Assembly: GCA_009780065.1 (NCBI GenBank)
Contig: WRAS01000001.1
Coordinates: forward strand, 34,521 to 98,520
Direction: 5' to 3'
Source: Bacillota bacterium
Lineage (GTDB): Bacteria > Bacillota > Clostridia > Christensenellales > UBA1242
Length of the DNA stretch: 64,000 nt
This document shows positions 1-64,000 of this stretch, piece after piece (the first letter of the stretch is position 1; each line of letters opens with the position of its first letter). The translations under genes were made by a program, and so were the position numbers. Under the pieces are notes generated by a model. The model had not been told where the DNA came from. It ran no database searches and worked only from the letters and a program-made list of their open reading frames with translations.

Positions 1-1523
1 GCTCGCATGATGCAAAGGTTACGGCGATGCTTGCATCTGTCGTGGACTTTGATTATTTTTTAACCAAGACCGAGAACGACGCCCTTGCCCTGGAAGCCAA
101 TCTGATAAAGAAACACATGCCGCATTATAATATCCTGTTAAAGGATGGTAAAAGTTTTCCATATATTAAAATCGTAGACGGAGAATTTCCGTACCTAGAA
201 GTCACGCGAAAAACGCAAAGTCAAATCAAAAGCAGAGACAAGTATTTCGGACCATATTTCAATGGTATTTGGGCACGTGAATTACTGGAAACCATCAAAG
301 ACATTTTCCCAATCCGTAGTTGCAACAATATTGAATTTAAACGAGGCGTGGCATGTATCAATTACCAGATAGAGCGATGTATGGCGCCATGCAACAAATT
401 AATAACAAAAGATGATTACGTGCAAATAATTAATAATATTAAATCGTTCCTGCGTGGCGAAAAGGAATTTGGTGCACGCGAAATACTGACAAGAAAAATG
501 GAAACGGCAGCCGAGTTAGAACAATTTGAATTGGCAATCAAATACCGTAACGGGATTAATTTCTTGGATAAATTGGGCGAGCGTACAATTGCCCAAGTCG
601 CACGTGATTTAAACGTAGACGTATTTGCAATTATTACAAAAGGCGAGATATATGTTACCAGTGTCCTTACCGTGCGAGCGGGAAAGTTGATAGGTATACA
701 AAACTTTTTTGGTGATAACAAAGGGGTAGAGTCCGAGATTCTTTCATCCTTTGTTATGCAGTATTATCAAACCAATCCAATACCTGAGCAAATAGTTGCA
801 GAGATAGAATTGGACGAGGTTGCCCAAACATTGGGGTGCCAAGTATTTAACCCAAAGATGGCGATAAAAAAGAAACTATTGGAGATGGCACAGGCCAATG
901 CCAACGAATACATAGAGACCAGTATCGAAAAAATAAAGTTCAAACACGAATTCACACATGGTGCATGCGGGGAATTGGGCAATGTGGTAGGTATGCAACG
1001 CATACCACACAAGATAGAGTGTTTCGATGTCTCGCATATGGGGGGCGAGGACATGGTTGCATCCATGGTTGTGTTCATCGATGGAGTGGCGCAAAGCAAA
1101 TTGTATAGGCGGTTTAAGATAAAACATGGCGAGGGTAACAATGACTATCTCAGTATGCAAGAGGTTATAAAACGCCGTATCGCCAGAATAGGTACAAATG
1201 ACCCAAGTTTCGGAACATGTCCAGACCTAATTATTGTGGATGGAGGCAAGGGACAATTAAGTGTAGTAGTCGAAATATTTGAAAATTTAAAAGACATTGA
1301 AGGGGAGCAGGTGCATGAACTTGATAACCGTGAAATTCAAAAAATACATGATATTCAACTAATTGCAATAGCCGAGAGTAACGAGGAAATTTTTGTACCG
1401 CACCAGAAAGAACCGATTGTGCTATCAAGACGTAGTTATGCATTAAGACTGGTTCAACGCATTCGTGACGAAGCACATAGATTTGCAATTACGTTTCATA
1501 GAAAAAAACGTGGCACAAAGTAA
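1..1523 (+). CDS. uvrC: UvrABC excinuclease subunit C, N-terminus cut by the window edge; ends right after the endonuclease domain
   Basis: Frame is open from nt 3. GIY-YIG tail TENDALALEANLIKKHMPHYNILLKD, UVR-like ELEQFELAIKYRNGI, endonuclease motifs IECFDVSHMGG, PDLIIVDGGKGQL and RIRDEAHRFAITFH. Stop follows 8 codons later. Confidence 0.9.
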   Translation, partial: SHDAKVTAMLASVVDFDYFLTKTENDALALEANLIKKHMPHYNILLKDGKSFPYIKIVDGEFPYLEVTRKTQSQIKSRDKYFGPYFNGIWARELLETIKDIFPIRSCNNIEFKRGVACINYQIERCMAPCNKLITKDDYVQIINNIKSFLRGEKEFGAREILTRKMETAAELEQFELAIKYRNGINFLDKLGERTIAQVARDLNVDVFAIITKGEIYVTSVLTVRAGKLIGIQNFFGDNKGVESEILSSFVMQYYQTNPIPEQIVAEIELDEVAQTLGCQVFNPKMAIKKKLLEMAQANANEYIETSIEKIKFKHEFTHGACGELGNVVGMQRIPHKIECFDVSHMGGEDMVASMVVFIDGVAQSKLYRRFKIKHGEGNNDYLSMQEVIKRRIARIGTNDPSFGTCPDLIIVDGGKGQLSVVVEIFENLKDIEGEQVHELDNREIQKIHDIQLIAIAESNEEIFVPHQKEPIVLSRRSYALRLVQRIRDEAHRFAITFHRKKRGTK

Positions 1524-1556
1524 TTGTTTGCCAATGCGCGATTTTTGTCATATATT

Positions 1557-2816
1557 ATGTTCATGCAAAGAAAACGATTTTTTATGGTTCGCTTGATTGT
1601 GTTTATTATGATAGTGACAATGGTGGGTGTTGGGTTTGTTTGGCAGGACGATATCGAGACATTCATGAACACAACAATTTTGGGTAACGAAAGACCTGTG
1701 CATGACGTAACCTTTGACGGCGGATTATCCGTTCATTTTATCAGCGTGGGACAGGGCGACGCGGTAGTTGTGGAATTTCCAAATGGGCAAATAATGATTG
1801 TAGATGCGGGCACAAACACGATTGCATCAAGAAACGCGTTTAGTCATTACTTGACATCATACATTTTTCCAGGCAACACGCCAAGGGTAGTGGATTACTT
1901 TGTGGCGACACACAGCCATGCCGACCACATAGGTGCTGCCAGTTATCTTGTGAATAACTATTATGTTGGACATGTTATACGTCCAAAATCTTTTACTGAA
2001 TACGAAATTACAAACAATATTCCGTTCACACAATTTGGTATTGTTGGTCGTGCAACAAGACATAGCACAATTATATTCAGAAACTTTATCCAAGATCTTA
2101 ATGCCGCGACATGTGTGAATGGAAATCCAACAGCGGTGACATTGCCATACGTGGGTCGCGAAATGAATATTGGCGGGGCGGTGGTTACGTTCTTTTCACC
2201 TATTGGACAATTTTATGGAAACCCAGCAAACGCATATCACACCCAAAATAATCCAGACCCGATAAACCAACTTAGTACAATTTTTGCAATATATTTCGAA
2301 GGGCGTCGGATTATGTTCACGGGAGACGCCTATGTTGCAAATGAAAATGCAATCTTGGCACTGCGTGATGTTAATGGTGTTCTCAGAACTGGATTTGGAA
2401 CACAAGCAGGCGAAACATTTAAGGTGGATGTATTGGATGTCGGTCATCACGGAAGTCACACAAGCACAGGCCAGCCGTTTCTTGACAAGATTCAACCAAC
2501 ATACGCGATTATCCAGGTCGGTACAAATACACATGGTCATCCGCACGCCCCTGTAATGAATAGACTGAACAATGCCAACGTGAATATTTTGCAAACAAAG
2601 GAAATCGGAGACATCCTTGTTCAGGTCAGTGCAACGGGACAATTAAAGGTTGCAGGCGTTATCCACGACGATTCATTCTGGATTCAATATTGGATGGTCG
2701 CGGTGGGATTAACGGTGATAATATTCTTGGCATTGTTTACGGTCGATTTCATTGGTAAAAAAGGCGGAAGCAATGCACCAGCCCAAAGAAAACAAACAAA
2801 TAATAGAAGAAGATAA
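1557..2816 (+). CDS. Membrane-anchored metallo-beta-lactamase-fold hydrolase of the ComEC/Rec2 C-terminal-domain type, without a channel domain
   Basis: HxHxDH motif (THSHADH), DVGHHGSHTS, THGHPH. N-terminal TM LIVFIMIVTMVGVGFVW and C-terminal TM WMVAVGLTVIIFLALFTV with a basic tail. Start uncertain (TTG 1524, ATG 1557 or 1563). Confidence 0.7.
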   Translation: MFMQRKRFFMVRLIVFIMIVTMVGVGFVWQDDIETFMNTTILGNERPVHDVTFDGGLSVHFISVGQGDAVVVEFPNGQIMIVDAGTNTIASRNAFSHYLTSYIFPGNTPRVVDYFVATHSHADHIGAASYLVNNYYVGHVIRPKSFTEYEITNNIPFTQFGIVGRATRHSTIIFRNFIQDLNAATCVNGNPTAVTLPYVGREMNIGGAVVTFFSPIGQFYGNPANAYHTQNNPDPINQLSTIFAIYFEGRRIMFTGDAYVANENAILALRDVNGVLRTGFGTQAGETFKVDVLDVGHHGSHTSTGQPFLDKIQPTYAIIQVGTNTHGHPHAPVMNRLNNANVNILQTKEIGDILVQVSATGQLKVAGVIHDDSFWIQYWMVAVGLTVIIFLALFTVDFIGKKGGSNAPAQRKQTNNRRR

Positions 2817-2837
2817 GCAGAAATTTCCCCATGCCTA

Positions 2838-2866
2838 TTGAATTTTGAATGCGAAAATGCTATAAT
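2838..2866 (+). promoter_or_regulatory. Sigma70-type promoter TTGAAT-17-TATAAT (TGc-extended); -10 ends 6 nt before the tilS ATG
   Basis: TTGAAT 2838-2843, 17-nt spacer, TATAAT 2861-2866, ATG 2873. No Shine-Dalgarno in between. Confidence 0.55.
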
Positions 2867-2872
2867 ATAGGT

Positions 2873-4228
2873 ATGGAAAAGAACTTTGAAGATGATGTAA
2901 TCGACTTTATTATTGAACATAACCTGATTGCAAAAGGCGAACGTATTGGGGTAGGTGTAAGTGGCGGTGCGGACAGTATGGCTCTGTTGCATTTTTTGGA
3001 TTCTATTAGCAAAAAGGCAGGTTTCGCCGTGGTTGCGGTTAATGTAAACCATAACATGCGCGAAGGCAGTAAAAAAGAAAGCCAGTTTGTTAAAAAATAC
3101 TGTATCGATAACGGAATTGAATTCATTGGATTGAATGTAGACGTATTGGCATTGATTAAGGAAAAGAAACTGGGTCTAGAGCAGGCTGCGCGCATAAAAC
3201 GTTACGAAGCATATGAAAATGCAATCGCCAAGGGAAAGTTAAACAAAATGGCATTAGGTCATCATCAATCTGACCAAGCAGAAACCATCTTATTGAAAAT
3301 TTTCCGTGGAAGCGGTATTGCCGGGGCCAGTGGCATGGATGTTCAACGTGGGCCGTATATTCGTCCATTTTTGGAAACACAAAAAGTGGATATCAGCGAG
3401 TATGTGTTTCGTAACCACATTCCATATATTGAAGACCCAAGCAATCAAGATAACACATTTTCACGTAACTTTCTGCGTAACGAAATTATTCCTGCACTAA
3501 GACGCGAATGGAAAAATGTAGAGAAGAACGTTATAGACTTTGGAAAGAACTGTCGCCGTGATGATGATTATATGAATTCCATGGTGGACACATCATATTT
3601 CATTTCAGACGGGAAAGTTGTGCGTGTACCGCTTAATTTATTTATTTATCCAGAGGCGGTTACCAACAGGGTAATTATCTCGGCATTGGACAAGTTGGGT
3701 AAACGTGAAAACATCGAACGAAAACATATTGAATTGGTACAGAATCTTGTGAAATCTGGCGCGAATGGTGCAAAGATTGATTTACCGAATGGAACTTGTG
3801 TCATTCGTGAATACGAATATATTGCTTTTGTTAAAAAACAAACTGGTGTGGAATCTAAGGTTTATTCATTTAAAATTGGGAAAACAAGTTTTGCTGATTT
3901 TGGAACGATTAGCGTTACAAAATCAATTGCATTCCGAAAGTATCTGGATCGTGATGTGTTGCTTATTGATGTTGACAAATTACCAAAGCAAGCAAAGTGG
4001 CGTACCCGCAAAGATGGCGATACATTCACCAAATTTGGTGGGGGGACCAAGAAACTGGCATCATACATGATTGATAAAAAGATTCCTGCGCGCCTTCGTG
4101 ATAAAACCCCTGTGCTGGCACATGGGAATGAAATTTACGCAATCGCAGGTTTGGAAATCAGTGACAAAGTAAAAATAGACAAGGACACGCTGGAGGCATA
4201 CTTGCTGGAATCAGTAGTAACAGAGTAA
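2873..4228 (+). CDS. tilS: tRNA(Ile)-lysidine synthase
   Basis: PP-loop SGGADS (2960-2977), HHQSDQAETILLK, typical TilS length and C-terminal domain. ATG 2873 is preferred over ATG 2849, which lies upstream of the -10 box. Confidence 0.85.
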   Translation: MEKNFEDDVIDFIIEHNLIAKGERIGVGVSGGADSMALLHFLDSISKKAGFAVVAVNVNHNMREGSKKESQFVKKYCIDNGIEFIGLNVDVLALIKEKKLGLEQAARIKRYEAYENAIAKGKLNKMALGHHQSDQAETILLKIFRGSGIAGASGMDVQRGPYIRPFLETQKVDISEYVFRNHIPYIEDPSNQDNTFSRNFLRNEIIPALRREWKNVEKNVIDFGKNCRRDDDYMNSMVDTSYFISDGKVVRVPLNLFIYPEAVTNRVIISALDKLGKRENIERKHIELVQNLVKSGANGAKIDLPNGTCVIREYEYIAFVKKQTGVESKVYSFKIGKTSFADFGTISVTKSIAFRKYLDRDVLLIDVDKLPKQAKWRTRKDGDTFTKFGGGTKKLASYMIDKKIPARLRDKTPVLAHGNEIYAIAGLEISDKVKIDKDTLEAYLLESVVTE

Positions 4229-4273
4229 TCCCTTGACAAAGTTAATTTAAGTATGATATTATGCAATAATGCA

Positions 4274-4314
4274 AAGCCTGTACACAGTTCAAGCTGTGTG
4301 CGGGCTTCTTTTTT
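4274..4314 (+). terminator. Rho-independent terminator after tilS
   Basis: 14-nt stem AAGCCTGTACACAG / CTGTGTGCGGGCTT (two G-U or mismatch positions), 6-nt loop, then a CTTTTTTT run. Confidence 0.75.
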
Positions 4315-4331
4315 GGGGGAATAGGAAACTT

Positions 4332-5861
4332 ATGAAATTTAATGAAATGAATTTGTCGGATTATATAATAAAGGGCTTGGATGCCCAGGGCATTGAAACG
4401 CCAACCGAGATACAAGAGGTCACAATACCGCTAGTCAAAAGTGGTGTGGACGTAATAGGTCTAAGTCAAACGGGCAGCGGCAAAACATATGCCTATGGGA
4501 TACCTGCGCTTGAACGCGTGGATTTAAATATTTATGGTGTTCAATTTTTGGTTGTGTGTCCGACACGGGAACTGGCTGCGCAAATTGCGGACAATTTGAA
4601 AAAGTTGACAAACTTTACCTCACGTATTGGTGTTATCGCAATATTCGGTGGTGCCAGCATGGACAGACAAATTCAATCGCTTAAACGTGGTGCAAAAATT
4701 GTTGTTGGAACGCCAGGTCGATTAATGGATCACTTGCGCCGTAAAACATTGAAGTTGGATAATCTGAAAATGGTAATCCTAGACGAGGCAGATGAGATGC
4801 TAAACATGGGTTTCAAAGAGGATATTGAAACAATATTAAAATCCACTCCGGACTCAAGACAAACTGTAATGTTCAGTGCGACCATGCCACCCGAAATCGT
4901 AAAGATAACAAAACTGTACATGAAAGAACCAGTCATGATCAAAGCCAAGAATCAAGATTGTGCACCTGCTCTTATTAAACAATATTATATAAGTTGTAAG
5001 CGCCCCGAGAAACCAGAAATCCTGGAAAAAATTTATACTGAATTTAATCCATGGATATCTATTGTTTTTTGTAACACCATTCAAATGACCCAGGAATTAT
5101 CCACGGCACTGAAAAAGAACGGATTACCCGCTGTATGTCTTAATGGGGATATGCGTCAAAGTGAACGTCGTCGCGTAATGGACAAATTTAAAAATGACGA
5201 AGGCGGCGGGATACTGGTTGCAACTGACGTGGCTGCACGTGGATTGGACATTAAAAATGTGGACGTTGTTATTAACTTTGATTTTCCAAATAATGACGAT
5301 TACTATGTCCATAGAATTGGTAGAACTGGACGTGCGGGTAAAGATGGGGTAGCAATATCATTGATTACTAGTGGCAATCAACTTAAGGATTTGCAAACCC
5401 TTACGAATAAGGATGGAGTAGAAGAATATACCAGTTTAAGCACAACAAAATACGGTGCAAAAGAGTTGTCAAAAGGCAGAGGTAAACCAAGACAAAGTTT
5501 CAACAAACAAAGAAATCACAGCCAAAAAGCAAATGCACCAAGACGCGAAAGCGGCGAATTCAAAAGGTTAGGCGACAAGAGGGAAAGCAAGGAAAATCAC
5601 CAAAAACGCGAAGAGACGGGTTTTGTCGGTGGATACGGTGAAAGGCGCGAAGGTTTAAAAGGTAACAAAACACGAGAAAGGTTCGGCAAACCCAACACAG
5701 AAAAACGTGAACGAGGCGGTTTCAATAATTCATCAGAAAAGCGTGAAAAAAGCGGATTCAAAAACAATTCATTTAAGCAGGAAAATACTGGATTCAAAAA
5801 TAACCAAAGAAACAAAGGTGGTCGAAAAAAGCCAAACCGAAACAACCGCGGACCAAGATAA
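4332..5861 (+). CDS. DEAD-box ATP-dependent RNA helicase with a basic repeat-rich C-terminal tail
   Basis: Q-motif region, SQTGSGKT, DEADEM (4782-4796), SAT, HRIGRTGRAG. Tail carries reiterated GF(K/N)NN and KRE units. ATG 4332 follows a GGGGGA Shine-Dalgarno and lies downstream of the tilS terminator. Confidence 0.9.
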   Translation: MKFNEMNLSDYIIKGLDAQGIETPTEIQEVTIPLVKSGVDVIGLSQTGSGKTYAYGIPALERVDLNIYGVQFLVVCPTRELAAQIADNLKKLTNFTSRIGVIAIFGGASMDRQIQSLKRGAKIVVGTPGRLMDHLRRKTLKLDNLKMVILDEADEMLNMGFKEDIETILKSTPDSRQTVMFSATMPPEIVKITKLYMKEPVMIKAKNQDCAPALIKQYYISCKRPEKPEILEKIYTEFNPWISIVFCNTIQMTQELSTALKKNGLPAVCLNGDMRQSERRRVMDKFKNDEGGGILVATDVAARGLDIKNVDVVINFDFPNNDDYYVHRIGRTGRAGKDGVAISLITSGNQLKDLQTLTNKDGVEEYTSLSTTKYGAKELSKGRGKPRQSFNKQRNHSQKANAPRRESGEFKRLGDKRESKENHQKREETGFVGGYGERREGLKGNKTRERFGKPNTEKRERGGFNNSSEKREKSGFKNNSFKQENTGFKNNQRNKGGRKKPNRNNRGPR

Positions 5862-5863
5862 TT

Positions 5864-7144
5864 TTAATCCTGATTCTTATTTCTTTTTCGGTCCACAATT
5901 ATCAATATAAAAAGTCCCAGCAGAGTAGCACCAAATAGTGACAAAAGCCACCATAGTCGGTTATTATTATCGTCGTCTTTATTTAGATTTACGCTGATGA
6001 CATCACTTGGTTTGGAATCTGTAAACGTTATGCCGTCGCCCACTGCAATTATTCTGATTGAAAGTGTATCTATGGTTTCGATTAATTCATTCACGCTTGC
6101 AAGATTAAATGATGTTGCGGTGGATGTAAACTCTTGCTCGTTAATAATGATGATATAACTAACTGCGTTGTCGACCTGTGTCCATGTTAAAATGTTGTTT
6201 GTAACATTCAAATCTTGTGGTGTATCCAAAACAGAAGGCTGTAGGCTTCCTCCAAGTTCAATTTCTATGACAAGGTCGTGACCTATTAATGTTAATTCCA
6301 AAACTGTTGTTCCTGTCACTGTCCAGGCTGCCGCGTTATAATCGAGCCTTCCACTGGTGCCGGATATATTCTTGCCGTTAATTGTGATGTTATCAATATA
6401 AAAAGGGTGTGTGACAGAAATACGCACACTTGTTGTTGCCCAGTCAATCTTACTATTATTTGAAAGTACGGATTCTGTATCGTTAATATCTGTTGCGATA
6501 ACAGTCGCGTTCCCACCTGTGATATTGAATGTTATTGTGGGCTCGTATTCACCTTCCCAAACAACGGGGGCATATACAAAGGGACCAACGGCAATTCTGT
6601 TCCACATCAAAGACCATGAACCAGGTCTTTCAGACCGACCAGTAAAAATAGTTACATTTGGATTCCCTAGAAAAGGGGTGCCAATGATTGTCTGTGATAT
6701 ATGTGCTAAAGTTACACTGATTAAATTATTGTGGGCAAATGCCGTATTTCCAATAGAATTCACACTGGTCGGAATAGTCAATGTTTTTAAATTATTGTTT
6801 CTAAATGCGTTTGTTTCAATTTGGAATGAACCATTGTCTGGGATCGTTAAACCAACTATACCAATGTTTAAAAAGGCACTTGGTGCTATTATCTGAACTG
6901 GGACTAAGTTGATATAGTTTGGAATAACAACATGTATTGGATTAGTCATAGCAAGAACAGCAGGTGTGAGTCCCGTGATTGTGGCTACGCCGCCACTAGT
7001 AGTCCAAGTAAAATCGTCCGCTGTTGTGAAATGTATTTGGTCGCTTTGTTGGGGATTTGCAAAAATACCCGCAAAATGTAAAATCCCAAAGGTTAATGAT
7101 AGGATGGAAACCAATACCCCTGTACCTAAAAGAATTTTTTTCAC
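5864..7144 (-). CDS. Surface protein with BspA-type leucine-rich repeats, an FN3/Ig-like module and a C-terminal TM anchor
   Basis: Signal/TM MKKILLGTGVLVSILSLTF. LRR units such as IAPSAFLNIGIVGLTIPD, IETNAFRNNNLKTLTIPTSVNSIGNTAFAHNNLISV. FN3-like LNVTNNILTWTQVDNAVSYIIII. C-terminal WWLLSLFGATLLGLFILIIV plus DRKRNK. GTG start with an AAGGAGA Shine-Dalgarno. Confidence 0.75.
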   Translation of the reverse strand: MKKILLGTGVLVSILSLTFGILHFAGIFANPQQSDQIHFTTADDFTWTTSGGVATITGLTPAVLAMTNPIHVVIPNYINLVPVQIIAPSAFLNIGIVGLTIPDNGSFQIETNAFRNNNLKTLTIPTSVNSIGNTAFAHNNLISVTLAHISQTIIGTPFLGNPNVTIFTGRSERPGSWSLMWNRIAVGPFVYAPVVWEGEYEPTITFNITGGNATVIATDINDTESVLSNNSKIDWATTSVRISVTHPFYIDNITINGKNISGTSGRLDYNAAAWTVTGTTVLELTLIGHDLVIEIELGGSLQPSVLDTPQDLNVTNNILTWTQVDNAVSYIIIINEQEFTSTATSFNLASVNELIETIDTLSIRIIAVGDGITFTDSKPSDVISVNLNKDDDNNNRLWWLLSLFGATLLGLFILIIVDRKRNKNQD

Positions 7145-7217
7145 AATATCTCCTTTGTTTTACAAGCAAAAATAATATACATCATAGTTTTCGCCATTGT
7201 CATGTAATTATTTAACT

Positions 7218-7246
7218 TTGACAAAATAAAACCTTTTTGATATGAT
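7218..7246 (+). promoter_or_regulatory. Promoter TTGACA-17-TATGAT; -10 ends 7 nt before the ABC-F ATG (leaderless-type)
   Basis: TTGACA 7218-7223, TATGAT 7241-7246, ATG 7254. No Shine-Dalgarno. Confidence 0.6.
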
Positions 7247-7253
7247 GTGAACT

Positions 7254-8828
7254 ATGATATCAACAAGTAATGTTTCACTTCAATTTGGAAAGCGTGTTCT
7301 TTTCAAGGATGTTAGTTTAAAATTCCTATCCGGCGAGTGTTACGGAATTATCGGTGCAAATGGTGCGGGTAAGAGTACCTTTTTAAAAGTTCTAAGCGGC
7401 GAAATCAGCCCAAATAAAGGCGAGGTAATAATCCCAAAAGGAAAGCGTTTATCCGTGCTTGCCCAAAACCAGAACGAATTCGATCATATGACCGCGGTGG
7501 ATTGCGTTATTTCGGGGCACGAGAAACTTTTTAAATTGAAACAAGAACAAGACTCCCTATACGAACTAGGTGATCAATTAACCGACAAACAGGGCGAGCG
7601 CCTTGCAAACATCATGAACGAATATGCCGAAATTGATGGATGGGAGGCGGATCCAAATGCGCGAACAATGCTTGCGGAACTTGGTATTGATGGTGAACAC
7701 CATGATGTACTTATGGGTGAACTGGATGCCAAGATAAAGGTCAAGGTTTTGCTTGCACGTGCTTTGTTCGGTGCGCCGGACATATTGATAATGGATGAAC
7801 CCACCAACAACCTGGATATTAAATCCGTGCATTGGCTAGAGGACTTTTTGTTGGATTTCAAAAATACAACAATAATCGTTTCACACAACCGTCATTTTTT
7901 GAATAAAATCTGTACACATATCTGTGACGTGGATTATTCACAAATTTCTATGTTTGTGGGGAACTATGACTTTTGGTACGAAACCAGTCAATTGATTTTA
8001 CGTCAGCAAAAAGAAGCAAACAAGAAGGCCGAAACCAGGGCAGAGGAATTGAAAGACTTTATCGCACGTTTCAGTGCGAACGCGTCTAAATCAAGGCAAG
8101 CAACCAGCCGTAAAAAAGAACTGGCAAATCTTAAAATCGAGGACATTAAACCATCATCCCGAAAGTATCCATACATAAATTTTGATATCGAGCGCGAGGT
8201 TGGTAACGAAATTCTTGTTGTTGAAAACCTTAGTTTAAAGGGATATTTTAAAAATGTTTCTTTCCGTGTAAACAAAGGTGATAGAATTGGTTTCTTGTCT
8301 AATAAGAGTTTGATTATATCAAAGTTATTTGATTGTATTATGGGTAAAACAAAACCCGACAGTGGCGAGATAACATTTGGAAAAACCATTACGCCATCGT
8401 ATTTGCCAGCAGATTATCGCGAGTATTTCGAGGGTGTGGATTTAAATTTGGTGGATTGGTTAAAGCAATTTTCCACCGATACGCACGAAACATTTATTCG
8501 CAGTTGGCTGGGACGAATGCTGTTTTCGGGCGAGGAGAGTCTAAAGGAAGCGCGTGTGTTGTCTGGCGGTGAAAAGGTTAGATGTATGATGGCGAAAACC
8601 ATGTTGAATCGCGGGAATCTTTTGATTCTGGATGAACCAACAAATCACCTTGATTTGGAATCGATAACATCGCTTAACGATGGTATGAAAAAATACAAGG
8701 GTGTAATGCTATTCGCCACACATGATGAGGAAATTTTATCCACAGTTGCTACAAGGATGATCGAGGTCAACGAGGACAAGTTCGTAGATAAACTGATGAC
8801 ATACAAAGAATTTATCAACAGATCGTAA
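7254..8828 (+). CDS. ABC-F family ATPase (two ABC domains, no transmembrane domain); second Walker A is degenerate
   Basis: NBD1 has GANGAGKST (7353-7379) and ILIMDEPTNNLD. NBD2 has LSGGEKVRC and LLILDEPTNHLD, but its Walker A position reads GFLSNKSL. Confidence 0.85.
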   Translation: MISTSNVSLQFGKRVLFKDVSLKFLSGECYGIIGANGAGKSTFLKVLSGEISPNKGEVIIPKGKRLSVLAQNQNEFDHMTAVDCVISGHEKLFKLKQEQDSLYELGDQLTDKQGERLANIMNEYAEIDGWEADPNARTMLAELGIDGEHHDVLMGELDAKIKVKVLLARALFGAPDILIMDEPTNNLDIKSVHWLEDFLLDFKNTTIIVSHNRHFLNKICTHICDVDYSQISMFVGNYDFWYETSQLILRQQKEANKKAETRAEELKDFIARFSANASKSRQATSRKKELANLKIEDIKPSSRKYPYINFDIEREVGNEILVVENLSLKGYFKNVSFRVNKGDRIGFLSNKSLIISKLFDCIMGKTKPDSGEITFGKTITPSYLPADYREYFEGVDLNLVDWLKQFSTDTHETFIRSWLGRMLFSGEESLKEARVLSGGEKVRCMMAKTMLNRGNLLILDEPTNHLDLESITSLNDGMKKYKGVMLFATHDEEILSTVATRMIEVNEDKFVDKLMTYKEFINRS

Positions 8829-8843
8829 CGACAATCTTTCTCT

Positions 8844-8872
8844 TTGACGTTTATGTAAATACTTGGTAATAT
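8844..8872 (+). promoter_or_regulatory. Promoter TTGACG-17-TAATAT; -10 ends 6 nt before ATG 8879
   Basis: TTGACG 8844-8849, TAATAT 8867-8872, ATG 8879. Confidence 0.55.
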
Positions 8873-8878
8873 TTAATT

Positions 8879-9124
8879 ATGGACGCTATTGAAAAAGCCG
8901 CGCCCAAGTATGCTATGTATGCCGACGGGGATGTTGCTAGACTGGCTAAACTGGTCGAGGCATATATGGTAAATATGGGCAGTTATGGAATCCACAAAAC
9001 GTTACGTGCCACTTTGGATAAACGTTTTTTCAGTGCGGCACAAATGGAATATTTACGTAAGCACAAAGAATTCATAAATGCACATTTTCCGGGCGTAAGA
9101 CCAAGGCAATATGGTACACAATAA
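8879..9124 (+). CDS. Hypothetical protein, 81 aa, soluble
   Basis: ORF sits directly behind a consensus promoter. No recognisable motif. Confidence 0.5.
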   Translation: MDAIEKAAPKYAMYADGDVARLAKLVEAYMVNMGSYGIHKTLRATLDKRFFSAAQMEYLRKHKEFINAHFPGVRPRQYGTQ

Positions 9125-9134
9125 AGGATATAAT

Positions 9135-9368
9135 ATGGAAGCACAAAGTATAGACAAAAAATTAATAGCAACCAGTTTAATCACAGCAGGTGCACTGGGA
9201 ATAGCAACAGTTGCCCCATTTGCTGGTTTGGCAATTATAGCGGGTGTGGGTGCACATGTTGCAAATGAAATAATTGGTGGCGGAGGAGATATTAACCAAG
9301 ACCAATTCGGGCAAATGCTGGATACGGCAATCGCCCAGCGACAATCAGAACCAGAATTGGTACGATAA
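9135..9368 (+). CDS. Hypothetical small membrane protein (77 aa), glycine-zipper-like hydrophobic hairpin
   Basis: AAAGGA Shine-Dalgarno 6 nt before ATG 9135. Hydrophobic stretch LIATSLITAGALGIATVAPFAGLAIIAGVGAHVA followed by a GGGG run. Confidence 0.5.
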   Translation: MEAQSIDKKLIATSLITAGALGIATVAPFAGLAIIAGVGAHVANEIIGGGGDINQDQFGQMLDTAIAQRQSEPELVR

Positions 9369-9397
9369 AATGAAAATTCAAAGGGGGAGATAATTAT

Positions 9398-9646
9398 ATG
9401 GCAAACATATCAATGGACGAGGCAAAGAACGCGCTTATGATAGGTGTACGCTCTACATTGCGTGCAATTGAAAACAGAACAGGCAAAAAATTTGCAAAAG
9501 ATGATTTACTAGCTGTCAGCAAGGTTATAAAAAAGAACCTATTTAACGAAGCCGGCTCAATACTTGCCAGCGAAAAATTCACAATGCAACAGGCCATCGC
9601 AATTGTGGACAAAGCGGTAGACGACGTAATTGCCGAATTTTCTTAA
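9398..9646 (+). CDS. Hypothetical protein, 82 aa, helical
   Basis: Strong Shine-Dalgarno AAGGGGGAG upstream of ATG 9398. No recognisable family. Confidence 0.55.
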   Translation: MANISMDEAKNALMIGVRSTLRAIENRTGKKFAKDDLLAVSKVIKKNLFNEAGSILASEKFTMQQAIAIVDKAVDDVIAEFS

Positions 9647-9739
9647 TTTTGTGGCTCCTTAAATCATATAACTATTGACAAATACGATAAAATCATATAT
9701 AATAACTATATTAAATATGAGCAAAAAGGGGAGCCAACT

Positions 9740-10972
9740 ATGAGCGACAAGATTAATATTCCAGAAAGACGCCTTAGAACCTTGCAGCGTCAAGCTGAAC
9801 ATGTTGAAGATTTAGAAATGCGTGACATAGCAGATGCCGCAGCTTCTCTTAGAGGGGCAGAGGGTGCGAGGGATATTAACGCATTTAGTCCTGAAACACG
9901 TGAAAAAGCAAAAAGTTTACGTATTGCCGCACTAGGTCGTATTGATGAAGTAATCGACCAGGTGTATTATGCCCCCCCACCAGAGCCCAAGAAAGAGAAG
10001 GTATCAACAGGTGGTGGTCTTACAACAGAGGCCGATGTTATGAATGTGCTGAAAAAAGATCGCAGTGCAAGAAGATGGGCAACAGCCAAGGGGGCAGCAT
10101 TGATTGGTGCGGGTGTTCTTGCTACACTTGTGGCAACTGGTTCCTGTGCACCAATGCGAGAAGTGCAACAACCACAGCAGCCACCGCAGCAAGAACAACA
10201 AACCCCAGAGCGCGAAACAGTCAGAGAAACAATCATCAGAGAAGTTAACCGTTGGATTACGGTCGTTCGTCCAGGTGTTCCAGGGCCGCAAGGTCCGCAA
10301 GGCCCACAAGGTCCGGGTGGCGGAGGAGGGGGTGGAACACAAACCCCAGAGTATCCAGGTCAACCAGGCGACCCAACAACCCCAGAGTATCCAGAAGATC
10401 CAGAATATCCAAAAGAGCCAGGGGATCCGGAAAAACCACAAGGTCCAGGTGGCGATGGAAGTATATATCACCCAGAAAACCCACCAGCCGAAAAAGAACC
10501 AGGTGACCCAGAGGTTGAGGTAAACGACCCAGATCTTGATGTTGATGTATGGGACCCAAATAATCCGCCAGGCGGTGACAAGGGTGACGACGATGATATC
10601 TTCTTTGAAGATCCGCCACCACCACCTCCACCAGGCAGCGGAAACAGTAATGACAAGGATGACGACATGTTCTTTGAAGACCCGCCACCTCCACCACCTG
10701 TAAATACCCCAAACCCAGAGGATCCGATTGTTCAACCACCGCCAGACCTTCCAATCGAGGAATGGCCGGCTCCAACACCGCCTCCATATATTCCTGCTCC
10801 ACCGTATGTACCAGCACCACCTCTACCAGATGGTCCACACTTTGAAGACCCACCAATCGTGGAAGCACCGGGTATTGAAACCGAAGTATTTGTGGCATCC
10901 AATGCAAGGCTTACAACCTTTGACCCACGAAATGTGGATTACGATAACTGGGATTACGACAGAGAGAACTAA
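9740..10972 (+). CDS. Bitopic proline-rich protein (410 aa) with TonB-like rod architecture
   Basis: Promoter TTGACA near 9675 and Shine-Dalgarno AAAGGGGAG. About 110-aa cytoplasmic N-terminus, TM GAALIGAGVLATLVATG, then a Q/P/E-rich region with GPQGPQGPQGPGGGGGGG, PEYP/EDPEYPKEPGDPEKP, and two DDD(I/M)FFEDPPPPPP modules. Confidence 0.8.
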   Translation: MSDKINIPERRLRTLQRQAEHVEDLEMRDIADAAASLRGAEGARDINAFSPETREKAKSLRIAALGRIDEVIDQVYYAPPPEPKKEKVSTGGGLTTEADVMNVLKKDRSARRWATAKGAALIGAGVLATLVATGSCAPMREVQQPQQPPQQEQQTPERETVRETIIREVNRWITVVRPGVPGPQGPQGPQGPGGGGGGGTQTPEYPGQPGDPTTPEYPEDPEYPKEPGDPEKPQGPGGDGSIYHPENPPAEKEPGDPEVEVNDPDLDVDVWDPNNPPGGDKGDDDDIFFEDPPPPPPPGSGNSNDKDDDMFFEDPPPPPPVNTPNPEDPIVQPPPDLPIEEWPAPTPPPYIPAPPYVPAPPLPDGPHFEDPPIVEAPGIETEVFVASNARLTTFDPRNVDYDNWDYDREN

Positions 10973-10978
10973 TTTAAA

Positions 10979-10999
10979 AAGAGGCAATTGCCTCTTTTT
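10979..10999 (+). terminator. Rho-independent terminator
   Basis: Perfect palindrome AGAGGCAATTGCCTCT followed by TTTTT, 7 nt after the stop codon. Confidence 0.75.
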
Positions 11000-11051
11000 G
11001 CATGTATATGTTTATACATATTTTCACAACCTAGTGCCAAGGAGGTGTTAT

Positions 11052-11522
11052 ATGCATGACGAATTTGAAAGAATAACAATGAAACACATAAGAAATCGTA
11101 AAGGCGAAATAATCAAGCCATATCCATACGTAGACAGGGGGGAGGGAGCGATTTTAAAGATGTCAGAGCCTGAATTGCCGCCTAAGCGGTCTGTTAGCCC
11201 AAAAGGGCTGGCCGCGTTTGGGATTTGTGCGTTTATTTTTACGTTGGTATTTGCATCTATCATATATGTTGCGGTTCCAGGGGGGCAATCCGCCGCCACA
11301 CCAATGGCACATGAGAAGGTGATATATAACTATTCTCAACCAATAAAGTTCAAGGGCGAATATGCACAAAGACAATATGACCAAAAATTATTTCATACAG
11401 GCATTGGTTATATTCATACCGAAATGATTATGCAGGCAATACAAAAACGACTTCACGATAGAATGTACGAAAGGGTATATACACCCCAACCACAAACACA
11501 ATACAAGATAATATGGGGGTAA
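11052..11522 (+). CDS. Hypothetical bitopic membrane protein (156 aa)
   Basis: AAGGAGG Shine-Dalgarno 5 nt before ATG 11052. TM LAAFGICAFIFTLVFASIIYVAV. The track ORF from 10728 would cross the upstream terminator. Confidence 0.65.
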   Translation: MHDEFERITMKHIRNRKGEIIKPYPYVDRGEGAILKMSEPELPPKRSVSPKGLAAFGICAFIFTLVFASIIYVAVPGGQSAATPMAHEKVIYNYSQPIKFKGEYAQRQYDQKLFHTGIGYIHTEMIMQAIQKRLHDRMYERVYTPQPQTQYKIIWG

Positions 11523-11528
11523 TAGGGA

Positions 11529-11822
11529 TTATTCAATCCCTTTTTTCCCGTCAATTTTATTTAATCTATATTTTAAATCGGCAATTTCGGCTGCCATGTC
11601 TTTAATTAAACTTTGATATGCATCCTTTGAATTGGATGTATATTCGGCGAATTCTTTTTGAATTGCATTAACAACCTCGGAATTCTTGTTGATTGCTTTA
11701 CGCTTCTTGCGGAAAAGATGCAGGTGTGTCGCAATTGATGCTGCCTCCATAAGAATCAGTACCGACATTAATATAATTGAAACTGTGCTCATAACCGAAT
11801 ATCCTAGCACATGTATATTCAT
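11529..11822 (-). CDS. Hypothetical small membrane protein (97 aa), N-terminal TM plus coiled-coil tail
   Basis: TM STVSIILMSVLILMEAASIA, followed by a charged helical tail. Confidence 0.5.
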   Translation of the reverse strand: MNIHVLGYSVMSTVSIILMSVLILMEAASIATHLHLFRKKRKAINKNSEVVNAIQKEFAEYTSNSKDAYQSLIKDMAAEIADLKYRLNKIDGKKGIE

Positions 11823-11849
11823 CTTGTAAACAAAAATTCTGGCAAAAAA

Positions 11850-12770
11850 TTATTGACTAAAGGTTTCTAGTTTTCGTTTTACCAATTCTTTTACATGTGC
11901 TCGTGCCGCACCCAAATATTGGCGTGGGTCAAAGTGTTCGGGATTTTGATTAAAATATTCACGTAATTTTGCGGTGAAAGCAAGACGAAGGTCGCTGTCA
12001 ATATTTATCTTACGTACACCCAGCGGAATTGCTTTTGCAAGATTTTCTTCACCAATTCCGTACGCATTCTTAATCTTGCCGCCATGTTTATTTATTAATT
12101 CTACATCACCTGGTGTGACAGAACTGGCACCATGTAGCACCAGCGGAGTATTCGGAATTTGATCACGAATTTGTTCCAAGATATCGAATCGCAGGGTAGG
12201 GTTTGGTGCCTTATATTTAAATGCGCCATGTGCAGTACCAATGGAAACCGCGAGACTGGTAACCCCAGTTCGTTTTACATAATCTGCGACCACGCTTGGC
12301 TCGGTATATAAACTCTTTTCATTTACCACATGTTCTTCGATTCCCGCAATTTGCCCCAATTCGCCTTCGACACTTGCACCCGTTTTCTTTGCATAATCCA
12401 CCACGCGTTTTGTGATTGTGATATTATCCTCGTACGAAAGGTGGCTGCCGTCAATCATTACCGAGGTGAAACCAGCGTCTAGGCATTCTTTACAAATTTC
12501 GAAACTGTCACCATGATCCAAATGCAAAGCAATTGGTATTTTCACAGATTGGATAGCGGATTCCACAAGACCGACAAGAAAGGGCATACCTGCGTAATTA
12601 CGCGCCCCTTTGGATATTTGCAAGATAATCGGCACGCCAATTTCATCTGCGGCGCTGGTAACGGCTTGAATCAATTCCATATTGTTTACGTTAAAGGCAC
12701 AGACCGCCCTGTTGTTCTTGGTTGCCCATTGTAACAATTCGGCGACCGTGGATAGTTTTTTGTTTTTCAT
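11850..12770 (-). CDS. fba: Class II fructose-1,6-bisphosphate aldolase
   Basis: Motifs ALHLDHG, SVMIDGS, GELG, LVLHGASS. ATG 12770 (MKNKKLSTV) sits 8 nt after a -10 box. The longer track ORF begins upstream of that promoter. Confidence 0.9.
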   Translation of the reverse strand: MKNKKLSTVAELLQWATKNNRAVCAFNVNNMELIQAVTSAADEIGVPIILQISKGARNYAGMPFLVGLVESAIQSVKIPIALHLDHGDSFEICKECLDAGFTSVMIDGSHLSYEDNITITKRVVDYAKKTGASVEGELGQIAGIEEHVVNEKSLYTEPSVVADYVKRTGVTSLAVSIGTAHGAFKYKAPNPTLRFDILEQIRDQIPNTPLVLHGASSVTPGDVELINKHGGKIKNAYGIGEENLAKAIPLGVRKINIDSDLRLAFTAKLREYFNQNPEHFDPRQYLGAARAHVKELVKRKLETFSQ

Positions 12771-12778
12771 ATAATTGT

Positions 12779-12807
12779 ATACTAGCATGATTGGTATATT
12801 GGTGCAA
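12779..12807 (-). promoter_or_regulatory. Promoter TTGCAC-17-TAGTAT (TGc-extended) 8 nt before the fba ATG
   Basis: Read on the minus strand: TTGCAC 12807-12802, TAGTAT 12784-12779. Confidence 0.55.
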
Positions 12808-12812
12808 ATCAT

Positions 12813-12842
12813 TAGACAATGATTGTGTGTTTGTGCTATAAA
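12813..12842 (+). promoter_or_regulatory. Promoter TAGACA-18-TATAAA (TGc-extended) 7 nt before the glycosyltransferase ATG
   Basis: TAGACA 12813-12818, TATAAA 12837-12842, ATG 12850. No Shine-Dalgarno. Confidence 0.45.
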
Positions 12843-12849
12843 AAATTAA

Positions 12850-14825
<1,976 letters not shown>

Positions 14826-14848
14826 TCCTTTGATGTAAAACAACAAAA

Positions 14849-14870
14849 AGCGACCAGGCAGGTCGCTTTT
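14849..14870 (+). terminator. Rho-independent terminator after gap
   Basis: AGCGACC-AGGCA-GGTCGCT followed by TTTT. Confidence 0.8.
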
Positions 14871-14930
14871 AAAAATGTACAAAAGGAACAATCAAGAGAA
14901 GAATTTTGCCAAAAAATGTAATAATTTTGC

Positions 14931-14959
14931 TTGACAAAGAAAATTCTTAATTATATTAT
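14931..14959 (+). promoter_or_regulatory. Orphan consensus promoter TTGACA-17-TATTAT with no annotated gene behind it
   Basis: TTGACA 14931-14936, TATTAT 14954-14959. The next promoter begins about 100 nt downstream. Confidence 0.5.
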
Positions 14960-15056
14960 GGTCGGATAAGGCCGTTCTAGACCTTTGAAAACAAATGGCT
15001 ATTTCATTGCAACAGGAAACTGGTGCCTTTTTGTGGTTCAAATATTATAAAAAATG

Positions 15057-15085
15057 TTGACATTTATTACTGAATCTGTTAGAAT
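15057..15085 (+). promoter_or_regulatory. Promoter TTGACA-17-TAGAAT for the lipoprotein gene
   Basis: TTGACA 15057-15062, TAGAAT 15080-15085, followed by a leader carrying an AAAGGAGG Shine-Dalgarno. Confidence 0.6.
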
Positions 15086-15142
15086 GAGTTAACTATAGGC
15101 AAATTTAATCATAAATATAATTATTTAAAGGAGGTTTACATC

Positions 15143-15697
15143 ATGGACGAGAAAAAGAAAAAATTTGTGGCGGCTGGGCTTGCAATGGGTGTGCTTGGTT
15201 TGGCGGCGTGTAATGAGGCCACCGTCGCACCGACGCAACAATCAAACCCAAACCCGGGCGTGCAATACATTCACCCCGCCCAAACCCCAGATACCAGTGC
15301 CGAGGTAATTAGATTGCCAGGAGGGGGATCCCCAGACTATACAAACGAAACAAGACCAGGTACTGAGCAGGTAGTTGATCAAGAACCATTTGATGTTAGT
15401 ACTCTGATTGGAACTGGCTCAATTCAGGCACCATGTTTGCGTGAATGGGGTATGGAAGAGGTTCGTCGTGGGTCATTAGTAATTTGTACTAAAAGGGAAT
15501 GTTTGAATCCAGAGTGGGATGTTAATCACCGTGTCGGAGGTTTGGAAAACTTCTTAGATAGACAAGAAGAGGCTGGTGATCCAATTTCATGTCCGCAACA
15601 TATGGAAGCTGTAGTTAGGACACTACTTGATAGGCATTATCGTGAAAGTTTTTGTAAACCACTAGAAGAAGAGTCAGAACAATCACTTGGCGGGTAA
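15143..15697 (+). CDS. Lipoprotein (184 aa), Cys-containing C-terminal domain
   Basis: Signal peptide plus lipobox MDEKKKKFVAAGLAMGVLGLAAC. Classic AAAGGAGG Shine-Dalgarno. Five further Cys residues in the mature part. Confidence 0.8.
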   Translation: MDEKKKKFVAAGLAMGVLGLAACNEATVAPTQQSNPNPGVQYIHPAQTPDTSAEVIRLPGGGSPDYTNETRPGTEQVVDQEPFDVSTLIGTGSIQAPCLREWGMEEVRRGSLVICTKRECLNPEWDVNHRVGGLENFLDRQEEAGDPISCPQHMEAVVRTLLDRHYRESFCKPLEEESEQSLGG

Positions 15698-15733
15698 CAG
15701 ATTGCGTTATGGGTTAGAGTATTAAGTGATTTA

Positions 15734-15758
15734 AAGTAGCATTATCTGCTACTTTTTT
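15734..15758 (+). terminator. Rho-independent terminator after the lipoprotein gene
   Basis: AAGTAGC-ATTATCT-GCTACTT followed by a T run. Confidence 0.65.
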
Positions 15759-15760
15759 GT

Positions 15761-15789
15761 TTGACAAAATTTTCAAATGAATCTACTAT
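15761..15789 (+). promoter_or_regulatory. Promoter TTGACA-17-TACTAT ahead of the 1520-aa gene
   Basis: TTGACA 15761-15766, TACTAT 15784-15789. Confidence 0.55.
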
Positions 15790-15841
15790 TGAAATAGTCA
15801 TAAACGGGGAGCAGCGAACAAAATTCCTGCCTTGATGGGGG

Positions 15842-18800
15842 GTGGTTGACCTAAAGTTTGTACCTTTATTAGTGGGTGGTGTAGTTGCTGCTGGTCTCTT
15901 TGGTAGTAGGGCATTACAAGCTCTGATGAATTGGACTTTATTCCAAGAATTGTTCTTTAATATAACCCAATGGGTTGCGGGTATATTTTTTGGTTTTTGG
16001 CGTATGGTTGCGGGTGTGGTGGACATTATGGAAATGTTATTTTTGATGTTTGCAGGGTTAGAGGCCATCTACAGTGTCCCCGGCGATGTTTATTATGCAG
16101 GTATGGAAGGTGGACAGGGTGGAATAGGGGATGAAACCATGGTGTATTCAGAAACCCTTGTTACAATGATTATTCGTAGTGCAGTTGTTCAAAACGTATT
16201 TGGAAGCATGCTTGCTGTTGCAACCGTATTAATGATATTCTTCACAATTATTGTGCTTATTCGTAACCAATACAAAGAAAAAGACGGCGGAAACCCATAC
16301 CAGGTCATTTTTCGTATGTTCAAGGGGATGGTGATGTTCCTGTTTATTACCACTGGTGTTATTGTTGGATTGATGTTGTCTGGAATTGTTTTTCATGCCC
16401 TTAACATGGCAACGCGGCAGGGTGTTCAAACGCAAATGTCGGGGTTAATATTTCAATCCATGTCATTTGGTGCCAATCGTATGCGTGCACCAATTCCAGC
16501 GACACACCCAGATATGAATTTACAATTAAGAAAAATGATTGATGGTACTAATGAAGAGCAGAGAGACAGTGGAGGTTGGTGGCGAGAAGGCGAAATAGTA
16601 AGACATGGAACTAATTTTTGGGTACGACCAATGATTGAGGGAATGGATATGAGTGTTCCAGGTCATGAAGAGGGAAATTTTATTGTTATTATTCCACGCC
16701 ATTTAGAAGATGGGGCAGAAAACGTTGGAGTTATTGAGATACGTATGTTTTATACTACTATTAGTGTGTATCAACAAGGTCCTTCTCTGCCTGGTGGCGG
16801 GTTTGGACCAGGTACTTGGATGGGAATGCCTTCAATAGCAACGTATGTAGTTGATGAAAGACCTCAAACATATAACCCCCCAACATGCCCATCCTTTTTC
16901 TTTGGGTTGAGATCTACTCCAGAAAAAGAGCAAATAGGTAGTGTGGTGGATAGACAGCGTATCCATCGCAACTTTGGGGCACTGTATTCTGAGCGTAGCG
17001 TAATTCCAGAGTTGGGCAATTTTGAAACAAGAGAACTTGCAGAAACAGCAGCAGATGCAACTCGCCATTCAATTGCGAACGTACGTAAATTATTTTGGGG
17101 ATACTCAACCCATAGCGACTTGACGACTGTTAGCAATCCAAATGAAGGTCAATTTTGTGGCAGCAGTGGTAGTTGGGATGGACGTAGAGATCAAAGACTA
17201 GGCTATCTTCCATCTAGTCATGGATATATACAGGGCTGGGGTAGTGGAACATTTATGCGTATAGTAAGCGATGATAGTCCATATTTGAGTTTAATACATC
17301 AAATAACACTTAATTCAGAATCTAGTCCAATAGACACTACTATGGTTAAAAATTATACGCCTGCTAATCCAGTTCAAGGTTCTGAAAGATTTAGTACCAG
17401 AGGCGTTAGGTTTAACATAATTGTTCCATGTTTGTTTAATCTTGCAGGTGCAGACGATATAGAGATACTAATATCCGACGATCCACACCCTATAAGGGGC
17501 ACTCTTTTTGGTCCTGCATTTAGACTTGGTAATTATGCATATGAACAGGCTATTCTTTCTACTACTGAACTTGCAGGTATACCAGATAACCAAAGGGCAC
17601 GAAGGTACGCACAAATTGCTGCATGGATTGATTATCAGATGGCAAAAACCGTACCAGATTATTGGTTAATAATATCTGAAGAAACGGCAGAAGAATCGCC
17701 TGGGAGCATATATGCTGTAACGGTGATAGGAGCAATGACGTATAACAATACGGATGCGGTGGTCGTATTGTATTATGTCTTTGATATGGATTGGTTGATA
17801 GGGTGGTTGGGGATATTTATAATATTCGGTGTGATGTTGAATTTCACATTTGCATTGATCCAGCGGGTGGTGGAATTGGCGGTGATGTATATGATGTCGC
17901 CTATTACGGTCGCGATGTATCCGTTTGATGATGGAAATGCGTTCAGTAATTTATTTGTCAAACCGTTCTATAAAAAAGTTATTGCGGTCTTTGCGCCGGT
18001 CATTGCGATAAACCTGTTCTTTGTGATGTTCCCGGTGTTCCGTGGAATCCAATTCTTCCCAGAGGGCAATTTGTTTACAGGTACAATTCCAAACCTTGTT
18101 GCGCGAACATTGGTAATATTGGCATTGTTCAGCATGTTGCCGGCAATTCGTACCCAGGTGCAAAATATGTTGGGTGCAGATGCAATGCAACAAAAGAAAC
18201 TTGGCGAAGTCTGGAAAGAATCGACTGCCGCTGTATTCGGCTCTAAACTGGGTGCCAAGGTGGCCGCGGCTCCGAAGGGTGCTGTGGTTGGCGGTGCACA
18301 TCTTGCACGTAACTATGTTGGGGCACGCAAAAGTCAGAATACAGGTCAAGAAGAGAAACTTTCGCTTTCGGAACGCATGTCAATGGGTGCAGCCGGTTTT
18401 GGTTTAGGTGCAAAATCAAAGGCAGAAAGAGAGAAAGTTTTAAAAGACAAAAAAGATAAAAATGCCCTTAAGGAGGACTATGAACTTGCTTTTGGTAAAG
18501 GCTCGTTCGACAAAGATACCAAGGGCATGGATTCAAAGGCAATAGGGGAAAAACTTAAAGGTAAAGAAAAGGAAATTGCGGATGCAAGAGAAAAAAAAGC
18601 ATCACAAAAATTTGGAGAATTGGCTGATAAAAACCAGAAATTATATGGTAAAGATTATCGTGATGATTTAGTTGCACAGTTTGAAAAACTTAAAGGGGCC
18701 CATGGCTCTGCAGGTGCGTATGAAATAATAGCGAAAAAACAGGTTCCAGAGTTATACATGCGTGAAAAGGGAATGACAGACAAAGATAGAAAAGAATACG

Positions 18801-20404
18801 ATGCAGTGCATGGTGAAGGCGCCTTTAATAAGATGGCTATGTTTAAGCACGAAAACAGGAGTGAGGGAGATGAAAATGGTGAAAAAGCATGGAATAATAA
18901 AGTAGGCTTTGATAAGAGATTTGGTGAAGGTGCATATCAAGAAAGAAAAGAATATGATGCAAACCATGGCAAAGGTTCTTGGCAGATGAAGCGGGAGCAT
19001 GATGCAAAACATGGCGAAGGTAGTTACGATAAGAAACAAGAAGAAGAGGCAGAAGGCAAGAAAAAACCTGGTCGTGGCAGCGCATTCCAAGTGGCCCTTG
19101 CAAATACCAAAACATGGGAGAAGATGCGTAAACCTTTGTACTTCTTTGGGACAGAGGGTGTAAGCGAAGCCCAAGATAAAATGGAACAAGTATATTTTGC
19201 ACGTCGCAAGTCCGAGGCCGGTATGGCGGATGAATTGTACAAGAACAAGTTGGACTGGGAAGGCGCAATGAGAGCCAAAGTTGAAATGGATAAAATTAGG
19301 GTTGAACTTAAAAGTGATAAACTGGATAAAGCAATGCGTCTTCATTTGGAAGATAGATTAGGTAAAATGCAAGATGACTTTGATAGAGGTATGAAATCTT
19401 GGAAAAGTCTTGGCAAAACCGACAAGCAGTTTGCTGCGATGAGTACCGCATATCTTGCAACACGGGAAGATGGTATAACTGATAATGAAAGAGAAAAACG
19501 TGAGAAGGTATACGAAACATTAACCCACAGTACAGTCAGCAAAAAAGATATCTATTTTCAAGACCGTGCAAAAAAATACCAGGAACGTGTGGATGGTGTC
19601 ATGACAGATGCAACCATGCGTGAGATTGGCAAAAAGTTGCAGGCCAAGGTGGCTAGCGACCCAAAAATGGGTATGTTGATGGAAGATAAAGGATTCATTC
19701 AAGCACTTAAAGAGAATGGTATGGATGTTAAAACAGCAATGACAGAGTTGCGTGAATTCCTTAGAACGGGTGAAGACAAGAAGAACTATGGTTTCAAGGG
19801 CGGGAATGTGGACAAGTTGCGTGGCAACTCGGTAGACGTTCAAAAAGGTATCGAGTTTACACACTTCTTTACTGATCTTCTGGGGGATGCAAAGGGTGCA
19901 AAGTCTGACGGTTCTTTTGCCGCGACCGCCAACCATGCGGCTGCACTTGCTAATATGCTTATAAGTGACGAGGTTTCTAAAAAGGCAGATGCCGGAAGAA
20001 ATGCACTTGGACAACAAGAAATGGCTAGTGTTAACCAAATTGACCAAGTTGCGAAAGGGGTGGATCAAGTTGCTAACTTGGTTTCAGATAGTCGAGTGCA
20101 AGCTGAGATTGCTAGATTGAAAGACATACCGAATCTTGAGATTGCGAGGGGGAATGATGCAGCATTCTATGACATCCTTATGAAAGAACTTAAGCGCGTT
20201 CAAGATGCCTCAAGCGACGCCACTGAAAAAGACAGTATTGCGCGCGCAATACGTGAATTGTCCAGTCACCGTACGAACGTGCAAAACATTGCTCGACTTA
20301 CTGTGGAGCAAGACTACTTGGGTGAAATTGTTTCTCAGTTCAAAATGTGGGACGACTATTTCAAGAGTATTATGGGTACTGCGAAATATCCTGGAAAGGG
20401 TTAA
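15842..20404 (+). CDS. Giant polytopic membrane protein (1520 aa): two multi-TM blocks around a large extracytoplasmic domain, plus a K/E-rich coiled-coil tail of about 700 aa; candidate TrbL/VirB6-like channel component
   Basis: Uninterrupted 4.5-kb frame. TM block 1 covers about aa 5-210 and block 2 about aa 640-770 (IFIIFGVMLNFTFALIQRVVELAVMYMMSPITVAMYPF, VIAVFAPVIAINLFFVMFPVF). The VirB4-like gene follows 38 nt later. GTG start is uncertain. The VirB6 assignment is inference from topology and context only. Confidence 0.85.
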   Translation: MVDLKFVPLLVGGVVAAGLFGSRALQALMNWTLFQELFFNITQWVAGIFFGFWRMVAGVVDIMEMLFLMFAGLEAIYSVPGDVYYAGMEGGQGGIGDETMVYSETLVTMIIRSAVVQNVFGSMLAVATVLMIFFTIIVLIRNQYKEKDGGNPYQVIFRMFKGMVMFLFITTGVIVGLMLSGIVFHALNMATRQGVQTQMSGLIFQSMSFGANRMRAPIPATHPDMNLQLRKMIDGTNEEQRDSGGWWREGEIVRHGTNFWVRPMIEGMDMSVPGHEEGNFIVIIPRHLEDGAENVGVIEIRMFYTTISVYQQGPSLPGGGFGPGTWMGMPSIATYVVDERPQTYNPPTCPSFFFGLRSTPEKEQIGSVVDRQRIHRNFGALYSERSVIPELGNFETRELAETAADATRHSIANVRKLFWGYSTHSDLTTVSNPNEGQFCGSSGSWDGRRDQRLGYLPSSHGYIQGWGSGTFMRIVSDDSPYLSLIHQITLNSESSPIDTTMVKNYTPANPVQGSERFSTRGVRFNIIVPCLFNLAGADDIEILISDDPHPIRGTLFGPAFRLGNYAYEQAILSTTELAGIPDNQRARRYAQIAAWIDYQMAKTVPDYWLIISEETAEESPGSIYAVTVIGAMTYNNTDAVVVLYYVFDMDWLIGWLGIFIIFGVMLNFTFALIQRVVELAVMYMMSPITVAMYPFDDGNAFSNLFVKPFYKKVIAVFAPVIAINLFFVMFPVFRGIQFFPEGNLFTGTIPNLVARTLVILALFSMLPAIRTQVQNMLGADAMQQKKLGEVWKESTAAVFGSKLGAKVAAAPKGAVVGGAHLARNYVGARKSQNTGQEEKLSLSERMSMGAAGFGLGAKSKAEREKVLKDKKDKNALKEDYELAFGKGSFDKDTKGMDSKAIGEKLKGKEKEIADAREKKASQKFGELADKNQKLYGKDYRDDLVAQFEKLKGAHGSAGAYEIIAKKQVPELYMREKGMTDKDRKEYDAVHGEGAFNKMAMFKHENRSEGDENGEKAWNNKVGFDKRFGEGAYQERKEYDANHGKGSWQMKREHDAKHGEGSYDKKQEEEAEGKKKPGRGSAFQVALANTKTWEKMRKPLYFFGTEGVSEAQDKMEQVYFARRKSEAGMADELYKNKLDWEGAMRAKVEMDKIRVELKSDKLDKAMRLHLEDRLGKMQDDFDRGMKSWKSLGKTDKQFAAMSTAYLATREDGITDNEREKREKVYETLTHSTVSKKDIYFQDRAKKYQERVDGVMTDATMREIGKKLQAKVASDPKMGMLMEDKGFIQALKENGMDVKTAMTELREFLRTGEDKKNYGFKGGNVDKLRGNSVDVQKGIEFTHFFTDLLGDAKGAKSDGSFAATANHAAALANMLISDEVSKKADAGRNALGQQEMASVNQIDQVAKGVDQVANLVSDSRVQAEIARLKDIPNLEIARGNDAAFYDILMKELKRVQDASSDATEKDSIARAIRELSSHRTNVQNIARLTVEQDYLGEIVSQFKMWDDYFKSIMGTAKYPGKG

Positions 20405-20442
20405 TTGCGTCAGATTGTCAAATGCAATGGGGGAAAATTTAG

Positions 20443-23070
20443 ATGTCGCAATATCTTATTCCGCGTAAAACAAAGGTAAAAACCGAATTCATGAATGGTA
20501 TAACCGGCGGTGACCTATTCTATTTGGGCATTGCCGGAACCATCGTGGGTATGACTTTTGCCGCCAACTTTGCTTACAGCATCGTGGTGGGTATTGTTAT
20601 GTTGTTGCTTGCACTTATCGGATTTATCAAAGTGGAAGAGGGTGTTCGTGGATACGCGGCGTCTTGGCGTGTGTTTAAGTTCTTTGCATATGCCAAAAAG
20701 TACGCCAAAGTGCATGGGGGCGGTTATCGCGATATAAAGGACCTTGTACCATACGTAGGCATAGAGGAGAGTAAATACGTTAACTATGGTGATTATTATG
20801 CAAGGGTTATTGAAATAAAACCCATAGAATATGGTCTTTTGGATATCGATAAGCGTAATATGGTAGTTCAGAATTTTGCAAATGCTATTCGGAGAATAGG
20901 ATACACACAAAGTGCAAGTATCATAAGTTTAGAACGTGGTATGATTCTGGACAAATATGTGGATTACGAGATAGAAAAATACGAGGCAACAGTTAATGCC
21001 ATGGAAACAGGGGGTATGTCGGATACCGAACTTTCTGCACGTGAAATTATTTTTAACGAGCGCGGAATGTTGCTTGAATACATGAATAGCGAGGAAAAAA
21101 TATTCAAAGGCTGTTACTATTTAGTTATTTATGACCGAACTAAGGATTCTTTAGAGGCAACTGCGCGTGGGATAAGAGCAACTTTATCAAGTTCTGTTGT
21201 TCCAGTCGATAACTATTTCGTCGAAGGAAAGGAACTTATTATCTTTTTACGAGCAAATTATAATAAAGACTTTGATGAACGACAAACAAACAGCATGCCA
21301 GAAGAAAAATTGATGAATTGGGTTATCCCAAACAAAGTCAATTTTACAACACGTCTTGCAAAAATCAATGGATTGCCGCGTGGTGGTTTTACCATAACGG
21401 ATTATCCAAATGATGTTGGCAATGCCTGGGCATATACAATTTTTAATATGCCGGGTACTAGGGCTGTTATGAATATCCTTCCAATTCCTAAGGAATTATC
21501 CATACGCGTTATTGACAAGGCGATTTTGGAGATGAAAACACAAATGGCAAGCAGTCACAAGTCCAGTCACCAAATGGAACGTGACAAGCAGTTGAACACA
21601 ATTACTGACCTGCTTTCACAGATTAAAATGAACAACGAGTTATTGTTGGACGTAAATATTCATCTTACGCCAGATCAAGAATCAAAACGTGAGGTAAAAG
21701 CAAAACTAAGAGAAGAGGGGTTCAAGTTCTCTGAATTGCTGGGGCGCCAGGTGGATTCATTTATATCCAGCAACGTTTCACGTCTGGAAACTCTGACTGA
21801 ATACAGCCGTGGTATGCCAACCACTACAGTTGCAGCCACATTTCCGTTCATTTCTGATATGTTGCAAGACGAAAAAGGTATTTGTATAGGGTCAAACACA
21901 TACCCTGTTTTCATTGATTTCTTTAAACGAAACAACATTCGTGTTAACAGTAACATGATAATAATAGGAAAGTCTGGTTCTGGAAAGTCGTTTGCGACAA
22001 AATCTGTTTTGGCACACTTGGCGGCGGATAACACAAAGATTTTCATTTGTGACCCAGAACGTGAATATGTTGGAATGGCGCAAAAATTGCACGGTGGTTT
22101 TATAGATGTCGGTAATGCGGGTAAGGGACGCTTCAATCCGTTCCATATTTATCCGGCTATGTTAGATGACGATGACGGTGTAGAATTTGACGACACATTT
22201 GAAAACCATCTAAGGTTCTTGGAAAGTTACTTCAAAATTGTTATGGAGGGTATCACCAGTGATGCGCTGGAAGTTCTTAACGGTCTTGTTGCGCAATTAT
22301 ATAAATTAAAGGGAATTGACAAGCACACTAAATTTGATTTATTGGAACCGCATCATTTTCCAATTTTCCAAGAACTATTTGAACTTTCTAAGCAATACCT
22401 TGCAGCAGCTACAGATGATTTCTCGCGCGTTAACTATAGAAAAATTGTTACATATTTGGAAAAGTTCGCAGAAGGTGGACGATTCTCGGGTCTTTGGAAT
22501 GGTCCAGCGACAGTTCGAAGTCAAGAGAACTTTTTCGTATTTGACTTTTTGACATTGCTTGCAAACAAAAATACAATTGTGGCGAATGCCCAGATGCTTC
22601 TTGTGTTCAAGTACTTGGATGGTGAAATTATTAAGAATCGTCAATATAACCAAAAACATGGTGTTAAAAGAAAGATAATAATAGCAGTGGACGAGGCGCA
22701 CGTGTTCATAGATGAAAAACGTCCGATTGCGCTTGATTTCATGTTCAACATGGCAAAACGTATTCGTAAGTACGACGGGATGCAAATAATTATTACCCAG
22801 AACATCAAGGACTTTGTTGGAAGTCCGGTTATCGCAAAAAAATCTGCGGCTATTATAAACGCGAGTCAGTATTCTATGATTTTCTCTCTGGCTCCTAATG
22901 ATATGTCTGACCTTGTGACACTTTATAAAAACTCGGGTGAAATTAACAAGACTGAACAAGAACAAATCGTGGGTAACGCACGTGGACAAGCATTCTTTAT
23001 CTCAGGACCTGCAAACAGAACACTTGTAACAATTGAAACCAGTGAGGCGATGAGGGCATTGTTCGAGTAA
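20443..23070 (+). CDS. virB4: VirB4/TraE/PrgJ-type T4SS ATPase with a fused N-terminal 2-TM (VirB3/TcpE-like) module
   Basis: N-terminal helices LFYLGIAGTIVGMTF and IVVGIVMLLLALIGFI. Walker A IIIGKSGSGKSFATKS (21967-21990), Walker B IIIAVDEAHVF (about 22678-22707). The 875-aa size is typical of Gram-positive VirB4 homologues. Confidence 0.85.
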   Translation: MSQYLIPRKTKVKTEFMNGITGGDLFYLGIAGTIVGMTFAANFAYSIVVGIVMLLLALIGFIKVEEGVRGYAASWRVFKFFAYAKKYAKVHGGGYRDIKDLVPYVGIEESKYVNYGDYYARVIEIKPIEYGLLDIDKRNMVVQNFANAIRRIGYTQSASIISLERGMILDKYVDYEIEKYEATVNAMETGGMSDTELSAREIIFNERGMLLEYMNSEEKIFKGCYYLVIYDRTKDSLEATARGIRATLSSSVVPVDNYFVEGKELIIFLRANYNKDFDERQTNSMPEEKLMNWVIPNKVNFTTRLAKINGLPRGGFTITDYPNDVGNAWAYTIFNMPGTRAVMNILPIPKELSIRVIDKAILEMKTQMASSHKSSHQMERDKQLNTITDLLSQIKMNNELLLDVNIHLTPDQESKREVKAKLREEGFKFSELLGRQVDSFISSNVSRLETLTEYSRGMPTTTVAATFPFISDMLQDEKGICIGSNTYPVFIDFFKRNNIRVNSNMIIIGKSGSGKSFATKSVLAHLAADNTKIFICDPEREYVGMAQKLHGGFIDVGNAGKGRFNPFHIYPAMLDDDDGVEFDDTFENHLRFLESYFKIVMEGITSDALEVLNGLVAQLYKLKGIDKHTKFDLLEPHHFPIFQELFELSKQYLAAATDDFSRVNYRKIVTYLEKFAEGGRFSGLWNGPATVRSQENFFVFDFLTLLANKNTIVANAQMLLVFKYLDGEIIKNRQYNQKHGVKRKIIIAVDEAHVFIDEKRPIALDFMFNMAKRIRKYDGMQIIITQNIKDFVGSPVIAKKSAAIINASQYSMIFSLAPNDMSDLVTLYKNSGEINKTEQEQIVGNARGQAFFISGPANRTLVTIETSEAMRALFE

Positions 23071-23119
23071 TTAAATTAGAAATTTTTTTAAATAAATAGT
23101 TTGAATATGAGAGCAAATC

Positions 23120-23323
23120 ATGTTACTTTTTATCATGTTACATCATGCGTTTAGAAAAGGTACCCATATACTGATAATATTTAGGGATGGAAGCAAACTG
23201 GATTGTAAATTTCTGGATAGAAAGGCCAAGAGCATGATTACAGATAAAGGTGAGTTTTTGTTCCGCGACATGCGTGCAACCACAATTTTCAAACACAACG
23301 CAGGAGGTCGCAATGATTCATAA
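23120..23323 (+). CDS. Hypothetical small protein (67 aa or shorter)
   Basis: ORF only. Overlaps the next start by 11 nt. No motif. Confidence 0.3.
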   Translation: MLLFIMLHHAFRKGTHILIIFRDGSKLDCKFLDRKAKSMITDKGEFLFRDMRATTIFKHNAGGRNDS

Positions 23324-24257
23324 AATGTTTTTGAATCCAGAATCATTTAGAAAAATAAAAGATGGAACCAAAAAAGTGGAACTTCGTCTCTTTGACGAAA
23401 AAAGAAAACAAGTTAAAATTGGGGATACAATAATTTTCACCAACCGTGAATCGCAAGAGCAGTTGCTGGTTACGGTAAAAGATTTACACTTTTTTTCTTC
23501 GTTCAGAAAATTATTTAAGAAAATAGAAAATACTAAATTAGGATGTGTAGAGGCTGATCTGGATGAATTTTACACAGAGGCCGAGCAACACAAGTACGGT
23601 GTTGTTGGTATAGAAATTGCCGAGTATGTGGATGAAAGGAACGTTTTTAAAGAGACATGGGAAAGAATTCACGCAATACACATGAATACTGCGGTTGTAT
23701 ATGATGATTGGTTGGATAAGTACCTGCATATGATTCCCAAAGATGATGTTATCTTGGAACTTGGTTGCGGGCGCGGAAATAATGTAAAGTATTTACTTGA
23801 ACGTGGTTTTGATATCCTCGCCACAGATTTTTCGGAAAACGCAATAAATTATGTCAGTAAAAAATTTCCAAAAAGTAAAACAATGCTATTGGATGTTAAT
23901 AATACTTTCCCATTTAAAAATGCCCAGTTCTCGGTGATTATTGCAGATTTGTGTTTACATTATTTCACCCAGCAAAAGACAGAAGAAATTTTGAAGGAAA
24001 TAAAACGGGTACTTAGACCAAATGGAATTCTGCTGGCAAGGGTAAATTCAAAAAACGATATTGAATATGGAGCAGGGAAAGGAAAGAAGATTGAAAAAGA
24101 TTATTACTTTGTAGAGGGTTATAATAAAAGATTTTTTGATATAGCAAGTGCACAGCGCTTTTTTGAAATTGTTGGCCAAACCAAAGTAACGGAAACAGAT
24201 ATATCCAGATATGATAAAGTTAAAAAGGCAATTGAAATTTCCGTGCGAAAGTTTTAA
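23313..24257 (+). CDS. ASCH (PUA-like) domain fused to a class I SAM-dependent methyltransferase
   Basis: AGGAGG Shine-Dalgarno 5 nt before ATG 23313. ASCH-like FRKIKDGTKKVELRLFDEKRKQVKIGDTIIF. Methyltransferase motif I ILELGCGRGNN and motif II-like VIIADLCLHYF. Confidence 0.75.
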   Translation: MIHKMFLNPESFRKIKDGTKKVELRLFDEKRKQVKIGDTIIFTNRESQEQLLVTVKDLHFFSSFRKLFKKIENTKLGCVEADLDEFYTEAEQHKYGVVGIEIAEYVDERNVFKETWERIHAIHMNTAVVYDDWLDKYLHMIPKDDVILELGCGRGNNVKYLLERGFDILATDFSENAINYVSKKFPKSKTMLLDVNNTFPFKNAQFSVIIADLCLHYFTQQKTEEILKEIKRVLRPNGILLARVNSKNDIEYGAGKGKKIEKDYYFVEGYNKRFFDIASAQRFFEIVGQTKVTETDISRYDKVKKAIEISVRKF

Positions 24258-24301
24258 TATTTCCTGACATAGGAATTATTTCATCTACTTTGTTCGCATG
24301 T

Positions 24302-24928
24302 TTATTTGCCTTTTAGTTTTGCTTTAACTTTCATTGCGCGGACAATCTGACCACGTTCGTTTTCCGCCAATTTCATTCTGATGAACCGGATAGTTTCGTT
24401 AATTTGTGGAATCAAAATAAATTCTAGGGCATTGATACGACGCCTTATCTTTATAATTTCCACCGCCAACATTTCGCATGACTTTTCCACTTCGGCAAGA
24501 TGAATAATATCGGACAATAATTTTGATAGGTTAGATACAGATTTATCAAATGTGGCACTGGTTTTTAAAATTGGTTTGCTTTGAACCTCGTGTATTTCAA
24601 ATTCATTAATTTTTGGAACATGCAATCCCATTATATTATTTGTTCCAGGGATAAAGTTAAAAGTTGTACTGGAAAGTGTAACTGCGGATTCGATTTCCGT
24701 GTTATTCATATGAATCCGTGCATCAATAAAGAGGGAGAGTGCATGCGAAATCTCGCCCTCGATTTTTTTTCTTAATCTTACATTTTCACGTACAATCTGC
24801 ATGAAATGGCGCACCATTTCATCTGACTTGTCTTTCAAAAGTTTATGTCCGCGTTTGGCAGTATTAAGACGCGCCCTTTGACGCTGTATTTCCATTCTTG
24901 TTGGATTTACTGTTAATCTTTCTGCCAT
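24302..24928 (-). CDS. ntpD: V-type ATPase subunit D
   Basis: N-terminus MAERLTVNPTRMEIQRQRARLNTAKRGHKLLKDK is typical of subunit D. Last gene of the ntp operon. Confidence 0.9.
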   Translation of the reverse strand: MAERLTVNPTRMEIQRQRARLNTAKRGHKLLKDKSDEMVRHFMQIVRENVRLRKKIEGEISHALSLFIDARIHMNNTEIESAVTLSSTTFNFIPGTNNIMGLHVPKINEFEIHEVQSKPILKTSATFDKSVSNLSKLLSDIIHLAEVEKSCEMLAVEIIKIRRRINALEFILIPQINETIRFIRMKLAENERGQIVRAMKVKAKLKGK

Positions 24929-24940
24929 GTTATTGCTCCG

Positions 24941-26311
24941 TTATTTTTTTGTATAAAATTCGTCTAGGTGTACTTTCTTGATACGCTTTAATTCTGTCCG
25001 TGGCAAAATCATTAGTAATTCCCATCCAAGATTTAATGTTTCCTCGATAGTTCTGTTCATATAAAAACCTTGGTTAATGAATCTTTTTTCGAATTCGTCC
25101 GCGAATTTCGAATACAGTTTATCAACATTTGAAAGTGCGGATTCACCCAAAATTTGTGCCAGTTCCTTTGCATCTTTACCGCTGGCATAGCAGGCAAATA
25201 ATTGATTCAAAACATCGCTGTGGTCGTGACGCGTTTTGTCTTTTCCAATCCCTTTGTCTTTTAAACGTGACAAGGACGGCAAGACATCGACAGGGGGATT
25301 CAAACCACGTTTTGCCAATTCACGCGAAAGAACGATTTGACCCTCTGTAATATAGCCTGTAAGGTCTGGAATAGGGTGTGTTTTATCATCTTCGGGCATT
25401 GTAAGAATAGGGATCTGTGTAATGGAACCTTTTTTGTCTTTCACACAACCCGCACGTTCGTATAATGTTGCAAGGTCAGTGTAAAGATATCCAGGATAAC
25501 CGCGACGACCTGGAACTTCTTTTCGGGCAGCACTGACCTCACGCAGTGCTTCACAATACAGTGTTATATCCGTCATGATCACAAGAACATGCATATCTAA
25601 TTCGAATGCAAGATATTCCGCTGCGGTCAAAGCCATCCTTGGTGTTGCGATGCGTTCCAATGTCGGATCAGAGGCCAAGTTGATAAAGACAATAGAGTGG
25701 GAAAGTGCACCAGTTTTTTCTAGTTCGCGCACGAAAAAGTCGGCTTCGTCATTTGTAATTCCCATGGCGGCAAATACCACTGCGAACTTTTCACCATCAC
25801 GTACTGCTGCTTGGCGCGCAATTTGTGTGGCAAGTTGTGGATGCGGTAAGCCTGACATAGAAAATATAGGTAATTTTTGCCCGCGTACCAATGTGTTTAA
25901 TCCGTCAATGGTCGAAATCCCTGTTTGAATGAATGAATTTGGATAATCACGTGCTGTTGGATTAATTGGTACGCCGTTAATGTCTAGACGTTTTTTTGCA
26001 ATGATGGGAGATCCGCCATCACGTGGCCGACCCATTCCGTCAAAAAAACGTCCAATCATGTTGGGAGATACCCCAAGTTCTAAACTTCTGCCTAAAAACT
26101 TGGCTTTGCTGGTTGCTATTTCTAGGCCTTGGGCACTGGTAAAAAGTTGCACAAGGGCGGTGTCTTCGTGAACCTCTAGTACCTTTCCGTGACGAATCTC
26201 GCCAGTTGCTTGTTCAATTTCCACGAATTCGTTGTATGTCACACCCTCGACCCGCTGCACCAGCATCAGTGGTCCCACAACACTTTTAATAGTTTTATAT
26301 GATTTTTGCAT
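24941..26311 (-). CDS. ntpB: V-type ATPase subunit B
   Basis: [43 protein letters not shown]. Confidence 0.95.
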
Positions 26312-26332
26312 TTCTCACCTCGTTAAATTTTT

Positions 26333-28084
26333 CTATGCCCCAAGTCTTTTTATTAATTCAATTGAAACAATATCGATTTGTTCCACATCTTCCGTTTCAC
26401 GAAAAGAAGCAATCTGTTCTTTGATATCAGGGTATTGTGTTTTCTCAAAATCTAGCCCACGTTCTATTGCTGTGTTTGCTAGACGATGGTATTCCAGAAT
26501 TGTCTTCAACATTTTGTATTGCTTTTCTTTTGTTGTGAAAGAGTCAATTTCAGAAAAGGCAAATTGATATAAAAAGTCCTCACGCAAATGTTGTGCAGTC
26601 GCCATAACCAGTTTGTCTCCGTCCGATAATGAATTCACACCAACCAAACGCACAATTTCTTCTAAACTGGCATTTTCTTGCATTAATTTTATTGCCATCG
26701 CGCGTAATTCAAGAAAGTCTGGTGCGATATTGTCACTGTACCAGTTTGCCATTTGGTCTGGGTAAAGAGAATAACTGATCATCCAGTCAATAGCAGGAAA
26801 GTGGCGTTTATATGCAAGGGCGGCGCTAAGTCCCCAAAAAACTTTTACAATTCGCAGGGTACCTTGTGAAACAGGTTCACTTAAATCACCTCCTGGTGGT
26901 GAAACCGCGCCAATCGCGGTGATGGAACCGGTTTTATTTTCGTTTCCAAGGACCTCTACGATTCCGGCACGTTCGTAAAAGTCAGCAAGGCGACTGGCGA
27001 GATATGCGGGATATCCCTCCTCGCCTGGAAGTTCTTCTAATCTACCGCTCATTTCACGCAAAGCCTCTGCCCAACGACTGGTACTGTCTGCCATGATTGC
27101 TACGTTATAACCTTGGTCTCGGAAATATTCTGCGATTGTTATGCCGGTGTATATACTGGCTTCTCTCGCGGCAACCGGCATGTCGGATGTATTTGCAATT
27201 AGAATCGTTCGTTTCATTAATGGTTGCCCGTTTCTAATATCTTGCAAATGCGGGAATTCCCCCAAAACATCTGTCATTTCATTGCCGCGTTCACCGCATC
27301 CGATGTAAACAACGATTTCCGCATCCGACCATTTTGCAACTTGGTGTTGTACCACCGTCTTGCCCGAGCCAAACGGACCCGGAATGGCTGCCACGCCACC
27401 GCGCGCAATAGGGAAGAAGGTATCAATAACACGCTGTCCCGTTAACATAGGACCAGACGGAGCCAACTTTGTTTTAAATGGGCGTGCAATACGTACAGGC
27501 CATTTTGCAAGCATAGTAATACTGACCTTGTCGGTTTTGGTTGTAATTTCCGCCACAGTATCTTCTACACGGAAAGTACCACTTTGAATCTTTGTAATTT
27601 TTCCTTTGATACCATGTGGAACCAAAATTCTATGTTCCACAACTTCATTCTCTTGCACGGTGCCAAGGACATCGCCAGGGATAACCTCGTCACCTGTTTG
27701 CTTTTGTGTTTTGAATTCCCATTGTTTGTTTCGGTCTATACCAGGAACGTTTATACCGCGCGTGATTCTGTAACCCGTTTTTTCCTGGATTTTGTCAAGC
27801 GGTCTTCCGATACCATCATAAATGCCACCCATAATTCCAGGCCCCAGTTCCACTGACAATGGTATTCCCGTTGTTGTAACTGGGTCACCCACGCCAAGAC
27901 CGCTGGTTTCTTCATAAACCTGGATTGATGCGCGATCTCCGCGTAGTTCCAAGATTTCACCAATTAGACCCTCGTGCGAAACCCGTACAACATCAAAAAG
28001 TTTTACATGTGACATGCCACTGGCAACCACTAGTGGACCACTGACTGTTACTATTTTTCCTGTATTATCTGTTTTCTTTGACAT
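26333..28084 (-). CDS. ntpA: V-type ATPase catalytic subunit A
   Basis: Walker [40 protein letters not shown], and the non-homologous insert typical of A subunits. Confidence 0.95.
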
Positions 28085-28094
28085 AAAGTCCTCC

Positions 28095-28511
28095 TTATCG
28101 TAATCCGGCTGTGGAGCCCACCGCTTTTGACATATTATCCAAAATTCTATTTATACCATATCCATTCGTGCCACCTGCATCCGGAACCAAAAGAATAATG
28201 GGGTAGGGGCGCGTTGCAAAAGACTGGATGGTTTTTTCGGCTTTGACTGCGAAACTCTCGGATATCAGAATTATACTATAGCCTTTTTTTTCCAGGTCCT
28301 CTATTGTGGATTTTATTTCTTCTGCGCATGTTGGGAAAAAGGTGTCAATTCCAATTGCTTTGAATGCAAAGAATGCATCACGTTCCCCAATTGCACCAAT
28401 TTTAGGCAATGTAGGTAAATCAGGTACATCCCTGTTACTTTGGTTGGCAATATTGATAATATTTACCGAACGACTTGCTGTGTTTAGATTTTTTGAAATT
28501 TTTCCTTCCAT
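28095..28511 (-). CDS. ntpG: V-type ATPase subunit F (E. hirae NtpG equivalent) with an N-terminal extension of about 40 aa
   Basis: Position between C and A. Core [21 protein letters not shown]...[14 protein letters not shown] 28511 lies 10 nt after the ntpC stop. Confidence 0.7.
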
Positions 28512-28521
28512 ATTAACCCTT

Positions 28522-29493
28522 TTATAATACACCTTCTAGTTGATTGCGCAAATCCTCTTTTGATTTACCAATCTTTTTACCCATTAAGATAACTTTAACT
28601 ATCCTAAGTTCTTCCAATTTTTCAATCAGCCATGAAAACAACATATTCAATGAAAACGAGTCCTCAGAATTTTGTTTTGCCTGGGCTATCAAAAATCTGT
28701 TTGCAACGTTTTCAAAAATTGTTGGATTTTTTTCTTCGGTTGATTTGATAATTGCATTTATAACTTCATCATATTGGACAAGTGAAGATTTAATATCGTG
28801 GTAGTCTTTTGAGATAATTGCATTGAAATGTGATTCATCCAAATGCCCGCCACCTATAATCAATTTATTAAAACTTTGCAATGTATTTTTGCCAATTTTT
28901 ATTAGCGTCCGCATGTTTTGTATATCAATTTCAGATCTAAAGTAGTTAGTAATGTACCGATTATTAATTTTTTCAAGATGCCTAAACATATCAAAATACA
29001 TCGCACGAACCAGTTCTACCTCGACATCCAGTGGCGTAGGGGACAAGTTATCCAAAATTTCCAGTGCTTCTTTCATATGTCTAGTAAAGTCGTCATAATT
29101 TTTTGATTGAATGGATTTGGTCACAGTATTTATCTCGATGCTTCCAAAAGGGTAAAAAGCAGTAGTACTGGGGGTGTTGTCCGTTATGCGCGCGTTATAG
29201 GCAAGGATAGCATTGTGATAATCAAACCGACAAAGGACAAGTTGTAACAAGTTGGGATTTAGACATAATTCGGTAAATTCCCCGATAGTGCGTGTATATT
29301 CTTTTTCAATTATAGCATTTGTGTTTTCCGGTTGATATGTTAGCAAGTTTTCGTCATACCCGCATTCAAAAAGAACTTTGGTGGATTCTATCAATGTTGC
29401 GGCGGCAATCATCCGGCGCATTTGGTCTGTGGAAAGAAGGCGGCTTGAACGAACACTGATAACGGCGTTACTGTATAATATACTCATGCACAC
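28522..29493 (-). CDS. ntpC: V-type ATPase subunit C (d-type)
   Basis: 323 aa, helical. Sits in the operon position between E and F. Confidence 0.8.
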   Translation of the reverse strand: MCMSILYSNAVISVRSSRLLSTDQMRRMIAAATLIESTKVLFECGYDENLLTYQPENTNAIIEKEYTRTIGEFTELCLNPNLLQLVLCRFDYHNAILAYNARITDNTPSTTAFYPFGSIEINTVTKSIQSKNYDDFTRHMKEALEILDNLSPTPLDVEVELVRAMYFDMFRHLEKINNRYITNYFRSEIDIQNMRTLIKIGKNTLQSFNKLIIGGGHLDESHFNAIISKDYHDIKSSLVQYDEVINAIIKSTEEKNPTIFENVANRFLIAQAKQNSEDSFSLNMLFSWLIEKLEELRIVKVILMGKKIGKSKEDLRNQLEGVL

Positions 29494-29508
29494 CTCCTTT
29501 TCAAATTT

Positions 29509-30066
29509 TTAAAACAAAATCTCGGATACATTCAGTTCAATGCACGTACGCAGTTCTGCCAAAATATCATCCAAGGTCAAAGACAGGGTATAGTCTGTAT
29601 TTTCAATTATAATTCCGCCTTGGAATTTGCTGGAAACTTCGCGTTTTAGGTTCTTAATCGCAAATGATGTAAAAAATTTATTATCCAGCTTGCCCTCGTC
29701 ATTTTTCGAGACGATAATTGTGTCTCCACTCTTAGCATGCTTTCTAAGCAGGGCAGAGACGAATTTTTGTGTTTCGGCATTACTTTGTACTAGTAACTTT
29801 TCTTTTGCAGCCATGAAGACATCATTAATAGTACTTTGCATGTTTGTCAGGTTTTCACGATTAGTAATAGTTTTTTGAACAAGTTCACGTTGCTTGACCT
29901 CGTGCTCTTTTCGCTTTTTCGCTTGCTCCATGGCTTTTGACTGGCTTTCTTCCAGTTCTTTCATCGTATTTTTAATTTGAGTTTGGGCAATGCTTTGTGC
30001 ATTTTTTATTTTTTTTGCATGCGCTGCATTTGCATCTTCCAAAATTTTATTTGCAATAAGATTCAT
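29509..30066 (-). CDS. ntpE: V-type ATPase subunit E (peripheral stalk)
   Basis: 185 aa. Long charged N-terminal helix plus a globular C-terminus. Position after K. Confidence 0.75.
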   Translation of the reverse strand: MNLIANKILEDANAAHAKKIKNAQSIAQTQIKNTMKELEESQSKAMEQAKKRKEHEVKQRELVQKTITNRENLTNMQSTINDVFMAAKEKLLVQSNAETQKFVSALLRKHAKSGDTIIVSKNDEGKLDNKFFTSFAIKNLKREVSSKFQGGIIIENTDYTLSLTLDDILAELRTCIELNVSEILF

Positions 30067-30078
30067 ATTTTAACCTCT

Positions 30079-30555
30079 TCAAGTACCGATGTTTAATACA
30101 CCAAGCACAGAAATAATCAAAGCAAACAGTGCAAAAAGTTCAATAAACACCGCCATTGTTAATGCACGTCCGGACAGTTCCATACGCTTTCCAACCATTC
30201 GAACACCTGCGACACAGACCTTGGCTTGCATCAAACATGCAACCAGACCGACCAATGCAATCGGAATACAAATTGCAAGGATTGCAAGACCCTCGACCGC
30301 TGTGTACCCGTCGCCTCCTGCGAGTACCGCATTATTCAAGATAAGAAAACCTACAATCAACCCATAAAGGGCGTTAGACGAAGGCACCAATTGTAGGATA
30401 AGGGTTCGTCCAAACTTGTTTGGTTGTTCTGAAATTATCCCCGCCACCGATTGTTGAACCCAACCTGTTCCTATTGCACTGCCGATCGCGGGTAACGATA
30501 CTGCAAGAGCCGCACCTATCAGTGCAAACACATTTCCCAGTTCACTTACTTCCAT
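30079..30555 (-). CDS. ntpK: V-type ATPase proteolipid subunit K (4 TM, duplicated hairpin)
   Basis: 158 aa, Gly/Ala-rich helices. Position after I. Confidence 0.85.
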   Translation of the reverse strand: MEVSELGNVFALIGAALAVSLPAIGSAIGTGWVQQSVAGIISEQPNKFGRTLILQLVPSSNALYGLIVGFLILNNAVLAGGDGYTAVEGLAILAICIPIALVGLVACLMQAKVCVAGVRMVGKRMELSGRALTMAVFIELFALFALIISVLGVLNIGT

Positions 30556-30607
30556 TTAATTTCCTCCTTTTTATATCGAAACCGAATTTTTCGGGATTTC
30601 GTAATCT

Positions 30608-32632
30608 CTATGACACCGCAATATTTTCGTTTAAAACAATATCATCCAAGGTTGACCTTATTCGCGTATAAACAAGTGCCGAGCCAATCGGCGTGAATAT
30701 CGTGCCCGCACCGCTGTAGAATTTTGAAAAGAACTCTACGAATTGCAGTCGCGCATTGTGAATGTATGCGGATAATAAACAAAGTGCAATGTTGAATGTA
30801 TGAAAAATCATCGCAACCAAAATTCCGATTGCATAACCAATTGGGCTGCCGAACATCATGGCTGCCATGCTGTTCGCCACCATTGCAACCACCGCACCCA
30901 CCAGTCCCAGTGCAAATAAACGGGCGTAACTAAGGACATCGCTGAAATATCCAACGAAACTGTATATCCCGCCAAATCCACCTGCCAGTTTTCCAAAGAT
31001 TCCTTTTTTCTTGCGTCCTGCGGTTAAAAATATTAATCCCGCCATAATGGCAACAGCCCACATCCCATATGTCACCAGGGTAGGAGTATCCAACAACATC
31101 CCCGCAATTACAACGATTATCCCAGCCAAAAACCAAATCTTGAATGCAGCATCAAATAGTGCATCCAATATTTTTCTTTGCGATGCAAGATTATAAAAAT
31201 GTAATGAAAGACCCGCAATAATATGAACAAGTCCAAGACCAAGTGCTAGTCCCAAAAATAACATTGCATCATTAACGGGGTCAATCACAGGGGTAGGCAG
31301 AATAGCAATTTCATTATTACCAAGACCAAAGAACGAACCAAAGAAAATTCCCCATAAAATAGTGGATATTGCCCCCATACAAATAATCATAATAAGATTG
31401 CGGGCACCACCGGATGGTTTAATCTTTAGTATTATAAACAGCGTAACGGCAAACAAAAGTATTCCGTATCCAATATCACCAATCATTAATCCGAAAAAAA
31501 CAAAATAAAAGAACGCAACAAAAGGGTTAGGATCCAGGTCGTTTTTACCTGGTGGACCATACATATTTGTTACTGACTGATATGGCGCGATTAATTTGCT
31601 GTTGACAACCATAGATGGTGGTGCGTCTAGGGTTACTGTTTTACCAAGTTTTGCTTTTGTATTCGGACAAACATGTTTAATTAATTGGAGGAGCTTTTTT
31701 TTTTGACCTTCTGGTATCCAACCATTAAGGACATAATAATCTTTTGTTTTTATGGTCGATGCAATAATAATCTCTGTGTCCAGTTCATTAATAACGAAAT
31801 CGTGATAATGTTTCAATAAACGAATCTGTTCCCCAGACAGCAGCGAATTCACCAAATTATAAACATACTCGCGCTCTAGTTTAGTTATTTCGTTTTCCAG
31901 TATCTTTATTTGTTCTTTTGCGGTTTTGTCAAAATTGAATTCCAATCGTGTGAATTCGTAATTATTGATAATCTCGACAAAAGGGAGGTCATTTTTGTGT
32001 GCAACAATCACGATTGCAATGTTCTCAGAATCCATTGTATCAAATTCGCCCAGAATAATCTTTTCCAGATCAAAATCGCTTTTAAATTTTTCCAATTGAA
32101 GTACTGGAATTAATCCGTACATTGCAATAGAATTTTCAGTTTCACCAAGTTCACTTAAGGGGATATTCAACGATACAAAGTTACTAAGGCTTGTAATCAT
32201 TTCACGGTTCTTTTTGATGGTTGTTGGAATTTCATGATAACGTGTGGACGCACTTTCCAATTTGTCCACGATGACCATTGCTTTATCTTCTTTGTCGGCG
32301 TATTGTTTAAGTTCGTGATATTCAATTGTTTCGACCTTGTTAAAAAGATTTTTATTTGGGATTTTTATATTTGCAAAAGTTTTATCGTCGGGAAAGTTTC
32401 TAACATGGTTTTTCAGTGCACGTTCAACTTCGCCCTCTGATTGTCTTGCAAATTCAATTGCAGCATTAATGCGTGCAAGCGTGGTGGAGTATTCTTCCAC
32501 AATTTCCGAATCTGCAACGCCTTTGTTAAATGATGAAAGTTCAAAGGCACCTGTACTTTTGAGCTCTTCTATGATCTTCCTTAATTCATTTAATGATCCG
32601 CGGAAACTGACCTTTTGCATTCTTTTATTCAT
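30608..32632 (-). CDS. ntpI: V-type ATPase subunit I (a-type stator/channel)
   Basis: Soluble N-terminal half of about 330 aa plus a polytopic C-terminal half. GGAGG Shine-Dalgarno 7 nt before ATG 32632 (MNKRMQKVSF). Confidence 0.85.
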   Translation of the reverse strand: MNKRMQKVSFRGSLNELRKIIEELKSTGAFELSSFNKGVADSEIVEEYSTTLARINAAIEFARQSEGEVERALKNHVRNFPDDKTFANIKIPNKNLFNKVETIEYHELKQYADKEDKAMVIVDKLESASTRYHEIPTTIKKNREMITSLSNFVSLNIPLSELGETENSIAMYGLIPVLQLEKFKSDFDLEKIILGEFDTMDSENIAIVIVAHKNDLPFVEIINNYEFTRLEFNFDKTAKEQIKILENEITKLEREYVYNLVNSLLSGEQIRLLKHYHDFVINELDTEIIIASTIKTKDYYVLNGWIPEGQKKKLLQLIKHVCPNTKAKLGKTVTLDAPPSMVVNSKLIAPYQSVTNMYGPPGKNDLDPNPFVAFFYFVFFGLMIGDIGYGILLFAVTLFIILKIKPSGGARNLIMIICMGAISTILWGIFFGSFFGLGNNEIAILPTPVIDPVNDAMLFLGLALGLGLVHIIAGLSLHFYNLASQRKILDALFDAAFKIWFLAGIIVVIAGMLLDTPTLVTYGMWAVAIMAGLIFLTAGRKKKGIFGKLAGGFGGIYSFVGYFSDVLSYARLFALGLVGAVVAMVANSMAAMMFGSPIGYAIGILVAMIFHTFNIALCLLSAYIHNARLQFVEFFSKFYSGAGTIFTPIGSALVYTRIRSTLDDIVLNENIAVS

Positions 32633-32918
32633 GGACATACCTCCGCGCAAATTCAGAGATTATGTACTGGGTCGCTTCGTCTATTTTTTTCTTTTCGATT
32701 TCTGGTTTTTGTAAAGTAGTGGATTTTGTTTGATTATTGTTGATATTTAAATAAATCGCTTCGTTAATTTTTTGTGCAGATTCCATCTTTAAAGCAGTAA
32801 TTTTTCTGGCGGTCTCCAGTTCAACCTTAGAAACATCAGCGTCACTTTTAGACGCCTTTTTTTGGGCTTCTGTCTCGGCTTGTTTTATCTGTTTAATAAT
32901 TTCCCCAATATCTATCAC
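32625..32918 (-). CDS. ntpF: Small coiled-coil V-ATPase stalk subunit (E. hirae NtpF / G-type), first gene of the operon
   Basis: 97 aa, IKQIKQAETEAQKKASKSDADVSKVELETARK. GTG start 8 nt after the promoter -10. Assignment rests on position and composition. Confidence 0.55.
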   Translation of the reverse strand: MIDIGEIIKQIKQAETEAQKKASKSDADVSKVELETARKITALKMESAQKINEAIYLNINNNQTKSTTLQKPEIEKKKIDEATQYIISEFARRYVHE

Positions 32919-32926
32919 AGTGGTAT

Positions 32927-32956
32927 ATTATATAACGCAACTTAACTTTCATGCAA
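32927..32956 (-). promoter_or_regulatory. ntp operon promoter TTGCAT-18-TATAAT
   Basis: Minus strand: TTGCAT 32956-32951, TATAAT 32932-32927, GTG at 32918. Confidence 0.55.
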
Positions 32957-33018
32957 ACGTTTGGGTGTATAAACATAAGTTTGTAAATCATCATATATCT
33001 ACTGTAAATTAAATAATT

Positions 33019-35637
33019 ATGCATATGAGGCACTATGATGGCTTGCAGGGTTTAACCGGTAACGACGTCGAAAGTTCGCGGCACATTTATGGTGCGAACG
33101 TTTTAGTAAAGAAAAAAAAGAAAGGCTTTCTCCGTTCATTTCTATTTAACTTTTCTGACCCAATGTTAAAGGTATTACTTATCGCACTTGGGATCCAGGT
33201 GGTGTTTGTATTTAACAGCGGGGCGTGGTTGGAGACCTTTGGGATTGCAATGGCAATCTTGGTGGCGGTAACCGTTGCAACCGTATCCGAGTATGGCAGC
33301 GAACGTGCATTCGATAGACTACAAGAACAAGCCAGTGCGATTGAATGCCGCGTACGTCGAAATGGTACGGTAATGACCGTGTCTACCGTCGATTTGGTGG
33401 TGGGAGATATTGTGTTACTTGGTAGCGGTGAAAAGGTCCCCGCCGACGGGGTAATAGTACACGGAGAAATAGAGGTAGACCAATCCCTGTTAAATGGTGA
33501 AAGTAAAGAAGCTAGAAAGGTTGAGGGTCAAATAAACATACAAGGTAGCAAAGTGGATTACTTGGATGCCAGTTCCGTGTTCTCTGGCACAGTTGTTACC
33601 AGTGGTGAAGCAATAATGCAAGTCACCGCAGTGGGTATAAAAACCGAGTATGGAAAGATTGCTGCAGAATTACAGGTCGAGGTTCCAAAAAGTCCATTGA
33701 AAATAAAGTTAGAGGGCCTTGCAAAACTGATAAGTATTATTGGTTACATTGGTGCGGGTTTGGTTGCGGTTTCGTATTTTTTTAATTTGTTGCTGATACA
33801 GAACAATTTTGATATGAATCTGGCACTTGCAAACTTGCAGGATTTTCAATTTATGTTTGAACATACACTGCGTGCGGCGACATTGGTGGTGGCGGTAATC
33901 GTTATGGCGGTGCCAGAGGGGCTGCCGATGATGATTACTGTTGTGTTGTCGTCTAATATGAAACACATGTTAAAGGATAATGTTTTGGTGCGGAAACTGA
34001 ACGGTATCGAAACTGCGGGGTCGATGAATATTTTGTTTACAGATAAGACGGGGACACTTACTAACGGTAAATTAGAGGTCATTGGTATTGTTACTGGAAA
34101 CGGTGAATTTCAAGAGGTATCAAAGTTTGAAAAAAATTGTCCATTGGCATCATTGATTGGGACAGTGCTAAAATATAATACGACCGCACAAATGGGAACC
34201 AAAGGGCGCGCGATAGGTGGTAACAGCACGGATAGAATATTGATGGAGTTCTCGCAAAATTTGAATTGCCCAAGATATCTAAAAACCGTCAGTCAAATAC
34301 CATTCAATTCGGGCAACAAATTTATGTCTACCACAATGGAAGACGGACGTGTTTTGATAAAAGGCGCGCAAGAGGTTTTATTACCAAAACTGGTAAAAAT
34401 GTATGAAAAAGACGGAACAGTGTCCAACTTTGCGCACAAGAGAAAGGTGGAAAAACAAATCCAAATGTTGTCCGCCAAAGCACATAGAATGATAGCAGTC
34501 GCGATAGACGACGTATTTGTGTGTTTGTTGGCAATAAGGGACCAGGTCAGACCAGAGAGTATTACCGCAGTAACCAAATTAAAATCTGCTGGGATTCAAG
34601 TCGTTATGATAACTGGAGACGCACGTCCAACCGCAGAAGCCATAGCACGAGAAACAGGAATATTAAGTAAATCAGATGAAAACGAAATCGTAATCACAAG
34701 TGACGAGTTGGCGGAGATGACGGACAACCAAGTTATAGAAATTCTGCCAGACTTGCGTGTTGTTGCTCGTGCGTTGCCCAGTGATAAAAGTCGCCTTGTC
34801 CGTGTGGCGCAGTCACTTAACCTTGTGGCGGGAATGACGGGAGACGGTGTGAACGATGCGCCGGCATTGAAAAAGGCAGATATTGGTTTCGCAATGGGAA
34901 GCGGTACCGAAGTCGCAAAAGAGGCAGGGGACATAGTAATCTTGGATGATAATATAGATTCAATTGCAAAGGGTGTTTCATACGGTCGAACAATTTTCAA
35001 GTCCATTCGGAAATTTCTTATTTTCAAGTTAACTATTAATTTCTGTGCAATGGCGGTTTCTATTATCGCACCGCTGCTGGGTGTACATATGCCAATCACG
35101 GTAATTCAAATGCTTTGGATAAATCTTGTAATGGATACGTTGGCGGGACTTGCCTATGGTGGAGAAAGACCTAAGGCCGAATACATGACCGAACCGCCAA
35201 AGCGACGTAACGAAAAAATAATTAACCAATATATGTGGGGTCAAATAATAACCGCGAGTATATTCAGTGCCCTTGTATCTATATGGTTTTTATCCAGTGG
35301 CTTCATTAATAACTTGGAACAAGAAAGGGGTCTTGCATATTCCATGACAGCATTCTTTGCATTCTTTATGCTAATGAACATATTCAACAGTTTCAATAGC
35401 CGAACACATGATCTGAATTTATTCTCGCACATACGTCGTAACAAACCATTTATTTGGATTATGGGTGTGGTGACAGTGGTGCAGATAACGATACTGTATG
35501 TGGGCGGTGGTATTTTCCGTACAGTTCCGTTAGATTTCCGACACTTGTTAATTGTTGCTTTGCTGGCTTTTGCAATTATTCCATTTGATATGTTCAGAAA
35601 ATTAATTATTAGTGGCAAGACAACAACCACGACATGA
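33019..35637 (+). CDS. P-type ATPase, type II (Ca2+-transporting, SERCA/PMCA-like)
   Basis: PEGLP, phosphorylation site DKTGTLT (34042-34062), TGDARPTA, GDGVNDAPALKKADIG. About 10 TM helices. Confidence 0.85.
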   Translation: MHMRHYDGLQGLTGNDVESSRHIYGANVLVKKKKKGFLRSFLFNFSDPMLKVLLIALGIQVVFVFNSGAWLETFGIAMAILVAVTVATVSEYGSERAFDRLQEQASAIECRVRRNGTVMTVSTVDLVVGDIVLLGSGEKVPADGVIVHGEIEVDQSLLNGESKEARKVEGQINIQGSKVDYLDASSVFSGTVVTSGEAIMQVTAVGIKTEYGKIAAELQVEVPKSPLKIKLEGLAKLISIIGYIGAGLVAVSYFFNLLLIQNNFDMNLALANLQDFQFMFEHTLRAATLVVAVIVMAVPEGLPMMITVVLSSNMKHMLKDNVLVRKLNGIETAGSMNILFTDKTGTLTNGKLEVIGIVTGNGEFQEVSKFEKNCPLASLIGTVLKYNTTAQMGTKGRAIGGNSTDRILMEFSQNLNCPRYLKTVSQIPFNSGNKFMSTTMEDGRVLIKGAQEVLLPKLVKMYEKDGTVSNFAHKRKVEKQIQMLSAKAHRMIAVAIDDVFVCLLAIRDQVRPESITAVTKLKSAGIQVVMITGDARPTAEAIARETGILSKSDENEIVITSDELAEMTDNQVIEILPDLRVVARALPSDKSRLVRVAQSLNLVAGMTGDGVNDAPALKKADIGFAMGSGTEVAKEAGDIVILDDNIDSIAKGVSYGRTIFKSIRKFLIFKLTINFCAMAVSIIAPLLGVHMPITVIQMLWINLVMDTLAGLAYGGERPKAEYMTEPPKRRNEKIINQYMWGQIITASIFSALVSIWFLSSGFINNLEQERGLAYSMTAFFAFFMLMNIFNSFNSRTHDLNLFSHIRRNKPFIWIMGVVTVVQITILYVGGGIFRTVPLDFRHLLIVALLAFAIIPFDMFRKLIISGKTTTTT

Positions 35638-35657
35638 TATGTGAGTATGCATAGGTA

Positions 35658-35686
35658 TTGATTCAGAAATGCCGTCGTGATATACT
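35658..35686 (+). promoter_or_regulatory. Promoter TTGATT-17-TATACT (TGa-extended) 5 nt before ATG 35692
   Basis: TTGATT 35658-35663, TATACT 35681-35686. Confidence 0.6.
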
Positions 35687-35691
35687 TGTAA

Positions 35692-35928
35692 ATGAAAAGA
35701 AGCAGATTTACTATGCTTTACCCACAAAGTACTTTTGGTAAAGTAACATTGACAGATGGACTTAGTGGTATCGTGCAGTCAAAGGGAAGGAAAATACATA
35801 TAAGCGGTTTGGGGACATATCCAGATATAGAAGATGGCTGTCAAGCCAAAGTAGAATTGAAAAGTAAACTTTGTAATTGTGGGAATAATCAATTTTCAAT
35901 TAAAAGTGTGGAACGTGTGTACTTCTAA
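35692..35928 (+). CDS. Hypothetical protein (78 aa)
   Basis: ATG sits at the leaderless distance from a near-consensus promoter, and a terminator follows. No motif recognised. Confidence 0.5.
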   Translation: MKRSRFTMLYPQSTFGKVTLTDGLSGIVQSKGRKIHISGLGTYPDIEDGCQAKVELKSKLCNCGNNQFSIKSVERVYF

Positions 35929-35930
35929 AG

Positions 35931-35953
35931 AAAAAGCGCCTAGTGCGCTTTTT
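35931..35953. terminator. Bidirectional hairpin terminator between convergent genes
   Basis: AAAAAGCGC-CTAGT-GCGCTTTTT, with an A-tract on the left and a T-tract on the right. Confidence 0.7.
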
Positions 35954-35964
35954 GTTTGCGGTGA

Positions 35965-37872
35965 TTATTCCTGTGGACACGCAAATTCGATTTGTCGTCG
36001 TGTCATATTAACACCCGCAACAATTACGTCCAATTTATCACCCATCTTATATGTGTGTTTTCTTCCTATCATGGTCATTTGCCTTTCGTTAAAAGTATAA
36101 TAGTCATTTGGCATGTTTTCCAAACGAACCAACCCTTCGACGGTGTTTTCTGGTAAATATACAAACACACCAAAGTCCGTGATGCCTGAAATTGTGCCGC
36201 TGAATTTATTACCAATCTTGTCTCGCATATATTCGGCTTTTTTCAGATTGTCTACCTCGCGTTCGACCTCTTTGGCGGCCATTTCACGTGCCGAGGATTG
36301 GCGGCTGGCCTCTTCCACGAAATCATGTAATTCAGTCATTTTGTGTGTAGATATTTTACGATTAATCATCATCTTTATAATACGATGAATGACCAAGTCA
36401 GGGTAGCGTCGAATAGGGGAGGTAAAGTGCGAATAATATTTTGCACCCAAACCAAAGTGCCCGATGCATTTTGGGTCGTACTTTGCTTTTTGCATACTAC
36501 GAAGTGCAAGTTGTGAAATTATTGGTTTTAAATCCTTGTCCAATGAATCCAACATGGATTGGTACGCATGGCCGCTTGGTTTTTCTGGTGTGATTCTGTG
36601 TTCGACCGCGAATGGCATTAATGTTCCCAAAAAGTCTGCAACCTTTTTTGGATCTGGTTTTTCGTGTATTCGGTATATAAACGGCATTTCCAAATCAAAC
36701 ATTTTTTTTGCAACGATCTCGTTACAAAGAATCATAAATGTTTCAATAATGCGATGTGATAACAGATGTGGATACGCAACAACGTCCTTTATTTTGCCTG
36801 TGGTTTCGTCCAAAATGATTTTTGGCTCGGGCACGTCGAATACAACTTCGCCACGCTTTCTGCGTGTCTTTTCTATAATGTTGGTTAATTCTGCCATTTG
36901 TAGCAGGGCAGGCAGGTACTTTTTCTTTAACTGGGTGGTAAGTAAACTGTGATGTGTTTCATCTAGCAATGCCTGAACCTCGTCATATGAAAAGCGTTGA
37001 TTTATGTTGATAACGCTTTCTGCCACCTTGTATGACACCACGTCACCATTTGGATCAATTGTCATAATAACAGACAATGTCAGACGATCCGAGTTTGGAT
37101 TCAAACTACACACATCGTTGGACAAAGCTTTGGGTAGCATAGGTATAACCCGGTCGGGGAAGTAGATGCTAGTCCCCCTGTCAAATGCCTCTTTATCCAA
37201 TAACGAGTTCTCGGCAACATAATGCGAAACATCCGCAATATGTACACCCAACTCCCACATGCCAGATTCCAATTTTTCCAAATGTATTGCATCATCCAAA
37301 TCCTTTGCATCGTGCGGGTCAATTGTTAATACCAATTTCTTTCGTAAATCAAGACGTCGTTCAATTTCTTCTTTACTAGGGCGCATTGCAACCTTTAATG
37401 CTTCTTTTTCGACATCCTTTGGAAATTCTTCGTACAGATTATGTGCACGAATAATGGATGTTATATCACAACCGACCTCGTGCTCGTCACCCAAGACCTC
37501 GACCAATTCCACGCGTCCGCAGTCCAGTAATTTTGTTACGACCTTTTTATTTGAATAGCGACTTAGATCCTTTGCGGTTTCAATATCAAACGAATCCGCC
37601 AATCTGTCATCGTCCGGGATAATGAATGAACCGGTTTTGCTGGTCATCAATGTTCCTACGATGTTTTTTAATCGGCGCTCGATAACCTGCATCACGACAC
37701 CTTCTTTGCGTCGTGCCAATTTCTTTTCCAAAACCCGCACGTCAACCCTGTCTCCGTGAAACGCCCCATTCAGATTCTCACGTGCGACGAAAATATCCTC
37801 GCCGTTTTCCACAATCACAAAGCCAAAGCCCTGCGGTTTTATATGTATAATCCCGTTCACCGTCTTTTTCAT
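35965..37872 (-). CDS. rnr: Ribonuclease R
   Basis: Cold-shock-like GIIHIKPQGFGFV. RNB motifs IDPHDAKDLDDAIH, YFPDRVIPMLP, HFGLGAKYYSHFTSPIRRYPDLVIHR. C-terminal S1 domain FSGTISGITDFGVFVYL. A TGcTAGAAT -10 (37889-37881) lies 8 nt before ATG 37872. Confidence 0.9.
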   Translation of the reverse strand: MKKTVNGIIHIKPQGFGFVIVENGEDIFVARENLNGAFHGDRVDVRVLEKKLARRKEGVVMQVIERRLKNIVGTLMTSKTGSFIIPDDDRLADSFDIETAKDLSRYSNKKVVTKLLDCGRVELVEVLGDEHEVGCDITSIIRAHNLYEEFPKDVEKEALKVAMRPSKEEIERRLDLRKKLVLTIDPHDAKDLDDAIHLEKLESGMWELGVHIADVSHYVAENSLLDKEAFDRGTSIYFPDRVIPMLPKALSNDVCSLNPNSDRLTLSVIMTIDPNGDVVSYKVAESVININQRFSYDEVQALLDETHHSLLTTQLKKKYLPALLQMAELTNIIEKTRRKRGEVVFDVPEPKIILDETTGKIKDVVAYPHLLSHRIIETFMILCNEIVAKKMFDLEMPFIYRIHEKPDPKKVADFLGTLMPFAVEHRITPEKPSGHAYQSMLDSLDKDLKPIISQLALRSMQKAKYDPKCIGHFGLGAKYYSHFTSPIRRYPDLVIHRIIKMMINRKISTHKMTELHDFVEEASRQSSAREMAAKEVEREVDNLKKAEYMRDKIGNKFSGTISGITDFGVFVYLPENTVEGLVRLENMPNDYYTFNERQMTMIGRKHTYKMGDKLDVIVAGVNMTRRQIEFACPQE

Positions 37873-37943
37873 AATACGGCATTCTAGCACATAACAAAAA
37901 AAGATGAAAGTAATTGCGGGTTAAAAATTTTCTTGCAAAAATC

Positions 37944-38579
37944 TTAGTCCAGGCCAAGTTCATTCCTTAAATGTAAGATATAATTGTAATTTGATGTTGC
38001 TTGTTCCTGGGTTATGGTTTGCTGTTCCATGTCAAAGTGAAATTTCTTTGCCAGTTGCCTTAGGCGCTTTTCTTTTTCCAAGTACCCAAGTCCCGCTTTT
38101 TCTCCATTGTCTTGCCATTTTTGTGAAAAGTTTTCGAAACTCATAACACCCATTAAAGGGGTTATGATTTGTTCTGTGTCAATTTCATCTAGTGTCAGTG
38201 ACTTTTTGAAAAGGCCTCCTATAAATTGTTTTAATCCATTTACCGCTACTGTTGACGATGGATTAAGTTTACTCTCTTTGGATGTTATAAAATCCAATGC
38301 AAAATGACTTGGGGAGTCGTAAATTGGGGCAGATTGGAGATCGCTAGCAGAGTCGCGCTTTTTAATATTTGCGTACACGAAAAAAGTGTTGTCACTTACG
38401 TTTGGATATCCCCAATGTTTATATGTACATACAGCAGGATTTGTCGGACAAGGCTTTCCACCACTTGTCATTTGAAAGAACTCGTATTCACCGCCTCTAT
38501 CACTGTTTCCAGTAAAAATTTTTTGGTGTTCACCAGTTTGGATTCTTTCGTCAAAATCTTTTGGGATAATAATTTCCAT
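37944..38579 (-). CDS. Hypothetical protein (211 aa)
   Basis: Clean ORF with no recognisable motif. Divergent from the HEPN-CBS gene. Confidence 0.6.
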   Translation of the reverse strand: MEIIIPKDFDERIQTGEHQKIFTGNSDRGGEYEFFQMTSGGKPCPTNPAVCTYKHWGYPNVSDNTFFVYANIKKRDSASDLQSAPIYDSPSHFALDFITSKESKLNPSSTVAVNGLKQFIGGLFKKSLTLDEIDTEQIITPLMGVMSFENFSQKWQDNGEKAGLGYLEKEKRLRQLAKKFHFDMEQQTITQEQATSNYNYILHLRNELGLD

Positions 38580-38647
38580 AAGTTAAGATAGTTTAAATCA
38601 TTAATTCGTTGAATTCAATAGTCAAAATCTAATAGACTGCTATCTAC

Positions 38648-38677
38648 TTGCCTAACCGCACAAAATTCATGTATAAT
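38648..38677 (+). promoter_or_regulatory. Promoter TTGCCT-18-TATAAT 8 nt before ATG 38686
   Basis: TTGCCT 38648-38653, TATAAT 38672-38677. Confidence 0.5.
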
Positions 38678-38685
38678 GTTTCGAT

Positions 38686-39426
38686 ATGGTAACAAATGTT
38701 AATAATGAAGCAACCAATGGCTCACGCTTTGTGGGCGCGTATAACTTGATTGATCACACGTTAAGGAATCAATATAATTTTCGAACCAATATTTCTTTTA
38801 CCGATCTTATACGACGCTGCTCATCTTTGAACACGGTTATCCGTGTTTACGAGGCCGAGTTAATTGACTTTGCCCGTTTGCGTAATGCAATTATACATTC
38901 AAAGTCCGAGGCACTTATCGCCGAACCAAATATAGAGGTTGTCGAGATGTTGGAAAAGATTTCGCGATTGATTTCCACACCGCCGCTTGCGATAGAAGCC
39001 ATTAAAAGCGGGGAAGTGGACATTGCATATGCAAACATTACCATGAGTGATTTGATTTTGGAAATTTCCCGTGTGAGGCACAGCAGTATTCCAATTTACA
39101 AAGGCGAGACATTGATTGGTGTTATTAGATGGAGAAAGTTTATCGAGGTTCTGGGTGGGCATATTATTAACAACCAAAAGAGTGTGGATGAATTTATTCA
39201 CAATACGACCGCGGAAGAGTTCCTGATGACATACCCGTCTAACAGTCATTATACAATTGCAGACAGCAAAATTACAATTGAACAAGCGCTTAGTTTCTTT
39301 AATAACAACCGTAAACTGGCGTGCATTATTATTACAAAGGATGGAACACCGACATGTCGACCTATGGGAATTATTACAGGTGGCGACATAATGGATCTTA
39401 TGAAAGTAATAGAAGAATTTGGTTAG
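38686..39426 (+). CDS. HEPN (Swt1-like, RNxxxH) domain fused to a CBS pair
   Basis: N-terminal helical domain with DFARLRNAIIH (RNAIIH at 38881-38898). C-terminal half has two CBS-like units (ITMSDLILEI...IPIYKGETLIGVI and KITIEQALSFF...ACIIITKDGTPTCRPMGIITGGDIM). Confidence 0.7.
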   Translation: MVTNVNNEATNGSRFVGAYNLIDHTLRNQYNFRTNISFTDLIRRCSSLNTVIRVYEAELIDFARLRNAIIHSKSEALIAEPNIEVVEMLEKISRLISTPPLAIEAIKSGEVDIAYANITMSDLILEISRVRHSSIPIYKGETLIGVIRWRKFIEVLGGHIINNQKSVDEFIHNTTAEEFLMTYPSNSHYTIADSKITIEQALSFFNNNRKLACIIITKDGTPTCRPMGIITGGDIMDLMKVIEEFG

Positions 39427-39435
39427 GAGATATAC

Positions 39436-42400
39436 ATGAAAAACTTTAATTTTATAGACAATGAACGCAGGGTTCTAGATTTTTGGAATTCAATAAATGT
39501 GTTTGAAAAAATGGTGGACAAGAACAAGGATTCGAAAAAACGGTTCAAGTTTTTGGATGGTCCGATTACCGCAAACGGCAGTATGTGTATGCATCACGTA
39601 TGGGGTAGAACATTAAAAGACGTTCATCAAAAGTATCACACGCTAAAGGGTTATTCGACCCAGTTCCAAAATGGTTTTGATGCCCAAGGTATGTGGGTCG
39701 AGGTCGAGGTTGAAAAGTTACTTGGACTAAAATCCAAAAAAGATATCCAAGACTACGGTATGGACAAGTTCACAGAAAAATGTATGGAACGTGTTGAACA
39801 CTTTGCAGATATGCAAACTCGTCAGAGTATTCGCTTGGGGCAGATAATGGATTGGGACAACAGTTATTATACAAACAGCGATCATAACATAACGTCAATA
39901 TGGCACTTTTTAAAAGTGTGTCACGAACGCAACATGATAATAAAGAGTTACAAGGCAATGCCATGGTGTCCACGTTGCGGAACCAGTCTAAGCGAACACG
40001 AAATGAACGGCAGTTACAAAGAGGTTACGCACAGGGCGGTGTTTTCCAAATTGCCAATCGTGGGGAAGAACGAAAAGATTCTTATATGGACAACCACGCC
40101 ATGGACGTTGTCTGCCAACGTTGCGGTTGCCATAAATCCAAATGACATGTATTTAAAGGTTCGCGTTAAAAGTGACAAGGATTTGATTATTGTTGGTAAA
40201 GACGCATTAAAGAAACTTGGTGAAGATAAAATCGAGGTTGTTGCGGAAATAAAGGGAAGTGAACTGGTGGGGCTTTCGTATGAAAAGCCATTGGTGTTCA
40301 AAAACGTTAACAAAGGGGATGGGACAATAATTCCGTGGGATGATGTATCTGCGTCCGAGGGGTCTGGCGCGGTTCACATCGCACCAGGTTGCGGGGCAGA
40401 GGACTTTGAATTATCCAAGATACATAATCTTACGCCAATTATCCCGGTTAACGAAGCGGGGATCTTCACCGATGAATTTGATTACCTTGGTGGTTTAACA
40501 ACCGAACAGGCACAAGACGTGGTTTTTGATAAACTGACCCAAGATAACAAAATGTATTTTACACATCCATATTCGCACTCGTACCCGTTTTGTTGGCGTT
40601 GTAAAACTGACGTTGTGTTCAGACTGGTGGATGGGTGGGATATCGCAACAAAGGATATAAAGCCAGAAATATTCGCGGCAATAGACACTGTGGAATGGAA
40701 ACCACCATACTTGAAAAAAATGATGACGGATTGGATTACCAATATGGGGGACTGGAATATTTCGCGTCGTCGTTTTTATGGTTTACCATTGCCATTTTAT
40801 CCATGCGCCAAGTGTGGACATCTTCACGTTGTAGGTGGTTTGGATGAATTGGAAAAACTTGCAATTAACCCACAAGACGTTAAGAAGATCCCTCATTTAC
40901 ACCGACCATATATAGACGAAATTAGAATCAAGTGCGCAAAGTGTTCGGCGCATGTTGCCCGTGTGCCGGATGTTGGGGATTGTTGGTTGGATGCGGGGAT
41001 TGCTCCATTTGCAACAAAAAAATATTTCACCGACCGAAAGTATTGGGAGGAAAATTTCCCATCAGACATGGTAACCGAGATGAAAGAACAGATCCGTCTA
41101 TGGTTCTATGCCCAATTATTTATGAGTGTGGTATTAACAGGAAAGTCTCCATTCAAAACCTTGGTTGGATATAATACGATGTTGGATGAAGACGGTAAAA
41201 AGTTTTCAAAGACCGGTCCCAAAAACATACCTTTTGACGTGGCGGTGGAAACTTGGGGTGCGGATGCAATGCGTTATGTGTTTGCCTCTGCCAACCCGAC
41301 ACTGGACATGCGTTTTGGTCCAAGTATGATTGACGAAGCCAAGCGTAAATTGATGGCATTTTTAAACTCGGTATCTTTTTATAAAACATACGCAGACATT
41401 GATAAACCAAAGCCTTCTAAACATGTACCAAAAGATCTGGATGTAACCGACATATGGCTTGTTGAAACCATGAATGATTTTATCAAGGATGTTGACGTAG
41501 AGTATTCGAATTACGCAATTAACAAGGTGGTTGTGTTGGTAGAAAAATTTGTGGAGGATCTTTCAAACTTTTACATACGAACAAACCGCCGAAGATTTTG
41601 GAAAGGCGAGCGTGGGCAAGACAAGAACAATGCGTATTGGGCACTGTATAGCGCTATTCGCGCAATAACCATTGCTATGGCACCTTTAACGCCTTTCATG
41701 TCGGAACATATTTGGCAAGAATTATTTGCAAAAGAGGAAGGCGTTCAAAGCGTCCTTGTCACAAACTTTCCAACCCCAATTAAATTGGAAAAGTCTATAA
41801 AAGGCATAACCGACAAAGTCGAATTTATCAAAAATGTCACGACGCTTGCACATAGTCTGCGTGCGAAAGAAGGTATCAAGGTTCGTCAACCGCTTGAAGT
41901 TCTGTATATAAAATCAACCGACAAAGATGCCTTGAAATTGTTCGATGAATATTTACGTGACGAATTGAATGTTAAAAAAGTTGAACTGGTAAAGGATGAT
42001 TCCACATTCAATACGCCGTATCTTACGGTCAACTTTAAAAAAGCGGGGGCAGTACTTGGCGGAGATGTACAAAAATTAAAAGCCGCATTGGAATCTTTAG
42101 ATGACAAACAGATGGCAAAAGCGGTTTCTGAATTTACAAAAGGCAAAGTCAAAGTGGGGGCGTTCAAGGATTTATCCGCGGAACTGTTTGAAAAGAAATC
42201 AAAGCCGAAACCAGAATACGTCGCACAAACCGAGGGAGAATTAACTGTTGTGTTGGATACAACATTAAGTGACGAATTGGTGGCAGAGGGCAAATTGCGT
42301 GAATTAATCCGTGCAATCCAGGTCGCACGTCAAGACGCAGATTTGGACATAACCGCACGGATTGAATTGGGTCTGTTAACAAAGGATAAGGGCTTGCAGG

Positions 42401-42537
42401 CAATAATTGAAAAACACACAACCAAAATCATGGACGAGGTTCTTGCAAAGAAATTAACAGACAAAGTCTCTGGTGGCAAAACCGCAACCACAGATATCGA
42501 CGGAGCAGAGGTGAAAATCAGTTTCCATGTTGTGTAA
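39436..42537 (+). CDS. ileS: Isoleucine--tRNA ligase, long (type 2-like) form
   Basis: GPITANGSMCMHHVWGRT (HIGH-region variant), WNISRRRFYGLPLP, KFSKTG (KMSKS), Cys knuckles CPRCGT, CWRCKT, CAKCGH, CAKCSA. 1033 aa. AGGAG Shine-Dalgarno. IleRS rather than ValRS or LeuRS was judged by motif flavour only. Confidence 0.8.
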   Translation: MKNFNFIDNERRVLDFWNSINVFEKMVDKNKDSKKRFKFLDGPITANGSMCMHHVWGRTLKDVHQKYHTLKGYSTQFQNGFDAQGMWVEVEVEKLLGLKSKKDIQDYGMDKFTEKCMERVEHFADMQTRQSIRLGQIMDWDNSYYTNSDHNITSIWHFLKVCHERNMIIKSYKAMPWCPRCGTSLSEHEMNGSYKEVTHRAVFSKLPIVGKNEKILIWTTTPWTLSANVAVAINPNDMYLKVRVKSDKDLIIVGKDALKKLGEDKIEVVAEIKGSELVGLSYEKPLVFKNVNKGDGTIIPWDDVSASEGSGAVHIAPGCGAEDFELSKIHNLTPIIPVNEAGIFTDEFDYLGGLTTEQAQDVVFDKLTQDNKMYFTHPYSHSYPFCWRCKTDVVFRLVDGWDIATKDIKPEIFAAIDTVEWKPPYLKKMMTDWITNMGDWNISRRRFYGLPLPFYPCAKCGHLHVVGGLDELEKLAINPQDVKKIPHLHRPYIDEIRIKCAKCSAHVARVPDVGDCWLDAGIAPFATKKYFTDRKYWEENFPSDMVTEMKEQIRLWFYAQLFMSVVLTGKSPFKTLVGYNTMLDEDGKKFSKTGPKNIPFDVAVETWGADAMRYVFASANPTLDMRFGPSMIDEAKRKLMAFLNSVSFYKTYADIDKPKPSKHVPKDLDVTDIWLVETMNDFIKDVDVEYSNYAINKVVVLVEKFVEDLSNFYIRTNRRRFWKGERGQDKNNAYWALYSAIRAITIAMAPLTPFMSEHIWQELFAKEEGVQSVLVTNFPTPIKLEKSIKGITDKVEFIKNVTTLAHSLRAKEGIKVRQPLEVLYIKSTDKDALKLFDEYLRDELNVKKVELVKDDSTFNTPYLTVNFKKAGAVLGGDVQKLKAALESLDDKQMAKAVSEFTKGKVKVGAFKDLSAELFEKKSKPKPEYVAQTEGELTVVLDTTLSDELVAEGKLRELIRAIQVARQDADLDITARIELGLLTKDKGLQAIIEKHTTKIMDEVLAKKLTDKVSGGKTATTDIDGAEVKISFHVV

Positions 42538-42542
42538 AAGAA

Positions 42543-43220
42543 TTAACCGTAATATCGTGAATCGCCTTTGTCTAGATCATCAAGAATTGCGTAAACACCT
42601 CTTGATTTTCTTTTTGCAACGATATCATCAAATCCGGCTTTTTCTTTGAATTCGGTCAATTCCTTTAATAAAGACGCGTCACTTGTTGCGGCGGCAATTT
42701 TTTCCAGTTCGCGAATTGTGGATATCATTTGGGCTTCATTTATCTTACCTTCAAGACATTCTCGATATGAACGTCTGGTTCCAAGTTCTTCCCGCGAAGT
42801 TTTTTTGATATCAAATGGTTTCCACATTTTTGTAAACAAATCTGGACGCATTTTTATCATGGTCGTGGGTTCGTAAACCCATTCATCGTCGCTTTCGTAC
42901 CAGCCATGACCTGCCAATTGTGTACCATGAAATAATTCCAATCCGCGGACTTTACCTCTGGCAAGGTCACCCTTATCACTTGCCAATGAAATTGCCTCGC
43001 TTCTTTCTTTGCACATGCCTTGTCCAGGTTTATTTGGGTAAATAATATAAGGTTTGTAATATTTTACATACATGTCTGCAGGCACACCTGCGTAGGTTTT
43101 TCCTTTGAGTCGATCATATAACTCGTCGCCAAAGAATTCGGCATCCCCATTATAAAGACCTCGTACCGTGCGAATTCCTGCTTGCCCCATATATGCTAAC
43201 TGTTGTAGTTTTCTTATCAT
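42543..43220 (-). CDS. Hypothetical protein (225 aa), possible papain/transglutaminase-like Cys-His fold
   Basis: GQGMCKERSEAISLA ... LFHGTQLAGHGWYESDDEWVYEPT resembles the Cys...His-x-W...D/E arrangement of transglutaminase-like peptidases. Helical C-terminal tail. Confidence 0.6.
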   Translation of the reverse strand: MIRKLQQLAYMGQAGIRTVRGLYNGDAEFFGDELYDRLKGKTYAGVPADMYVKYYKPYIIYPNKPGQGMCKERSEAISLASDKGDLARGKVRGLELFHGTQLAGHGWYESDDEWVYEPTTMIKMRPDLFTKMWKPFDIKKTSREELGTRRSYRECLEGKINEAQMISTIRELEKIAAATSDASLLKELTEFKEKAGFDDIVAKRKSRGVYAILDDLDKGDSRYYG

Positions 43221-43225
43221 TTAAA

Positions 43226-43254
43226 AGTATAATATAATTTTGATCAATCTTCAA
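43226..43254 (-). promoter_or_regulatory. Promoter TTGAAG-17-TATACT 5 nt before ATG 43220
   Basis: Minus strand: TTGAAG 43254-43249, TATACT 43231-43226. Confidence 0.55.
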
Positions 43255-43830
43255 TAGGGGAGTATGAATACAAAACTTCGTCATTGATAATAGGGCAGAC
43301 TATACGCGAAAATGTTTCGCCATCAACAACATATAATATCCCATTGTTGATATTTCTAGTTGTTATCAGTGGTTTCATTTTCAAAAATCTTGTTGCCATT
43401 ATTATGCCTTTTTGTGTTGAACATTCTGTTAATACCTCGGCAATATTCATCCCATTTTCTATTACAATTTTCATGTGCAATCGATATTTATCAAAAAGTC
43501 TCTTTGTATTCGCAATGTTTTGGTGCGGTATAGCAATAACAATGGCGGGGATAAAAAGACATGCGGGATTTGTTGAAAAATATATGTCCTTGGTTCTTAT
43601 ATCTTCTTCTATGGCATCTTCATTTTTTAATCTATTATACATTTCATGTTTCAGTGGTAGCGTGGCCACATAACCAATTACTTTGCCATTATCTTTGATA
43701 ACACAAATATTTGGGGAAATTTCTTATATTGTTCGTAACAGATTTCTGCTGGTGTTACATGATTAAATCCAATGTTGCGGTCGATACGTTCCATTTCTTT
43801 GAAATCATCAAAAGTTAATGCATCCTCCAA
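43244..43830 (-). pseudogene. GNAT-like acetyltransferase interrupted by one frameshift
   Basis: The N-terminal 57 codons from TTG 43830 (LEDALTFDDFKEMERIDRNIGFNHVTPAEICYEQYKKFPQIF...) stop at TAA. The frame offset by 1 nt continues EISPNICVIKDNGKVIGYVATLPL into ORF 43244-43669. Removing one G from the G4 run at 43713-43716 gives one continuous ORF. Confidence 0.55.
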
Positions 43831-43839
43831 AATTCTCTC

Positions 43840-44502
43840 CTAATGGCAATAAACTTTCAAAGCAACATCAATAACTTGATCCAGTTCACCGTCCTTGTCG
43901 AAATAATGGTCTGCGCCCTTAATTTCATATAGATTGCTGTTGTTAAGTTTTGCAAATGCAAGGATATTATCATTACTGACAGTGATGTCATGTTCGGCAT
44001 ATAAAATGTCCATTTTTTCAAAATTCTGTGCATTTGCCATTACATCAAATCTTCTAATACTTTTGATGAATTCGGGGCTTATAAAGATATTATTGTGGAC
44101 TTTGTTCTGAATGCTTTTGAAATGTTCGTATGCCACTATGGCGGGTACAAGTAAAAATATTTTATCGTATGAATTTTTATCACCCATCATATATGAAAGG
44201 GTGGTGTATGCGCCGAAACTGGAACCATAAAAGCTAATTGGCTTATTAAATTGGCGTAAATAATTCTCGGTTGCTTTAATATCCGCGATGCAATTTTCAA
44301 TTGTAAGTTCTTTTTTATTTTCACCATGTGCGGGCAGATCAATTGCCACGGCGCCGATGTTTCTTTTTTGTAATTCATTCATTAAGCGGGTGATTTTGCT
44401 GCCGTGCTTGTTTGTGCTAAATCCATGGATGCAAATAACAAATTTTTCCATGAATGGTGCGTGTTCGTCTATGAAATTTTTAATGTGGGGAACTGTGTTC
44501 AT
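43840..44502 (-). CDS. Alpha/beta-fold hydrolase (220 aa)
   Basis: ICIHGF oxyanion region, nucleophile elbow GSSFG, C-terminal GADHYF. Confidence 0.8.
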   Translation of the reverse strand: MNTVPHIKNFIDEHAPFMEKFVICIHGFSTNKHGSKITRLMNELQKRNIGAVAIDLPAHGENKKELTIENCIADIKATENYLRQFNKPISFYGSSFGAYTTLSYMMGDKNSYDKIFLLVPAIVAYEHFKSIQNKVHNNIFISPEFIKSIRRFDVMANAQNFEKMDILYAEHDITVSNDNILAFAKLNNSNLYEIKGADHYFDKDGELDQVIDVALKVYCH

Positions 44503-44759
44503 TGTGACCTCTCTTTTCTATAATTCAATTCGACAGTGACAGCATTTGCCCTATCCATCGTAAGTTTTGCTTTTCTTTTTGTTTCCAATGCTTCTTTTGG
44601 GGATAAATCTGTTTGAATTGAATGTTTACCGTGCCCATCAATGTGTAGATAAAACTTTGATTGGCATTGGGTGCTGGCGTTAATTAATAAATCTCGTTGA
44701 ACTATAAGCTCGTCATCGTTTGAGTTTCTAATTGTCTTTAATCCTGAAAACCTTCCCAT
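44499..44759 (-). CDS. Hypothetical protein (86 aa), translationally coupled to the hydrolase (ATGA overlap)
   Basis: ORF with a 4-nt overlap onto the downstream gene. No motif. Confidence 0.45.
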   Translation of the reverse strand: MGRFSGLKTIRNSNDDELIVQRDLLINASTQCQSKFYLHIDGHGKHSIQTDLSPKEALETKRKAKLTMDRANAVTVELNYRKERSQ

Positions 44760-44788
44760 GTTGAAATTGTATCATGTAATAACTATGT

Positions 44789-44817
44789 TTGCAAATTAAG
44801 AAACACAGTGCTATTAT
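44789..44817 (+). promoter_or_regulatory. Promoter TTGCAA-17-TATTAT (TGc-extended) 6 nt before ATG 44824
   Basis: TTGCAA 44789-44794, TATTAT 44812-44817. Confidence 0.6.
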
Positions 44818-44823
44818 ATCTAC

Positions 44824-45702
44824 ATGAGATATTCAAGTGATTGGCAAGACTTTCAGGTGGTTGCATCCGGTGGGGGAGAGAAGCTGGAAAAGTGGGGAAA
44901 TTTTTATTTGTTGCGCCCAGACCCACAAGCCATTTGGGCACCCAAGTTTGATTTTTCCACGTTCCGCATGCTGCACGGAAAATATATTCGCAGTCAAAGT
45001 GGTGGAGGTAATTGGGAGTTCCGAAAAACCCTGCCAGACGAATGGCTGGTTGGATATAAAAATTTAAAATTTATAATCAGTCCCACCAGCTTCAAACACA
45101 CAGGTTTGTTCCCCGAGCAAGCGGTGAATTGGGACAAAGTTACGGATGTTATAAAAGAGCGGATTAAAAATGGCGAGGCACCGCGCGTGTTGAATCTTTT
45201 TGGATATACGGGCGGGGCAACGGTGGCGGCCGCAATGGCGGGTGCAACAGTCACACATGTGGATGCGTCTAAGGGGATGATGGATGTATGTCGACGTAAT
45301 GTGGAATTAAACAATATCCCGCATGACAGGGTCAGGTATATCGTAGATGATTGTACAAAATTTGTTGCGCGTGAAATTCGCCGCGAAAAACAATATGATG
45401 CAATTATAATGGATCCGCCAAGTTTCGGACGTGGCGCAAATGGCGAGGTCTGGAAGATAGAGCAGCATCTGGATCCGCTTGTGGAATTGTGCTGTCAGGT
45501 GTTGTCTGATAAACCCCTGTTTTTCCTTGTGAACAGTTACACCACAGGTCTGCAACCTACCGTAATTAAAAATATATTGAAAAGAAATTTGGATAAAATT
45601 GTCCGGAAAAAGTGCACGATTGACTCATACGAAATTGGTGTACCAACGTTGGAGGAAATAATATTGCCAGCAGGGTGCAGTGCATTTACCGAATTTAAAT
45701 AA
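44824..45702 (+). CDS. Class I SAM-dependent methyltransferase, RlmI/RlmK-like catalytic domain without PUA
   Basis: Motif I NLFGYTGGATVAAA, motif IV IIMDPPSFG. Confidence 0.8.
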   Translation: MRYSSDWQDFQVVASGGGEKLEKWGNFYLLRPDPQAIWAPKFDFSTFRMLHGKYIRSQSGGGNWEFRKTLPDEWLVGYKNLKFIISPTSFKHTGLFPEQAVNWDKVTDVIKERIKNGEAPRVLNLFGYTGGATVAAAMAGATVTHVDASKGMMDVCRRNVELNNIPHDRVRYIVDDCTKFVAREIRREKQYDAIIMDPPSFGRGANGEVWKIEQHLDPLVELCCQVLSDKPLFFLVNSYTTGLQPTVIKNILKRNLDKIVRKKCTIDSYEIGVPTLEEIILPAGCSAFTEFK

Positions 45703-45770
45703 AGAAATGCGTCACATAGTACCATATTTGGGATACTATGTGACGCATATACACTATAAGGAGGTATAAA

Positions 45771-46106
45771 ATGAACTGTATATTTTGTTCGAACATGGTA
45801 CGTGAAAACGCAATTATGGAAAATGAATTGGCGTTTGTTATACATGACAAATATCCACAGACCAAGGGACACGTACTGGTGATACCCAAACGATGTTCAG
45901 ATAACTTTTTTCAAACCACGGGGGAGGAACGTGTTGCAATGTCAGAACTATTACACAAGGCAAAAAAATATCTAGACGAAAAATATTCTCCAACAGGGTA
46001 TAACATTTTGGTCAACACAGGCAAAGACGCAGGGCAGGTTGTCTTCCACACACATATGCATCTTATCCCGCGTTACGAAGCGGATGGCAAGAAAGTATTT
46101 TGTTGA
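45771..46106 (+). CDS. HIT (histidine triad) family protein
   Basis: CIFC zinc-like motif, HVLVIPK, HTHMH triad (46047-46061). AAGGAGG Shine-Dalgarno. Confidence 0.9.
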   Translation: MNCIFCSNMVRENAIMENELAFVIHDKYPQTKGHVLVIPKRCSDNFFQTTGEERVAMSELLHKAKKYLDEKYSPTGYNILVNTGKDAGQVVFHTHMHLIPRYEADGKKVFC

Positions 46107-46133
46107 TGCTGCGTAATAAACTATACTGGTGTT

Positions 46134-46835
46134 ATGAGTTCTGAACTTTCAATTATTCACGAAGACAATCATATAATCGTTGTGATTAAACCACAAAATC
46201 TTCCCAGTTGCCCAGACGCAAGTGGTGATATGGATTTGCTGACCCAAATAAAGGAATACCGTAAAATTAACGAGAAGAAAGAGGGTGAGGCATTCGTCGG
46301 TCTTGTACACCGTTTGGATCGTGTAACAGGCGGGGTAATGGTTTATGCAAAGACGTCCAAGGCCGCGTCAAGGTTGGCAGAACAATTACAAGGCGGCGAG
46401 TTTCAAAAAAAATACCTTGCCATAGTTGTTGGTACACCAAAAGAACGCAGTGGTAAATTGGAACATCATTTGTTGAAAAATGAAAAACTGAACAAGGTCG
46501 AGGTCGTGGGTGCGGCAACGACAGGTGCAAAGCGGGCGGAATTGGACTACAATGTTGTGTCCATAGGTAAACAAGTTTCATTGGTTGAAATAAATCTGAT
46601 AACAGGCCGTAGTCACCAAGCCCGCGTTCAAATGGCGCAAATCGGCACACCAATATTCGGCGACGTTAAATATGGAAAGGGCGGTAAAGGCAATCTTGCA
46701 TTATGGGCACATGAACTTTGTTTAAATCACCCCACAACGGGCGAGCGGTTAAAGTTCATCGTCAACCCACCTGAGGAATTGCCATGGACACTGTTTGATT
46801 TCTCGCGCAAGGGGCACAAGTACAAAGATGCATAG
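46134..46835 (+). CDS. RluA-family pseudouridine synthase (no S4 domain)
   Basis: Catalytic HRLDRVTGGVMVYAK, TGRSHQARVQ. A TATACT -10 (46122-46127) lies 6 nt before the ATG. Confidence 0.9.
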   Translation: MSSELSIIHEDNHIIVVIKPQNLPSCPDASGDMDLLTQIKEYRKINEKKEGEAFVGLVHRLDRVTGGVMVYAKTSKAASRLAEQLQGGEFQKKYLAIVVGTPKERSGKLEHHLLKNEKLNKVEVVGAATTGAKRAELDYNVVSIGKQVSLVEINLITGRSHQARVQMAQIGTPIFGDVKYGKGGKGNLALWAHELCLNHPTTGERLKFIVNPPEELPWTLFDFSRKGHKYKDA

Positions 46836-46850
46836 GCAAGATAATTTCCC

Positions 46851-46879
46851 TTGTCTAAATAATTTAAGTAATTTATAAT
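46851..46879 (+). promoter_or_regulatory. Promoter TTGTCT-17-TATAAT 5 nt before the lon ATG
   Basis: TTGTCT 46851-46856, TATAAT 46874-46879, ATG 46885. Confidence 0.6.
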
Positions 46880-46884
46880 TTTTT

Positions 46885-49116
46885 ATGGCAAATGAAAATT
46901 TTAAAGACATAGAAACGCTTAGAGTTCCGTTCTCGGCTGTTTTACCTGGTCTAATTAATAGGCAAGTTTTCACCTTTAATGATGAAGCAAAGAAGAAACA
47001 AAAGGCTAAGGTAGAAAAAAAGGCTAATGTGGTTCTTTTACCAACCAAACATGGTATTGAAGAATTTCGCGAGAGAGATACAAGGATAGCCTCTTTTTGT
47101 GAATTCCATTCTTATAAAGAGTTGGAAGATGGCAAGACCGAGATAATGTTCAGATGTTTAAGTCGTTGTTTGGTGACGGATTTGAAATTAAATGAATTAA
47201 ATTTCTTTGCGGATGTTGAAATCTTGCCTGTGCAAATGTTTGAAAAAGGAAACCAAGAGCAAGATAGACTAATGTCTGTAATTCAAGAACAATTCAAAGA
47301 ATATTTGATGCATGATATAAATGTAAAGGTTGCACAAATTGAAAGTATCAAAAATCCAAAATCAATTGATCATTTAATAGAAATAATGGCAACCGCAGTC
47401 AATATGGATATAGTTGCAAGACGCAAATTATTAGAAGAATTGGACTCGGTGAAAAGATTGCAGATACTTAGTTCGGCGCTTGAGACAAGAATATTCGAGA
47501 GGTCAACCGAAAAAGGCAAGGACTTGGTCACATATTACAAGGATAAAATAAGTGACCTTGTTTTGGATTCTGAGATTAAAAAAATAATTTATATTCAAGT
47601 GAATAGGTTAAGAAGTCTTCAGCCATCAAACGCAGACTATGGCAAGGCAATTGACTGGCTTGACAGAGTGATCGCATATCCATGGAACCAAGAAACACAA
47701 GATAACAGGGATTTGGAACTTGCAAAAAAGATTTTGAAAGAAAGCCACTTTGGTATGGAAAGATTGAAGCAGCGAATTCTTGATATAATTGCTGTTCGCA
47801 AATATGCAAAAAAACAACCGCCTCAAATATTATGTTTGTATGGTCCACCTGGGGTCGGTAAAAGTACAATTGCCAAAAGCATTGCCGAAGCGTTGAATAA
47901 AAAATATGCTGCGGTTGCACTTGGTGGCGTACGTGGCTCGGCAGAGATTCAAGGAATGAAACAATTTTTTAATGGTGCAAAACCTGGTGCCATTATAGAA
48001 GGCATAACAAATGCTGCCAGTAATAATTGTCTAATATTGTTAGACGAGATTGACAAAATGGGTGAAAATACCTTAAATGGAGATCCTTCGGCTGTATTGT
48101 TACAAGTTATGGACAGAAATCAAAACAAGGCATTCAAAGATCTTTATTTCGACATTCCCGTTGATCTTTCGAACATATTCTTTATTGCAACTGCAAATGA
48201 CCTTAGAACGATATCAGAGCCATTACTTAACCGTATGGAAATTTTGACACTTGATGGCTATTCTCTTAATGAAAAAGTTCATATAGTAAACAATCACCTT
48301 ATAAAAAAGGTGATGAAAGAATTTGGGCTGGAACAAGATATAATTTCAATGTCCGATGAAACAATTGCACAAATGATAGAACAATACACGTTCGAAAGTG
48401 GTGTAAGGCAACTGGAAAACGTGGTGCGGGAACTTTGTCGTAAACATATTGCTAATCTTGCAATTGCGGGGAAACCACTAGAACATGCCGAACTAAAAAT
48501 CCATGATATAAATAACCTGGTTGAAGGTTATTATGAACGAGAATCAAATATGGCCGAAGAAGACGAAATTGGTGTCGTAAATAAAATGACAGTTACGAAT
48601 GGCAACATAGGGGCAATAAAGAGACTGGAAGTTGTTATTGCAAAGGGTAAAGGCGACAAAGTAATCTCGGATAATATTATAGGCACAGCAAAAAGCACAT
48701 TTAAAACGGTGTCTGGACTTCTTCGTTTTCATGCTCAAAATTGGGGAATTCCAGACGAAGTGTTCACCGATTTTGATATTCATATACATTCACCTATACA
48801 CGAGCAAAGGAACGATGGCTCGTCTGGTGGAGTAGCGGATGTTATTTGTATTTTGTCTGCCGTAAAAAATATTCCTGTACCTCATACAATTGCATTTACT
48901 GGTGCAATAACATTAAAAGGACGAGTCATGGCAATAGGCGGTGTAAAGGAAAAAGTATTGGCAGCACAACGCAGTAATCAAATTAAGACTGTAGTAATAC
49001 CGCAATCAAATAAAAAGGACGTGGATAAGTTGCCGCCTGATGTGTATGAAGGTTTGGAATTCAAATACTTTACAGATATACAAGAGGTATATCAATTCAT
49101 TTTTGGTGACAAATAG
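46885..49116 (+). CDS. lon: ATP-dependent Lon protease (LonA-like)
   Basis: Walker A GPPGVGKST (47842-47868), LLDEIDK. Protease region NDGSSGGVA with a downstream GGVKEK lysine. Confidence 0.85.
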   Translation: MANENFKDIETLRVPFSAVLPGLINRQVFTFNDEAKKKQKAKVEKKANVVLLPTKHGIEEFRERDTRIASFCEFHSYKELEDGKTEIMFRCLSRCLVTDLKLNELNFFADVEILPVQMFEKGNQEQDRLMSVIQEQFKEYLMHDINVKVAQIESIKNPKSIDHLIEIMATAVNMDIVARRKLLEELDSVKRLQILSSALETRIFERSTEKGKDLVTYYKDKISDLVLDSEIKKIIYIQVNRLRSLQPSNADYGKAIDWLDRVIAYPWNQETQDNRDLELAKKILKESHFGMERLKQRILDIIAVRKYAKKQPPQILCLYGPPGVGKSTIAKSIAEALNKKYAAVALGGVRGSAEIQGMKQFFNGAKPGAIIEGITNAASNNCLILLDEIDKMGENTLNGDPSAVLLQVMDRNQNKAFKDLYFDIPVDLSNIFFIATANDLRTISEPLLNRMEILTLDGYSLNEKVHIVNNHLIKKVMKEFGLEQDIISMSDETIAQMIEQYTFESGVRQLENVVRELCRKHIANLAIAGKPLEHAELKIHDINNLVEGYYERESNMAEEDEIGVVNKMTVTNGNIGAIKRLEVVIAKGKGDKVISDNIIGTAKSTFKTVSGLLRFHAQNWGIPDEVFTDFDIHIHSPIHEQRNDGSSGGVADVICILSAVKNIPVPHTIAFTGAITLKGRVMAIGGVKEKVLAAQRSNQIKTVVIPQSNKKDVDKLPPDVYEGLEFKYFTDIQEVYQFIFGDK

Positions 49117-49168
49117 TTCAGACCATACAAGATGCGGTATACTATGTCAGATATACTAAGGGGTGATC

Positions 49169-49879
49169 ATGAAAATTTATGCAATTTCTGACCTTCATCT
49201 GTCGTTCATAGCGGACAAACCCATGGATCTTTTTGGTGGGCATTGGACAAATTACGAGGAACGAATTTTGAGTGATTGGAATTCAAAGGTAGGTGCAGAC
49301 GACGTTGGTATCATCGCGGGGGATATATCTTGGGCAATGCGAATGGAGGAGACTGCAAAGGATTTTGAGTTCCTTAAAAAACTAAACGGTCACAAAATTA
49401 TTATCCGCGGCAACCATGATTATTGGTGGAAAAGCATTTCACGTATTCGTTCGGAACTGGGTGCGGATTTTTCTGTATTGCAAAACGATAGCGTTAAAAT
49501 TGGCAACACAATATTCGCAGGTACCCGTGGATGGCGTGTACCAGAAAGACGACAAGGTCAGAATGACGAGGATAAAAAGATCTACGCACGCGAGGTACAA
49601 CGATTAGAACTGGCATTAAAGGACGTGGAAAAGAAAAGGCAAGAAGGTGACAAATTAATTGCGGTAATACACTACCCACCATTTAACAGTACCCGTGACA
49701 ATTCACAATTTACGGAATTGATGGAACAATACAAGGTTGACGTCTGTGTATACGGGCACCTACACGGCAAACCCGGCAGGGCGGAATTGATAACACAAAA
49801 AAATGGCATAAAATATTATTTAACCAGTTGTGATATTTTGGATTTCAAGGTCACAGAGATTAATTTGGATAAAGCATAA
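49169..49879 (+). CDS. Calcineurin-like metallophosphoesterase
   Basis: ISDLHL, GDISW, GNHDYWW, YGHLHG. AAGGGG Shine-Dalgarno before ATG 49169. Confidence 0.8.
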   Translation: MKIYAISDLHLSFIADKPMDLFGGHWTNYEERILSDWNSKVGADDVGIIAGDISWAMRMEETAKDFEFLKKLNGHKIIIRGNHDYWWKSISRIRSELGADFSVLQNDSVKIGNTIFAGTRGWRVPERRQGQNDEDKKIYAREVQRLELALKDVEKKRQEGDKLIAVIHYPPFNSTRDNSQFTELMEQYKVDVCVYGHLHGKPGRAELITQKNGIKYYLTSCDILDFKVTEINLDKA

Positions 49880-50023
49880 ATTCTTCTTCATTCCAAACGA
49901 TATCCAGTGCTTCGTTACTTAACGGGGGCTCTGGAATTGTTTGATTAATCTCTTGCTTATGCTTTTTTCTGAAAAACCACATAATCAATTATAACATTGT
50001 TTTTTCAAAAAACCACTTGACAT

Positions 50024-50045
50024 TATATATATATATATATATATA
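50024..50045. repeat. (TA)11 dinucleotide microsatellite abutting a TTGACA -35 box
   Basis: TTGACA 50017-50022, one T, then 22 nt of perfect TA repeat ending at 50045. The hexamer at the 17-nt spacing is TATATA (50040-50045). Confidence 0.9.
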
Positions 50046-50088
50046 GTAGACTCAACTTACCGTGACAGGGTGGGAATAGATTTAAAAT

Positions 50089-50502
50089 ATGGAGTTTTTA
50101 AATATGGGTGTAGACGATCAACGTGAATTATTAGAATATTTTGTCAAATCTGGAAACAAGGTTGACTTTGATTTGCTAGCGTCAAAAATTATTTCTAAGG
50201 GAGAGATACACGATGTAATTAGGGTTTTCGTTGTTGGTGCAAGTGACCCTGAAAAAATTGGTTTTAATGAATATGCTTTTTTTGAATCTGTTATGCAAAT
50301 TGACCCTAAACTGTTAGAAGGTTTTTTAGAAGTTCAAAAGCATAGAAAGAGCACTTTTACTGAGGAACAACTGCAGAAAATTGATTCATTCATCTATGCA
50401 AATAAAAAGACTGACAGTTTAAATGAAGAACTAGAAAAATTTGGTGGTGTGGAATTATACCGCGGGAAAAAGCCACAAGAACAAACCCAGGAACAAGAAT
50501 AA
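50089..50502 (+). CDS. Hypothetical acidic protein (137 aa)
   Basis: ORF between the TA-repeat promoter and a strong terminator. Alternative ATG at 50104. Confidence 0.55.
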   Translation: MEFLNMGVDDQRELLEYFVKSGNKVDFDLLASKIISKGEIHDVIRVFVVGASDPEKIGFNEYAFFESVMQIDPKLLEGFLEVQKHRKSTFTEEQLQKIDSFIYANKKTDSLNEELEKFGGVELYRGKKPQEQTQEQE

Positions 50503-50520
50503 AATTTATACTAAATTTAA

Positions 50521-50545
50521 AAAACATCCGTCGTGGATGTTTTTT
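50521..50545 (+). terminator. Rho-independent terminator
   Basis: AAAACATCC-GTCGT-GGATGTTTTTT. Confidence 0.75.
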
Positions 50546-50628
50546 ATGACCTAAGAAAAATCGTTAGATTTTTCGATAATTGGCAAATACATTAATGTCC
50601 AAAAAATGCAACAAAGTTTGTATTTATA

Positions 50629-50651
50629 ATGCGAGCTTGCTCGCATTTTTT
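50629..50651. terminator. GC-rich hairpin 15 nt beyond the stop of the minus-strand IlvD-like gene; T6 run on the plus side
   Basis: ATGCGAG-CTTG-CTCGCAT followed by TTTTTT. On the minus strand it is followed by TTATAAATA. Confidence 0.6.
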
Positions 50652-50665
50652 ATTGTTAATATATT

Positions 50666-51958
50666 TTAACTAAAATACGCTTGAGCCTCTTTGTTGGAAT
50701 TTCGCTTTGCACGGACTTTCATATCTTTTGCCGAAATGCTTGTATTAAACCGACCCTTGGCAAGATCAATTTCCAGCACGTCTGCGGTTTGAATGTTTGC
50801 AAAGTCTTCGTTTTGTAAACTAGTTGGCTTGCATAATGTAATGGTTAAAACAGGCGAGGGCTCGGCAACACCGTCTGTTGCGACCGCGATTTTGCCCGCT
50901 TTGTTCATGCCCTCAATTGTATATATAATTCCTGAAACGTTGGTGTCTACGCAGTTTTGTAATACGATAACACCCTCGTCAATGGCGCCGCTGGAAATTG
51001 CTTTGTCGGCGTCTTCCAGTGTTTGATATACCCACGCCTTGCCGCTGAATGCAACTTTGCCGCTTTCCACTGGTTGAACATAACCGCCGTCGTCGCAGGC
51101 ACTTCCACGGCAGAGGATAACCTGACCTTTTGTCTTGGATAAGTCCGCAAATAACGAATGAGAGTTTTTTGTATCAACAAGATTTAGCAATGACACAAGA
51201 CCATTGATACTTGCACCCATTTCCAAACATTCTGAAATTGCGTCTGTGAATTTGTTTTTGACGGCCAGTATCTTTTTTGGTGTGGTGACATTTTCCGCGC
51301 GTTCTATTGACTCGATGCCTGCACGATATGCCATGTTGACCCATGAACCTGTATTTGTTTGTAGTATAGTAGATTCAGGAAGGATAAATCCCAATTTTTC
51401 CAACGCAAGGAAAAATGATGTGGTTGTTCCAAACTGTGGCGACAATCCGCGCGGAAGGGCGGTGGATTCCAATTTGGTTTCATCATCAATACGTGCCAGT
51501 TGCTTTCCATTTGAACGCAACACATCCACACAAAACGATTTATTAATTCCCATGGGCACAACAATAACAGGGCAGTTGCATTTTACACACGATTCCAATA
51601 ATCCAATCGTTGTGATATCACAATCTGAAACAATAACAACACAATCCACAAGGTTTGTCTTTATAATACCAATTCCGTTGGTCATAGACATCTTGCGATG
51701 TTCACGTGCAAATTTTGCGGTGTACGGGTTGACTTTGTTCAAAAAACCAAAGTCTGGTATGTTTACAACAATTGGAACCCCGCCTTTGGACATAATCCCC
51801 GATACCACGTTTTCCACTGCCTTTTGTGTGTAATGAATATCTCCGGTTGCGATGACGGCGATATTTAACACCTCGGAATCCGTCACCATTTGGCCTGTGG
51901 CGAATGATTGCACTTTTTTAATTGTTTTTGCATTTGGACTAAGTGTGTTGTAGTTCAT
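50666..51958 (-). CDS. Short, divergent IlvD/Edd-family dehydratase-like protein (430 aa)
   Basis: Collinear with IlvD by eye: NIAVIATGD, KGGVPIVVN, VIVSDCDITTIGLL (vs CDK..PGM), PVIVVPMG, C-terminal IAVATDGVAEP (vs TDGRFSG) and VLEIDLAKGRFNTSISAKDMKVR. Confidence 0.6.
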   Translation of the reverse strand: MNYNTLSPNAKTIKKVQSFATGQMVTDSEVLNIAVIATGDIHYTQKAVENVVSGIMSKGGVPIVVNIPDFGFLNKVNPYTAKFAREHRKMSMTNGIGIIKTNLVDCVVIVSDCDITTIGLLESCVKCNCPVIVVPMGINKSFCVDVLRSNGKQLARIDDETKLESTALPRGLSPQFGTTTSFFLALEKLGFILPESTILQTNTGSWVNMAYRAGIESIERAENVTTPKKILAVKNKFTDAISECLEMGASINGLVSLLNLVDTKNSHSLFADLSKTKGQVILCRGSACDDGGYVQPVESGKVAFSGKAWVYQTLEDADKAISSGAIDEGVIVLQNCVDTNVSGIIYTIEGMNKAGKIAVATDGVAEPSPVLTITLCKPTSLQNEDFANIQTADVLEIDLAKGRFNTSISAKDMKVRAKRNSNKEAQAYFS

Positions 51959-52149
51959 TTATGTCTCCCTTGTTTTTATTTCCCCATTGCCTATTATTAT
52001 GTTCTTTTAGGTGGGTATAAGTCAAGGAGTTTTGTCAGATTTTCAGATTAAACAAGACGTATGAAAGTATTTGACATAAAAATCAATAGAATAGATAATA
52101 TTACTATAGATAAATTGGGCACTTATGAAGAACATAACGGAGGAAAGAT

Positions 52150-53928
52150 ATGAACGAACATATGCCGACAGCGGACCAAGGAAGTATTTGGTATCAGTCC
52201 AAAGCAAAACCAACCGATGCACGTCAAACACGGGCGGTTAAATTGTCTACTATGGCGATTTGTGCGCTTGCTATGATTTGCGTTCCTGTGTTGTTAATTA
52301 TTGCGGGGATGCAAGATGCGGGGGCCGCACCGTTCGCACCTGCGACAATTCGATTAAATGCAAATGGCGGGGGGATTTCTGGTTGGCAAGGACAATTCGG
52401 TCCCAGTGTAGATCACACCTTTCAAGCGGATCCATCTGGTATCTGGACAATTACATTACCAAATGCCTCAGATATGAACCCACCAGGCGGAATAGCAATT
52501 AGTCAATTCCAAGGTTGGGTAGTCGCATCCAGTCCGACAGAGGTTATCTTGCCAGGCGGTCTTTTTTCTACAGGAGGCGGAGGTGCCGGTTGGGGTATAA
52601 ACATGATGGCCGGACCAGTAGAGTTGATTGCACTTTGGCATACACCAGTCAATGTAATATTTCACATGCACGAGGGTGCACCTATAAACACAACCAGATA
52701 CGGTAACCCATCTACAATTACTTATCGAATTCCTAATATAGTTGGGACGGGTCATGTTGTTAGTGCGACACCTGCAATGCAACTTACTTTTGGGGGCAGA
52801 AACTTTCTTGGATGGTACACCCAAGCAGTATTAGGAGAGAATGTCAGTTTCCCGCAAACAATAACCACAACTGAAAATTTCCATGCAAGATACGGTGATG
52901 CCGCGTTTGTTACATTTATGGCGGCAGGCGGAACTATGACTGGTTCAGGTCAAGATATTGTACACGGTGGAGGTGGTTCAATTACCCGACCGCTTGCTGT
53001 TGGGTTTCCAATTGGTAGCGAACCAGTAATAACAAGAACAGGATACCGCCTTGTTAGATGGCAATCATCACTAGACACCCAAGCAACAATTGTATTTGGA
53101 ACAGGTAACGAAGCCTTTGTTGTAAAACAAGATGTTACAATGACCGCGATATGGGAAAGGGCAGTGTTTACCATTAATTTTGATGCACAAGGTGGCATAG
53201 CCGGCGGAACGCAAACAGTTTTACATGGGAACGCAATAGTAAGACCGCAAGACCCAACACACACAAACCAGGATCTTTACTTTAGACACTGGGCAACCAC
53301 AGTTGGCGGAAACACATCTTTTGACTTTAGCACAGTTATTACAGGTGAAAATTCTGCCGGAACTGGAAATACTTTGTTTGCGGTTTGGGGTGCAAAATTA
53401 ACATTGACATTAAGTATCGAAAACCCGCTTTCTGGAGATTTAACAATACTTACATTCCGACGTCCAACAGGGTACCAATTAACCACATTGAACTCATATT
53501 TGCCTGTACACCCTGCATTACAATTTATGGGATGGGCAACCAGTGTAGGCGGTCTTGTGGTACACAACGCAGGTGCAGTTATAACTTTAACAGGTAACAC
53601 AGATTTATTTGCAAGGTTCAGAATTAATCCAGACTACATGCCTGGTGGATTGAACATCGTTACATTGAATTTTGCGGGTGGATTGAACCCTGGAAATAAC
53701 CTTGTGACTTCATGGGTAATACATTCATGGGATCCAAGCACGTTAAACCTTCCAAGTCAAATGCAAATGGACGAGTTCGCGATGCTAAACTCGGACTTCC
53801 ATGGATTGGAATTCCAAGGTTGGTTTGCAAACTCGAACTTTACAGGAAGTGCTTTTACCACAATTCCATCTGCAATGGTAGGGGGGGGCGAGATTCAATT
53901 CTTTGCAAAGTGGACGTTGGTTCCATAA
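52150..53928 (+). CDS. Surface protein with Listeria-Bacteroides (InlB B-repeat/Flg_new-type) repeats
   Basis: N-terminal anchor/signal STMAICALAMICVPVLLIIAG. At least 6 units with the F-x-GW...(F/L)(Y/F)A-x-W pattern (FLGWYTQ...FHARY, YFRHWAT...LFAVWG, FMGWATS...LFARF, FQGWFAN...FFAKW). GGAGGA Shine-Dalgarno. Confidence 0.75.
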   Translation: MNEHMPTADQGSIWYQSKAKPTDARQTRAVKLSTMAICALAMICVPVLLIIAGMQDAGAAPFAPATIRLNANGGGISGWQGQFGPSVDHTFQADPSGIWTITLPNASDMNPPGGIAISQFQGWVVASSPTEVILPGGLFSTGGGGAGWGINMMAGPVELIALWHTPVNVIFHMHEGAPINTTRYGNPSTITYRIPNIVGTGHVVSATPAMQLTFGGRNFLGWYTQAVLGENVSFPQTITTTENFHARYGDAAFVTFMAAGGTMTGSGQDIVHGGGGSITRPLAVGFPIGSEPVITRTGYRLVRWQSSLDTQATIVFGTGNEAFVVKQDVTMTAIWERAVFTINFDAQGGIAGGTQTVLHGNAIVRPQDPTHTNQDLYFRHWATTVGGNTSFDFSTVITGENSAGTGNTLFAVWGAKLTLTLSIENPLSGDLTILTFRRPTGYQLTTLNSYLPVHPALQFMGWATSVGGLVVHNAGAVITLTGNTDLFARFRINPDYMPGGLNIVTLNFAGGLNPGNNLVTSWVIHSWDPSTLNLPSQMQMDEFAMLNSDFHGLEFQGWFANSNFTGSAFTTIPSAMVGGGEIQFFAKWTLVP

Positions 53929-53949
53929 AAACATAATATTATTATAAAG

Positions 53950-53971
53950 AACCCGTATCTACGGGTTTTTT
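53950..53971 (+). terminator. Rho-independent terminator
   Basis: AACCCGT-ATCT-ACGGGTT followed by TTTT. Confidence 0.8.
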
Positions 53972-54025
53972 CTTTTATCGAAGATTTTAGTTTTATTTAT
54001 GTGCGCTTTCATTTATAATATAGTT

Positions 54026-54691
54026 ATGCTGTTTTCAATTTTTCAAAGTGACATGACAGGTCTAGAGATAATGTTGGCAATTGTTGCGTTTGGCCTTGCG
54101 ATTATGATTGCATTGGTATTTCATGAATGGGCGCATGCCTTTGCTGCGTACAAGAGTGGTGACCCAACCGCAAAGATGATGGGGCGCATGACACTTAACC
54201 CAGCCAAGCATGTGGAACCACTTGGACTGTTTTCATTTATCTTCATTGGTATCGGTTGGGCAAAGCCGGTTCCGGTTAACCCATTCAATTACCGAAATTT
54301 TCGTCGTGGTAATTTTTGGGTGTCGATTGCAGGTGTGTTGACGAATTTTATTTTTGGATTTGTATTCTCGCTTGGATTCTTTATGATAACAAATTTTACA
54401 AACTATGTTGAGAACGTTTGGCTTTGGGCATTGGCGATTTTCTTTATGTTCTCGATGGTTATTAATATTTCATTGATGATTTTTAACCTACTGCCTATAC
54501 CTCCATTGGATGGTTATAATATGTTGCGCAGTATAACAAAACCAAATAACAGTTACATGCAATGGGCACGAGATAATGCGCATTGGTTGTTGATTGTTGT
54601 ATTGCTGGTAAGTATGTTCAGTGGGGGTATATTCCTGTTGCGTGATGGGATTATTTCTTTGTTCAATATGCTTTGGGGTGCGATATTTTAG
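54026..54691 (+). CDS. Site-2 protease (M50) family membrane metalloprotease
   Basis: HEWAHA (54122-54139) and NLLPIPPLDG. TATAAT 54014-54019 lies 6 nt before ATG 54026, so this start is preferred over ATG 53999. Confidence 0.8.
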   Translation: MLFSIFQSDMTGLEIMLAIVAFGLAIMIALVFHEWAHAFAAYKSGDPTAKMMGRMTLNPAKHVEPLGLFSFIFIGIGWAKPVPVNPFNYRNFRRGNFWVSIAGVLTNFIFGFVFSLGFFMITNFTNYVENVWLWALAIFFMFSMVINISLMIFNLLPIPPLDGYNMLRSITKPNNSYMQWARDNAHWLLIVVLLVSMFSGGIFLLRDGIISLFNMLWGAIF

Positions 54692-54727
54692 TTGGACAAA
54701 ACAGGGTGGAGTGTTAATCTATAAAAG

Positions 54728-55561
54728 ATGGAATTTATTAGGGCAAGTGACCAATACAAAGTAACATTATCGGATTTCGAGGGTCCCCTTGATTTATTAT
54801 TGCATCTTATTCGTGATGCAAAGTTGGATATAAAAACGGTTCCTCTTTGCAAGGTAACGGGGCAATATCTAGAGTTCCTTAATCAGTTAGATACCCTAGA
54901 TTTAAATCTTGCCAGTGAATTTATCGAAGTTGGCGCAACATTAGTGGAAATAAAAACCAAACAAATATTACCAAAGTTTAAAGAAGAAGAAAACGTTGAA
55001 GAAGACGCAGAAGCACGCCTAAGAGCCCAGTTAGAGGAATATAGAATATTAAAAGAAGCCAGCGAAAAACTAAAACTCCAAGAAAATATAAATCGATTTT
55101 ATAAAGACCCAGAGCCGATGAAAGAAGTTATAAAATACCGTTTGGATAATTTGGATTTAGATTTGTTGACTGGTGCATTTTTACGGATATTGCACAAAAT
55201 CGAACAAAAAGCCGCACCAGTAAAAGAAAAGAGCATTGTAAGAGACCGTTTTACTGTTGCGGAAAAAATAACTGATATACGGAACCGACTTGTGTCTGGT
55301 AAACAATTTATTTTTTCCAGTTTGTTTGATGCGGACATTACAAAGAGTGAAATTATTAATACATTCCTTGCCATGTTGGAACTGCTGAAGGGTGGCGAGA
55401 TAAAAGTAACGCAAGGTGACAGGTTCACCGAAATTACAATTATCAAAGGTGAAAACCTTAATAAAAACGATAGCGAAAGTTTTTCGACCTATGATACAAT
55501 AGAGGAAGACAAGTCAGGGGGAGAAATTGAGTACGAAATTGTCCAAGGAATTAACGACTGA
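54728..55561 (+). CDS. scpA: Segregation and condensation protein A
   Basis: Hallmark FEGPLDLLLHLIRDAKLDI, C-terminal winged-helix region FLAMLELLKGGEI. Confidence 0.85.
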   Translation: MEFIRASDQYKVTLSDFEGPLDLLLHLIRDAKLDIKTVPLCKVTGQYLEFLNQLDTLDLNLASEFIEVGATLVEIKTKQILPKFKEEENVEEDAEARLRAQLEEYRILKEASEKLKLQENINRFYKDPEPMKEVIKYRLDNLDLDLLTGAFLRILHKIEQKAAPVKEKSIVRDRFTVAEKITDIRNRLVSGKQFIFSSLFDADITKSEIINTFLAMLELLKGGEIKVTQGDRFTEITIIKGENLNKNDSESFSTYDTIEEDKSGGEIEYEIVQGIND

Positions 55562-56180
55562 AACCCAAGTGGTAGAGGTTGGTAATATAATTGTCGCAAC
55601 TTGTGACATTCCCGTAAAAGACCTTGCGGGTTATGTTGAATCTGTTCTTTTTTTGTCTGGCGACGGGGTAGCCAGTTCATATCTATCTGAAAAGTTTAAT
55701 TGCAATATAAAAGATGTTGAAGACGCGTTATTTTGTTTGCAACAAAAATATGGCGGGAAATGCGGAATTCATTTAATTAAATATCGTAACAAATGGCAAT
55801 TGGCCACCAATCCAAGTTACGCGGAAAAGGTGGCAGAGGTGCTTAACCCAATTCGTGAAAAGAATCTAACACGTGCAATATTAGAGGCACTTGCAATCGT
55901 TGCATATAAACAACCGATTACCAGGCTGGACGTGGACGAAGTTCGCGGGGTGGACAGTACATACGCAATGCAAGTTCTTACACAAAATAATTTAATCGAG
56001 GTTGTTGGGCGAAAAGATACAATTGGGAAGCCACTATTATACGCAACCACGGACGAGTTTTTAAAACGCTTTGATCTGGAGAATATAGATAAGTTACCAA
56101 GTTATGATGAATTACTGGAAAAAATTAAAATCATCCAAAACGGTGATGATCTATATAACAGTAACAGGGAACAGGCATAG
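55527..56180 (+). CDS. scpB: Segregation and condensation protein B
   Basis: ESVLFLSGDGV, LTRAILEALAIVAYKQPITRLDVDEVRGV. TTG start 6 nt after a GGGGGAG Shine-Dalgarno. Overlaps the scpA end. Confidence 0.85.
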   Translation: MSTKLSKELTTETQVVEVGNIIVATCDIPVKDLAGYVESVLFLSGDGVASSYLSEKFNCNIKDVEDALFCLQQKYGGKCGIHLIKYRNKWQLATNPSYAEKVAEVLNPIREKNLTRAILEALAIVAYKQPITRLDVDEVRGVDSTYAMQVLTQNNLIEVVGRKDTIGKPLLYATTDEFLKRFDLENIDKLPSYDELLEKIKIIQNGDDLYNSNREQA

Positions 56181-56200
56181 ATTATTTAGTTAATAAAAAA

Positions 56201-56860
56201 CTATGACATTACCCATATTTGATTGCTCCATTCGCTTGCTTGATGATTTTCGCCAACACCTTTTATTGCTCTTACTGTGAAATACTGTGATTGTATATTT
56301 TGTGACCATGTTGTTAAAATCTCTGCCATAGTGATTTCCGTTTTGGGTGCATCGAAAAAGAAAGAATGAGTAACTGGGTTGCGATCATTATGTCGTTGAA
56401 CACTTCTCCTGATTTCATAAAAATCAGCACTTGGAACACTTAGCCAATGGAGTCTGTGTTCATCAATTTCAATGAATGGTGCGAACAGACTGTCTGGAAT
56501 AGGTGGTGTTATTCTTACGTAAGTTGAACTCCATTCTCGATAAACATTGGCTCCATGTGGAAATGCACTTCTAATCCGTCTCACCCTTAAAAACCAATCT
56601 CCCTCTATAAACTTAAAGTCATTGACATCAATACTGCGTTGACTCCAAATATCTATTGTGTCAGTAGTTACAAGCACATCATCTCTATAAACACGCCTTT
56701 CAATATTGAATCCAGCACCAGGTCTAGCCGTGCTATCCCAATAAAGTGTGTCGCCATCAAGTCTGACATTAGTAACTTGATTACTTCTGCATCCAGTCAT
56801 AATGAATGCCGTTGGCACAATCAAAACAATTACAAGCAAGGTCAATACAACTTTTTTCAT
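56201..56860 (-). CDS. Lipoprotein with two FN3-like repeats
   Basis: MKKVVLTLLVIVLIVPTAFIMTGC signal plus lipobox at ATG 56860. Repeats LDGDTLYWDSTARPGAGFNIERR and IDEHRLHWLSVPSADFYEIRR. Confidence 0.7.
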   Translation of the reverse strand: MKKVVLTLLVIVLIVPTAFIMTGCRSNQVTNVRLDGDTLYWDSTARPGAGFNIERRVYRDDVLVTTDTIDIWSQRSIDVNDFKFIEGDWFLRVRRIRSAFPHGANVYREWSSTYVRITPPIPDSLFAPFIEIDEHRLHWLSVPSADFYEIRRSVQRHNDRNPVTHSFFFDAPKTEITMAEILTTWSQNIQSQYFTVRAIKGVGENHQASEWSNQIWVMS

Positions 56861-56905
56861 ATCAATATTATACTCGATAATAGAATTATATGGTAGTATA
56901 AATTT

Positions 56906-57226
56906 ATGACTAAGTTTGAAAGATACAATGAAACCCATCATGGAGAAGTAAATAGTATATTCAGGAAAGACAGAAGAGATTTGTTTGGATCGGGGCTGTT
57001 TTTTCTTATTGTTGCAGTTGCCTTGTTTGGGGCATCAATATTCATGTTTTCACTGAATGATTTTAACTTTACCGCGTGGGAGAATCTGTACACAGGTGCA
57101 GGATACCTTTTGATTTTTGCATTCTTTTTTCCTGGCATTCCTGCATTTATTCTTTTCCCGAAAGGTGTGGCGTTTGGAAGGGCACTTAATATGTTTGGTT
57201 GCTTGGAAACAGTAAAGCATATATAA
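56906..57226 (+). CDS. Hypothetical 2-TM membrane protein (106 aa)
   Basis: TGgTAGTAT extended -10 lies 6 nt before the ATG. Helices LFFLIVAVALFGASIFMF and GYLLIFAFFFPGIPAFILF. Confidence 0.55.
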   Translation: MTKFERYNETHHGEVNSIFRKDRRDLFGSGLFFLIVAVALFGASIFMFSLNDFNFTAWENLYTGAGYLLIFAFFFPGIPAFILFPKGVAFGRALNMFGCLETVKHI

Positions 57227-57227
57227 T
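57199..57227 (+). promoter_or_regulatory. Promoter TTGCTT-17-TATAAT 5 nt before ATG 57233
   Basis: TTGCTT 57199-57204, TATAAT 57222-57227. Confidence 0.6.
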
Positions 57228-57232
57228 GCAAT

Positions 57233-58267
57233 ATGCGTAAACATAGAGACGTACCAAGAATACTAATGTTTTGTGCAGGTGCTTTTATAACCCTTATTGG
57301 TTTGGGTATATTTGTAACTGGACTTGTATTTAACATCCTGCACAACAACAGAATGAATGGCGATTGGATACAAATCGAGGCACAAGTCGTTGGTTATAGA
57401 TTGGGAATGACAAGCCGTAGTGCCGTTGCAGGTGGTCGTGCAACAGGTGGAAGTTCTGCACCACTTATGATTTTTCAATTTGAACACAATGGCACAACTT
57501 TTCGCGCGATACAAACAACTCGTTCTACACAAAACCGAAATGATATAAGTGTAACCCAAATTCAAAATTGGGTCGTTAATGTTCGTTCCTTTACAATTTG
57601 GGTAAATCCCCAAGTTCTTGCAAACGAGGCAAGTCTAGACCCATTTATATATATCCCAAGAGACCCAAGCAATGTCCGCATATGGCATACCCTTTTCGCA
57701 ACTGGCTATGATTATCATAATCCAACAACAAGGGTTGCGTATACTGACAGTACTTTAACCGAGCGAATTTTAGCCCTACACCAAAACGATTCAATTATTC
57801 CAGCAGATGGTCGACTGTGGATTACTTTAATAATTCTCGGTGGTATTGTCATGCTTCCTGGTTTGTGTCTTTTGCTACCTGCAATATTCAGGCGAAGCGA
57901 TGCCAGACGAAGAATATCAAAACCAAGAAAACCAAGGTCTAACACTACGATTCATTCAAGATCTGCATTTCCACATCCACGAATGTCATCGGACGAATTA
58001 AGCCAATGGGAAAAAGAACGCCGGCAAAGACCCTATCAAAGTGGTTCATTTTCTGTGCACTTGATATCAGTTCCACCAGCATTTGCAACAAGCAAGATAG
58101 ATTTAATCAAGATAGTCAGGGAATATAACCCAGGCATGAGTCTAGGCAATGCAAAAAGCATAGTAGACAATCCGCCGCAACTGGTAACAAGTGGTATGGC
58201 ACAACAAGATGCCGAAATATTGGCGCAGCGATTACGTGATTTCAAAGCAGAGGCAGAGGTTAGATAA
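57233..58267 (+). CDS. Membrane protein with a DUF3592-like N-terminal module, a second TM and a cytoplasmic C-terminal domain resembling the ribosomal L7/L12 C-terminal domain
   Basis: TMs ILMFCAGAFITLIGLGIFVTGLVF and LWITLIILGGIVMLPGLCLLLPAIF. C-terminus FSVHLISVPPAFATSKIDLIKIVREYNPGMSLGNAKSIVDNPPQLVTSGMAQQDAEILAQRLRDFKAEAEV aligns by eye with E. coli L7/L12 [66 protein letters not shown]. Confidence 0.8.
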   Translation: MRKHRDVPRILMFCAGAFITLIGLGIFVTGLVFNILHNNRMNGDWIQIEAQVVGYRLGMTSRSAVAGGRATGGSSAPLMIFQFEHNGTTFRAIQTTRSTQNRNDISVTQIQNWVVNVRSFTIWVNPQVLANEASLDPFIYIPRDPSNVRIWHTLFATGYDYHNPTTRVAYTDSTLTERILALHQNDSIIPADGRLWITLIILGGIVMLPGLCLLLPAIFRRSDARRRISKPRKPRSNTTIHSRSAFPHPRMSSDELSQWEKERRQRPYQSGSFSVHLISVPPAFATSKIDLIKIVREYNPGMSLGNAKSIVDNPPQLVTSGMAQQDAEILAQRLRDFKAEAEVR

Positions 58268-58725
58268 TGGAAACCATAATATTATTTAAGGAAGATAACA
58301 AAGACATGATGAAGAGACTGTTGATGCTTGCGGTGTTGTTTTCTTTGGTAACGGTTGGATTATTGATATTAATTGTGGTTTTGGATTCAAATATTTTCTT
58401 GTTTATTGGATTTATATTATCTTTCATGATTGCAATCAGGTTTTTCATATATCGATTTAATTCAAAACATTTACACAGCATGTTCATGATTACCGAACAT
58501 GCTTTTATATTTTACTCGCCAATTTCCCAGTCCAGAAAATTCAATGTGCACGAATTCAAAGGGTACGAGATTATTAATCAAAAATATAAACTGGTTTATT
58601 TTAAATTATATTTTAATGAAAACGAGTTTTATATATCTACCAGAAAATCTGGCGAACTGGCGAGAATACTGGACGTTATTATTGAACATAACGAAGATAA
58701 TTATGAAACAGAGGCGATGCACTAA
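58267..58725 (+). CDS. Hypothetical 2-TM membrane protein (152 aa), possible bacterial PH-like C-terminal domain
   Basis: TAATG stop/start overlap with the upstream gene. Helices LLMLAVLFSLVTVGLLILIVVL and IFLFIGFILSFMIAIRFFI. Confidence 0.6.
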   Translation: METIILFKEDNKDMMKRLLMLAVLFSLVTVGLLILIVVLDSNIFLFIGFILSFMIAIRFFIYRFNSKHLHSMFMITEHAFIFYSPISQSRKFNVHEFKGYEIINQKYKLVYFKLYFNENEFYISTRKSGELARILDVIIEHNEDNYETEAMH

Positions 58726-58730
58726 TTTGT

Positions 58731-58759
58731 TTGCTTGTTTACAATTTTTTCGCTAGAAT
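58731..58759 (+). promoter_or_regulatory. Promoter TTGCTT-17-TAGAAT ahead of the virD4-like gene
   Basis: TTGCTT 58731-58736, TAGAAT 58754-58759. The leader carries a GGGGGAG Shine-Dalgarno. Confidence 0.55.
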
Positions 58760-58796
58760 TAATATAGAATACAAATGTAGACTGGGGGAGTAGAGG

Positions 58797-60788
58797 GTGA
58801 TCCAAAATATAAAGGAAAAATGGCCGATATATCTCTTTTTAGGGATAATTGTTTTGATTGTGCTGATGTTCATTGCCATTGTTGGTATAAATATTTCCGA
58901 GGGGAACGAGAACCTTATGGACCCAGCGGCAATGTCCAACCCGGCGTTTTTGGTTGTTTTATTAATTGCGCCGATTGCAGCCATAGCATTATTGCTTAGC
59001 GGGTTTTTATTTGGCGATGAAAAAAATAAAACGGTGGAACAATTTTATTCCAACCGATGGATGACCAAAGCTGAACTTAATAAACAATATTTATCAACCT
59101 CATTGTCGGGGCTCAAAAATCAAAAAAAGACAGGTGCATTGGTGCGTTTTGAATCCAGTGGAAGCGATGTTGCAATTAACATGGTACCAAAGGACTATCA
59201 TACGATTGTTTTGGGAACAACCGGTTCTGGTAAAACACAGGGTTATGTTTTGCCGTATGTGTATACATTGGGGCACAGCGGTGAAAAACCAAACATGGTC
59301 ATTACCGACCCAAAGGGTGAAATTTACGCGATGATGGCGGAAACACTTAGACGTAATGGTTACGACGTCCAGGTATTTAACCTAAGTGAACCAACCAAGT
59401 CCAGTCGCTGGAATCCATTTGAACGTGCTTGGGATTTGTTTCAACGTGCGCATAATTTGGACAAAGAATTGAAAAAACACACGGCTACAGACCCCGCCAA
59501 ACTTGGTCTAAGAATTATTGCCAGTGACTATCCAAACACATGGTACGAATTTAACAAGGTCGCATTTCCAACATTTGAAATGGCGGACATGGAAAGAAAA
59601 ACATTAAAACAAAGATTACTGTCCGAGGCCGAAGCCGACGTCAAAGATATTTGTGCGGTTATATGTCCAATTGAAAGTGAAAAGGATCCAAGTTGGGAAC
59701 AGGGTGCCCGTGACATGATTCAAGGTACCGCACTTGCGATGTTGGAGGATAGCCTTAACGTAAACCTTGGTATGACCAAAGAGCGTTTTAACTTTTACAA
59801 CGTATTTAAAATCCTTACATTACGTGACAATGACCCAAATAACAGTTTCGCGTCCATAAGAAACTATTTCGAAGGTCGTGATAGACTAAGTCCTGCCAGT
59901 ATGCTTGCCCAAACCGTTGTTGCCAACAGTGAAAACACAATGAGAAACTTTTTTGGTGTGGTGACAAATAAATTAAGTATGTTCGCGGACAAGGGTATTT
60001 GTTATATTACAAGTGGAACAGAAATCAGTTTCAATAACTTTATCGAAAAGCCAACTGCGTTCTTCTTGGTTATTCCGGATCAAATCAAGATTCGTCACCC
60101 ACTTGCGATACTGTGTGTGGCGCAATTGTATAAGGCATTGGTTGATCTTGCGAATACACTTGGTGGGGCGTTGAAATGGCCGACGTACTTTATTCTTGAT
60201 GAATTTGGTAACATGCCAAAATTGAACGACTTTGAAACCATTATCACGGTTGCTCGTTCTCGTCGTGCGTTCTTTACATTGGTGCTTCAGGATTATAAAC
60301 AATTGGAAACGGTTTACGGTCAAGACAAAGCCGTGACCATTCGAAATAACTGTAACACTCAAATTTTCATCGGGGTTAACGACATGGACACACGAAAGAT
60401 GTTCAGTGACCTGATGGGGGAGATGGCAATTGAAACCGCAAGCAAGTCTGTTTCCAAGAACACAGGTAAAGTAACAGAGCAGGACAGTGAAAGTGGTTCC
60501 AAATCCACAAATTACAGTACGGTTTCACGTCCATTGTTGCCGCCGAACGAATTGTTGGATTTAAAACCGGGCAACATTTACGTCTATACATTTGGATTCA
60601 ACCCATTAAAAAGTAAAGTTACAATGTTCTATCAGGTTATTAAAAACGGTCTGGTTAAATTGTACAAAGCCCCAGACGAATGGGTGGCAAGCAAATACTT
60701 TGACGAGGAAAATATATACTACGACATCAGACGTCGTAACGATGTTGTGTTAAAGAATGCAAAGCGTAACGATGTATTCGATTGGTAA
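58797..60788 (+). CDS. virD4: VirD4/TraG-type type IV coupling protein (T4CP)
   Basis: Two N-terminal TMs. Walker A VLGTTGSGKTQG (59215-59238), Walker B YFILDEFGNMPKL (about 60186-60212). 663 aa. GTG start. Confidence 0.85.
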   Translation: MIQNIKEKWPIYLFLGIIVLIVLMFIAIVGINISEGNENLMDPAAMSNPAFLVVLLIAPIAAIALLLSGFLFGDEKNKTVEQFYSNRWMTKAELNKQYLSTSLSGLKNQKKTGALVRFESSGSDVAINMVPKDYHTIVLGTTGSGKTQGYVLPYVYTLGHSGEKPNMVITDPKGEIYAMMAETLRRNGYDVQVFNLSEPTKSSRWNPFERAWDLFQRAHNLDKELKKHTATDPAKLGLRIIASDYPNTWYEFNKVAFPTFEMADMERKTLKQRLLSEAEADVKDICAVICPIESEKDPSWEQGARDMIQGTALAMLEDSLNVNLGMTKERFNFYNVFKILTLRDNDPNNSFASIRNYFEGRDRLSPASMLAQTVVANSENTMRNFFGVVTNKLSMFADKGICYITSGTEISFNNFIEKPTAFFLVIPDQIKIRHPLAILCVAQLYKALVDLANTLGGALKWPTYFILDEFGNMPKLNDFETIITVARSRRAFFTLVLQDYKQLETVYGQDKAVTIRNNCNTQIFIGVNDMDTRKMFSDLMGEMAIETASKSVSKNTGKVTEQDSESGSKSTNYSTVSRPLLPPNELLDLKPGNIYVYTFGFNPLKSKVTMFYQVIKNGLVKLYKAPDEWVASKYFDEENIYYDIRRRNDVVLKNAKRNDVFDW

Positions 60789-60792
60789 ATCT

Positions 60793-61303
60793 ATGAAAGT
60801 TAAACACACAGTACACAACCCGAATTGGGAATCAATGTTCCAAGCGGAAAAGCAACGAATTCAAAGTGCCATCGGCACAGAAAATTTTGATATTCATCAT
60901 GTCGGCAGTACCGCGTTGCCTGATATTGTTGCGCAAGACTCGATTCATACTTTAATCGAAATTGCCGAGGGTATAAATCTTGATGAATTTAAACAGGCAA
61001 TGGTTAACCTTGGCTACGAATTTTCTGACAGGACACACAAACAGTTGGACAACAAATTTCTGCCACCATTTATGACATTTAAAAAATTGCCATTTAATAT
61101 TTCGACTGCTTTTCAATCTACGGAGATACACAATTTGATATTATTTCGTGACTATATGCTTAAACATCCAGGTTGCTCGCGAAGAATATCAAAGGATTAA
61201 AGAGGATTCCGCTAAAAGCAGTGCAAGTTTAGACGAATATAAAAACGCAAAAAGTGCTTTCATTCAAAAAACCCTGCAACTTGCAAGGGCTAAAGAGTTG
61301 TAA
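60793..61303 (+). pseudogene. GrpB-family protein with one frameshift near codon 126
   Basis: IHHVGSTALPDIVAQDSIHTLIEI and FRDYMLKHP lie in frame 1, which stops at 61200. The +1 frame from 61172 reads VAREEYQRIKEDSAKSSASLDEYKNAKSAFIQKTLQLARAKEL up to TAA 61301-61303, the expected GrpB C-terminus. Confidence 0.65.
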
Positions 61304-61319
61304 TGCTACGTAAATCTAT

Positions 61320-61348
61320 TTGCCTCATTCTAATCACCGTGATATATT
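61320..61348 (+). promoter_or_regulatory. Promoter TTGCCT-17-TATATT ahead of the unlisted long ORF
   Basis: TTGCCT 61320-61325, TATATT 61343-61348. Confidence 0.5.
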
Positions 61349-61393
61349 TAAATTGTATATAGGGCAAACTAGGGTTGGGGGAATATTGCACAA

Positions 61394-64000
61394 ATGAGGG
61401 GTTTACGTCTTTTAACTATATTAATCCTCGTAACCGCTATGCTTGGCGGTGTTGTGCTTTCGCTTGTCATTAATAGGGATGATTATACTGGTAATGTCCA
61501 AGCGGTGGACACCGACAGATTTACATTCAATAGACCCGCCGGAACAGGACAGGGGAATTTGGGCGGGGCGAATCAGATATTTTCAGTTCAAAGCAGATAC
61601 TTTATCGGGATGGGTGATGTCTCCACAGGTAGTGGCGGCACGCATCCATACAGACCAGTATTCGGAACATTGCAGCCGGGTGACCCGCGATTAATAAATA
61701 ACACAACGCCGGAACTTTTCATGAATGAAATACTTTGGCAAACACCATTTATCCCAGACAGTCGCCAGCCATTGGCACCTGCCAACGTCTATAATTACGG
61801 ATTAGTGGTGCTGAATGATTTGGCTACCGCGGATAATTTAGTAATGATTGAACTTGCCGATTTAAATGGTCATTCACCAAACGCGGCTGAAATGTGGTTT
61901 ACTTTTACCGATTTATATGGAAACACGTCGATTAATAATATTGAAACCGCGGGTTTTACCAACATGCCAGGATCATCAATGGCAGTGCTAAGACAAAACG
62001 CGGTTAACTCACTTAATCGTGGCAGTTTTGTACACAGTACCAATGCTGGACTTTCATCCTTTGTTGGTGCTTTCTACGAGGAGGGGTATTATAACTTCCA
62101 CATGCGGATTAATACCGCACTAGGATGGAGGAACCTTAGATTCGCGTTCTACGTAATTAATGCATCCAATTACGTACGTACACCATCCATCAGTTACGTC
62201 GCACCAAATGATATAAATGGCCGCCCAATGCCAACATATAATACACCTGTAAGGCAAAGGGGTGATAGTAACCAGTTCTTTTTTAACTTTAACGGTCGTA
62301 CACCATTTACACAATTTGACCCAAGACGTTTTGATGTGGCCGTTACCGCAACAAACTTTCAGCAAATTCCGGTACTCGCACCCGCACGTGAGGGTGTAGT
62401 GGTTGGATTGGAAAATTTGGATAGATTTACGTTTGAGATGCTGGGAAATTATACCGTGCAAAGTGGCATGGTTTTTGAAATGTTCTGTCCACAGGCGGGG
62501 AATGGTTTTGGTGGTTTTATACGACTGCCTGTTATGCATTTTTCAGGATACAGATATACTCTTCATATATTTGGATATCAGGCATATTTCGAAGAATTCG
62601 ATAACCAGGGGCGTAGTTCACCCGAATGGTTCGGAGGGCGCGAGGACGCGGACAATAATCTTGTAAACGCCGACATATCCAAAGATTTAGTACAGCATCT
62701 GCAAAATATTTCACCAATACACGCACATCTTGTTGAGGCAGGTACGCGTACGGGTGCGGACACATTTCAAACATTCATGCACACAATTGCGCATAACTTT
62801 ACCCCTGCTGAAACCAATCAACCACCTGTGCATTTGGCAGGCAACGCAATACTAGCGCGCGAGTTTTTAGGGATCGTCCAGGGCGTACGGCAATATGGTG
62901 CGGAATTATCCACCGTATCTTTTAGACCGAACTCAAATGCGCCATGGAATGTCATTGACTTTAACCCAAACAGGCCATTCTTTGCGCCAGGTGAATATAT
63001 TGTAACGCTTTACTATAATTTTTCGATTGCGGATTTATTGCGTGTCGAACCATATCGCCAGGTCTTTTATTTCCGAATTGTGGATTTAATGGATGTACGA
63101 ATAGCAAAAGAGGCCTCGGCAGGTGTATACGAAATCTACCACATAAACGAATTTATCGACCGACGTGTTCCGGTTAACAACGCATTCTTTGTATTTATGG
63201 ATGGAATGAACGCAAGTGCGGAATTATCGCCGTTCTCGCGATTACCGCGAATTTCGCTGCGGATTACGTGTTTTGCTGGAAGTCTGATTGCAAATTACAA
63301 TAATATTGATTTAACTGATATCGCATTACAAGCCAATTTGTTTAATGGAACGATTGAAGGGAACTTTGAATTCAGAATATTCTCGGGTAATTTAGAGGCG
63401 GCACAATCCGTGTTTTCGGTCATTGTGGATAATAGTTTAGTAGATACATTCGCCACGGTTGGTTTTGGTGGACATGGTGAAAATAGATTCTATACACCAG
63501 ACCAACAATTTATCGCACCAGACGCCCCATCTAATGTTGCAATTTGGGGTGCGGGTAATATTCAAAACTTTGGTGTAGAACTTAGTTGGGATGCAAAACC
63601 AAGCGGGGTTGCTTTCCGTCATGCCGCGGTCGAGTTCTATGCATTCGAAAATCAAAGCACCAGTGCAACCTTTATCAGTGCGATAGGGAATACTCTCCCA
63701 GATGCCCAAAACATTGTTTCACCGTACGTAATGTCCACGACACCAACCCGAATGAATTTTAATATTAACTCAACCGCGGATGGTCGTTTTGTGCTGAACG
63801 CAACGTTTCGGGCAACCGGTCTTTATATCATTCGTATCTACGACAGGGCGGGCAACGAAAGTGTATTTGTTTTAATCATTGATAATACTTTGCAAGGCTT
63901 TTCCCAAGACCCAACATTCGACTTTGCCCAGTCTATTAACATGGTAACCGACAGAAGTGGTGTGCAAGTTGGTTTTGGTGAAAACAAAGTAATCCCAGCA
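61394..64000 (+). CDS. Large secreted or surface protein, 3'-truncated by the window edge (at least 869 codons); absent from the supplied ORF track
   Basis: My translation from ATG 61394 (MRGLRLLTILILVTAMLGGVVLSLVINRDD...) meets no stop through nt 64000. Signal-anchor N-terminus, GGGGGAA Shine-Dalgarno and its own promoter. Asn/Phe/Thr-rich beta-type composition, no recognised domain. Confidence 0.8.
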   Translation, partial: MRGLRLLTILILVTAMLGGVVLSLVINRDDYTGNVQAVDTDRFTFNRPAGTGQGNLGGANQIFSVQSRYFIGMGDVSTGSGGTHPYRPVFGTLQPGDPRLINNTTPELFMNEILWQTPFIPDSRQPLAPANVYNYGLVVLNDLATADNLVMIELADLNGHSPNAAEMWFTFTDLYGNTSINNIETAGFTNMPGSSMAVLRQNAVNSLNRGSFVHSTNAGLSSFVGAFYEEGYYNFHMRINTALGWRNLRFAFYVINASNYVRTPSISYVAPNDINGRPMPTYNTPVRQRGDSNQFFFNFNGRTPFTQFDPRRFDVAVTATNFQQIPVLAPAREGVVVGLENLDRFTFEMLGNYTVQSGMVFEMFCPQAGNGFGGFIRLPVMHFSGYRYTLHIFGYQAYFEEFDNQGRSSPEWFGGREDADNNLVNADISKDLVQHLQNISPIHAHLVEAGTRTGADTFQTFMHTIAHNFTPAETNQPPVHLAGNAILAREFLGIVQGVRQYGAELSTVSFRPNSNAPWNVIDFNPNRPFFAPGEYIVTLYYNFSIADLLRVEPYRQVFYFRIVDLMDVRIAKEASAGVYEIYHINEFIDRRVPVNNAFFVFMDGMNASAELSPFSRLPRISLRITCFAGSLIANYNNIDLTDIALQANLFNGTIEGNFEFRIFSGNLEAAQSVFSVIVDNSLVDTFATVGFGGHGENRFYTPDQQFIAPDAPSNVAIWGAGNIQNFGVELSWDAKPSGVAFRHAAVEFYAFENQSTSATFISAIGNTLPDAQNIVSPYVMSTTPTRMNFNINSTADGRFVLNATFRATGLYIIRIYDRAGNESVFVLIIDNTLQGFSQDPTFDFAQSINMVTDRSGVQVGFGENKVIPA

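Follow-up and report, generated by a model that had tools for sequence, protein, structure and literature searches.

The DNA between positions 15,842 and 23,070 of the 64,000-nucleotide stretch analysed here (the window) probably holds the genes for the membrane core of a type IV secretion system (T4SS) of the monoderm (MPF-FATA) type, turned into a fixed chromosomal organelle, which would serve export to a neighbouring cell rather than self-transfer. The evidence lies in the gene identities, motifs and architecture of this core, as well as in its synteny and conservation. By sequence, the machine and the CDS15-16-17 conjugation module of Mollicutes ICEs have a common origin, but inheritance is here vertical. 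An earlier note on this DNA had suggested a domesticated T4SS-like core rather than an active ICE, which the profile matches, the synteny and the absence of mobility genes from ~80 kb support. Its view that the gene set matched no described system does not hold, the set being the Mbov_0395/0396/0397 (CDS15/16/17) module of Mollicutes ICEs, and its parts list omitted a VirD4 gene at 58,797-60,788 and the conserved surface protein of ~2550 aa encoded after it.

The fused VirB4 ATPase and its VirB6-like partner

The gene at 20,443-23,070 (forward strand, as are all features given with coordinates below) encodes an 875-aa VirB3-VirB4 fusion ATPase of the Mbov_0397 (mycoplasma ICE CDS17) family. 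Against the NCBIfam model VirB4_plasma (NF045975), it scored 576.5 bits (E 7.7e-173), short of the cut-off of 590, with an end-to-end alignment of residues 21-874 to model positions 22-893 that includes the membrane N-terminus. With further matches to the Pfam families P-loop_TraG (82 bits), DUF87 and AAA_10 and to the VirB4 ATPase domain of PDB 4AG5 (E 8.6e-46), the initial VirB4 call survives profile searching. The Walker A (GKSGSGKS, residue 509, 21,967-21,990) and Walker B (IIIAVDE, residue 745, 22,675-22,695) motifs, rightly described as clear, are kept in at least 90% of 114 full-length homologues, 113 of which have an N-terminal membrane segment. Regarding this segment, the fused module of two membrane helices (residues 10-85, 20,470-20,697) reported earlier can be called PrgI/VirB3-like from its family: Pfam PrgI is the sole match for the copy at hand, below cut-off (E 0.012-0.014), and among 26 family members PrgI was matched by 13 (best E 2.3e-6) and VirB3 by one. 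Out of 8000 candidates scored, 321 were homologous at E<=1e-5; among the 120 matches listed, identities range from 45 to 100%, with lengths mostly of ~875-907 aa and a few fragments.

Ending 38 nt ahead of this gene, as had been noted, the open reading frame at 15,842-20,404 encodes a 1520-aa polytopic membrane protein of the MMCAP2_0566/Mbov_0396 (CDS16) family, i.e. an extended VirB6-like protein. Its start codon is uncertain, the GTG at 15,842 lacking a good RBS and homologue alignments beginning at about residue 30. Hydropathy confirms two multi-TM blocks, hydrophobic at residues ~2-190 and ~646-769. The first (residues 1-230, 15,842-16,531) comprises ~4 long helices and is 44-46% identical to relatives; in the AF2 model, its helices 31-70, 114-145 and 152-192 have pLDDT values that mostly exceed 90. 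The second (residues 600-830, 17,639-18,331), with the motif SPxTxAxYPFDDG, is the best-conserved part of the protein; its residues 642-785 carry the NCBIfam match and pLDDT reaches 86-97 over residues 631-780. Between them runs a hypervariable hydrophilic loop of ~430 aa (residues ~216-645, 16,487-17,776), for which no homologue is detectable even in relatives with a 73% identical VirB4; its size varies from ~70 to ~1100 aa across relatives and pLDDT is below 50 over residues 267-548. The remaining ~700 aa (18,242-20,404) form a charged tail (K/R 19%, D/E 17%), weakly conserved (P0122, E 2.9e-8), in which the motif D-x-x-[FH]-G-[EK]-G-[AS]-[FYW] occurs as a direct repeat in five copies. The positive-inside rule alone predicts that the loop faces outward and the tail the cytoplasm.

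The helical core of the giant is confidently modelled (315 residues with pLDDT of at least 90, pTM 0.63), and a Foldseek search with this model, as had been proposed, returned no significant structural match, the R388 TrwI/VirB6 chains recurring at E 2-6 with a probability of at most 0.23. The family assignment comes from profiles, namely NF045848 (MMCAP2_0566; E 4.1e-19, 69 bits, under the NCBI curated cut-off of 90) and NF045889 (Mbov_0396; E 1.1e-10, 41.5 bits, under the curated cut-off of 70). A profile search with the giant collected 1501 representatives at E<=1e-3, and each of the 53 shorter relatives that the exhaustive search brought up matches both families, six of them also matching the pLS20_p028 family and one TrbL_4. 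The pLS20_p028 family is annotated merely as a conjugation-system transmembrane protein, and the VirB6 assignment is our own. Besides, a giant-type gene precedes VirB4 in every related locus with upstream DNA available. Judged by these matches, the giant is a homologue of the VirB6-like CDS16 family of mycoplasma ICEs and fits the term "extended VirB6" as PMC12857230 uses it, being about five times longer than the ~300 positions of the CDS16 family models.

The gene immediately upstream (15,143-15,697) encodes, as stated before, a 184-aa lipoprotein whose N-terminus, MDEKKKKFVAAGLAMGVLGLAAC, bears an L-A-A-C lipobox. It has no Pfam or NCBIfam match and is specific to this genome, no homologue occurring at loci L001-L012 (L011 included) or L020-L027; in L001, L002, L003 and L005, the giant gene follows gap so closely that no room is left for a lipoprotein gene. 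Because it is absent from every relative examined, the lipoprotein is probably not part of the machine, contrary to its original inclusion in the core. As for expression signals, the two promoters and the terminator proposed earlier exist as consensus-like sites: TTGACA-17-TAGAAT with extended TG ahead of the lipoprotein gene (15,057-15,085), a hairpin with a 9-bp stem and a T-run 3' of it (15,733-15,755), and TTGACA-17-TACTAT just ahead of the giant-VirB4 pair (15,761-15,789). The promoters are consensus matches only, the total count in the region (35) not standing out from that in shuffled sequence (27.9 +/- 6.1).

Chromosomal setting and the second half of the system

The core is flanked upstream by fba, a GT2 glycosyltransferase gene and gap, and downstream by an ASCH-methyltransferase gene and then the V-type ATPase operon, in agreement with the core-metabolism flanks (gap and the ntp operon) first described. 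The host belongs to a lineage of reduced-genome termite-gut Clostridia (~1.1-1.4 Mb), with a coding density of 91.6% and the standard genetic code; its relatives are "Christensenellaceae gut cluster 13" MAGs (1.08-1.20 Mb, 58-87% completeness) that encode a cell-wall hydrolase and a Mur-type ligase. Several termite-gut genomes hold the giant-VirB4 pair between gap and the V-ATPase operon, with VirB4 63-73% identical. The order GT2-gap-giant-VirB4-ntpD/B/A is common to L001 and L003, fba-GT2-gap-giant-VirB4 is found in L005, and VirB4 is directly followed in L008 by the P-type ATPase gene that here comes after the ntp operon. Neighbours in all relatives are housekeeping genes. VirB4 identity (L001 73%, L003 70%, L002 70%, L005 63%, L011 47%) tracks that of gap (82, 78, 75, 70 and 62%, respectively), and the conservation of VirB4 comes close to that of ntpA (76-78%) and fba (66%) and exceeds that of GT2 (40-54%) and ntpD (60-61%). 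The locus is thus syntenic across diverged genomes, not accessory, and its gene order and divergence mark it as vertically inherited.

The second half of the system lies across 36 kb of housekeeping DNA (V-ATPase, P-type ATPase, RNase R, IleRS, Lon, ScpAB). At 58,797-60,788 (from 58,860 according to the gene caller), a VirD4-type coupling ATPase (T4CP) is encoded, with 2-3 N-terminal membrane helices, a Walker A motif GTTGSGKT and matches to Pfam T4SS-DNA_transf, TrwB_AAD_bind and TraG-D_C, to TrwB (E 2e-5) and to NCBIfam NF045973 conju_CD1115 (301.5 bits, passing the cut-off of 250); VirD4s of sister genomes are 79-85% identical. It is followed by the gene for a surface protein of ~2550-2560 aa, of which the 5' part (61,394-64,000) lies in the window, with an N-terminal signal or anchor and, at the C-terminus, a membrane helix and a basic tail. 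Homologous surface giants adjoin or neighbour VirD4 in L020, L021, L023, L028 and L011, an unaligned 2816-aa gene occupying this position in L029.

In the deeper relatives L011, L028 and L029 (VirB4 47-49% identical), the genes for a surface giant, VirD4, a pilin-like protein, a VirB6-like protein and VirB4 stand together, VirD4 adjoining the VirB4 cluster, and gap lies 3-5 kb downstream of the cluster in two of the three (L011 and L028), in the latter together with fba. The pilin-like gene matches NF045849 in L028 and L029 (E about 1e-8 to 1e-10) and a local HMM in L011 (E 2e-24); the VirB6-like gene scores 120-150 bits in L028 and L029, above the cut-off of 90, that of L011 being matched by BLAST only. 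All three loci have an extra single-pass gene between these two. Proteins without family also occur, i.e. soluble ones of 619-946 aa after VirB4 in L028 and L029 and single-pass ones of 554-755 aa, and such a family-less cluster gene could be an unrecognised relaxase or effector. Elsewhere, T4SS_pilin (PF18895) is found just upstream of VirD4 in L023, and in L003 it forms one protein with a cell-wall hydrolase of the Hydrolase_2 family.

The lack of relaxase, integrase, transposase, tRNA and flanking repeats asserted for the 64 kb is borne out. Called genes from ~5.7 kb upstream of the window to ~7.2 kb past its end (position 71,200; ~80 kb out of some 1.2-1.4 Mb for the whole genome) include no integrase, relaxase or transposase, and no relaxase family was matched in this DNA or in ~20 related loci scanned. 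The window has no tRNA gene or Rfam family, the locus has no att-like repeats (short, imperfect, chance-level repeats only), and its GC content of 0.41-0.43 resembles that of the flanks, with no compositional break. As also observed before, no VirB8/TcpC-like protein or cell-wall hydrolase is visible in the window or its flanks, nor is a pilin, and the machine is therefore incomplete as seen here.

Relationship to known type IV secretion systems

In the Mollicutes ICE (MICE) of M. agalactiae (ICEA) and M. bovis (ICEB), the module consists of CDS15 (Mbov_0395), CDS16 (Mbov_0396) and CDS17 (Mbov_0397, VirB4/TraE), with CDS5 as TraG/VirD4 and CDS14 as a lipoprotein among further genes (PMC6030558; PMC12857230). 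The present system is alike in the end-to-end match of its VirB4, the CDS16-type membrane blocks of the giant directly ahead of VirB4, the CDS15-like pilin of its relatives and a minimal set that lacks a VirB8-like gene in the vicinity; here too the module has a lipoprotein gene beside it, albeit one unconserved and unrelated to CDS14 by any test. It differs in lacking the DDE transposase (CDS22), ICE borders and other ICE backbone genes, in a fixed chromosomal position syntenic across genera, in a VirB4 just 25-32% identical to those of mollicutes and spiroplasmas, in a VirD4 that best fits the clostridial CD1115 family rather than a mollicute one, and in its standard genetic code and the wall enzymes of its relatives.

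Patescibacteria have a chromosomal, relaxase-less T4SS derived from MPF-FATA, which is essential to epibiotic growth in Ca. Southlakia epibionticum, and share with the present case a monoderm host and a reduced genome (PMC12102498; PMC12857230). Both systems are widespread in their lineage and not relaxase-linked, t4cp can sit far from virB4, and a PF18895-type pilin occurs in relatives of the one described here. By contrast, the host phylum is here Bacillota (Clostridia), VirB6 is of the mollicute CDS16 type and hugely extended, and VirB3 and VirB4 are fused, a fusion missing from the Patescibacteria data set (PMC12102498).

The Gram-positive conjugative T4SSs (pCF10 PrgH/PrgI/PrgJ/PcfC, pCW3 Tcp, pLS20 and C. 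difficile CTn CD1110/CD1115) share the PrgI/VirB3-like module, a polytopic VirB6-like protein, VirB4 and VirD4, the latter passing the CD1115 cut-off and some members of the giant's family matching pLS20_p028. Those systems are plasmid- or ICE-borne, with relaxase, VirB8-like protein (PrgL/TcpC) and hydrolase (PrgK/TcpG) in one operon, whereas the components are here scattered and chromosomal and VirB4, at 152.5 bits, stays well under the cut-off of 325 for the CD1110 model. The rvh T4SS of Rickettsiales, with extended, duplicated VirB6-like proteins, is likewise vertically inherited in split chromosomal islets, as is generally known, but belongs to the diderm MPF-T type, has an outer-membrane core, is hosted by intracellular parasites of eukaryotes and is related in sequence no closer than superfamily. 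It is also relaxase-free, in a reduced genome, and its "extended VirB6" proteins have large hydrophilic domains (PMC12857230).

Alternative explanations and predicted function

An ordinary ICE or recent island with borders outside the window is hardly credible. VirB4, VirB6-like and VirD4 genes are indeed an ICE hallmark and the family is named after ICE genes, yet synteny has already largely refuted this reading, the pair keeping one chromosomal site by gap/fba in genomes whose VirB4s are 47-73% identical; the 36 kb between the two halves, the lack of mobility genes and repeats in the DNA scanned and the even composition go the same way. That the locus is a non-functional remnant of an ancient ICE, not yet deleted, is very improbable: the window shows an incomplete set that lacks pilin, hydrolase and VirB8-like genes, the two halves of the cluster have become separated and large parts of the giant evolve very fast, but frames of 4.5, 2.6, 2.0 and ~7.6 kb are intact in densely coding DNA, catalytic motifs are kept across the 114 homologues, VirB4 and VirD4 equal core metabolic genes in conservation, and reduced genomes would be expected to shed unused genes fast.

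T4SS-based DNA uptake and release systems are known in other bacteria, and ComB-type uptake works without VirD4. A ComB-like competence or GGI-like secretion device feeding nucleotides or genes to an auxotrophic cell would suit the reduced genome, relatives in this order being predicted to lack nucleotide biosynthesis (PMC12306168), but seems improbable: the present system has a conserved VirD4 that clusters with it, cell-cell contact would suit the huge surface protein and the hypervariable exposed loop better than free-DNA uptake, and in a cultivated Saccharibacterium the essential T4SS role is separable from ComEC-mediated DNA uptake (PMC12857230). Rather unlikely, though to be taken more seriously, is chromosomally fixed conjugation, in which a relaxase and an oriT located elsewhere in the chromosome would let chromosomal DNA pass from cell to cell within the clade through the VirD4/VirB4/VirB6 channel; if true, this would parallel the chromosomal transfer of mycoplasmas in a chromosomally fixed form. 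Among characterised proteins, the nearest relatives belong to conjugative systems (mycoplasma ICE CDS16/CDS17, PMC6030558; Spiroplasma plasmid VirB4s), a highly conserved VirD4 of a conjugative family (CD1115) is retained, a canonical relaxase is not named among the five listed conjugation-machinery homologues of mycoplasma ICEs either (PMC12857230), and the uncharacterised soluble proteins behind VirB4 in L028 and L029 could be accommodated. Against it stand the complete lack of relaxase matches in the DNA scanned, the fact that the soluble downstream protein is unconserved and missing from the window, and the reading of a like pattern in Patescibacteria as co-option away from conjugation (PMC12102498).

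Regarding the export machine favoured here, topology, assembly, substrate and the roles of the loop and surface giant are predictions. The 1520-aa protein would be the VirB6-like channel subunit, its two helical blocks forming the translocon in the cytoplasmic membrane, with the loop outside the cell and the charged tail within. Anchored beside it by two helices, the PrgI/VirB3-VirB4 fusion would power assembly and transport, and VirD4 would recruit the substrate. The surface protein and the variable loop most likely mediate contact with the target cell, and the machine probably also includes a T4SS pilin and a pilin-fused cell-wall hydrolase, which its relatives have, encoded elsewhere in the genome. 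By analogy with epibiotic Patescibacteria, the machine appears to be kept for the cell's own use, and the best guess as to its function is contact-dependent export of a macromolecule, be it DNA or a protein, to an adjacent cell for the benefit of the host bacterium.

The ATPases, the polytopic giant and their companions

The three reading frames described in the earlier note are all present on the forward strand, at 15143-15697 (a lipoprotein of 184 aa, frame confirmed), 15842-20404 (a polytopic giant of 1520 aa with a GTG start, frame confirmed) and 20443-23070 (a VirB4 ATPase of 875 aa, beginning 38 nt past the stop of the giant). The identity proposed for VirB4 is upheld by profile searches, which return the Pfam families P-loop_TraG (82 bits), DUF87 and AAA_10, the NCBIfam model NF045975 and PDB 4AG5, a solved VirB4 ATPase domain (E 8.6e-46). 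The N-terminus is hydrophobic, and the Walker A (GKSGSGKS, residue 509) and Walker B (IIIAVDE, residue 745) motifs are both conserved across the family; these matches and motifs provide the signature ATPase of a type IV secretion system (T4SS) of the MPF-FATA class. Against NF045975, i.e. VirB4_plasma, the Mbov_0397 family ATPase of mycoplasma ICEs, the alignment runs full length (residues 21-874 on model positions 22-893 of 894, E 7.7e-173); since the score of 576.5 bits nonetheless lies below the curated cut-off of 590, the protein is best regarded, on its sequence, as a close outlier of this equivalog and no formal member. The clostridial CD1110 VirB4 model reaches only 152.5 bits, and, on plasmids, the best matches (25-32% identity) are to Spiroplasma genes carrying the annotation Mbov_0397 family.

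Within the first 120 residues of VirB4, the sole Pfam match is a weak one to PrgI (PF12666, E 0.012-0.014, model positions 7-87 of 91), the VirB3-like protein of Gram-positive T4SSs. Since PrgI is matched independently by 13 of 26 VirB4-family N-termini, with a best E of 2.3e-6 (VirB3 being matched by one), the two-helix N-terminus, already guessed to be VirB3-like, is a VirB3/PrgI module fused to VirB4; the small membrane protein of this type expected in the MPF-FATA class is thus found here as a VirB4 fusion.

The giant has hydrophobic blocks at residues ~2-190 and ~646-769. From hydropathy and alignments, it can be divided into a membrane block 1 (residues ~1-216), a hydrophilic insert between the membrane blocks (~216-645), a membrane block 2 (~600-830) carrying the motif SPxTxAxYPFDDG, and a K/E-rich tail (the last ~700 aa) in which a short [FH]-G-[EK]-G motif occurs five times. 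Its start codon is uncertain, as a good ribosome-binding site is lacking for every candidate and the alignment with homologues begins at ~residue 30. Residues 642-785 match two NCBIfam models below their curated cut-offs. One is NF045848, for conjugal transfer proteins of the MMCAP2_0566 family (E 4.1e-19; 69 vs. 90 bits), and the other NF045889, for ICE transmembrane proteins of the Mbov_0396 family (E 1.1e-10). Mbov_0396, the gene directly upstream of Mbov_0397, is CDS16 of the mycoplasma ICEs. A review describes CDS16 as only a "likely VirB6-like" component (PMC12857230).

To recover the family of the giant, an exhaustive profile search was needed, word-indexed searches giving three matches with its N-terminal 820 aa and none with a 13-sequence alignment. 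With membrane block 2, 1501 representative proteins were obtained at E<=1e-3; the 81 at E<=1e-30 are nearly all giants of 1100-2400 aa and are followed by a large group of ~700-900-aa proteins. In a sample of this group, all 53 members match both NF045848 and NF045889, some above cut-off, six also match the pLS20_p028 family, whose annotation is that of a transmembrane protein of a conjugation system and which is taken to be the VirB6-like component, and one matches TrbL_4. As to structure, AlphaFold2 applied to residues 1-830 with a 4-sequence alignment was unusable (pLDDT 31.6); with 75 sequences it gave a confident helical core (315 residues with pLDDT >=90, pTM 0.63), residues 267-548 remaining disordered. 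A Foldseek search of the model against the PDB returned nothing significant, R388 TrwI/VirB6 chains recurring only at E 2-6, and spliceosome matches were set aside as artefacts of the disordered insert. For the VirB6/TrbL-like nature hinted at in the earlier note, the evidence is mixed: the homology to the CDS16 family is significant but below the curated cut-offs, Pfam, TrbL/VirB6 included, yields no match to the protein and Foldseek no significant one, so that VirB6 membership is suggested through the CDS16 and pLS20 families and not from structure.

No homologue of the insert is detectable, even in genomes with a VirB4 73% identical, and its length in relatives ranges from ~70 to ~1100 aa. 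According to the positive-inside rule, the insert would face outward and the tail inward. This architecture is that of the "extended VirB6" pattern, for which the role of the extended domains is an acknowledged open question (PMC12857230).

The earlier component list lacked a coupling protein, which lies in the same window at 58797-60788 (+). This VirD4 ATPase matches Pfam T4SS-DNA_transf, TrwB_AAD_bind and TraG-D_C, passes NCBIfam NF045973 (CD1115 VirD4-like family, 301.5 bits vs. a cut-off of 250), and has 2-3 N-terminal membrane helices and the Walker A motif GTTGSGKT; the coupling protein (VirD4/TcpA) of the MPF-FATA class is thus present, 36 kb from virB4 here and adjacent to it in three deeper relatives (L011, L028 and L029). 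Also overlooked was a conserved surface giant of ~2550 aa (+), which follows VirD4 after a small GrpB gene, starting at ~61394-61439 and running past the window end, with an N-terminal signal/anchor, a C-terminal membrane helix and a basic tail. Three membrane-protein genes directly upstream of VirD4 (56906-57226, 57233-58267 and 58267-58725) were considered as T4SS parts and rejected, since they are not conserved beside VirD4 in related loci L020-L024 and have no family support except one L7/L12 C-terminal-like domain. The latter domain (Pfam 39.4 bits, above cut-off; TIGR00855 E 1.7e-8) ends the 344-aa product of 57233-58267 (+), which has two membrane helices and is encoded in a co-directional run with the genes of the 106-aa and 152-aa membrane proteins. 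Divergent from these genes, 56201-56941 (-) encodes a second lipobox lipoprotein (MKKVVLTLLVIVLIVPTAFIMTGC..., 219 aa by gene call) without family match.

The first lipoprotein, counted in the earlier note as part of the core, does not belong to the conserved set. Its N-terminus, MDEKKKKFVAAGLAMGVLGLAAC, is a signal peptide with a lipobox at its end; the protein matches no family and has no homologue in any related locus examined, and it was rejected on the same grounds as a CDS14 analogue, i.e. a conserved part. Since only 36-106 nt separate gap and the giant gene in the four closer relatives (L001, L002, L003 and L005), these have no room for it, and it is an insertion specific to the window's genome. 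Concerning its regulatory signals, consensus promoter-like sites were found where the earlier note had placed them, ahead of the lipoprotein gene (15057-15085, +, TTGACA-17-TAGAAT) and of the giant gene (15761-15789, +, TTGACA-17-TACTAT), with a hairpin and T-run in between (15733-15755, +). Both sites are intergenic and are the best promoter-like matches of the region; as a class, such sites are not enriched (35 in the region vs. 27.9 +/- 6.1 in shuffles), and these signals are plausible as predicted elements.

Three further components were sought. No VirB8/TcpC/PrgL-like protein appears in the Pfam matches of the called genes of the window and flanks or in the related clusters, and no VirB1-like cell-wall hydrolase among the called genes of the window and flanks, in keeping with what the earlier note had reported for both. 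A T4SS pilin (PF18895 or Mbov_0395-like) is an optional component of the MPF-FATA class and is present in six related loci (L003, L009, L011, L023, L028 and L029); because the window and flanks contain no pilin-like frame when searched with a local HMM of eight relatives (best E 0.56), the gene must be elsewhere in this genome or lost.

Conservation and presumed ancestral arrangement in related genomes

A comparative scan limited to one genome per species retrieved 12 loci with VirB4 relatives (42-73% identical), all from uncultured gut Bacillota/Clostridia. Wherever a locus extends upstream of VirB4, the gene directly before it encodes a polytopic protein of the giant's family (645-2597 aa). 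The order GT2-gap-giant-VirB4-...-ntpD/B/A, GT2 being a glycosyltransferase gene and ntp the V-ATPase operon, is kept in L001 and L003, and fba-GT2-gap-giant-VirB4 in L005; in L008, the gene after VirB4 encodes the P-type ATPase which in the window comes after the ntp operon. VirB4 and gap diverge together, with respective identities of 73 and 82% (L001), 70 and 78% (L003), 70 and 75% (L002), 63 and 70% (L005) and 47 and 62% (L011), and VirB4 is conserved about as well as ntpA or fba and better than GT2 or ntpD. Among sister genomes, VirB4 is 63-73% identical and VirD4 79-85% (same termite metagenomes), the latter standing next to or near a homologous ~2550-aa protein in L020, L021 and L023. 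Because of this synteny, of the co-divergence with gap and of identities similar to those of ntpA and fba, vertical inheritance at a conserved site and purifying selection on the ATPases are well argued for at the level of protein sequence, synonymous sites being saturated at this distance.

In the deeper relatives L011 (from human gut), L028 and L029, whose VirB4 is 47-49% identical, the T4SS genes form one cluster. An N-anchored giant and VirD4 lie on one strand, the giant being mostly or entirely cut by the locus end (2438 aa in L028 and 2816 aa in L029 by gene calls, 663 aa visible in L011). A divergent two-helix protein of 101-138 aa matches NF045849 (Mbov_0395 family pilin-like, E ~1e-8 to 1e-10) in L028 and L029, and its counterpart in L011 is matched by the local HMM. 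The cluster further includes a single-pass protein of 554-755 aa without family, a VirB6-like protein of 712-922 aa (120-150 bits in L028 and L029 for a cut-off of 90, by BLAST only in L011) and a VirB3-VirB4 fusion, with a soluble protein of 619-946 aa in addition in L028 and L029. A few kb downstream lie fba, gap and mnmA (L028), gap (L011) or mnmA (L029). From this single cluster, it follows that the window lineage has the same system, split into two pieces 36 kb apart. The single-pass proteins could be VirB8-like candidates; the possibility that the insert of the giant is a fused copy of them was dismissed, phmmer finding no similarity.

The pilin occurs in other settings as well, directly upstream of VirD4 in L023 (PF18895, 45.5 bits), in L009 as the N-terminal part of a protein of 554 aa encoded ahead of the giant, and fused to a Hydrolase_2 cell-wall hydrolase in L003, 0.3 kb from the GT2-gap-giant-VirB4 block. 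In the latter (L003 1-1875, -), a 625-aa frame running off the contig end has two near-identical T4SS_pilin modules flanking the Hydrolase_2 domain, and this doubling is either a tandem duplication or a contig-edge assembly artefact; if real, the fusion is an unusual VirB1/VirB2 combination. Of note, some VirB4 relatives (L008 and protein P0099) come from MAGs labelled Prevotella sp. or Spirochaetales. Beside the L008 VirB4, the P-type ATPase is 52% identical to that of the window and the neighbours match the Clostridia lineage, for which reason such contigs are probably mis-binned or mislabelled.

Genomic surroundings and competing readings of the locus

From ~5.7 kb upstream of the window to ~7.2 kb past its end, the called genes are all housekeeping or without known role, including those for MnmE, FtsH, UvrC, TilS, an ABC-F ATPase, fba, gap, the nine-gene V-ATPase operon, the P-type ATPase, RNase R, IleRS, Lon and ScpA/B. 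None encodes an integrase, transposase, relaxase or replication protein, and in the ~20 related loci examined no integrase, transposase or relaxase is linked to the transfer genes. The window contains no tRNA and no Rfam family, and the locus shows no GC break and no att-like repeats, repeats around it being only at chance level. The absence of mobility genes, tRNA and flanking repeats noted earlier for the 64 kb therefore extends to ~80 kb with the flanks.

Several neighbouring features deserve mention in their own right. Between VirB4 and the V-ATPase operon, 23120-24257 (+) carries a 67-aa ORF and a gene fusing an ASCH domain to a SAM-methyltransferase, and VirB4 is not followed by any terminator-like site; as relatives have unrelated small genes at this position, these genes are probably outside the T4SS. 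Surface proteins represent a heavy investment for a small genome, the ~2550-aa surface giant being accompanied by a putative 426-aa LRR_5 surface protein (5864-7144, -), weakly similar to the HupY/LrrG adhesin and mycoplasma Gli349, and a putative 592-aa one with Flg_new (Listeria-Bacteroides) repeats (52150-53928, +). Besides, 9740-10972 (+) encodes a 410-aa single-pass protein without family match and with a proline/acid-rich tail (GPQGPQGPQ and FFEDPPPPPPP repeats), preceded by three ORFs of 81-85 aa without family (8879-9646), and the 9-11 kb stretch is a compositional outlier (GC 0.46, AT skew 0.24). Regarding chromosomal position, mnmE, often near oriC in Bacillota, lies ~4.1-5.5 kb upstream of the window start (219-1595 of L015, the source-contig stretch upstream), and cumulative GC skew climbs through the greater part of the window, declining briefly near 25-32, 36-38 and 42-43 kb. 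On both counts, the T4SS genes may be origin-proximal, as reported for those of Patescibacteria (PMC12102498).

An active ICE would call for a linked integrase or DDE transposase and a relaxase, of which the ~80 kb and the related loci hold none, and for borders and variable presence, where neither tRNA nor att site is found and the locus is syntenic in L001, L003, L005, L008, L011 and L028. Decay into a dead remnant is contradicted by the frames of the VirB3-VirB4 ATPase, the CDS16-family polytopic protein and VirD4, all intact. Because of the synteny, of intact frames of 2-7.6 kb in a dense small genome and of the conservation, both readings are largely excluded, the remnant being highly improbable and the active ICE hardly credible at all. 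The earlier proposal of a domesticated locus rather than an ICE is, in turn, strengthened by the conserved site and the co-divergence of VirB4 with gap, and we consider it quite probable that the locus is a domesticated chromosomal T4SS predicted to be functional. The main rival would assign the chromosomal machine a role in DNA transfer, with a relaxase that is unlinked or unrecognised; this is judged a rather unlikely alternative.

Within the domesticated-T4SS reading, the first choice is that material would be exported to a partner cell upon contact. In this scheme, the giant would supply the translocon with its membrane blocks, VirB4 would dock onto this translocon via its PrgI-like helices and energise it, and VirD4 would deliver the substrate. 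Contact with the target cell may fall to the hypervariable loop, facing outward, and to the surface protein of ~2550 aa, and the system would serve the bacterium itself.

Related systems, host and biological meaning

By sequence, the nearest described system is the CDS15-16-17 (plus CDS5) module of Mollicutes ICEs (PMC6030558, PMC12857230), from which the window locus differs by lacking every mark of mobility within the ~80 kb covered and by a VirB4 just below the equivalog cut-off. In biological terms, its closest counterpart is the MPF-FATA T4SS of Patescibacteria, a chromosomal system with a pilin and no relaxase, which one cultivated species requires for epibiotic growth and whose t4cp often lies far from virB4 (PMC12102498). 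The window locus is distinguished from it by its VirB6 giant and by its VirB3-VirB4 fusion, of which none was found in the Patescibacteria study (PMC12102498). The rvh system of Rickettsiales, scattered, vertically inherited and with extended VirB6, is a conceptual parallel only, being an unrelated diderm machine. Every part here belongs to known families and nothing is categorically new; to our knowledge and in the papers searched, the combination itself is undescribed, that is a T4SS of mollicute-ICE type fixed in the chromosome of reduced-genome Clostridia, syntenic from termite to human gut lineages and endowed with a hyper-extended, hypervariable VirB6.

As for the host, an uncultured organism, the related MAGs Lab288P1 bins 95, 80 and 73 and Co191P1 bin 89 are classified as Firmicutes; Clostridia; Christensenellaceae; "Gut cluster 13" (PMC7024585 supplement), with 1.08-1.20 Mb, 58-87% estimated completeness and 91-94% coding density, and Lab288P1_bin142 falls in the neighbouring "vadinBB60 termite cluster" (PMC7024585). 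The literature search found no paper on "Gut cluster 13". A wall-less host like the Mollicutes is not favoured: the Mur-type ligase adjoining VirB4 in L002 and the hydrolase-pilin fusion in L003, both in loci of relatives, indicate that the host is probably walled. Reduced-genome Christensenellales (family UBA1242) have been proposed as obligate symbionts or parasites on metabolic grounds, with no mention of a T4SS (PMC12306168).

The T4SS of Patescibacteria has been singled out as unique among monoderms, being needed for growth and having a pilin gene (PMC12857230). The present data suggest that the T4SS of this Clostridia lineage is likewise chromosomal, relaxase-less, pilin-bearing and vertically inherited, and thus a possible second co-opted monoderm T4SS, in reduced-genome Clostridia of termite, sheep and human guts. 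As same-order relatives have been proposed to be partner-dependent on metabolic grounds alone (PMC12306168), it offers concrete candidate machinery for such dependence. In addition, the CDS15/16/17 module of mycoplasma ICEs gains distant chromosomal relatives outside Mollicutes, which could help to define its conserved core, and the series of extended VirB6 proteins from ~650 to 2600 aa, with an insert different in every genome, bears on the role of extended domains.

A broader reading, put forward tentatively and more doubtful than not when taken jointly with all its parts, is that a whole clade of small-genome gut Clostridia, including the termite "Christensenellaceae gut cluster 13" and its kin from sheep and human guts, has retained a T4SS for contact, as an organelle which is passed on vertically and defines the lineage. 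Its parts would be a pilin, a giant VirB6 whose exposed domain diversifies, VirB3-VirB4, VirD4 and an adhesin-like protein of 2500 aa, and the organelle might be used for feeding on or exchanging material with partner cells. If true, this would be a second and independent "T4SS for a partner-dependent life" of the Patescibacteria type, in a different phylum, and Mollicutes ICEs could have drawn their conjugation module from the stock represented by this chromosomal system, not from a plasmid.

Follow-up and report, generated by a model that had tools for sequence, protein, structure and literature searches.

The VirB6-like/VirB4 genes and the VirD4/giant genes described here are probably two halves of one minimal monoderm-type type IV secretion system (T4SS), vertically inherited and chromosomally fixed; we give this reading a probability of about 0.6. 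The window, i.e., the whole stretch of 64,000 nt analyzed, is taken from contig WRAS01000001.1 (GCA_009780065.1; positions 34,521-98,520, forward strand) of a Bacillota bacterium (Christensenellales, UBA1242). Together with 7 kb beyond its end, 71 kb were examined. The host is a Christensenellales bacterium from the termite gut. From a sequence-only reading of the window, the split apparatus, the giant partner and the absence of a nearby relaxase stood, whereas the proposed lipoprotein pattern and the giant as a substrate did not. The features are:

15143..15697, + strand: predicted lipoprotein, 184 aa, lipobox LAAC, 5' of the VirB6-like gene
15842..20404, + strand: VirB6-like polytopic membrane protein, 1,520 aa, NCBIfam matches below cut-off
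20443..23070, + strand: VirB4-type ATPase, 875 aa, N-terminal TM segment, NCBIfam/Pfam profiles
56201..56860/56941, - strand: predicted lipoprotein, 219-246 aa, divergent from the membrane-protein genes
56906-57226, 57233-58267, and 58267-58725, + strand: three membrane-protein genes (106, 344, and 152 aa) with TM segments
58797..60788, + strand: VirD4/TraG type IV coupling protein (T4CP), 663 aa, Pfam/NCBIfam profiles and motifs
60757..61303, + strand: GrpB pseudogene (+1 frameshift), between VirD4 and the giant gene
61394..64000, + strand: giant surface protein, first 869 codons; the ORF runs past the window end

The VirB6-like/VirB4 Island

VirB4 was found to match NCBIfam VirB4_plasma (the Mbov_0397 family) with 576.5 bits, just short of the cut-off of 590, and Pfam P-loop_TraG with an E-value of 4e-23. 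Its Walker A motif is GKSGSGKS at residue 509, and the best plasmid matches are 25-32% identical. The gene preceding it matched NCBIfam MMCAP2_0566 (4e-19) and Mbov_0396 (1e-10), neither reaching cut-off, and these sub-threshold matches suggest that it is VirB6-like. Its orthologs in relatives pass the NCBIfam cut-off (102-140 bits), and the gene is kept immediately 5' of VirB4 in the related loci L092 and L093. According to a TM map and a lysine/arginine profile the N-terminal ~760 aa contain ~8 TM segments and few lysines, while the C-terminal ~730 aa are rich in lysine and predicted to be all-helical; a single-sequence AF2 model was helical with a pLDDT of 49.

VirD4 and the Giant Surface Protein

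The VirD4 gene starts with GTG, 6 nt downstream of GGGGGAG. Its product matched Pfam T4SS-DNA_transf (1.2e-49), TraG-D_C (6e-34), and TrwB_AAD_bind (3e-27) and scored 301 bits against NCBIfam conju_CD1115 (cut-off 250). Two hydrophobic helices at the N-terminus, a Walker A motif (GTTGSGKT, residue 140) and a Walker B motif (YFILDE, residue 464) agree with the earlier description of a VirD4/TraG-type T4CP with two TM segments. Orthologs in Christensenellales/Clostridia MAGs range from 83% down to 38% identity, and 120 columns were invariant among 12 orthologs with identities down to 41%; the best plasmid matches are ~30% identical. The distance from the VirB4 end (23070) to the VirD4 start (58797) is 35,727 nt, and the V-ATPase operon, ileS, lon, and scpAB lie in between, both as previously given. 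The statement that coupling proteins normally adjoin their T4SS is true in part, but T4CP genes distant from virB4 are on record (PMC12102498).

The very large signal-anchored ORF reported 3' of VirD4 extends beyond the window and ends at window-equivalent position 69085, giving 2,548 aa as called or 2,563 aa counted from 61394. An N-terminal signal anchor is followed, at the other end of the protein, by a C-terminal TM segment and a basic tail, LRNRMKVR. Homology extends along the whole giant both for the gene after VirD4 in L090 (34% identity) and L005 (24%) and for the giants of L010-L014 and L019-L085. Among 1.84 billion proteins only 34 belong to this family, and 27 of these measure 2,350-3,020 aa. 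Length is conserved, and the C-terminal TM segment and tail are the best-conserved part, but the giant diverges far faster than VirD4 (34% vs. 82% and 24% vs. 67% identity). At least 20 species have VirD4 and the giant linked. Common as it is, the pairing is not obligatory, since L091 (VirD4 76% identical) and several compact clusters have no giant beside VirD4. Of the two roles suggested earlier for the giant, that of a partner agrees with its conserved place next to VirD4. A T4SS substrate was rejected: the protein carries its own signal anchor and a C-terminal TM anchor and is therefore a Sec-exported, surface-anchored protein.

Compact and Split Layouts in Relatives

Some 20 more distant Christensenellales species carry a compact divergent cluster with the order VirB4(-), VirB6-like(-), pilin-like(-) / VirD4(+), giant(+). 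The giant is present in L018, L019, L023-L027, L032, L035, L041, and L085 and missing from L015, L017, L042, L047, L048, L050, L054, and L056. The pilin-like genes of several compact loci reach the cut-off of Pfam PF18895. In some of the compact clusters (L017, L018), genes for large proteins without annotation come after VirB4.

The split layout was found across the whole clade of the window. No VirB4 or pilin-like gene was located within 10 kb of VirD4 in L005, L010-L014, L090, or L091, and in L092 and L093 the 6.6-10 kb around VirB4 contained neither VirD4 nor a pilin-like gene. The earlier proposal of one apparatus in two halves is borne out by the many related species in which the same VirB4, VirB6-like, VirD4, and giant genes are adjacent.

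Chromosomal Fixation

In the clade of the window the VirB6-like and VirB4 genes have gap on one side and the V-ATPase operon on the other. This gene order, gap-[VirB6-like]-VirB4-V-ATPase, was kept in species with 73 and 63% VirB4 identity, for which the values are 82 and 68% for GAPDH and 78 and 66% for V-ATPase A. The order VirD4-giant-(Rho-like)-MBL was kept in L090, L005, L010, and L014, with VirD4 (82-65%) better conserved than the neighboring MBL-fold gene (63-51%). Housekeeping genes form a conserved setting for both islands, whose own divergence is roughly that of the genes next to them.

The window ORFs of at least 120 aa and the 7 kb downstream yielded no domain of the relaxase, integrase, transposase, or Rep type, so that the claim of no nearby relaxase holds past nt 64000 as well. 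A tRNA was likewise not detected anywhere in the 71 kb, no GC anomaly was seen, and the window contains no VirB1-, VirB8-, or pilin-like genes. A relaxase, a pilin gene or VirB1/VirB8-like parts may still be encoded in other regions of the genome.

Comparison With Known Systems

In the core of the Mollicutes ICEs (Mycoplasma/Spiroplasma), CDS15-CDS16-CDS17 correspond to Mbov_0395/0396/0397 and CDS5 is VirD4. Families of this core were the top-scoring curated ones for the window VirB4 (576 bits), for the VirB6-like protein of relatives (above cut-off) and for the small 2-TM protein of relatives (39.6 bits, cut-off 40), and the gene order is identical. The Mollicutes ICEs also have no canonical relaxase and an equally minimal set without VirB1- or VirB8-like parts (PMC12857230). 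Cell contact by ICEA needs the surface protein CDS14 (PMC6030558). In contrast to the ICEs, the window system is not on a mobile element, has no DDE recombinase, is fixed and syntenic in position and is split into two islands; its sequence identity to them is only 25-32%, its host is not a Mollicute and uses the standard genetic code 11, and its partner is a TM-anchored protein of ~2,550 aa rather than a lipoprotein.

In lifestyle, the analog is the relaxase-less chromosomal T4SS of Patescibacteria. Patescibacteria/Saccharibacteria have a chromosomal monoderm MPF-FATA-type T4SS, usually without a relaxase (PMC12102498; reviewed in PMC12857230), with the T4CP mostly encoded far from virB4 and with PF18895-type small pilin-like genes beside virB4, which here are found in the relatives. 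Co-option for non-conjugative cell-cell interaction has been proposed (PMC12102498; PMC12857230). However, our host is a Clostridia-class Firmicute and not an ultra-small epibiont, a pilin-like gene is not detectable in the window, and a conserved giant partner is not described there.

The Gram-positive MPF-FATA systems of CTn4/CD1110-CD1115 and pCF10 share the core of VirB4, VirB6-like protein and T4CP and a reliance on large surface adhesins (PrgB), and VirD4 reaches the CD1115 equivalog cut-off of NCBIfam. They differ in that the window VirB4 scores just 152 bits against CD1110 (cut-off 325), that relaxase, VirB1 hydrolase and VirB8-like gene were not detected in the window, that the closest plasmid T4CP is ~30% identical, and that the window system is chromosomal and vertically inherited. 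The likeness to archaeal Ced/Ted is one of logic only, these being chromosomal, relaxase-less derivatives of conjugation machinery; they comprise a VirB2-like pilin, a VirB6-like membrane protein and a VirB4-like ATPase and import DNA in exchange among cells of one species (PMC9905601). Ced has neither a VirD4-type coupling protein nor a giant partner. In Rickettsiales the rvh T4SS genes, too, are scattered among housekeeping genes over several chromosomal islands (cited in PMC12102498), but rvh is of the diderm P type, has duplicated VirB components and is related to the window system neither in sequence nor in host.

Proposed History and Alternative Explanations

Ancestrally, all these genes together with one to four small pilin-like genes would have formed one divergent cluster. 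A rearrangement in the clade of the window would then have parted VirB6-like/VirB4 from VirD4/giant, the pilin-like gene no longer being at either island. If the parts work together, then, judged from their families, the VirB6-like protein (15842-20404) would be the membrane channel, VirB4 (20443-23070) the ATPase that assembles and energizes it, and VirD4 (58797-60788) the substrate receptor. After Sec export the conserved C-terminal TM segment and basic tail would anchor the giant in the membrane, and ~2,500 residues would reach out from the cell as a fiber for contact or recognition that diversifies rapidly; the job of the giant may resemble that of the adhesin PrgB or the mycoplasma CDS14 lipoprotein in conjugation. 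The machine would most likely serve contact-dependent exchange with other cells and not the movement of a mobile element. Its cargo could be protein, or else DNA, in which case no canonical relaxase would be involved.

It is doubtful that VirD4 and the giant are instead an autonomous exapted module outside type IV secretion, VirD4 for example handling or regulating the giant, that ceased to cooperate with VirB6-like/VirB4 at the split. The pair does occur in varied chromosomal contexts without VirB4 (L005, L009, L010-L014, L090). Moreover, most Patescibacteria T4CP genes are far from virB4, exaptation has been proposed, and one such distant T4CP is non-essential while other T4SS genes are essential, so that a separated T4CP may have another role (PMC12102498). 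However, VirD4 divergently adjoins the pilin-like/VirB6-like/VirB4 genes in ~20 species, both ATPases are intact in the same clade with parallel identity gradients, and the giant, having its own Sec-type signal, requires no T4CP for export. The islands could also belong to an integrated conjugative or mobilizable element capable of ordinary self-transfer, with relaxase, oriT, and recombinase outside the stretches examined or too unorthodox to be recognized, as in the mycoplasma ICEs with their DDE recombinase. The VirB6-like/VirB4 pair, with the pilin-like gene of relatives, is collinear with Mbov_0395-0397, VirD4 exceeds the cut-off of a family of conjugative elements (CD1115), and the large proteins after VirB4 in L017 and L018 would fit. 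We nevertheless find such an element unlikely: housekeeping genes abut both islands, synteny is conserved across species at 63-82% identity, recombinase, tRNA, and compositional break were not found, and identical-protein clusters are small and each confined to very few contigs, unlike those of a spreading element. Least credible, and very improbable, is that an ancient conjugative element is decaying in place and has left the two islands as non-functional remnants. A minimal component set without VirB1-, VirB8-, and pilin-like genes and a pseudogene within the VirD4-giant unit would be expected of such remains, but all four large reading frames (4.6, 2.6, 2.0, and 7.6 kb) run through without interruption, the ATPase motifs are intact, VirD4 is better conserved than adjacent housekeeping-type genes, and the 7.6-kb giant ORF is open at conserved length in dozens of species.

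Lineage-Specific Neighboring Genes

The frameshifted GrpB gene noted before is real. The GrpB profile matches in two reading frames, with positions 5-122 in that of 60757-61200 and positions 123-158 in another at 61148-61303, and the stretch is identical, with zero indels, in two independent termite-gut runs. GrpB lies between VirD4 and the giant in this lineage only; it is absent from the equivalent gap of L090, and in L005, L010, L013, and L014 only 15-72 nt separate the VirD4 end from the giant start.

That both halves begin with a lipoprotein gene applies to this genome only and has no counterpart in any relative. The lipoprotein at 15143..15697 has no Pfam match, is absent at this position in L092 and L093 and has no homolog in any fetched locus; it is lineage-specific and probably not part of the T4SS. 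The divergent lipoprotein gene at 56201..56941 was correctly recognized, its product having a signal peptide and a near-lipobox, IMTGC; its sole weak relative is L091 12035-12988 (E = 5e-6). The three membrane-protein genes 5' of VirD4 are present as described, as is the TAATG overlap (58265-58269). Their products have no homologs beside VirD4 in L005, L010-L014, L090, or L091 and are unrelated to the pilin-like family (hmmsearch E ~1; hhalign probability ~1%). As to the leaderless-type promoters noted earlier, TATAAT was found 5 nt before the ATG at 57233 and TATAAA 3 nt before that at 56906, but the region is no richer in promoter-like sites than chance would give (24 vs. 18.8 ± 4.2 expected). 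Neither the two lipoproteins nor the three small membrane proteins have a homolog beside VirD4 or VirB4 in relatives, even at 82% VirD4 identity, and all five are probably incidental. The C-terminus of the 344-aa membrane protein resembles the C-terminal domain of ribosomal protein L7/L12.

Components of the two loci

The genes of interest lie in two places separated by 35.7 kb, with housekeeping genes flanking both and no relaxase gene in the scanned region. As proposed from the sequence alone, the V-ATPase operon, ileS, lon and scpAB were seen between them on an ORF scan.

Main genes of the two loci (window positions)
15842-20404, + strand: VirB6-like protein of 1,520 aa with about 8 predicted TM segments, directly preceding VirB4
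20443-23070, + strand: VirB4 homologue (Pfam P-loop_TraG, 82 bits; GA 25.8)
56906-58725, + strand: three ORFs with TM segments upstream of VirD4, of 106, 344 and 152 aa (ORF and TM prediction)
58797-60788, + strand: VirD4 coupling protein of 663 aa, with a GTG start and GGGGGAG 6 nt upstream
From 61394: giant ORF, leaving the window

The sequence-only reading had placed a type IV coupling protein (T4CP) with two TM segments and Walker A and B motifs at 58797-60788, and the profile searches agree with this. The protein matched PF02534 T4SS-DNA_transf with 169.9 bits (GA 20.1; 1.2e-49) and PF12696 TraG-D_C with 117 bits, and it scored above the NCBIfam cut-off for CD1115-family VirD4-like proteins (NF045973, 301.5 bits vs. 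250). Walker A (GTTGSGKT at 140) and Walker B (YFILDE at 464) were both present, as were an N-terminal anchor of two hydrophobic helices within residues 13-75 and an all-alpha domain (PF10412 TrwB_AAD_bind, 95.9 bits). By profiles, motifs, anchor and all-alpha domain the gene encodes a T4CP. Its nearest plasmid-borne relatives are only ~30% identical (Bacillus, CD1115 family).

The surroundings of VirD4 were largely as first described. A TAATG overlap joins the last two of the three upstream ORFs, and the gene divergent from these ORFs encodes a signal peptide and a near-lipobox, as expected for the lipoprotein gene noted there. Sites found in a promoter scan were not above chance. The GrpB coding sequence downstream of VirD4, reported as frameshifted, is split over two frames, and since the stretch is without indel in two independent termite-gut metagenomes (the window DNA is itself from termite gut) it is a genuine pseudogene. 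The 344-aa protein (57233-58267) has two predicted TM segments and a C-terminal match to the C-terminal domain of ribosomal protein L7/L12 (PF00542, 7.6e-10, residues 284-343; TIGR00855, 1.7e-8). Such a membrane-tethered domain is unusual, and an identical protein turned up in no other organism.

At the other locus 20443-23070 is clearly a VirB4 homologue that falls in no curated subfamily. All NCBIfam equivalogs scored below cut-off (VirB4_plasma 576.5 vs. 590, CD1110 152 vs. 325, TIGR00929 73 vs. 643), the first of these, the Mollicutes ICE family Mbov_0397, was by far the best curated match, and the nearest plasmid-borne relatives are 25-32% identical (Spiroplasma/Mycoplasma). The protein carries a strongly hydrophobic N-terminal segment at residues 44-62 (window 20443-20650 region), possibly a fused VirB3-like anchor, since the locus has no separate VirB3-like gene.

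The preceding VirB6-like protein matched Mbov_0396/MMCAP2_0566, the VirB6-like protein of mycoplasma ICEs (PMC12857230), below threshold (MMCAP2_0566, 69 bits vs. a cut-off of 90), and the proteins at the orthologous position in relatives scored 102-140 bits, above the cut-off. Sequence and profile searches of PDB gave no match to it, and an AF2 model of the C-terminal half was helical with a pLDDT of 49, too weak for a fold search. The 184-aa gene preceding the VirB6-like gene encodes a canonical LAAC lipobox. Further upstream, two overlapping ORFs without family match (9740-11522; 410 and 264 aa, the 410-aa product being very acidic with D+E about 19%) are located before the FBA-GT2-GAPDH block, which itself lies upstream of the VirB6-like/VirB4 island.

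Compact and split gene layouts in relatives

We compared 80 species-representative loci around VirD4 relatives and several metagenomic contigs, and searched the fetched loci with the window proteins and a custom HMM of small two-TM (pilin-like) proteins. Identities ranged from 83% to 38% for VirD4 and from 73% to 45% for VirB4. The hosts were MAGs labelled Christensenellaceae, Christensenellales or Clostridia, each cluster being present on very few contigs.

About 20 Christensenellales species (VirD4 38-46% identity) were found to carry one compact divergent cluster, in which VirB4, the VirB6-like gene and one to four pilin-like genes on the minus strand face VirD4 on the plus strand (for example loci L018, L019, L023-L027, L032, L035, L041, and L085). 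VirD4 is followed by a protein of 2,500-2,900 aa with N- and C-terminal TM segments in 11 of these clusters. The pilin-like genes matched Pfam T4SS_pilin (PF18895) with 29.6-32.9 bits (GA 26.6) and reached 39.6 bits against the NCBIfam family 'Mbov_0395 pilin-like', for which the cut-off is 40. The flanks inspected were housekeeping genes, namely thyX, tmk, and nrdD in L017 and trmD in L066.

The layout was different in the window's own clade. Neither VirB4 nor a pilin-like gene lay within 10 kb of VirD4 in eight loci (L005, L010-L014, L090, and L091; VirD4 63-82% identity), and neither VirD4 nor a pilin-like gene lay within 6.6-10 kb of VirB4 in two others (L092 and L093; VirB4 73 and 63%). 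The cluster is split in this clade. That the two loci form one apparatus in two places, as originally suggested, gains support because both gene sets are adjacent in the compact clusters, which points to ancestral adjacency.

A second related cluster type was observed in L061-L089 (e.g., L066 7808-19340, L070, and L082) from Lachnospiraceae, Ruminococcaceae, and other MAGs. Its genes lie on one strand in the order pilin-like, unknown gene, VirD4, one or two VirB6-like, VirB4; the VirB4 is extended to 1,200-1,540 aa and there is no giant protein. The L066 cluster adjoins trmD and ABC-transporter genes and has no relaxase in the 10 kb upstream.

Chromosomal position and functions not detected

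The order FBA-GT2-GAPDH-[VirB6-like]-VirB4-...-V-ATPase operon was kept in L092 and L093, which puts the island at one fixed position, between gap and the V-ATPase operon, in all three species. Identities of VirB4 in these two loci (73 and 63%) were close to those of GAPDH (82 and 68%) and of V-ATPase subunits A (78 and 66%) and B (86 and 71%). At the other locus the order VirD4-giant-(301-aa gene)-MBL was kept in L090, L005, L010, and L014, with VirD4 (82-65%) better conserved than the adjoining MBL gene (63-51%). Because of the synteny and identity levels at both loci, we infer vertically inherited genes under purifying selection; neither an ICE nor decay would leave this pattern.

Pfam domains were scanned in all window ORFs of at least 120 aa and in the genes up to window-equivalent position 71.2 kb, read from the 253 kb source contig (ENA ERZ27257297:k141_2648740). 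No relaxase was found in either set; a relaxase or conjugation module directly past nt 64000, which would have spoken against a split apparatus, is thus lacking among the genes to 71.2 kb. No recombinase, transposase or Rep domain was present in the scanned window ORFs, nor any transposase or recombinase in the 7 kb downstream. The window contains no tRNA gene and no compositional break. Neither the window nor the compact clusters inspected contained a domain of a VirB1-type cell-wall hydrolase or a VirB8-like protein, parts that may be encoded elsewhere, and the custom HMM found no pilin-like gene in the window or in either island of its clade (E > 0.8).

The giant protein encoded after VirD4

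On the source contig the giant ORF encodes 2,548 aa as called and 2,563 aa when read from 61394; next come a 301-aa gene and genes for an MBL-fold protein and a CPBP protease. The predicted topology is an N-terminal signal anchor, ~2,500 external residues and a C-terminal TM anchor with a basic tail, which makes the giant a Sec-exported, surface-anchored protein and not a T4SS substrate. Of the two roles first offered for it, surface partner agrees with the two membrane anchors and the conserved location after VirD4, whereas substrate does not fit the Sec-type topology.

Every giant protein following VirD4 was homologous by sequence comparison. The giant diverges much faster than VirD4, with identities of 34% vs. 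82% in L090 and 24% vs. 67% in L005. An exhaustive HMMER search with the N-terminal 854 aa gave 34 matches among 1.84 billion representatives, i.e., the self-match and 33 relatives; 27 of the 34 have lengths of 2,350-3,020 aa. The best conserved region is the C-terminal TM segment with its basic tail. In relatives VirD4 and the giant gene are 15-72 nt apart, which has the look of an operon. The intervening GrpB pseudogene is present only in the window's genome, no remnants being found in the VirD4-giant gap of L090. Since length is conserved while the sequence is hyper-variable, the protein may be a contact or recognition fibre.

The giant gave no match to Pfam, NCBIfam or PDB by sequence or profile. 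Sortase attachment of the C-terminus was considered and dropped, as the window protein has no LPXTG-like motif. An AF2 single-sequence model of residues 48-669 was unusable (pLDDT 30), and the empty result of a word-index search with the N-terminus at 61439-64000 is uninformative since it missed even the self-match.

The 301-aa gene (locus L003, 18341-19246; window-equivalent 69133-70038) is similar to the ATPase core of the transcription terminator Rho (NCBIfam Rho, 7e-12). The LLIDE and VDSLSK..YN motifs are kept and the Walker A GKT is lacking. In L090 and L005 it likewise follows the giant gene, and the L090 orthologue has an extra Rho_N-like N-terminus. L005 also carries a second giant gene (1-4538; called product 3,584 aa, no Pfam match) ~5 kb upstream of VirD4, ahead of infA-rpoA-rplQ, with no similarity by BLAST to the VirD4-linked giant.

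Genes outside the conserved system

Homologues of the two lipoproteins and three small membrane proteins beside VirD4 and VirB4 were absent from all relatives, even from L090, which is from the same sample and has a VirD4 82% identical. The sole exception was a weak match (E = 5e-6) of the 246-aa lipoprotein to the gene that follows VirD4 in L091. The two lipoproteins and two of the small membrane proteins had no Pfam or NCBIfam match, and the 106-aa, 152-aa, and 184-aa proteins are not detectably diverged pilins. The pattern of a lipoprotein gene heading both halves, to which weight had been given, did not hold outside this genome; because these genes are not conserved beside VirD4 or VirB4, it is probably incidental. 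A role for the lipoproteins in the system is still conceivable, since mycoplasmas cannot conjugate without a surface lipoprotein, CDS14 (PMC6030558). Of the nine or so genes in the sequence-only reading, only four are part of the conserved system.

A connection between VirD4 and scpAB or chromosome segregation was discarded, as each relative has different genes upstream of VirD4 (scpAB here, rpoA-rplQ in L005, metK in L090, and leuS in L009).

Interpretation and comparison with known systems

The evidence best supports a minimal monoderm T4SS that would work with a giant surface fibre. The VirB6-like protein would form the channel, VirB4 and VirD4 would complete the system with VirD4 as receptor, and the fibre would contact other cells; the whole would pass down with the chromosome, independently of any mobile element. 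Across relatives the conserved partners are the pilin-like, VirB6-like, VirB4, VirD4, and giant surface proteins.

One rival reading is an unrecognised ICE. The window holds an Mbov_0396-like gene followed by an Mbov_0397-like gene, collinear with Mollicutes ICEs, and the pilin-like and VirB6-like family matches in the compact clusters extend the collinearity of the relatives to Mbov_0395-0396-0397. Mollicutes ICEs, however, encode a DDE recombinase (CDS22), are bounded by inverted repeats and insert at variable sites, whereas the window has no recombinase domain and the position is fixed; ICEs and plasmids in general have a linked MOB relaxase, unlike the window and the sequence to 71.2 kb. 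Synteny and identity levels likewise argue for vertical inheritance. Decay in place disagrees with the conservation pattern, which is that of purifying selection. An exapted VirD4-giant module would account for the pairing at the second locus; against it stands the adjacency of the same VirD4 to VirB4 and VirB6-like genes in the compact clusters.

Monoderm MPF-FATA systems have a polytopic VirB6-like protein beside VirB4, for which the 1,520-aa protein is the candidate here; in the genes detected, the minimal T4SS differs from them by the VirB1-type hydrolase and VirB8-like protein that they have. One analogue is the mycoplasma ICE machinery, which is just as minimal, lacks VirB1 and VirB8 and can transfer chromosomal DNA as well (PMC12857230, PMC6030558). 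Another is the T4SS of Patescibacteria, which is chromosomal, has no linked relaxase and mostly has T4CP genes far from virB4 (PMC12102498), like the 35.7 kb here. The Patescibacteria loci contain PF18895/VirB2-like pilins; none was found in the window or at either island of its clade, but clusters of more distant Christensenellales do have them. The archaeal Ced/Ted DNA importers are alike by logic only (PMC9905601). VirB2-type pilins have been described as absent from monoderm/Gram-positive T4SSs except in Patescibacteria, the unusual non-conjugative case (2025 review, PMC12857230), a statement on which the PF18895 genes of the Clostridia clusters bear. These could equally be VirB3-like rather than VirB2-type; mycoplasma CDS15 is described as VirB3-like (PMC12857230).

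Chromosomal monoderm T4SSs without a relaxase have been known since the Patescibacteria work. The present comparison suggests a comparable system in walled, free-living Clostridia. The literature searched contained no account of such a T4SS in Christensenellales, a keystone gut lineage, of the conserved pairing of VirD4 with the giant, or of a split form that apparently lacks pilins. The main contribution of the window is this natural split, pilin-less version, and its practical message is that these are chromosomal genes and not an ICE. In its widest form the reading is of an order-wide, vertically inherited, relaxase-less T4SS of Christensenellales and the Clostridia of L061-L089, with a membrane-anchored ~2,500-aa fibre of conserved length and hyper-variable sequence, which would accompany VirB2-like pilins or, in this clade, replace them. 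The system would serve to recognise partner cells and to pass DNA or other cargo between them without being a mobile element; it would be the equivalent, in a free-living Firmicute, of the Patescibacteria system, and related through the chromosome to the Mollicutes-ICE machinery as its chromosomal form. We give this full version about one chance in four. If functional, the system would be a tractable comparison for what relaxase-less monoderm T4SSs transport, for how a fast-evolving giant encodes partner-cell specificity, and for the origin of the minimal Mollicutes ICE machinery.

Lysine content of exposed proteins

Predicted extracellular sequence was found to be strikingly lysine-poor at 61394-64000 (giant), 15842-20404, 52150-53928, and 5864-7144. 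The giant contains 0.5% K vs. 5.8% R (0.4% K in the L090 orthologue) and a Flg_new-repeat protein 1.0% K, compared to 7-11% K in cytoplasmic proteins; giants from other hosts mostly have 4-6.7% K. Exposed proteins may thus have adapted to an alkaline gut compartment. In the VirB6-like protein residues 1-700 have about 1 K per 100 aa and residues 800-1400 have 13-18 per 100, a pattern that hints at its topology.
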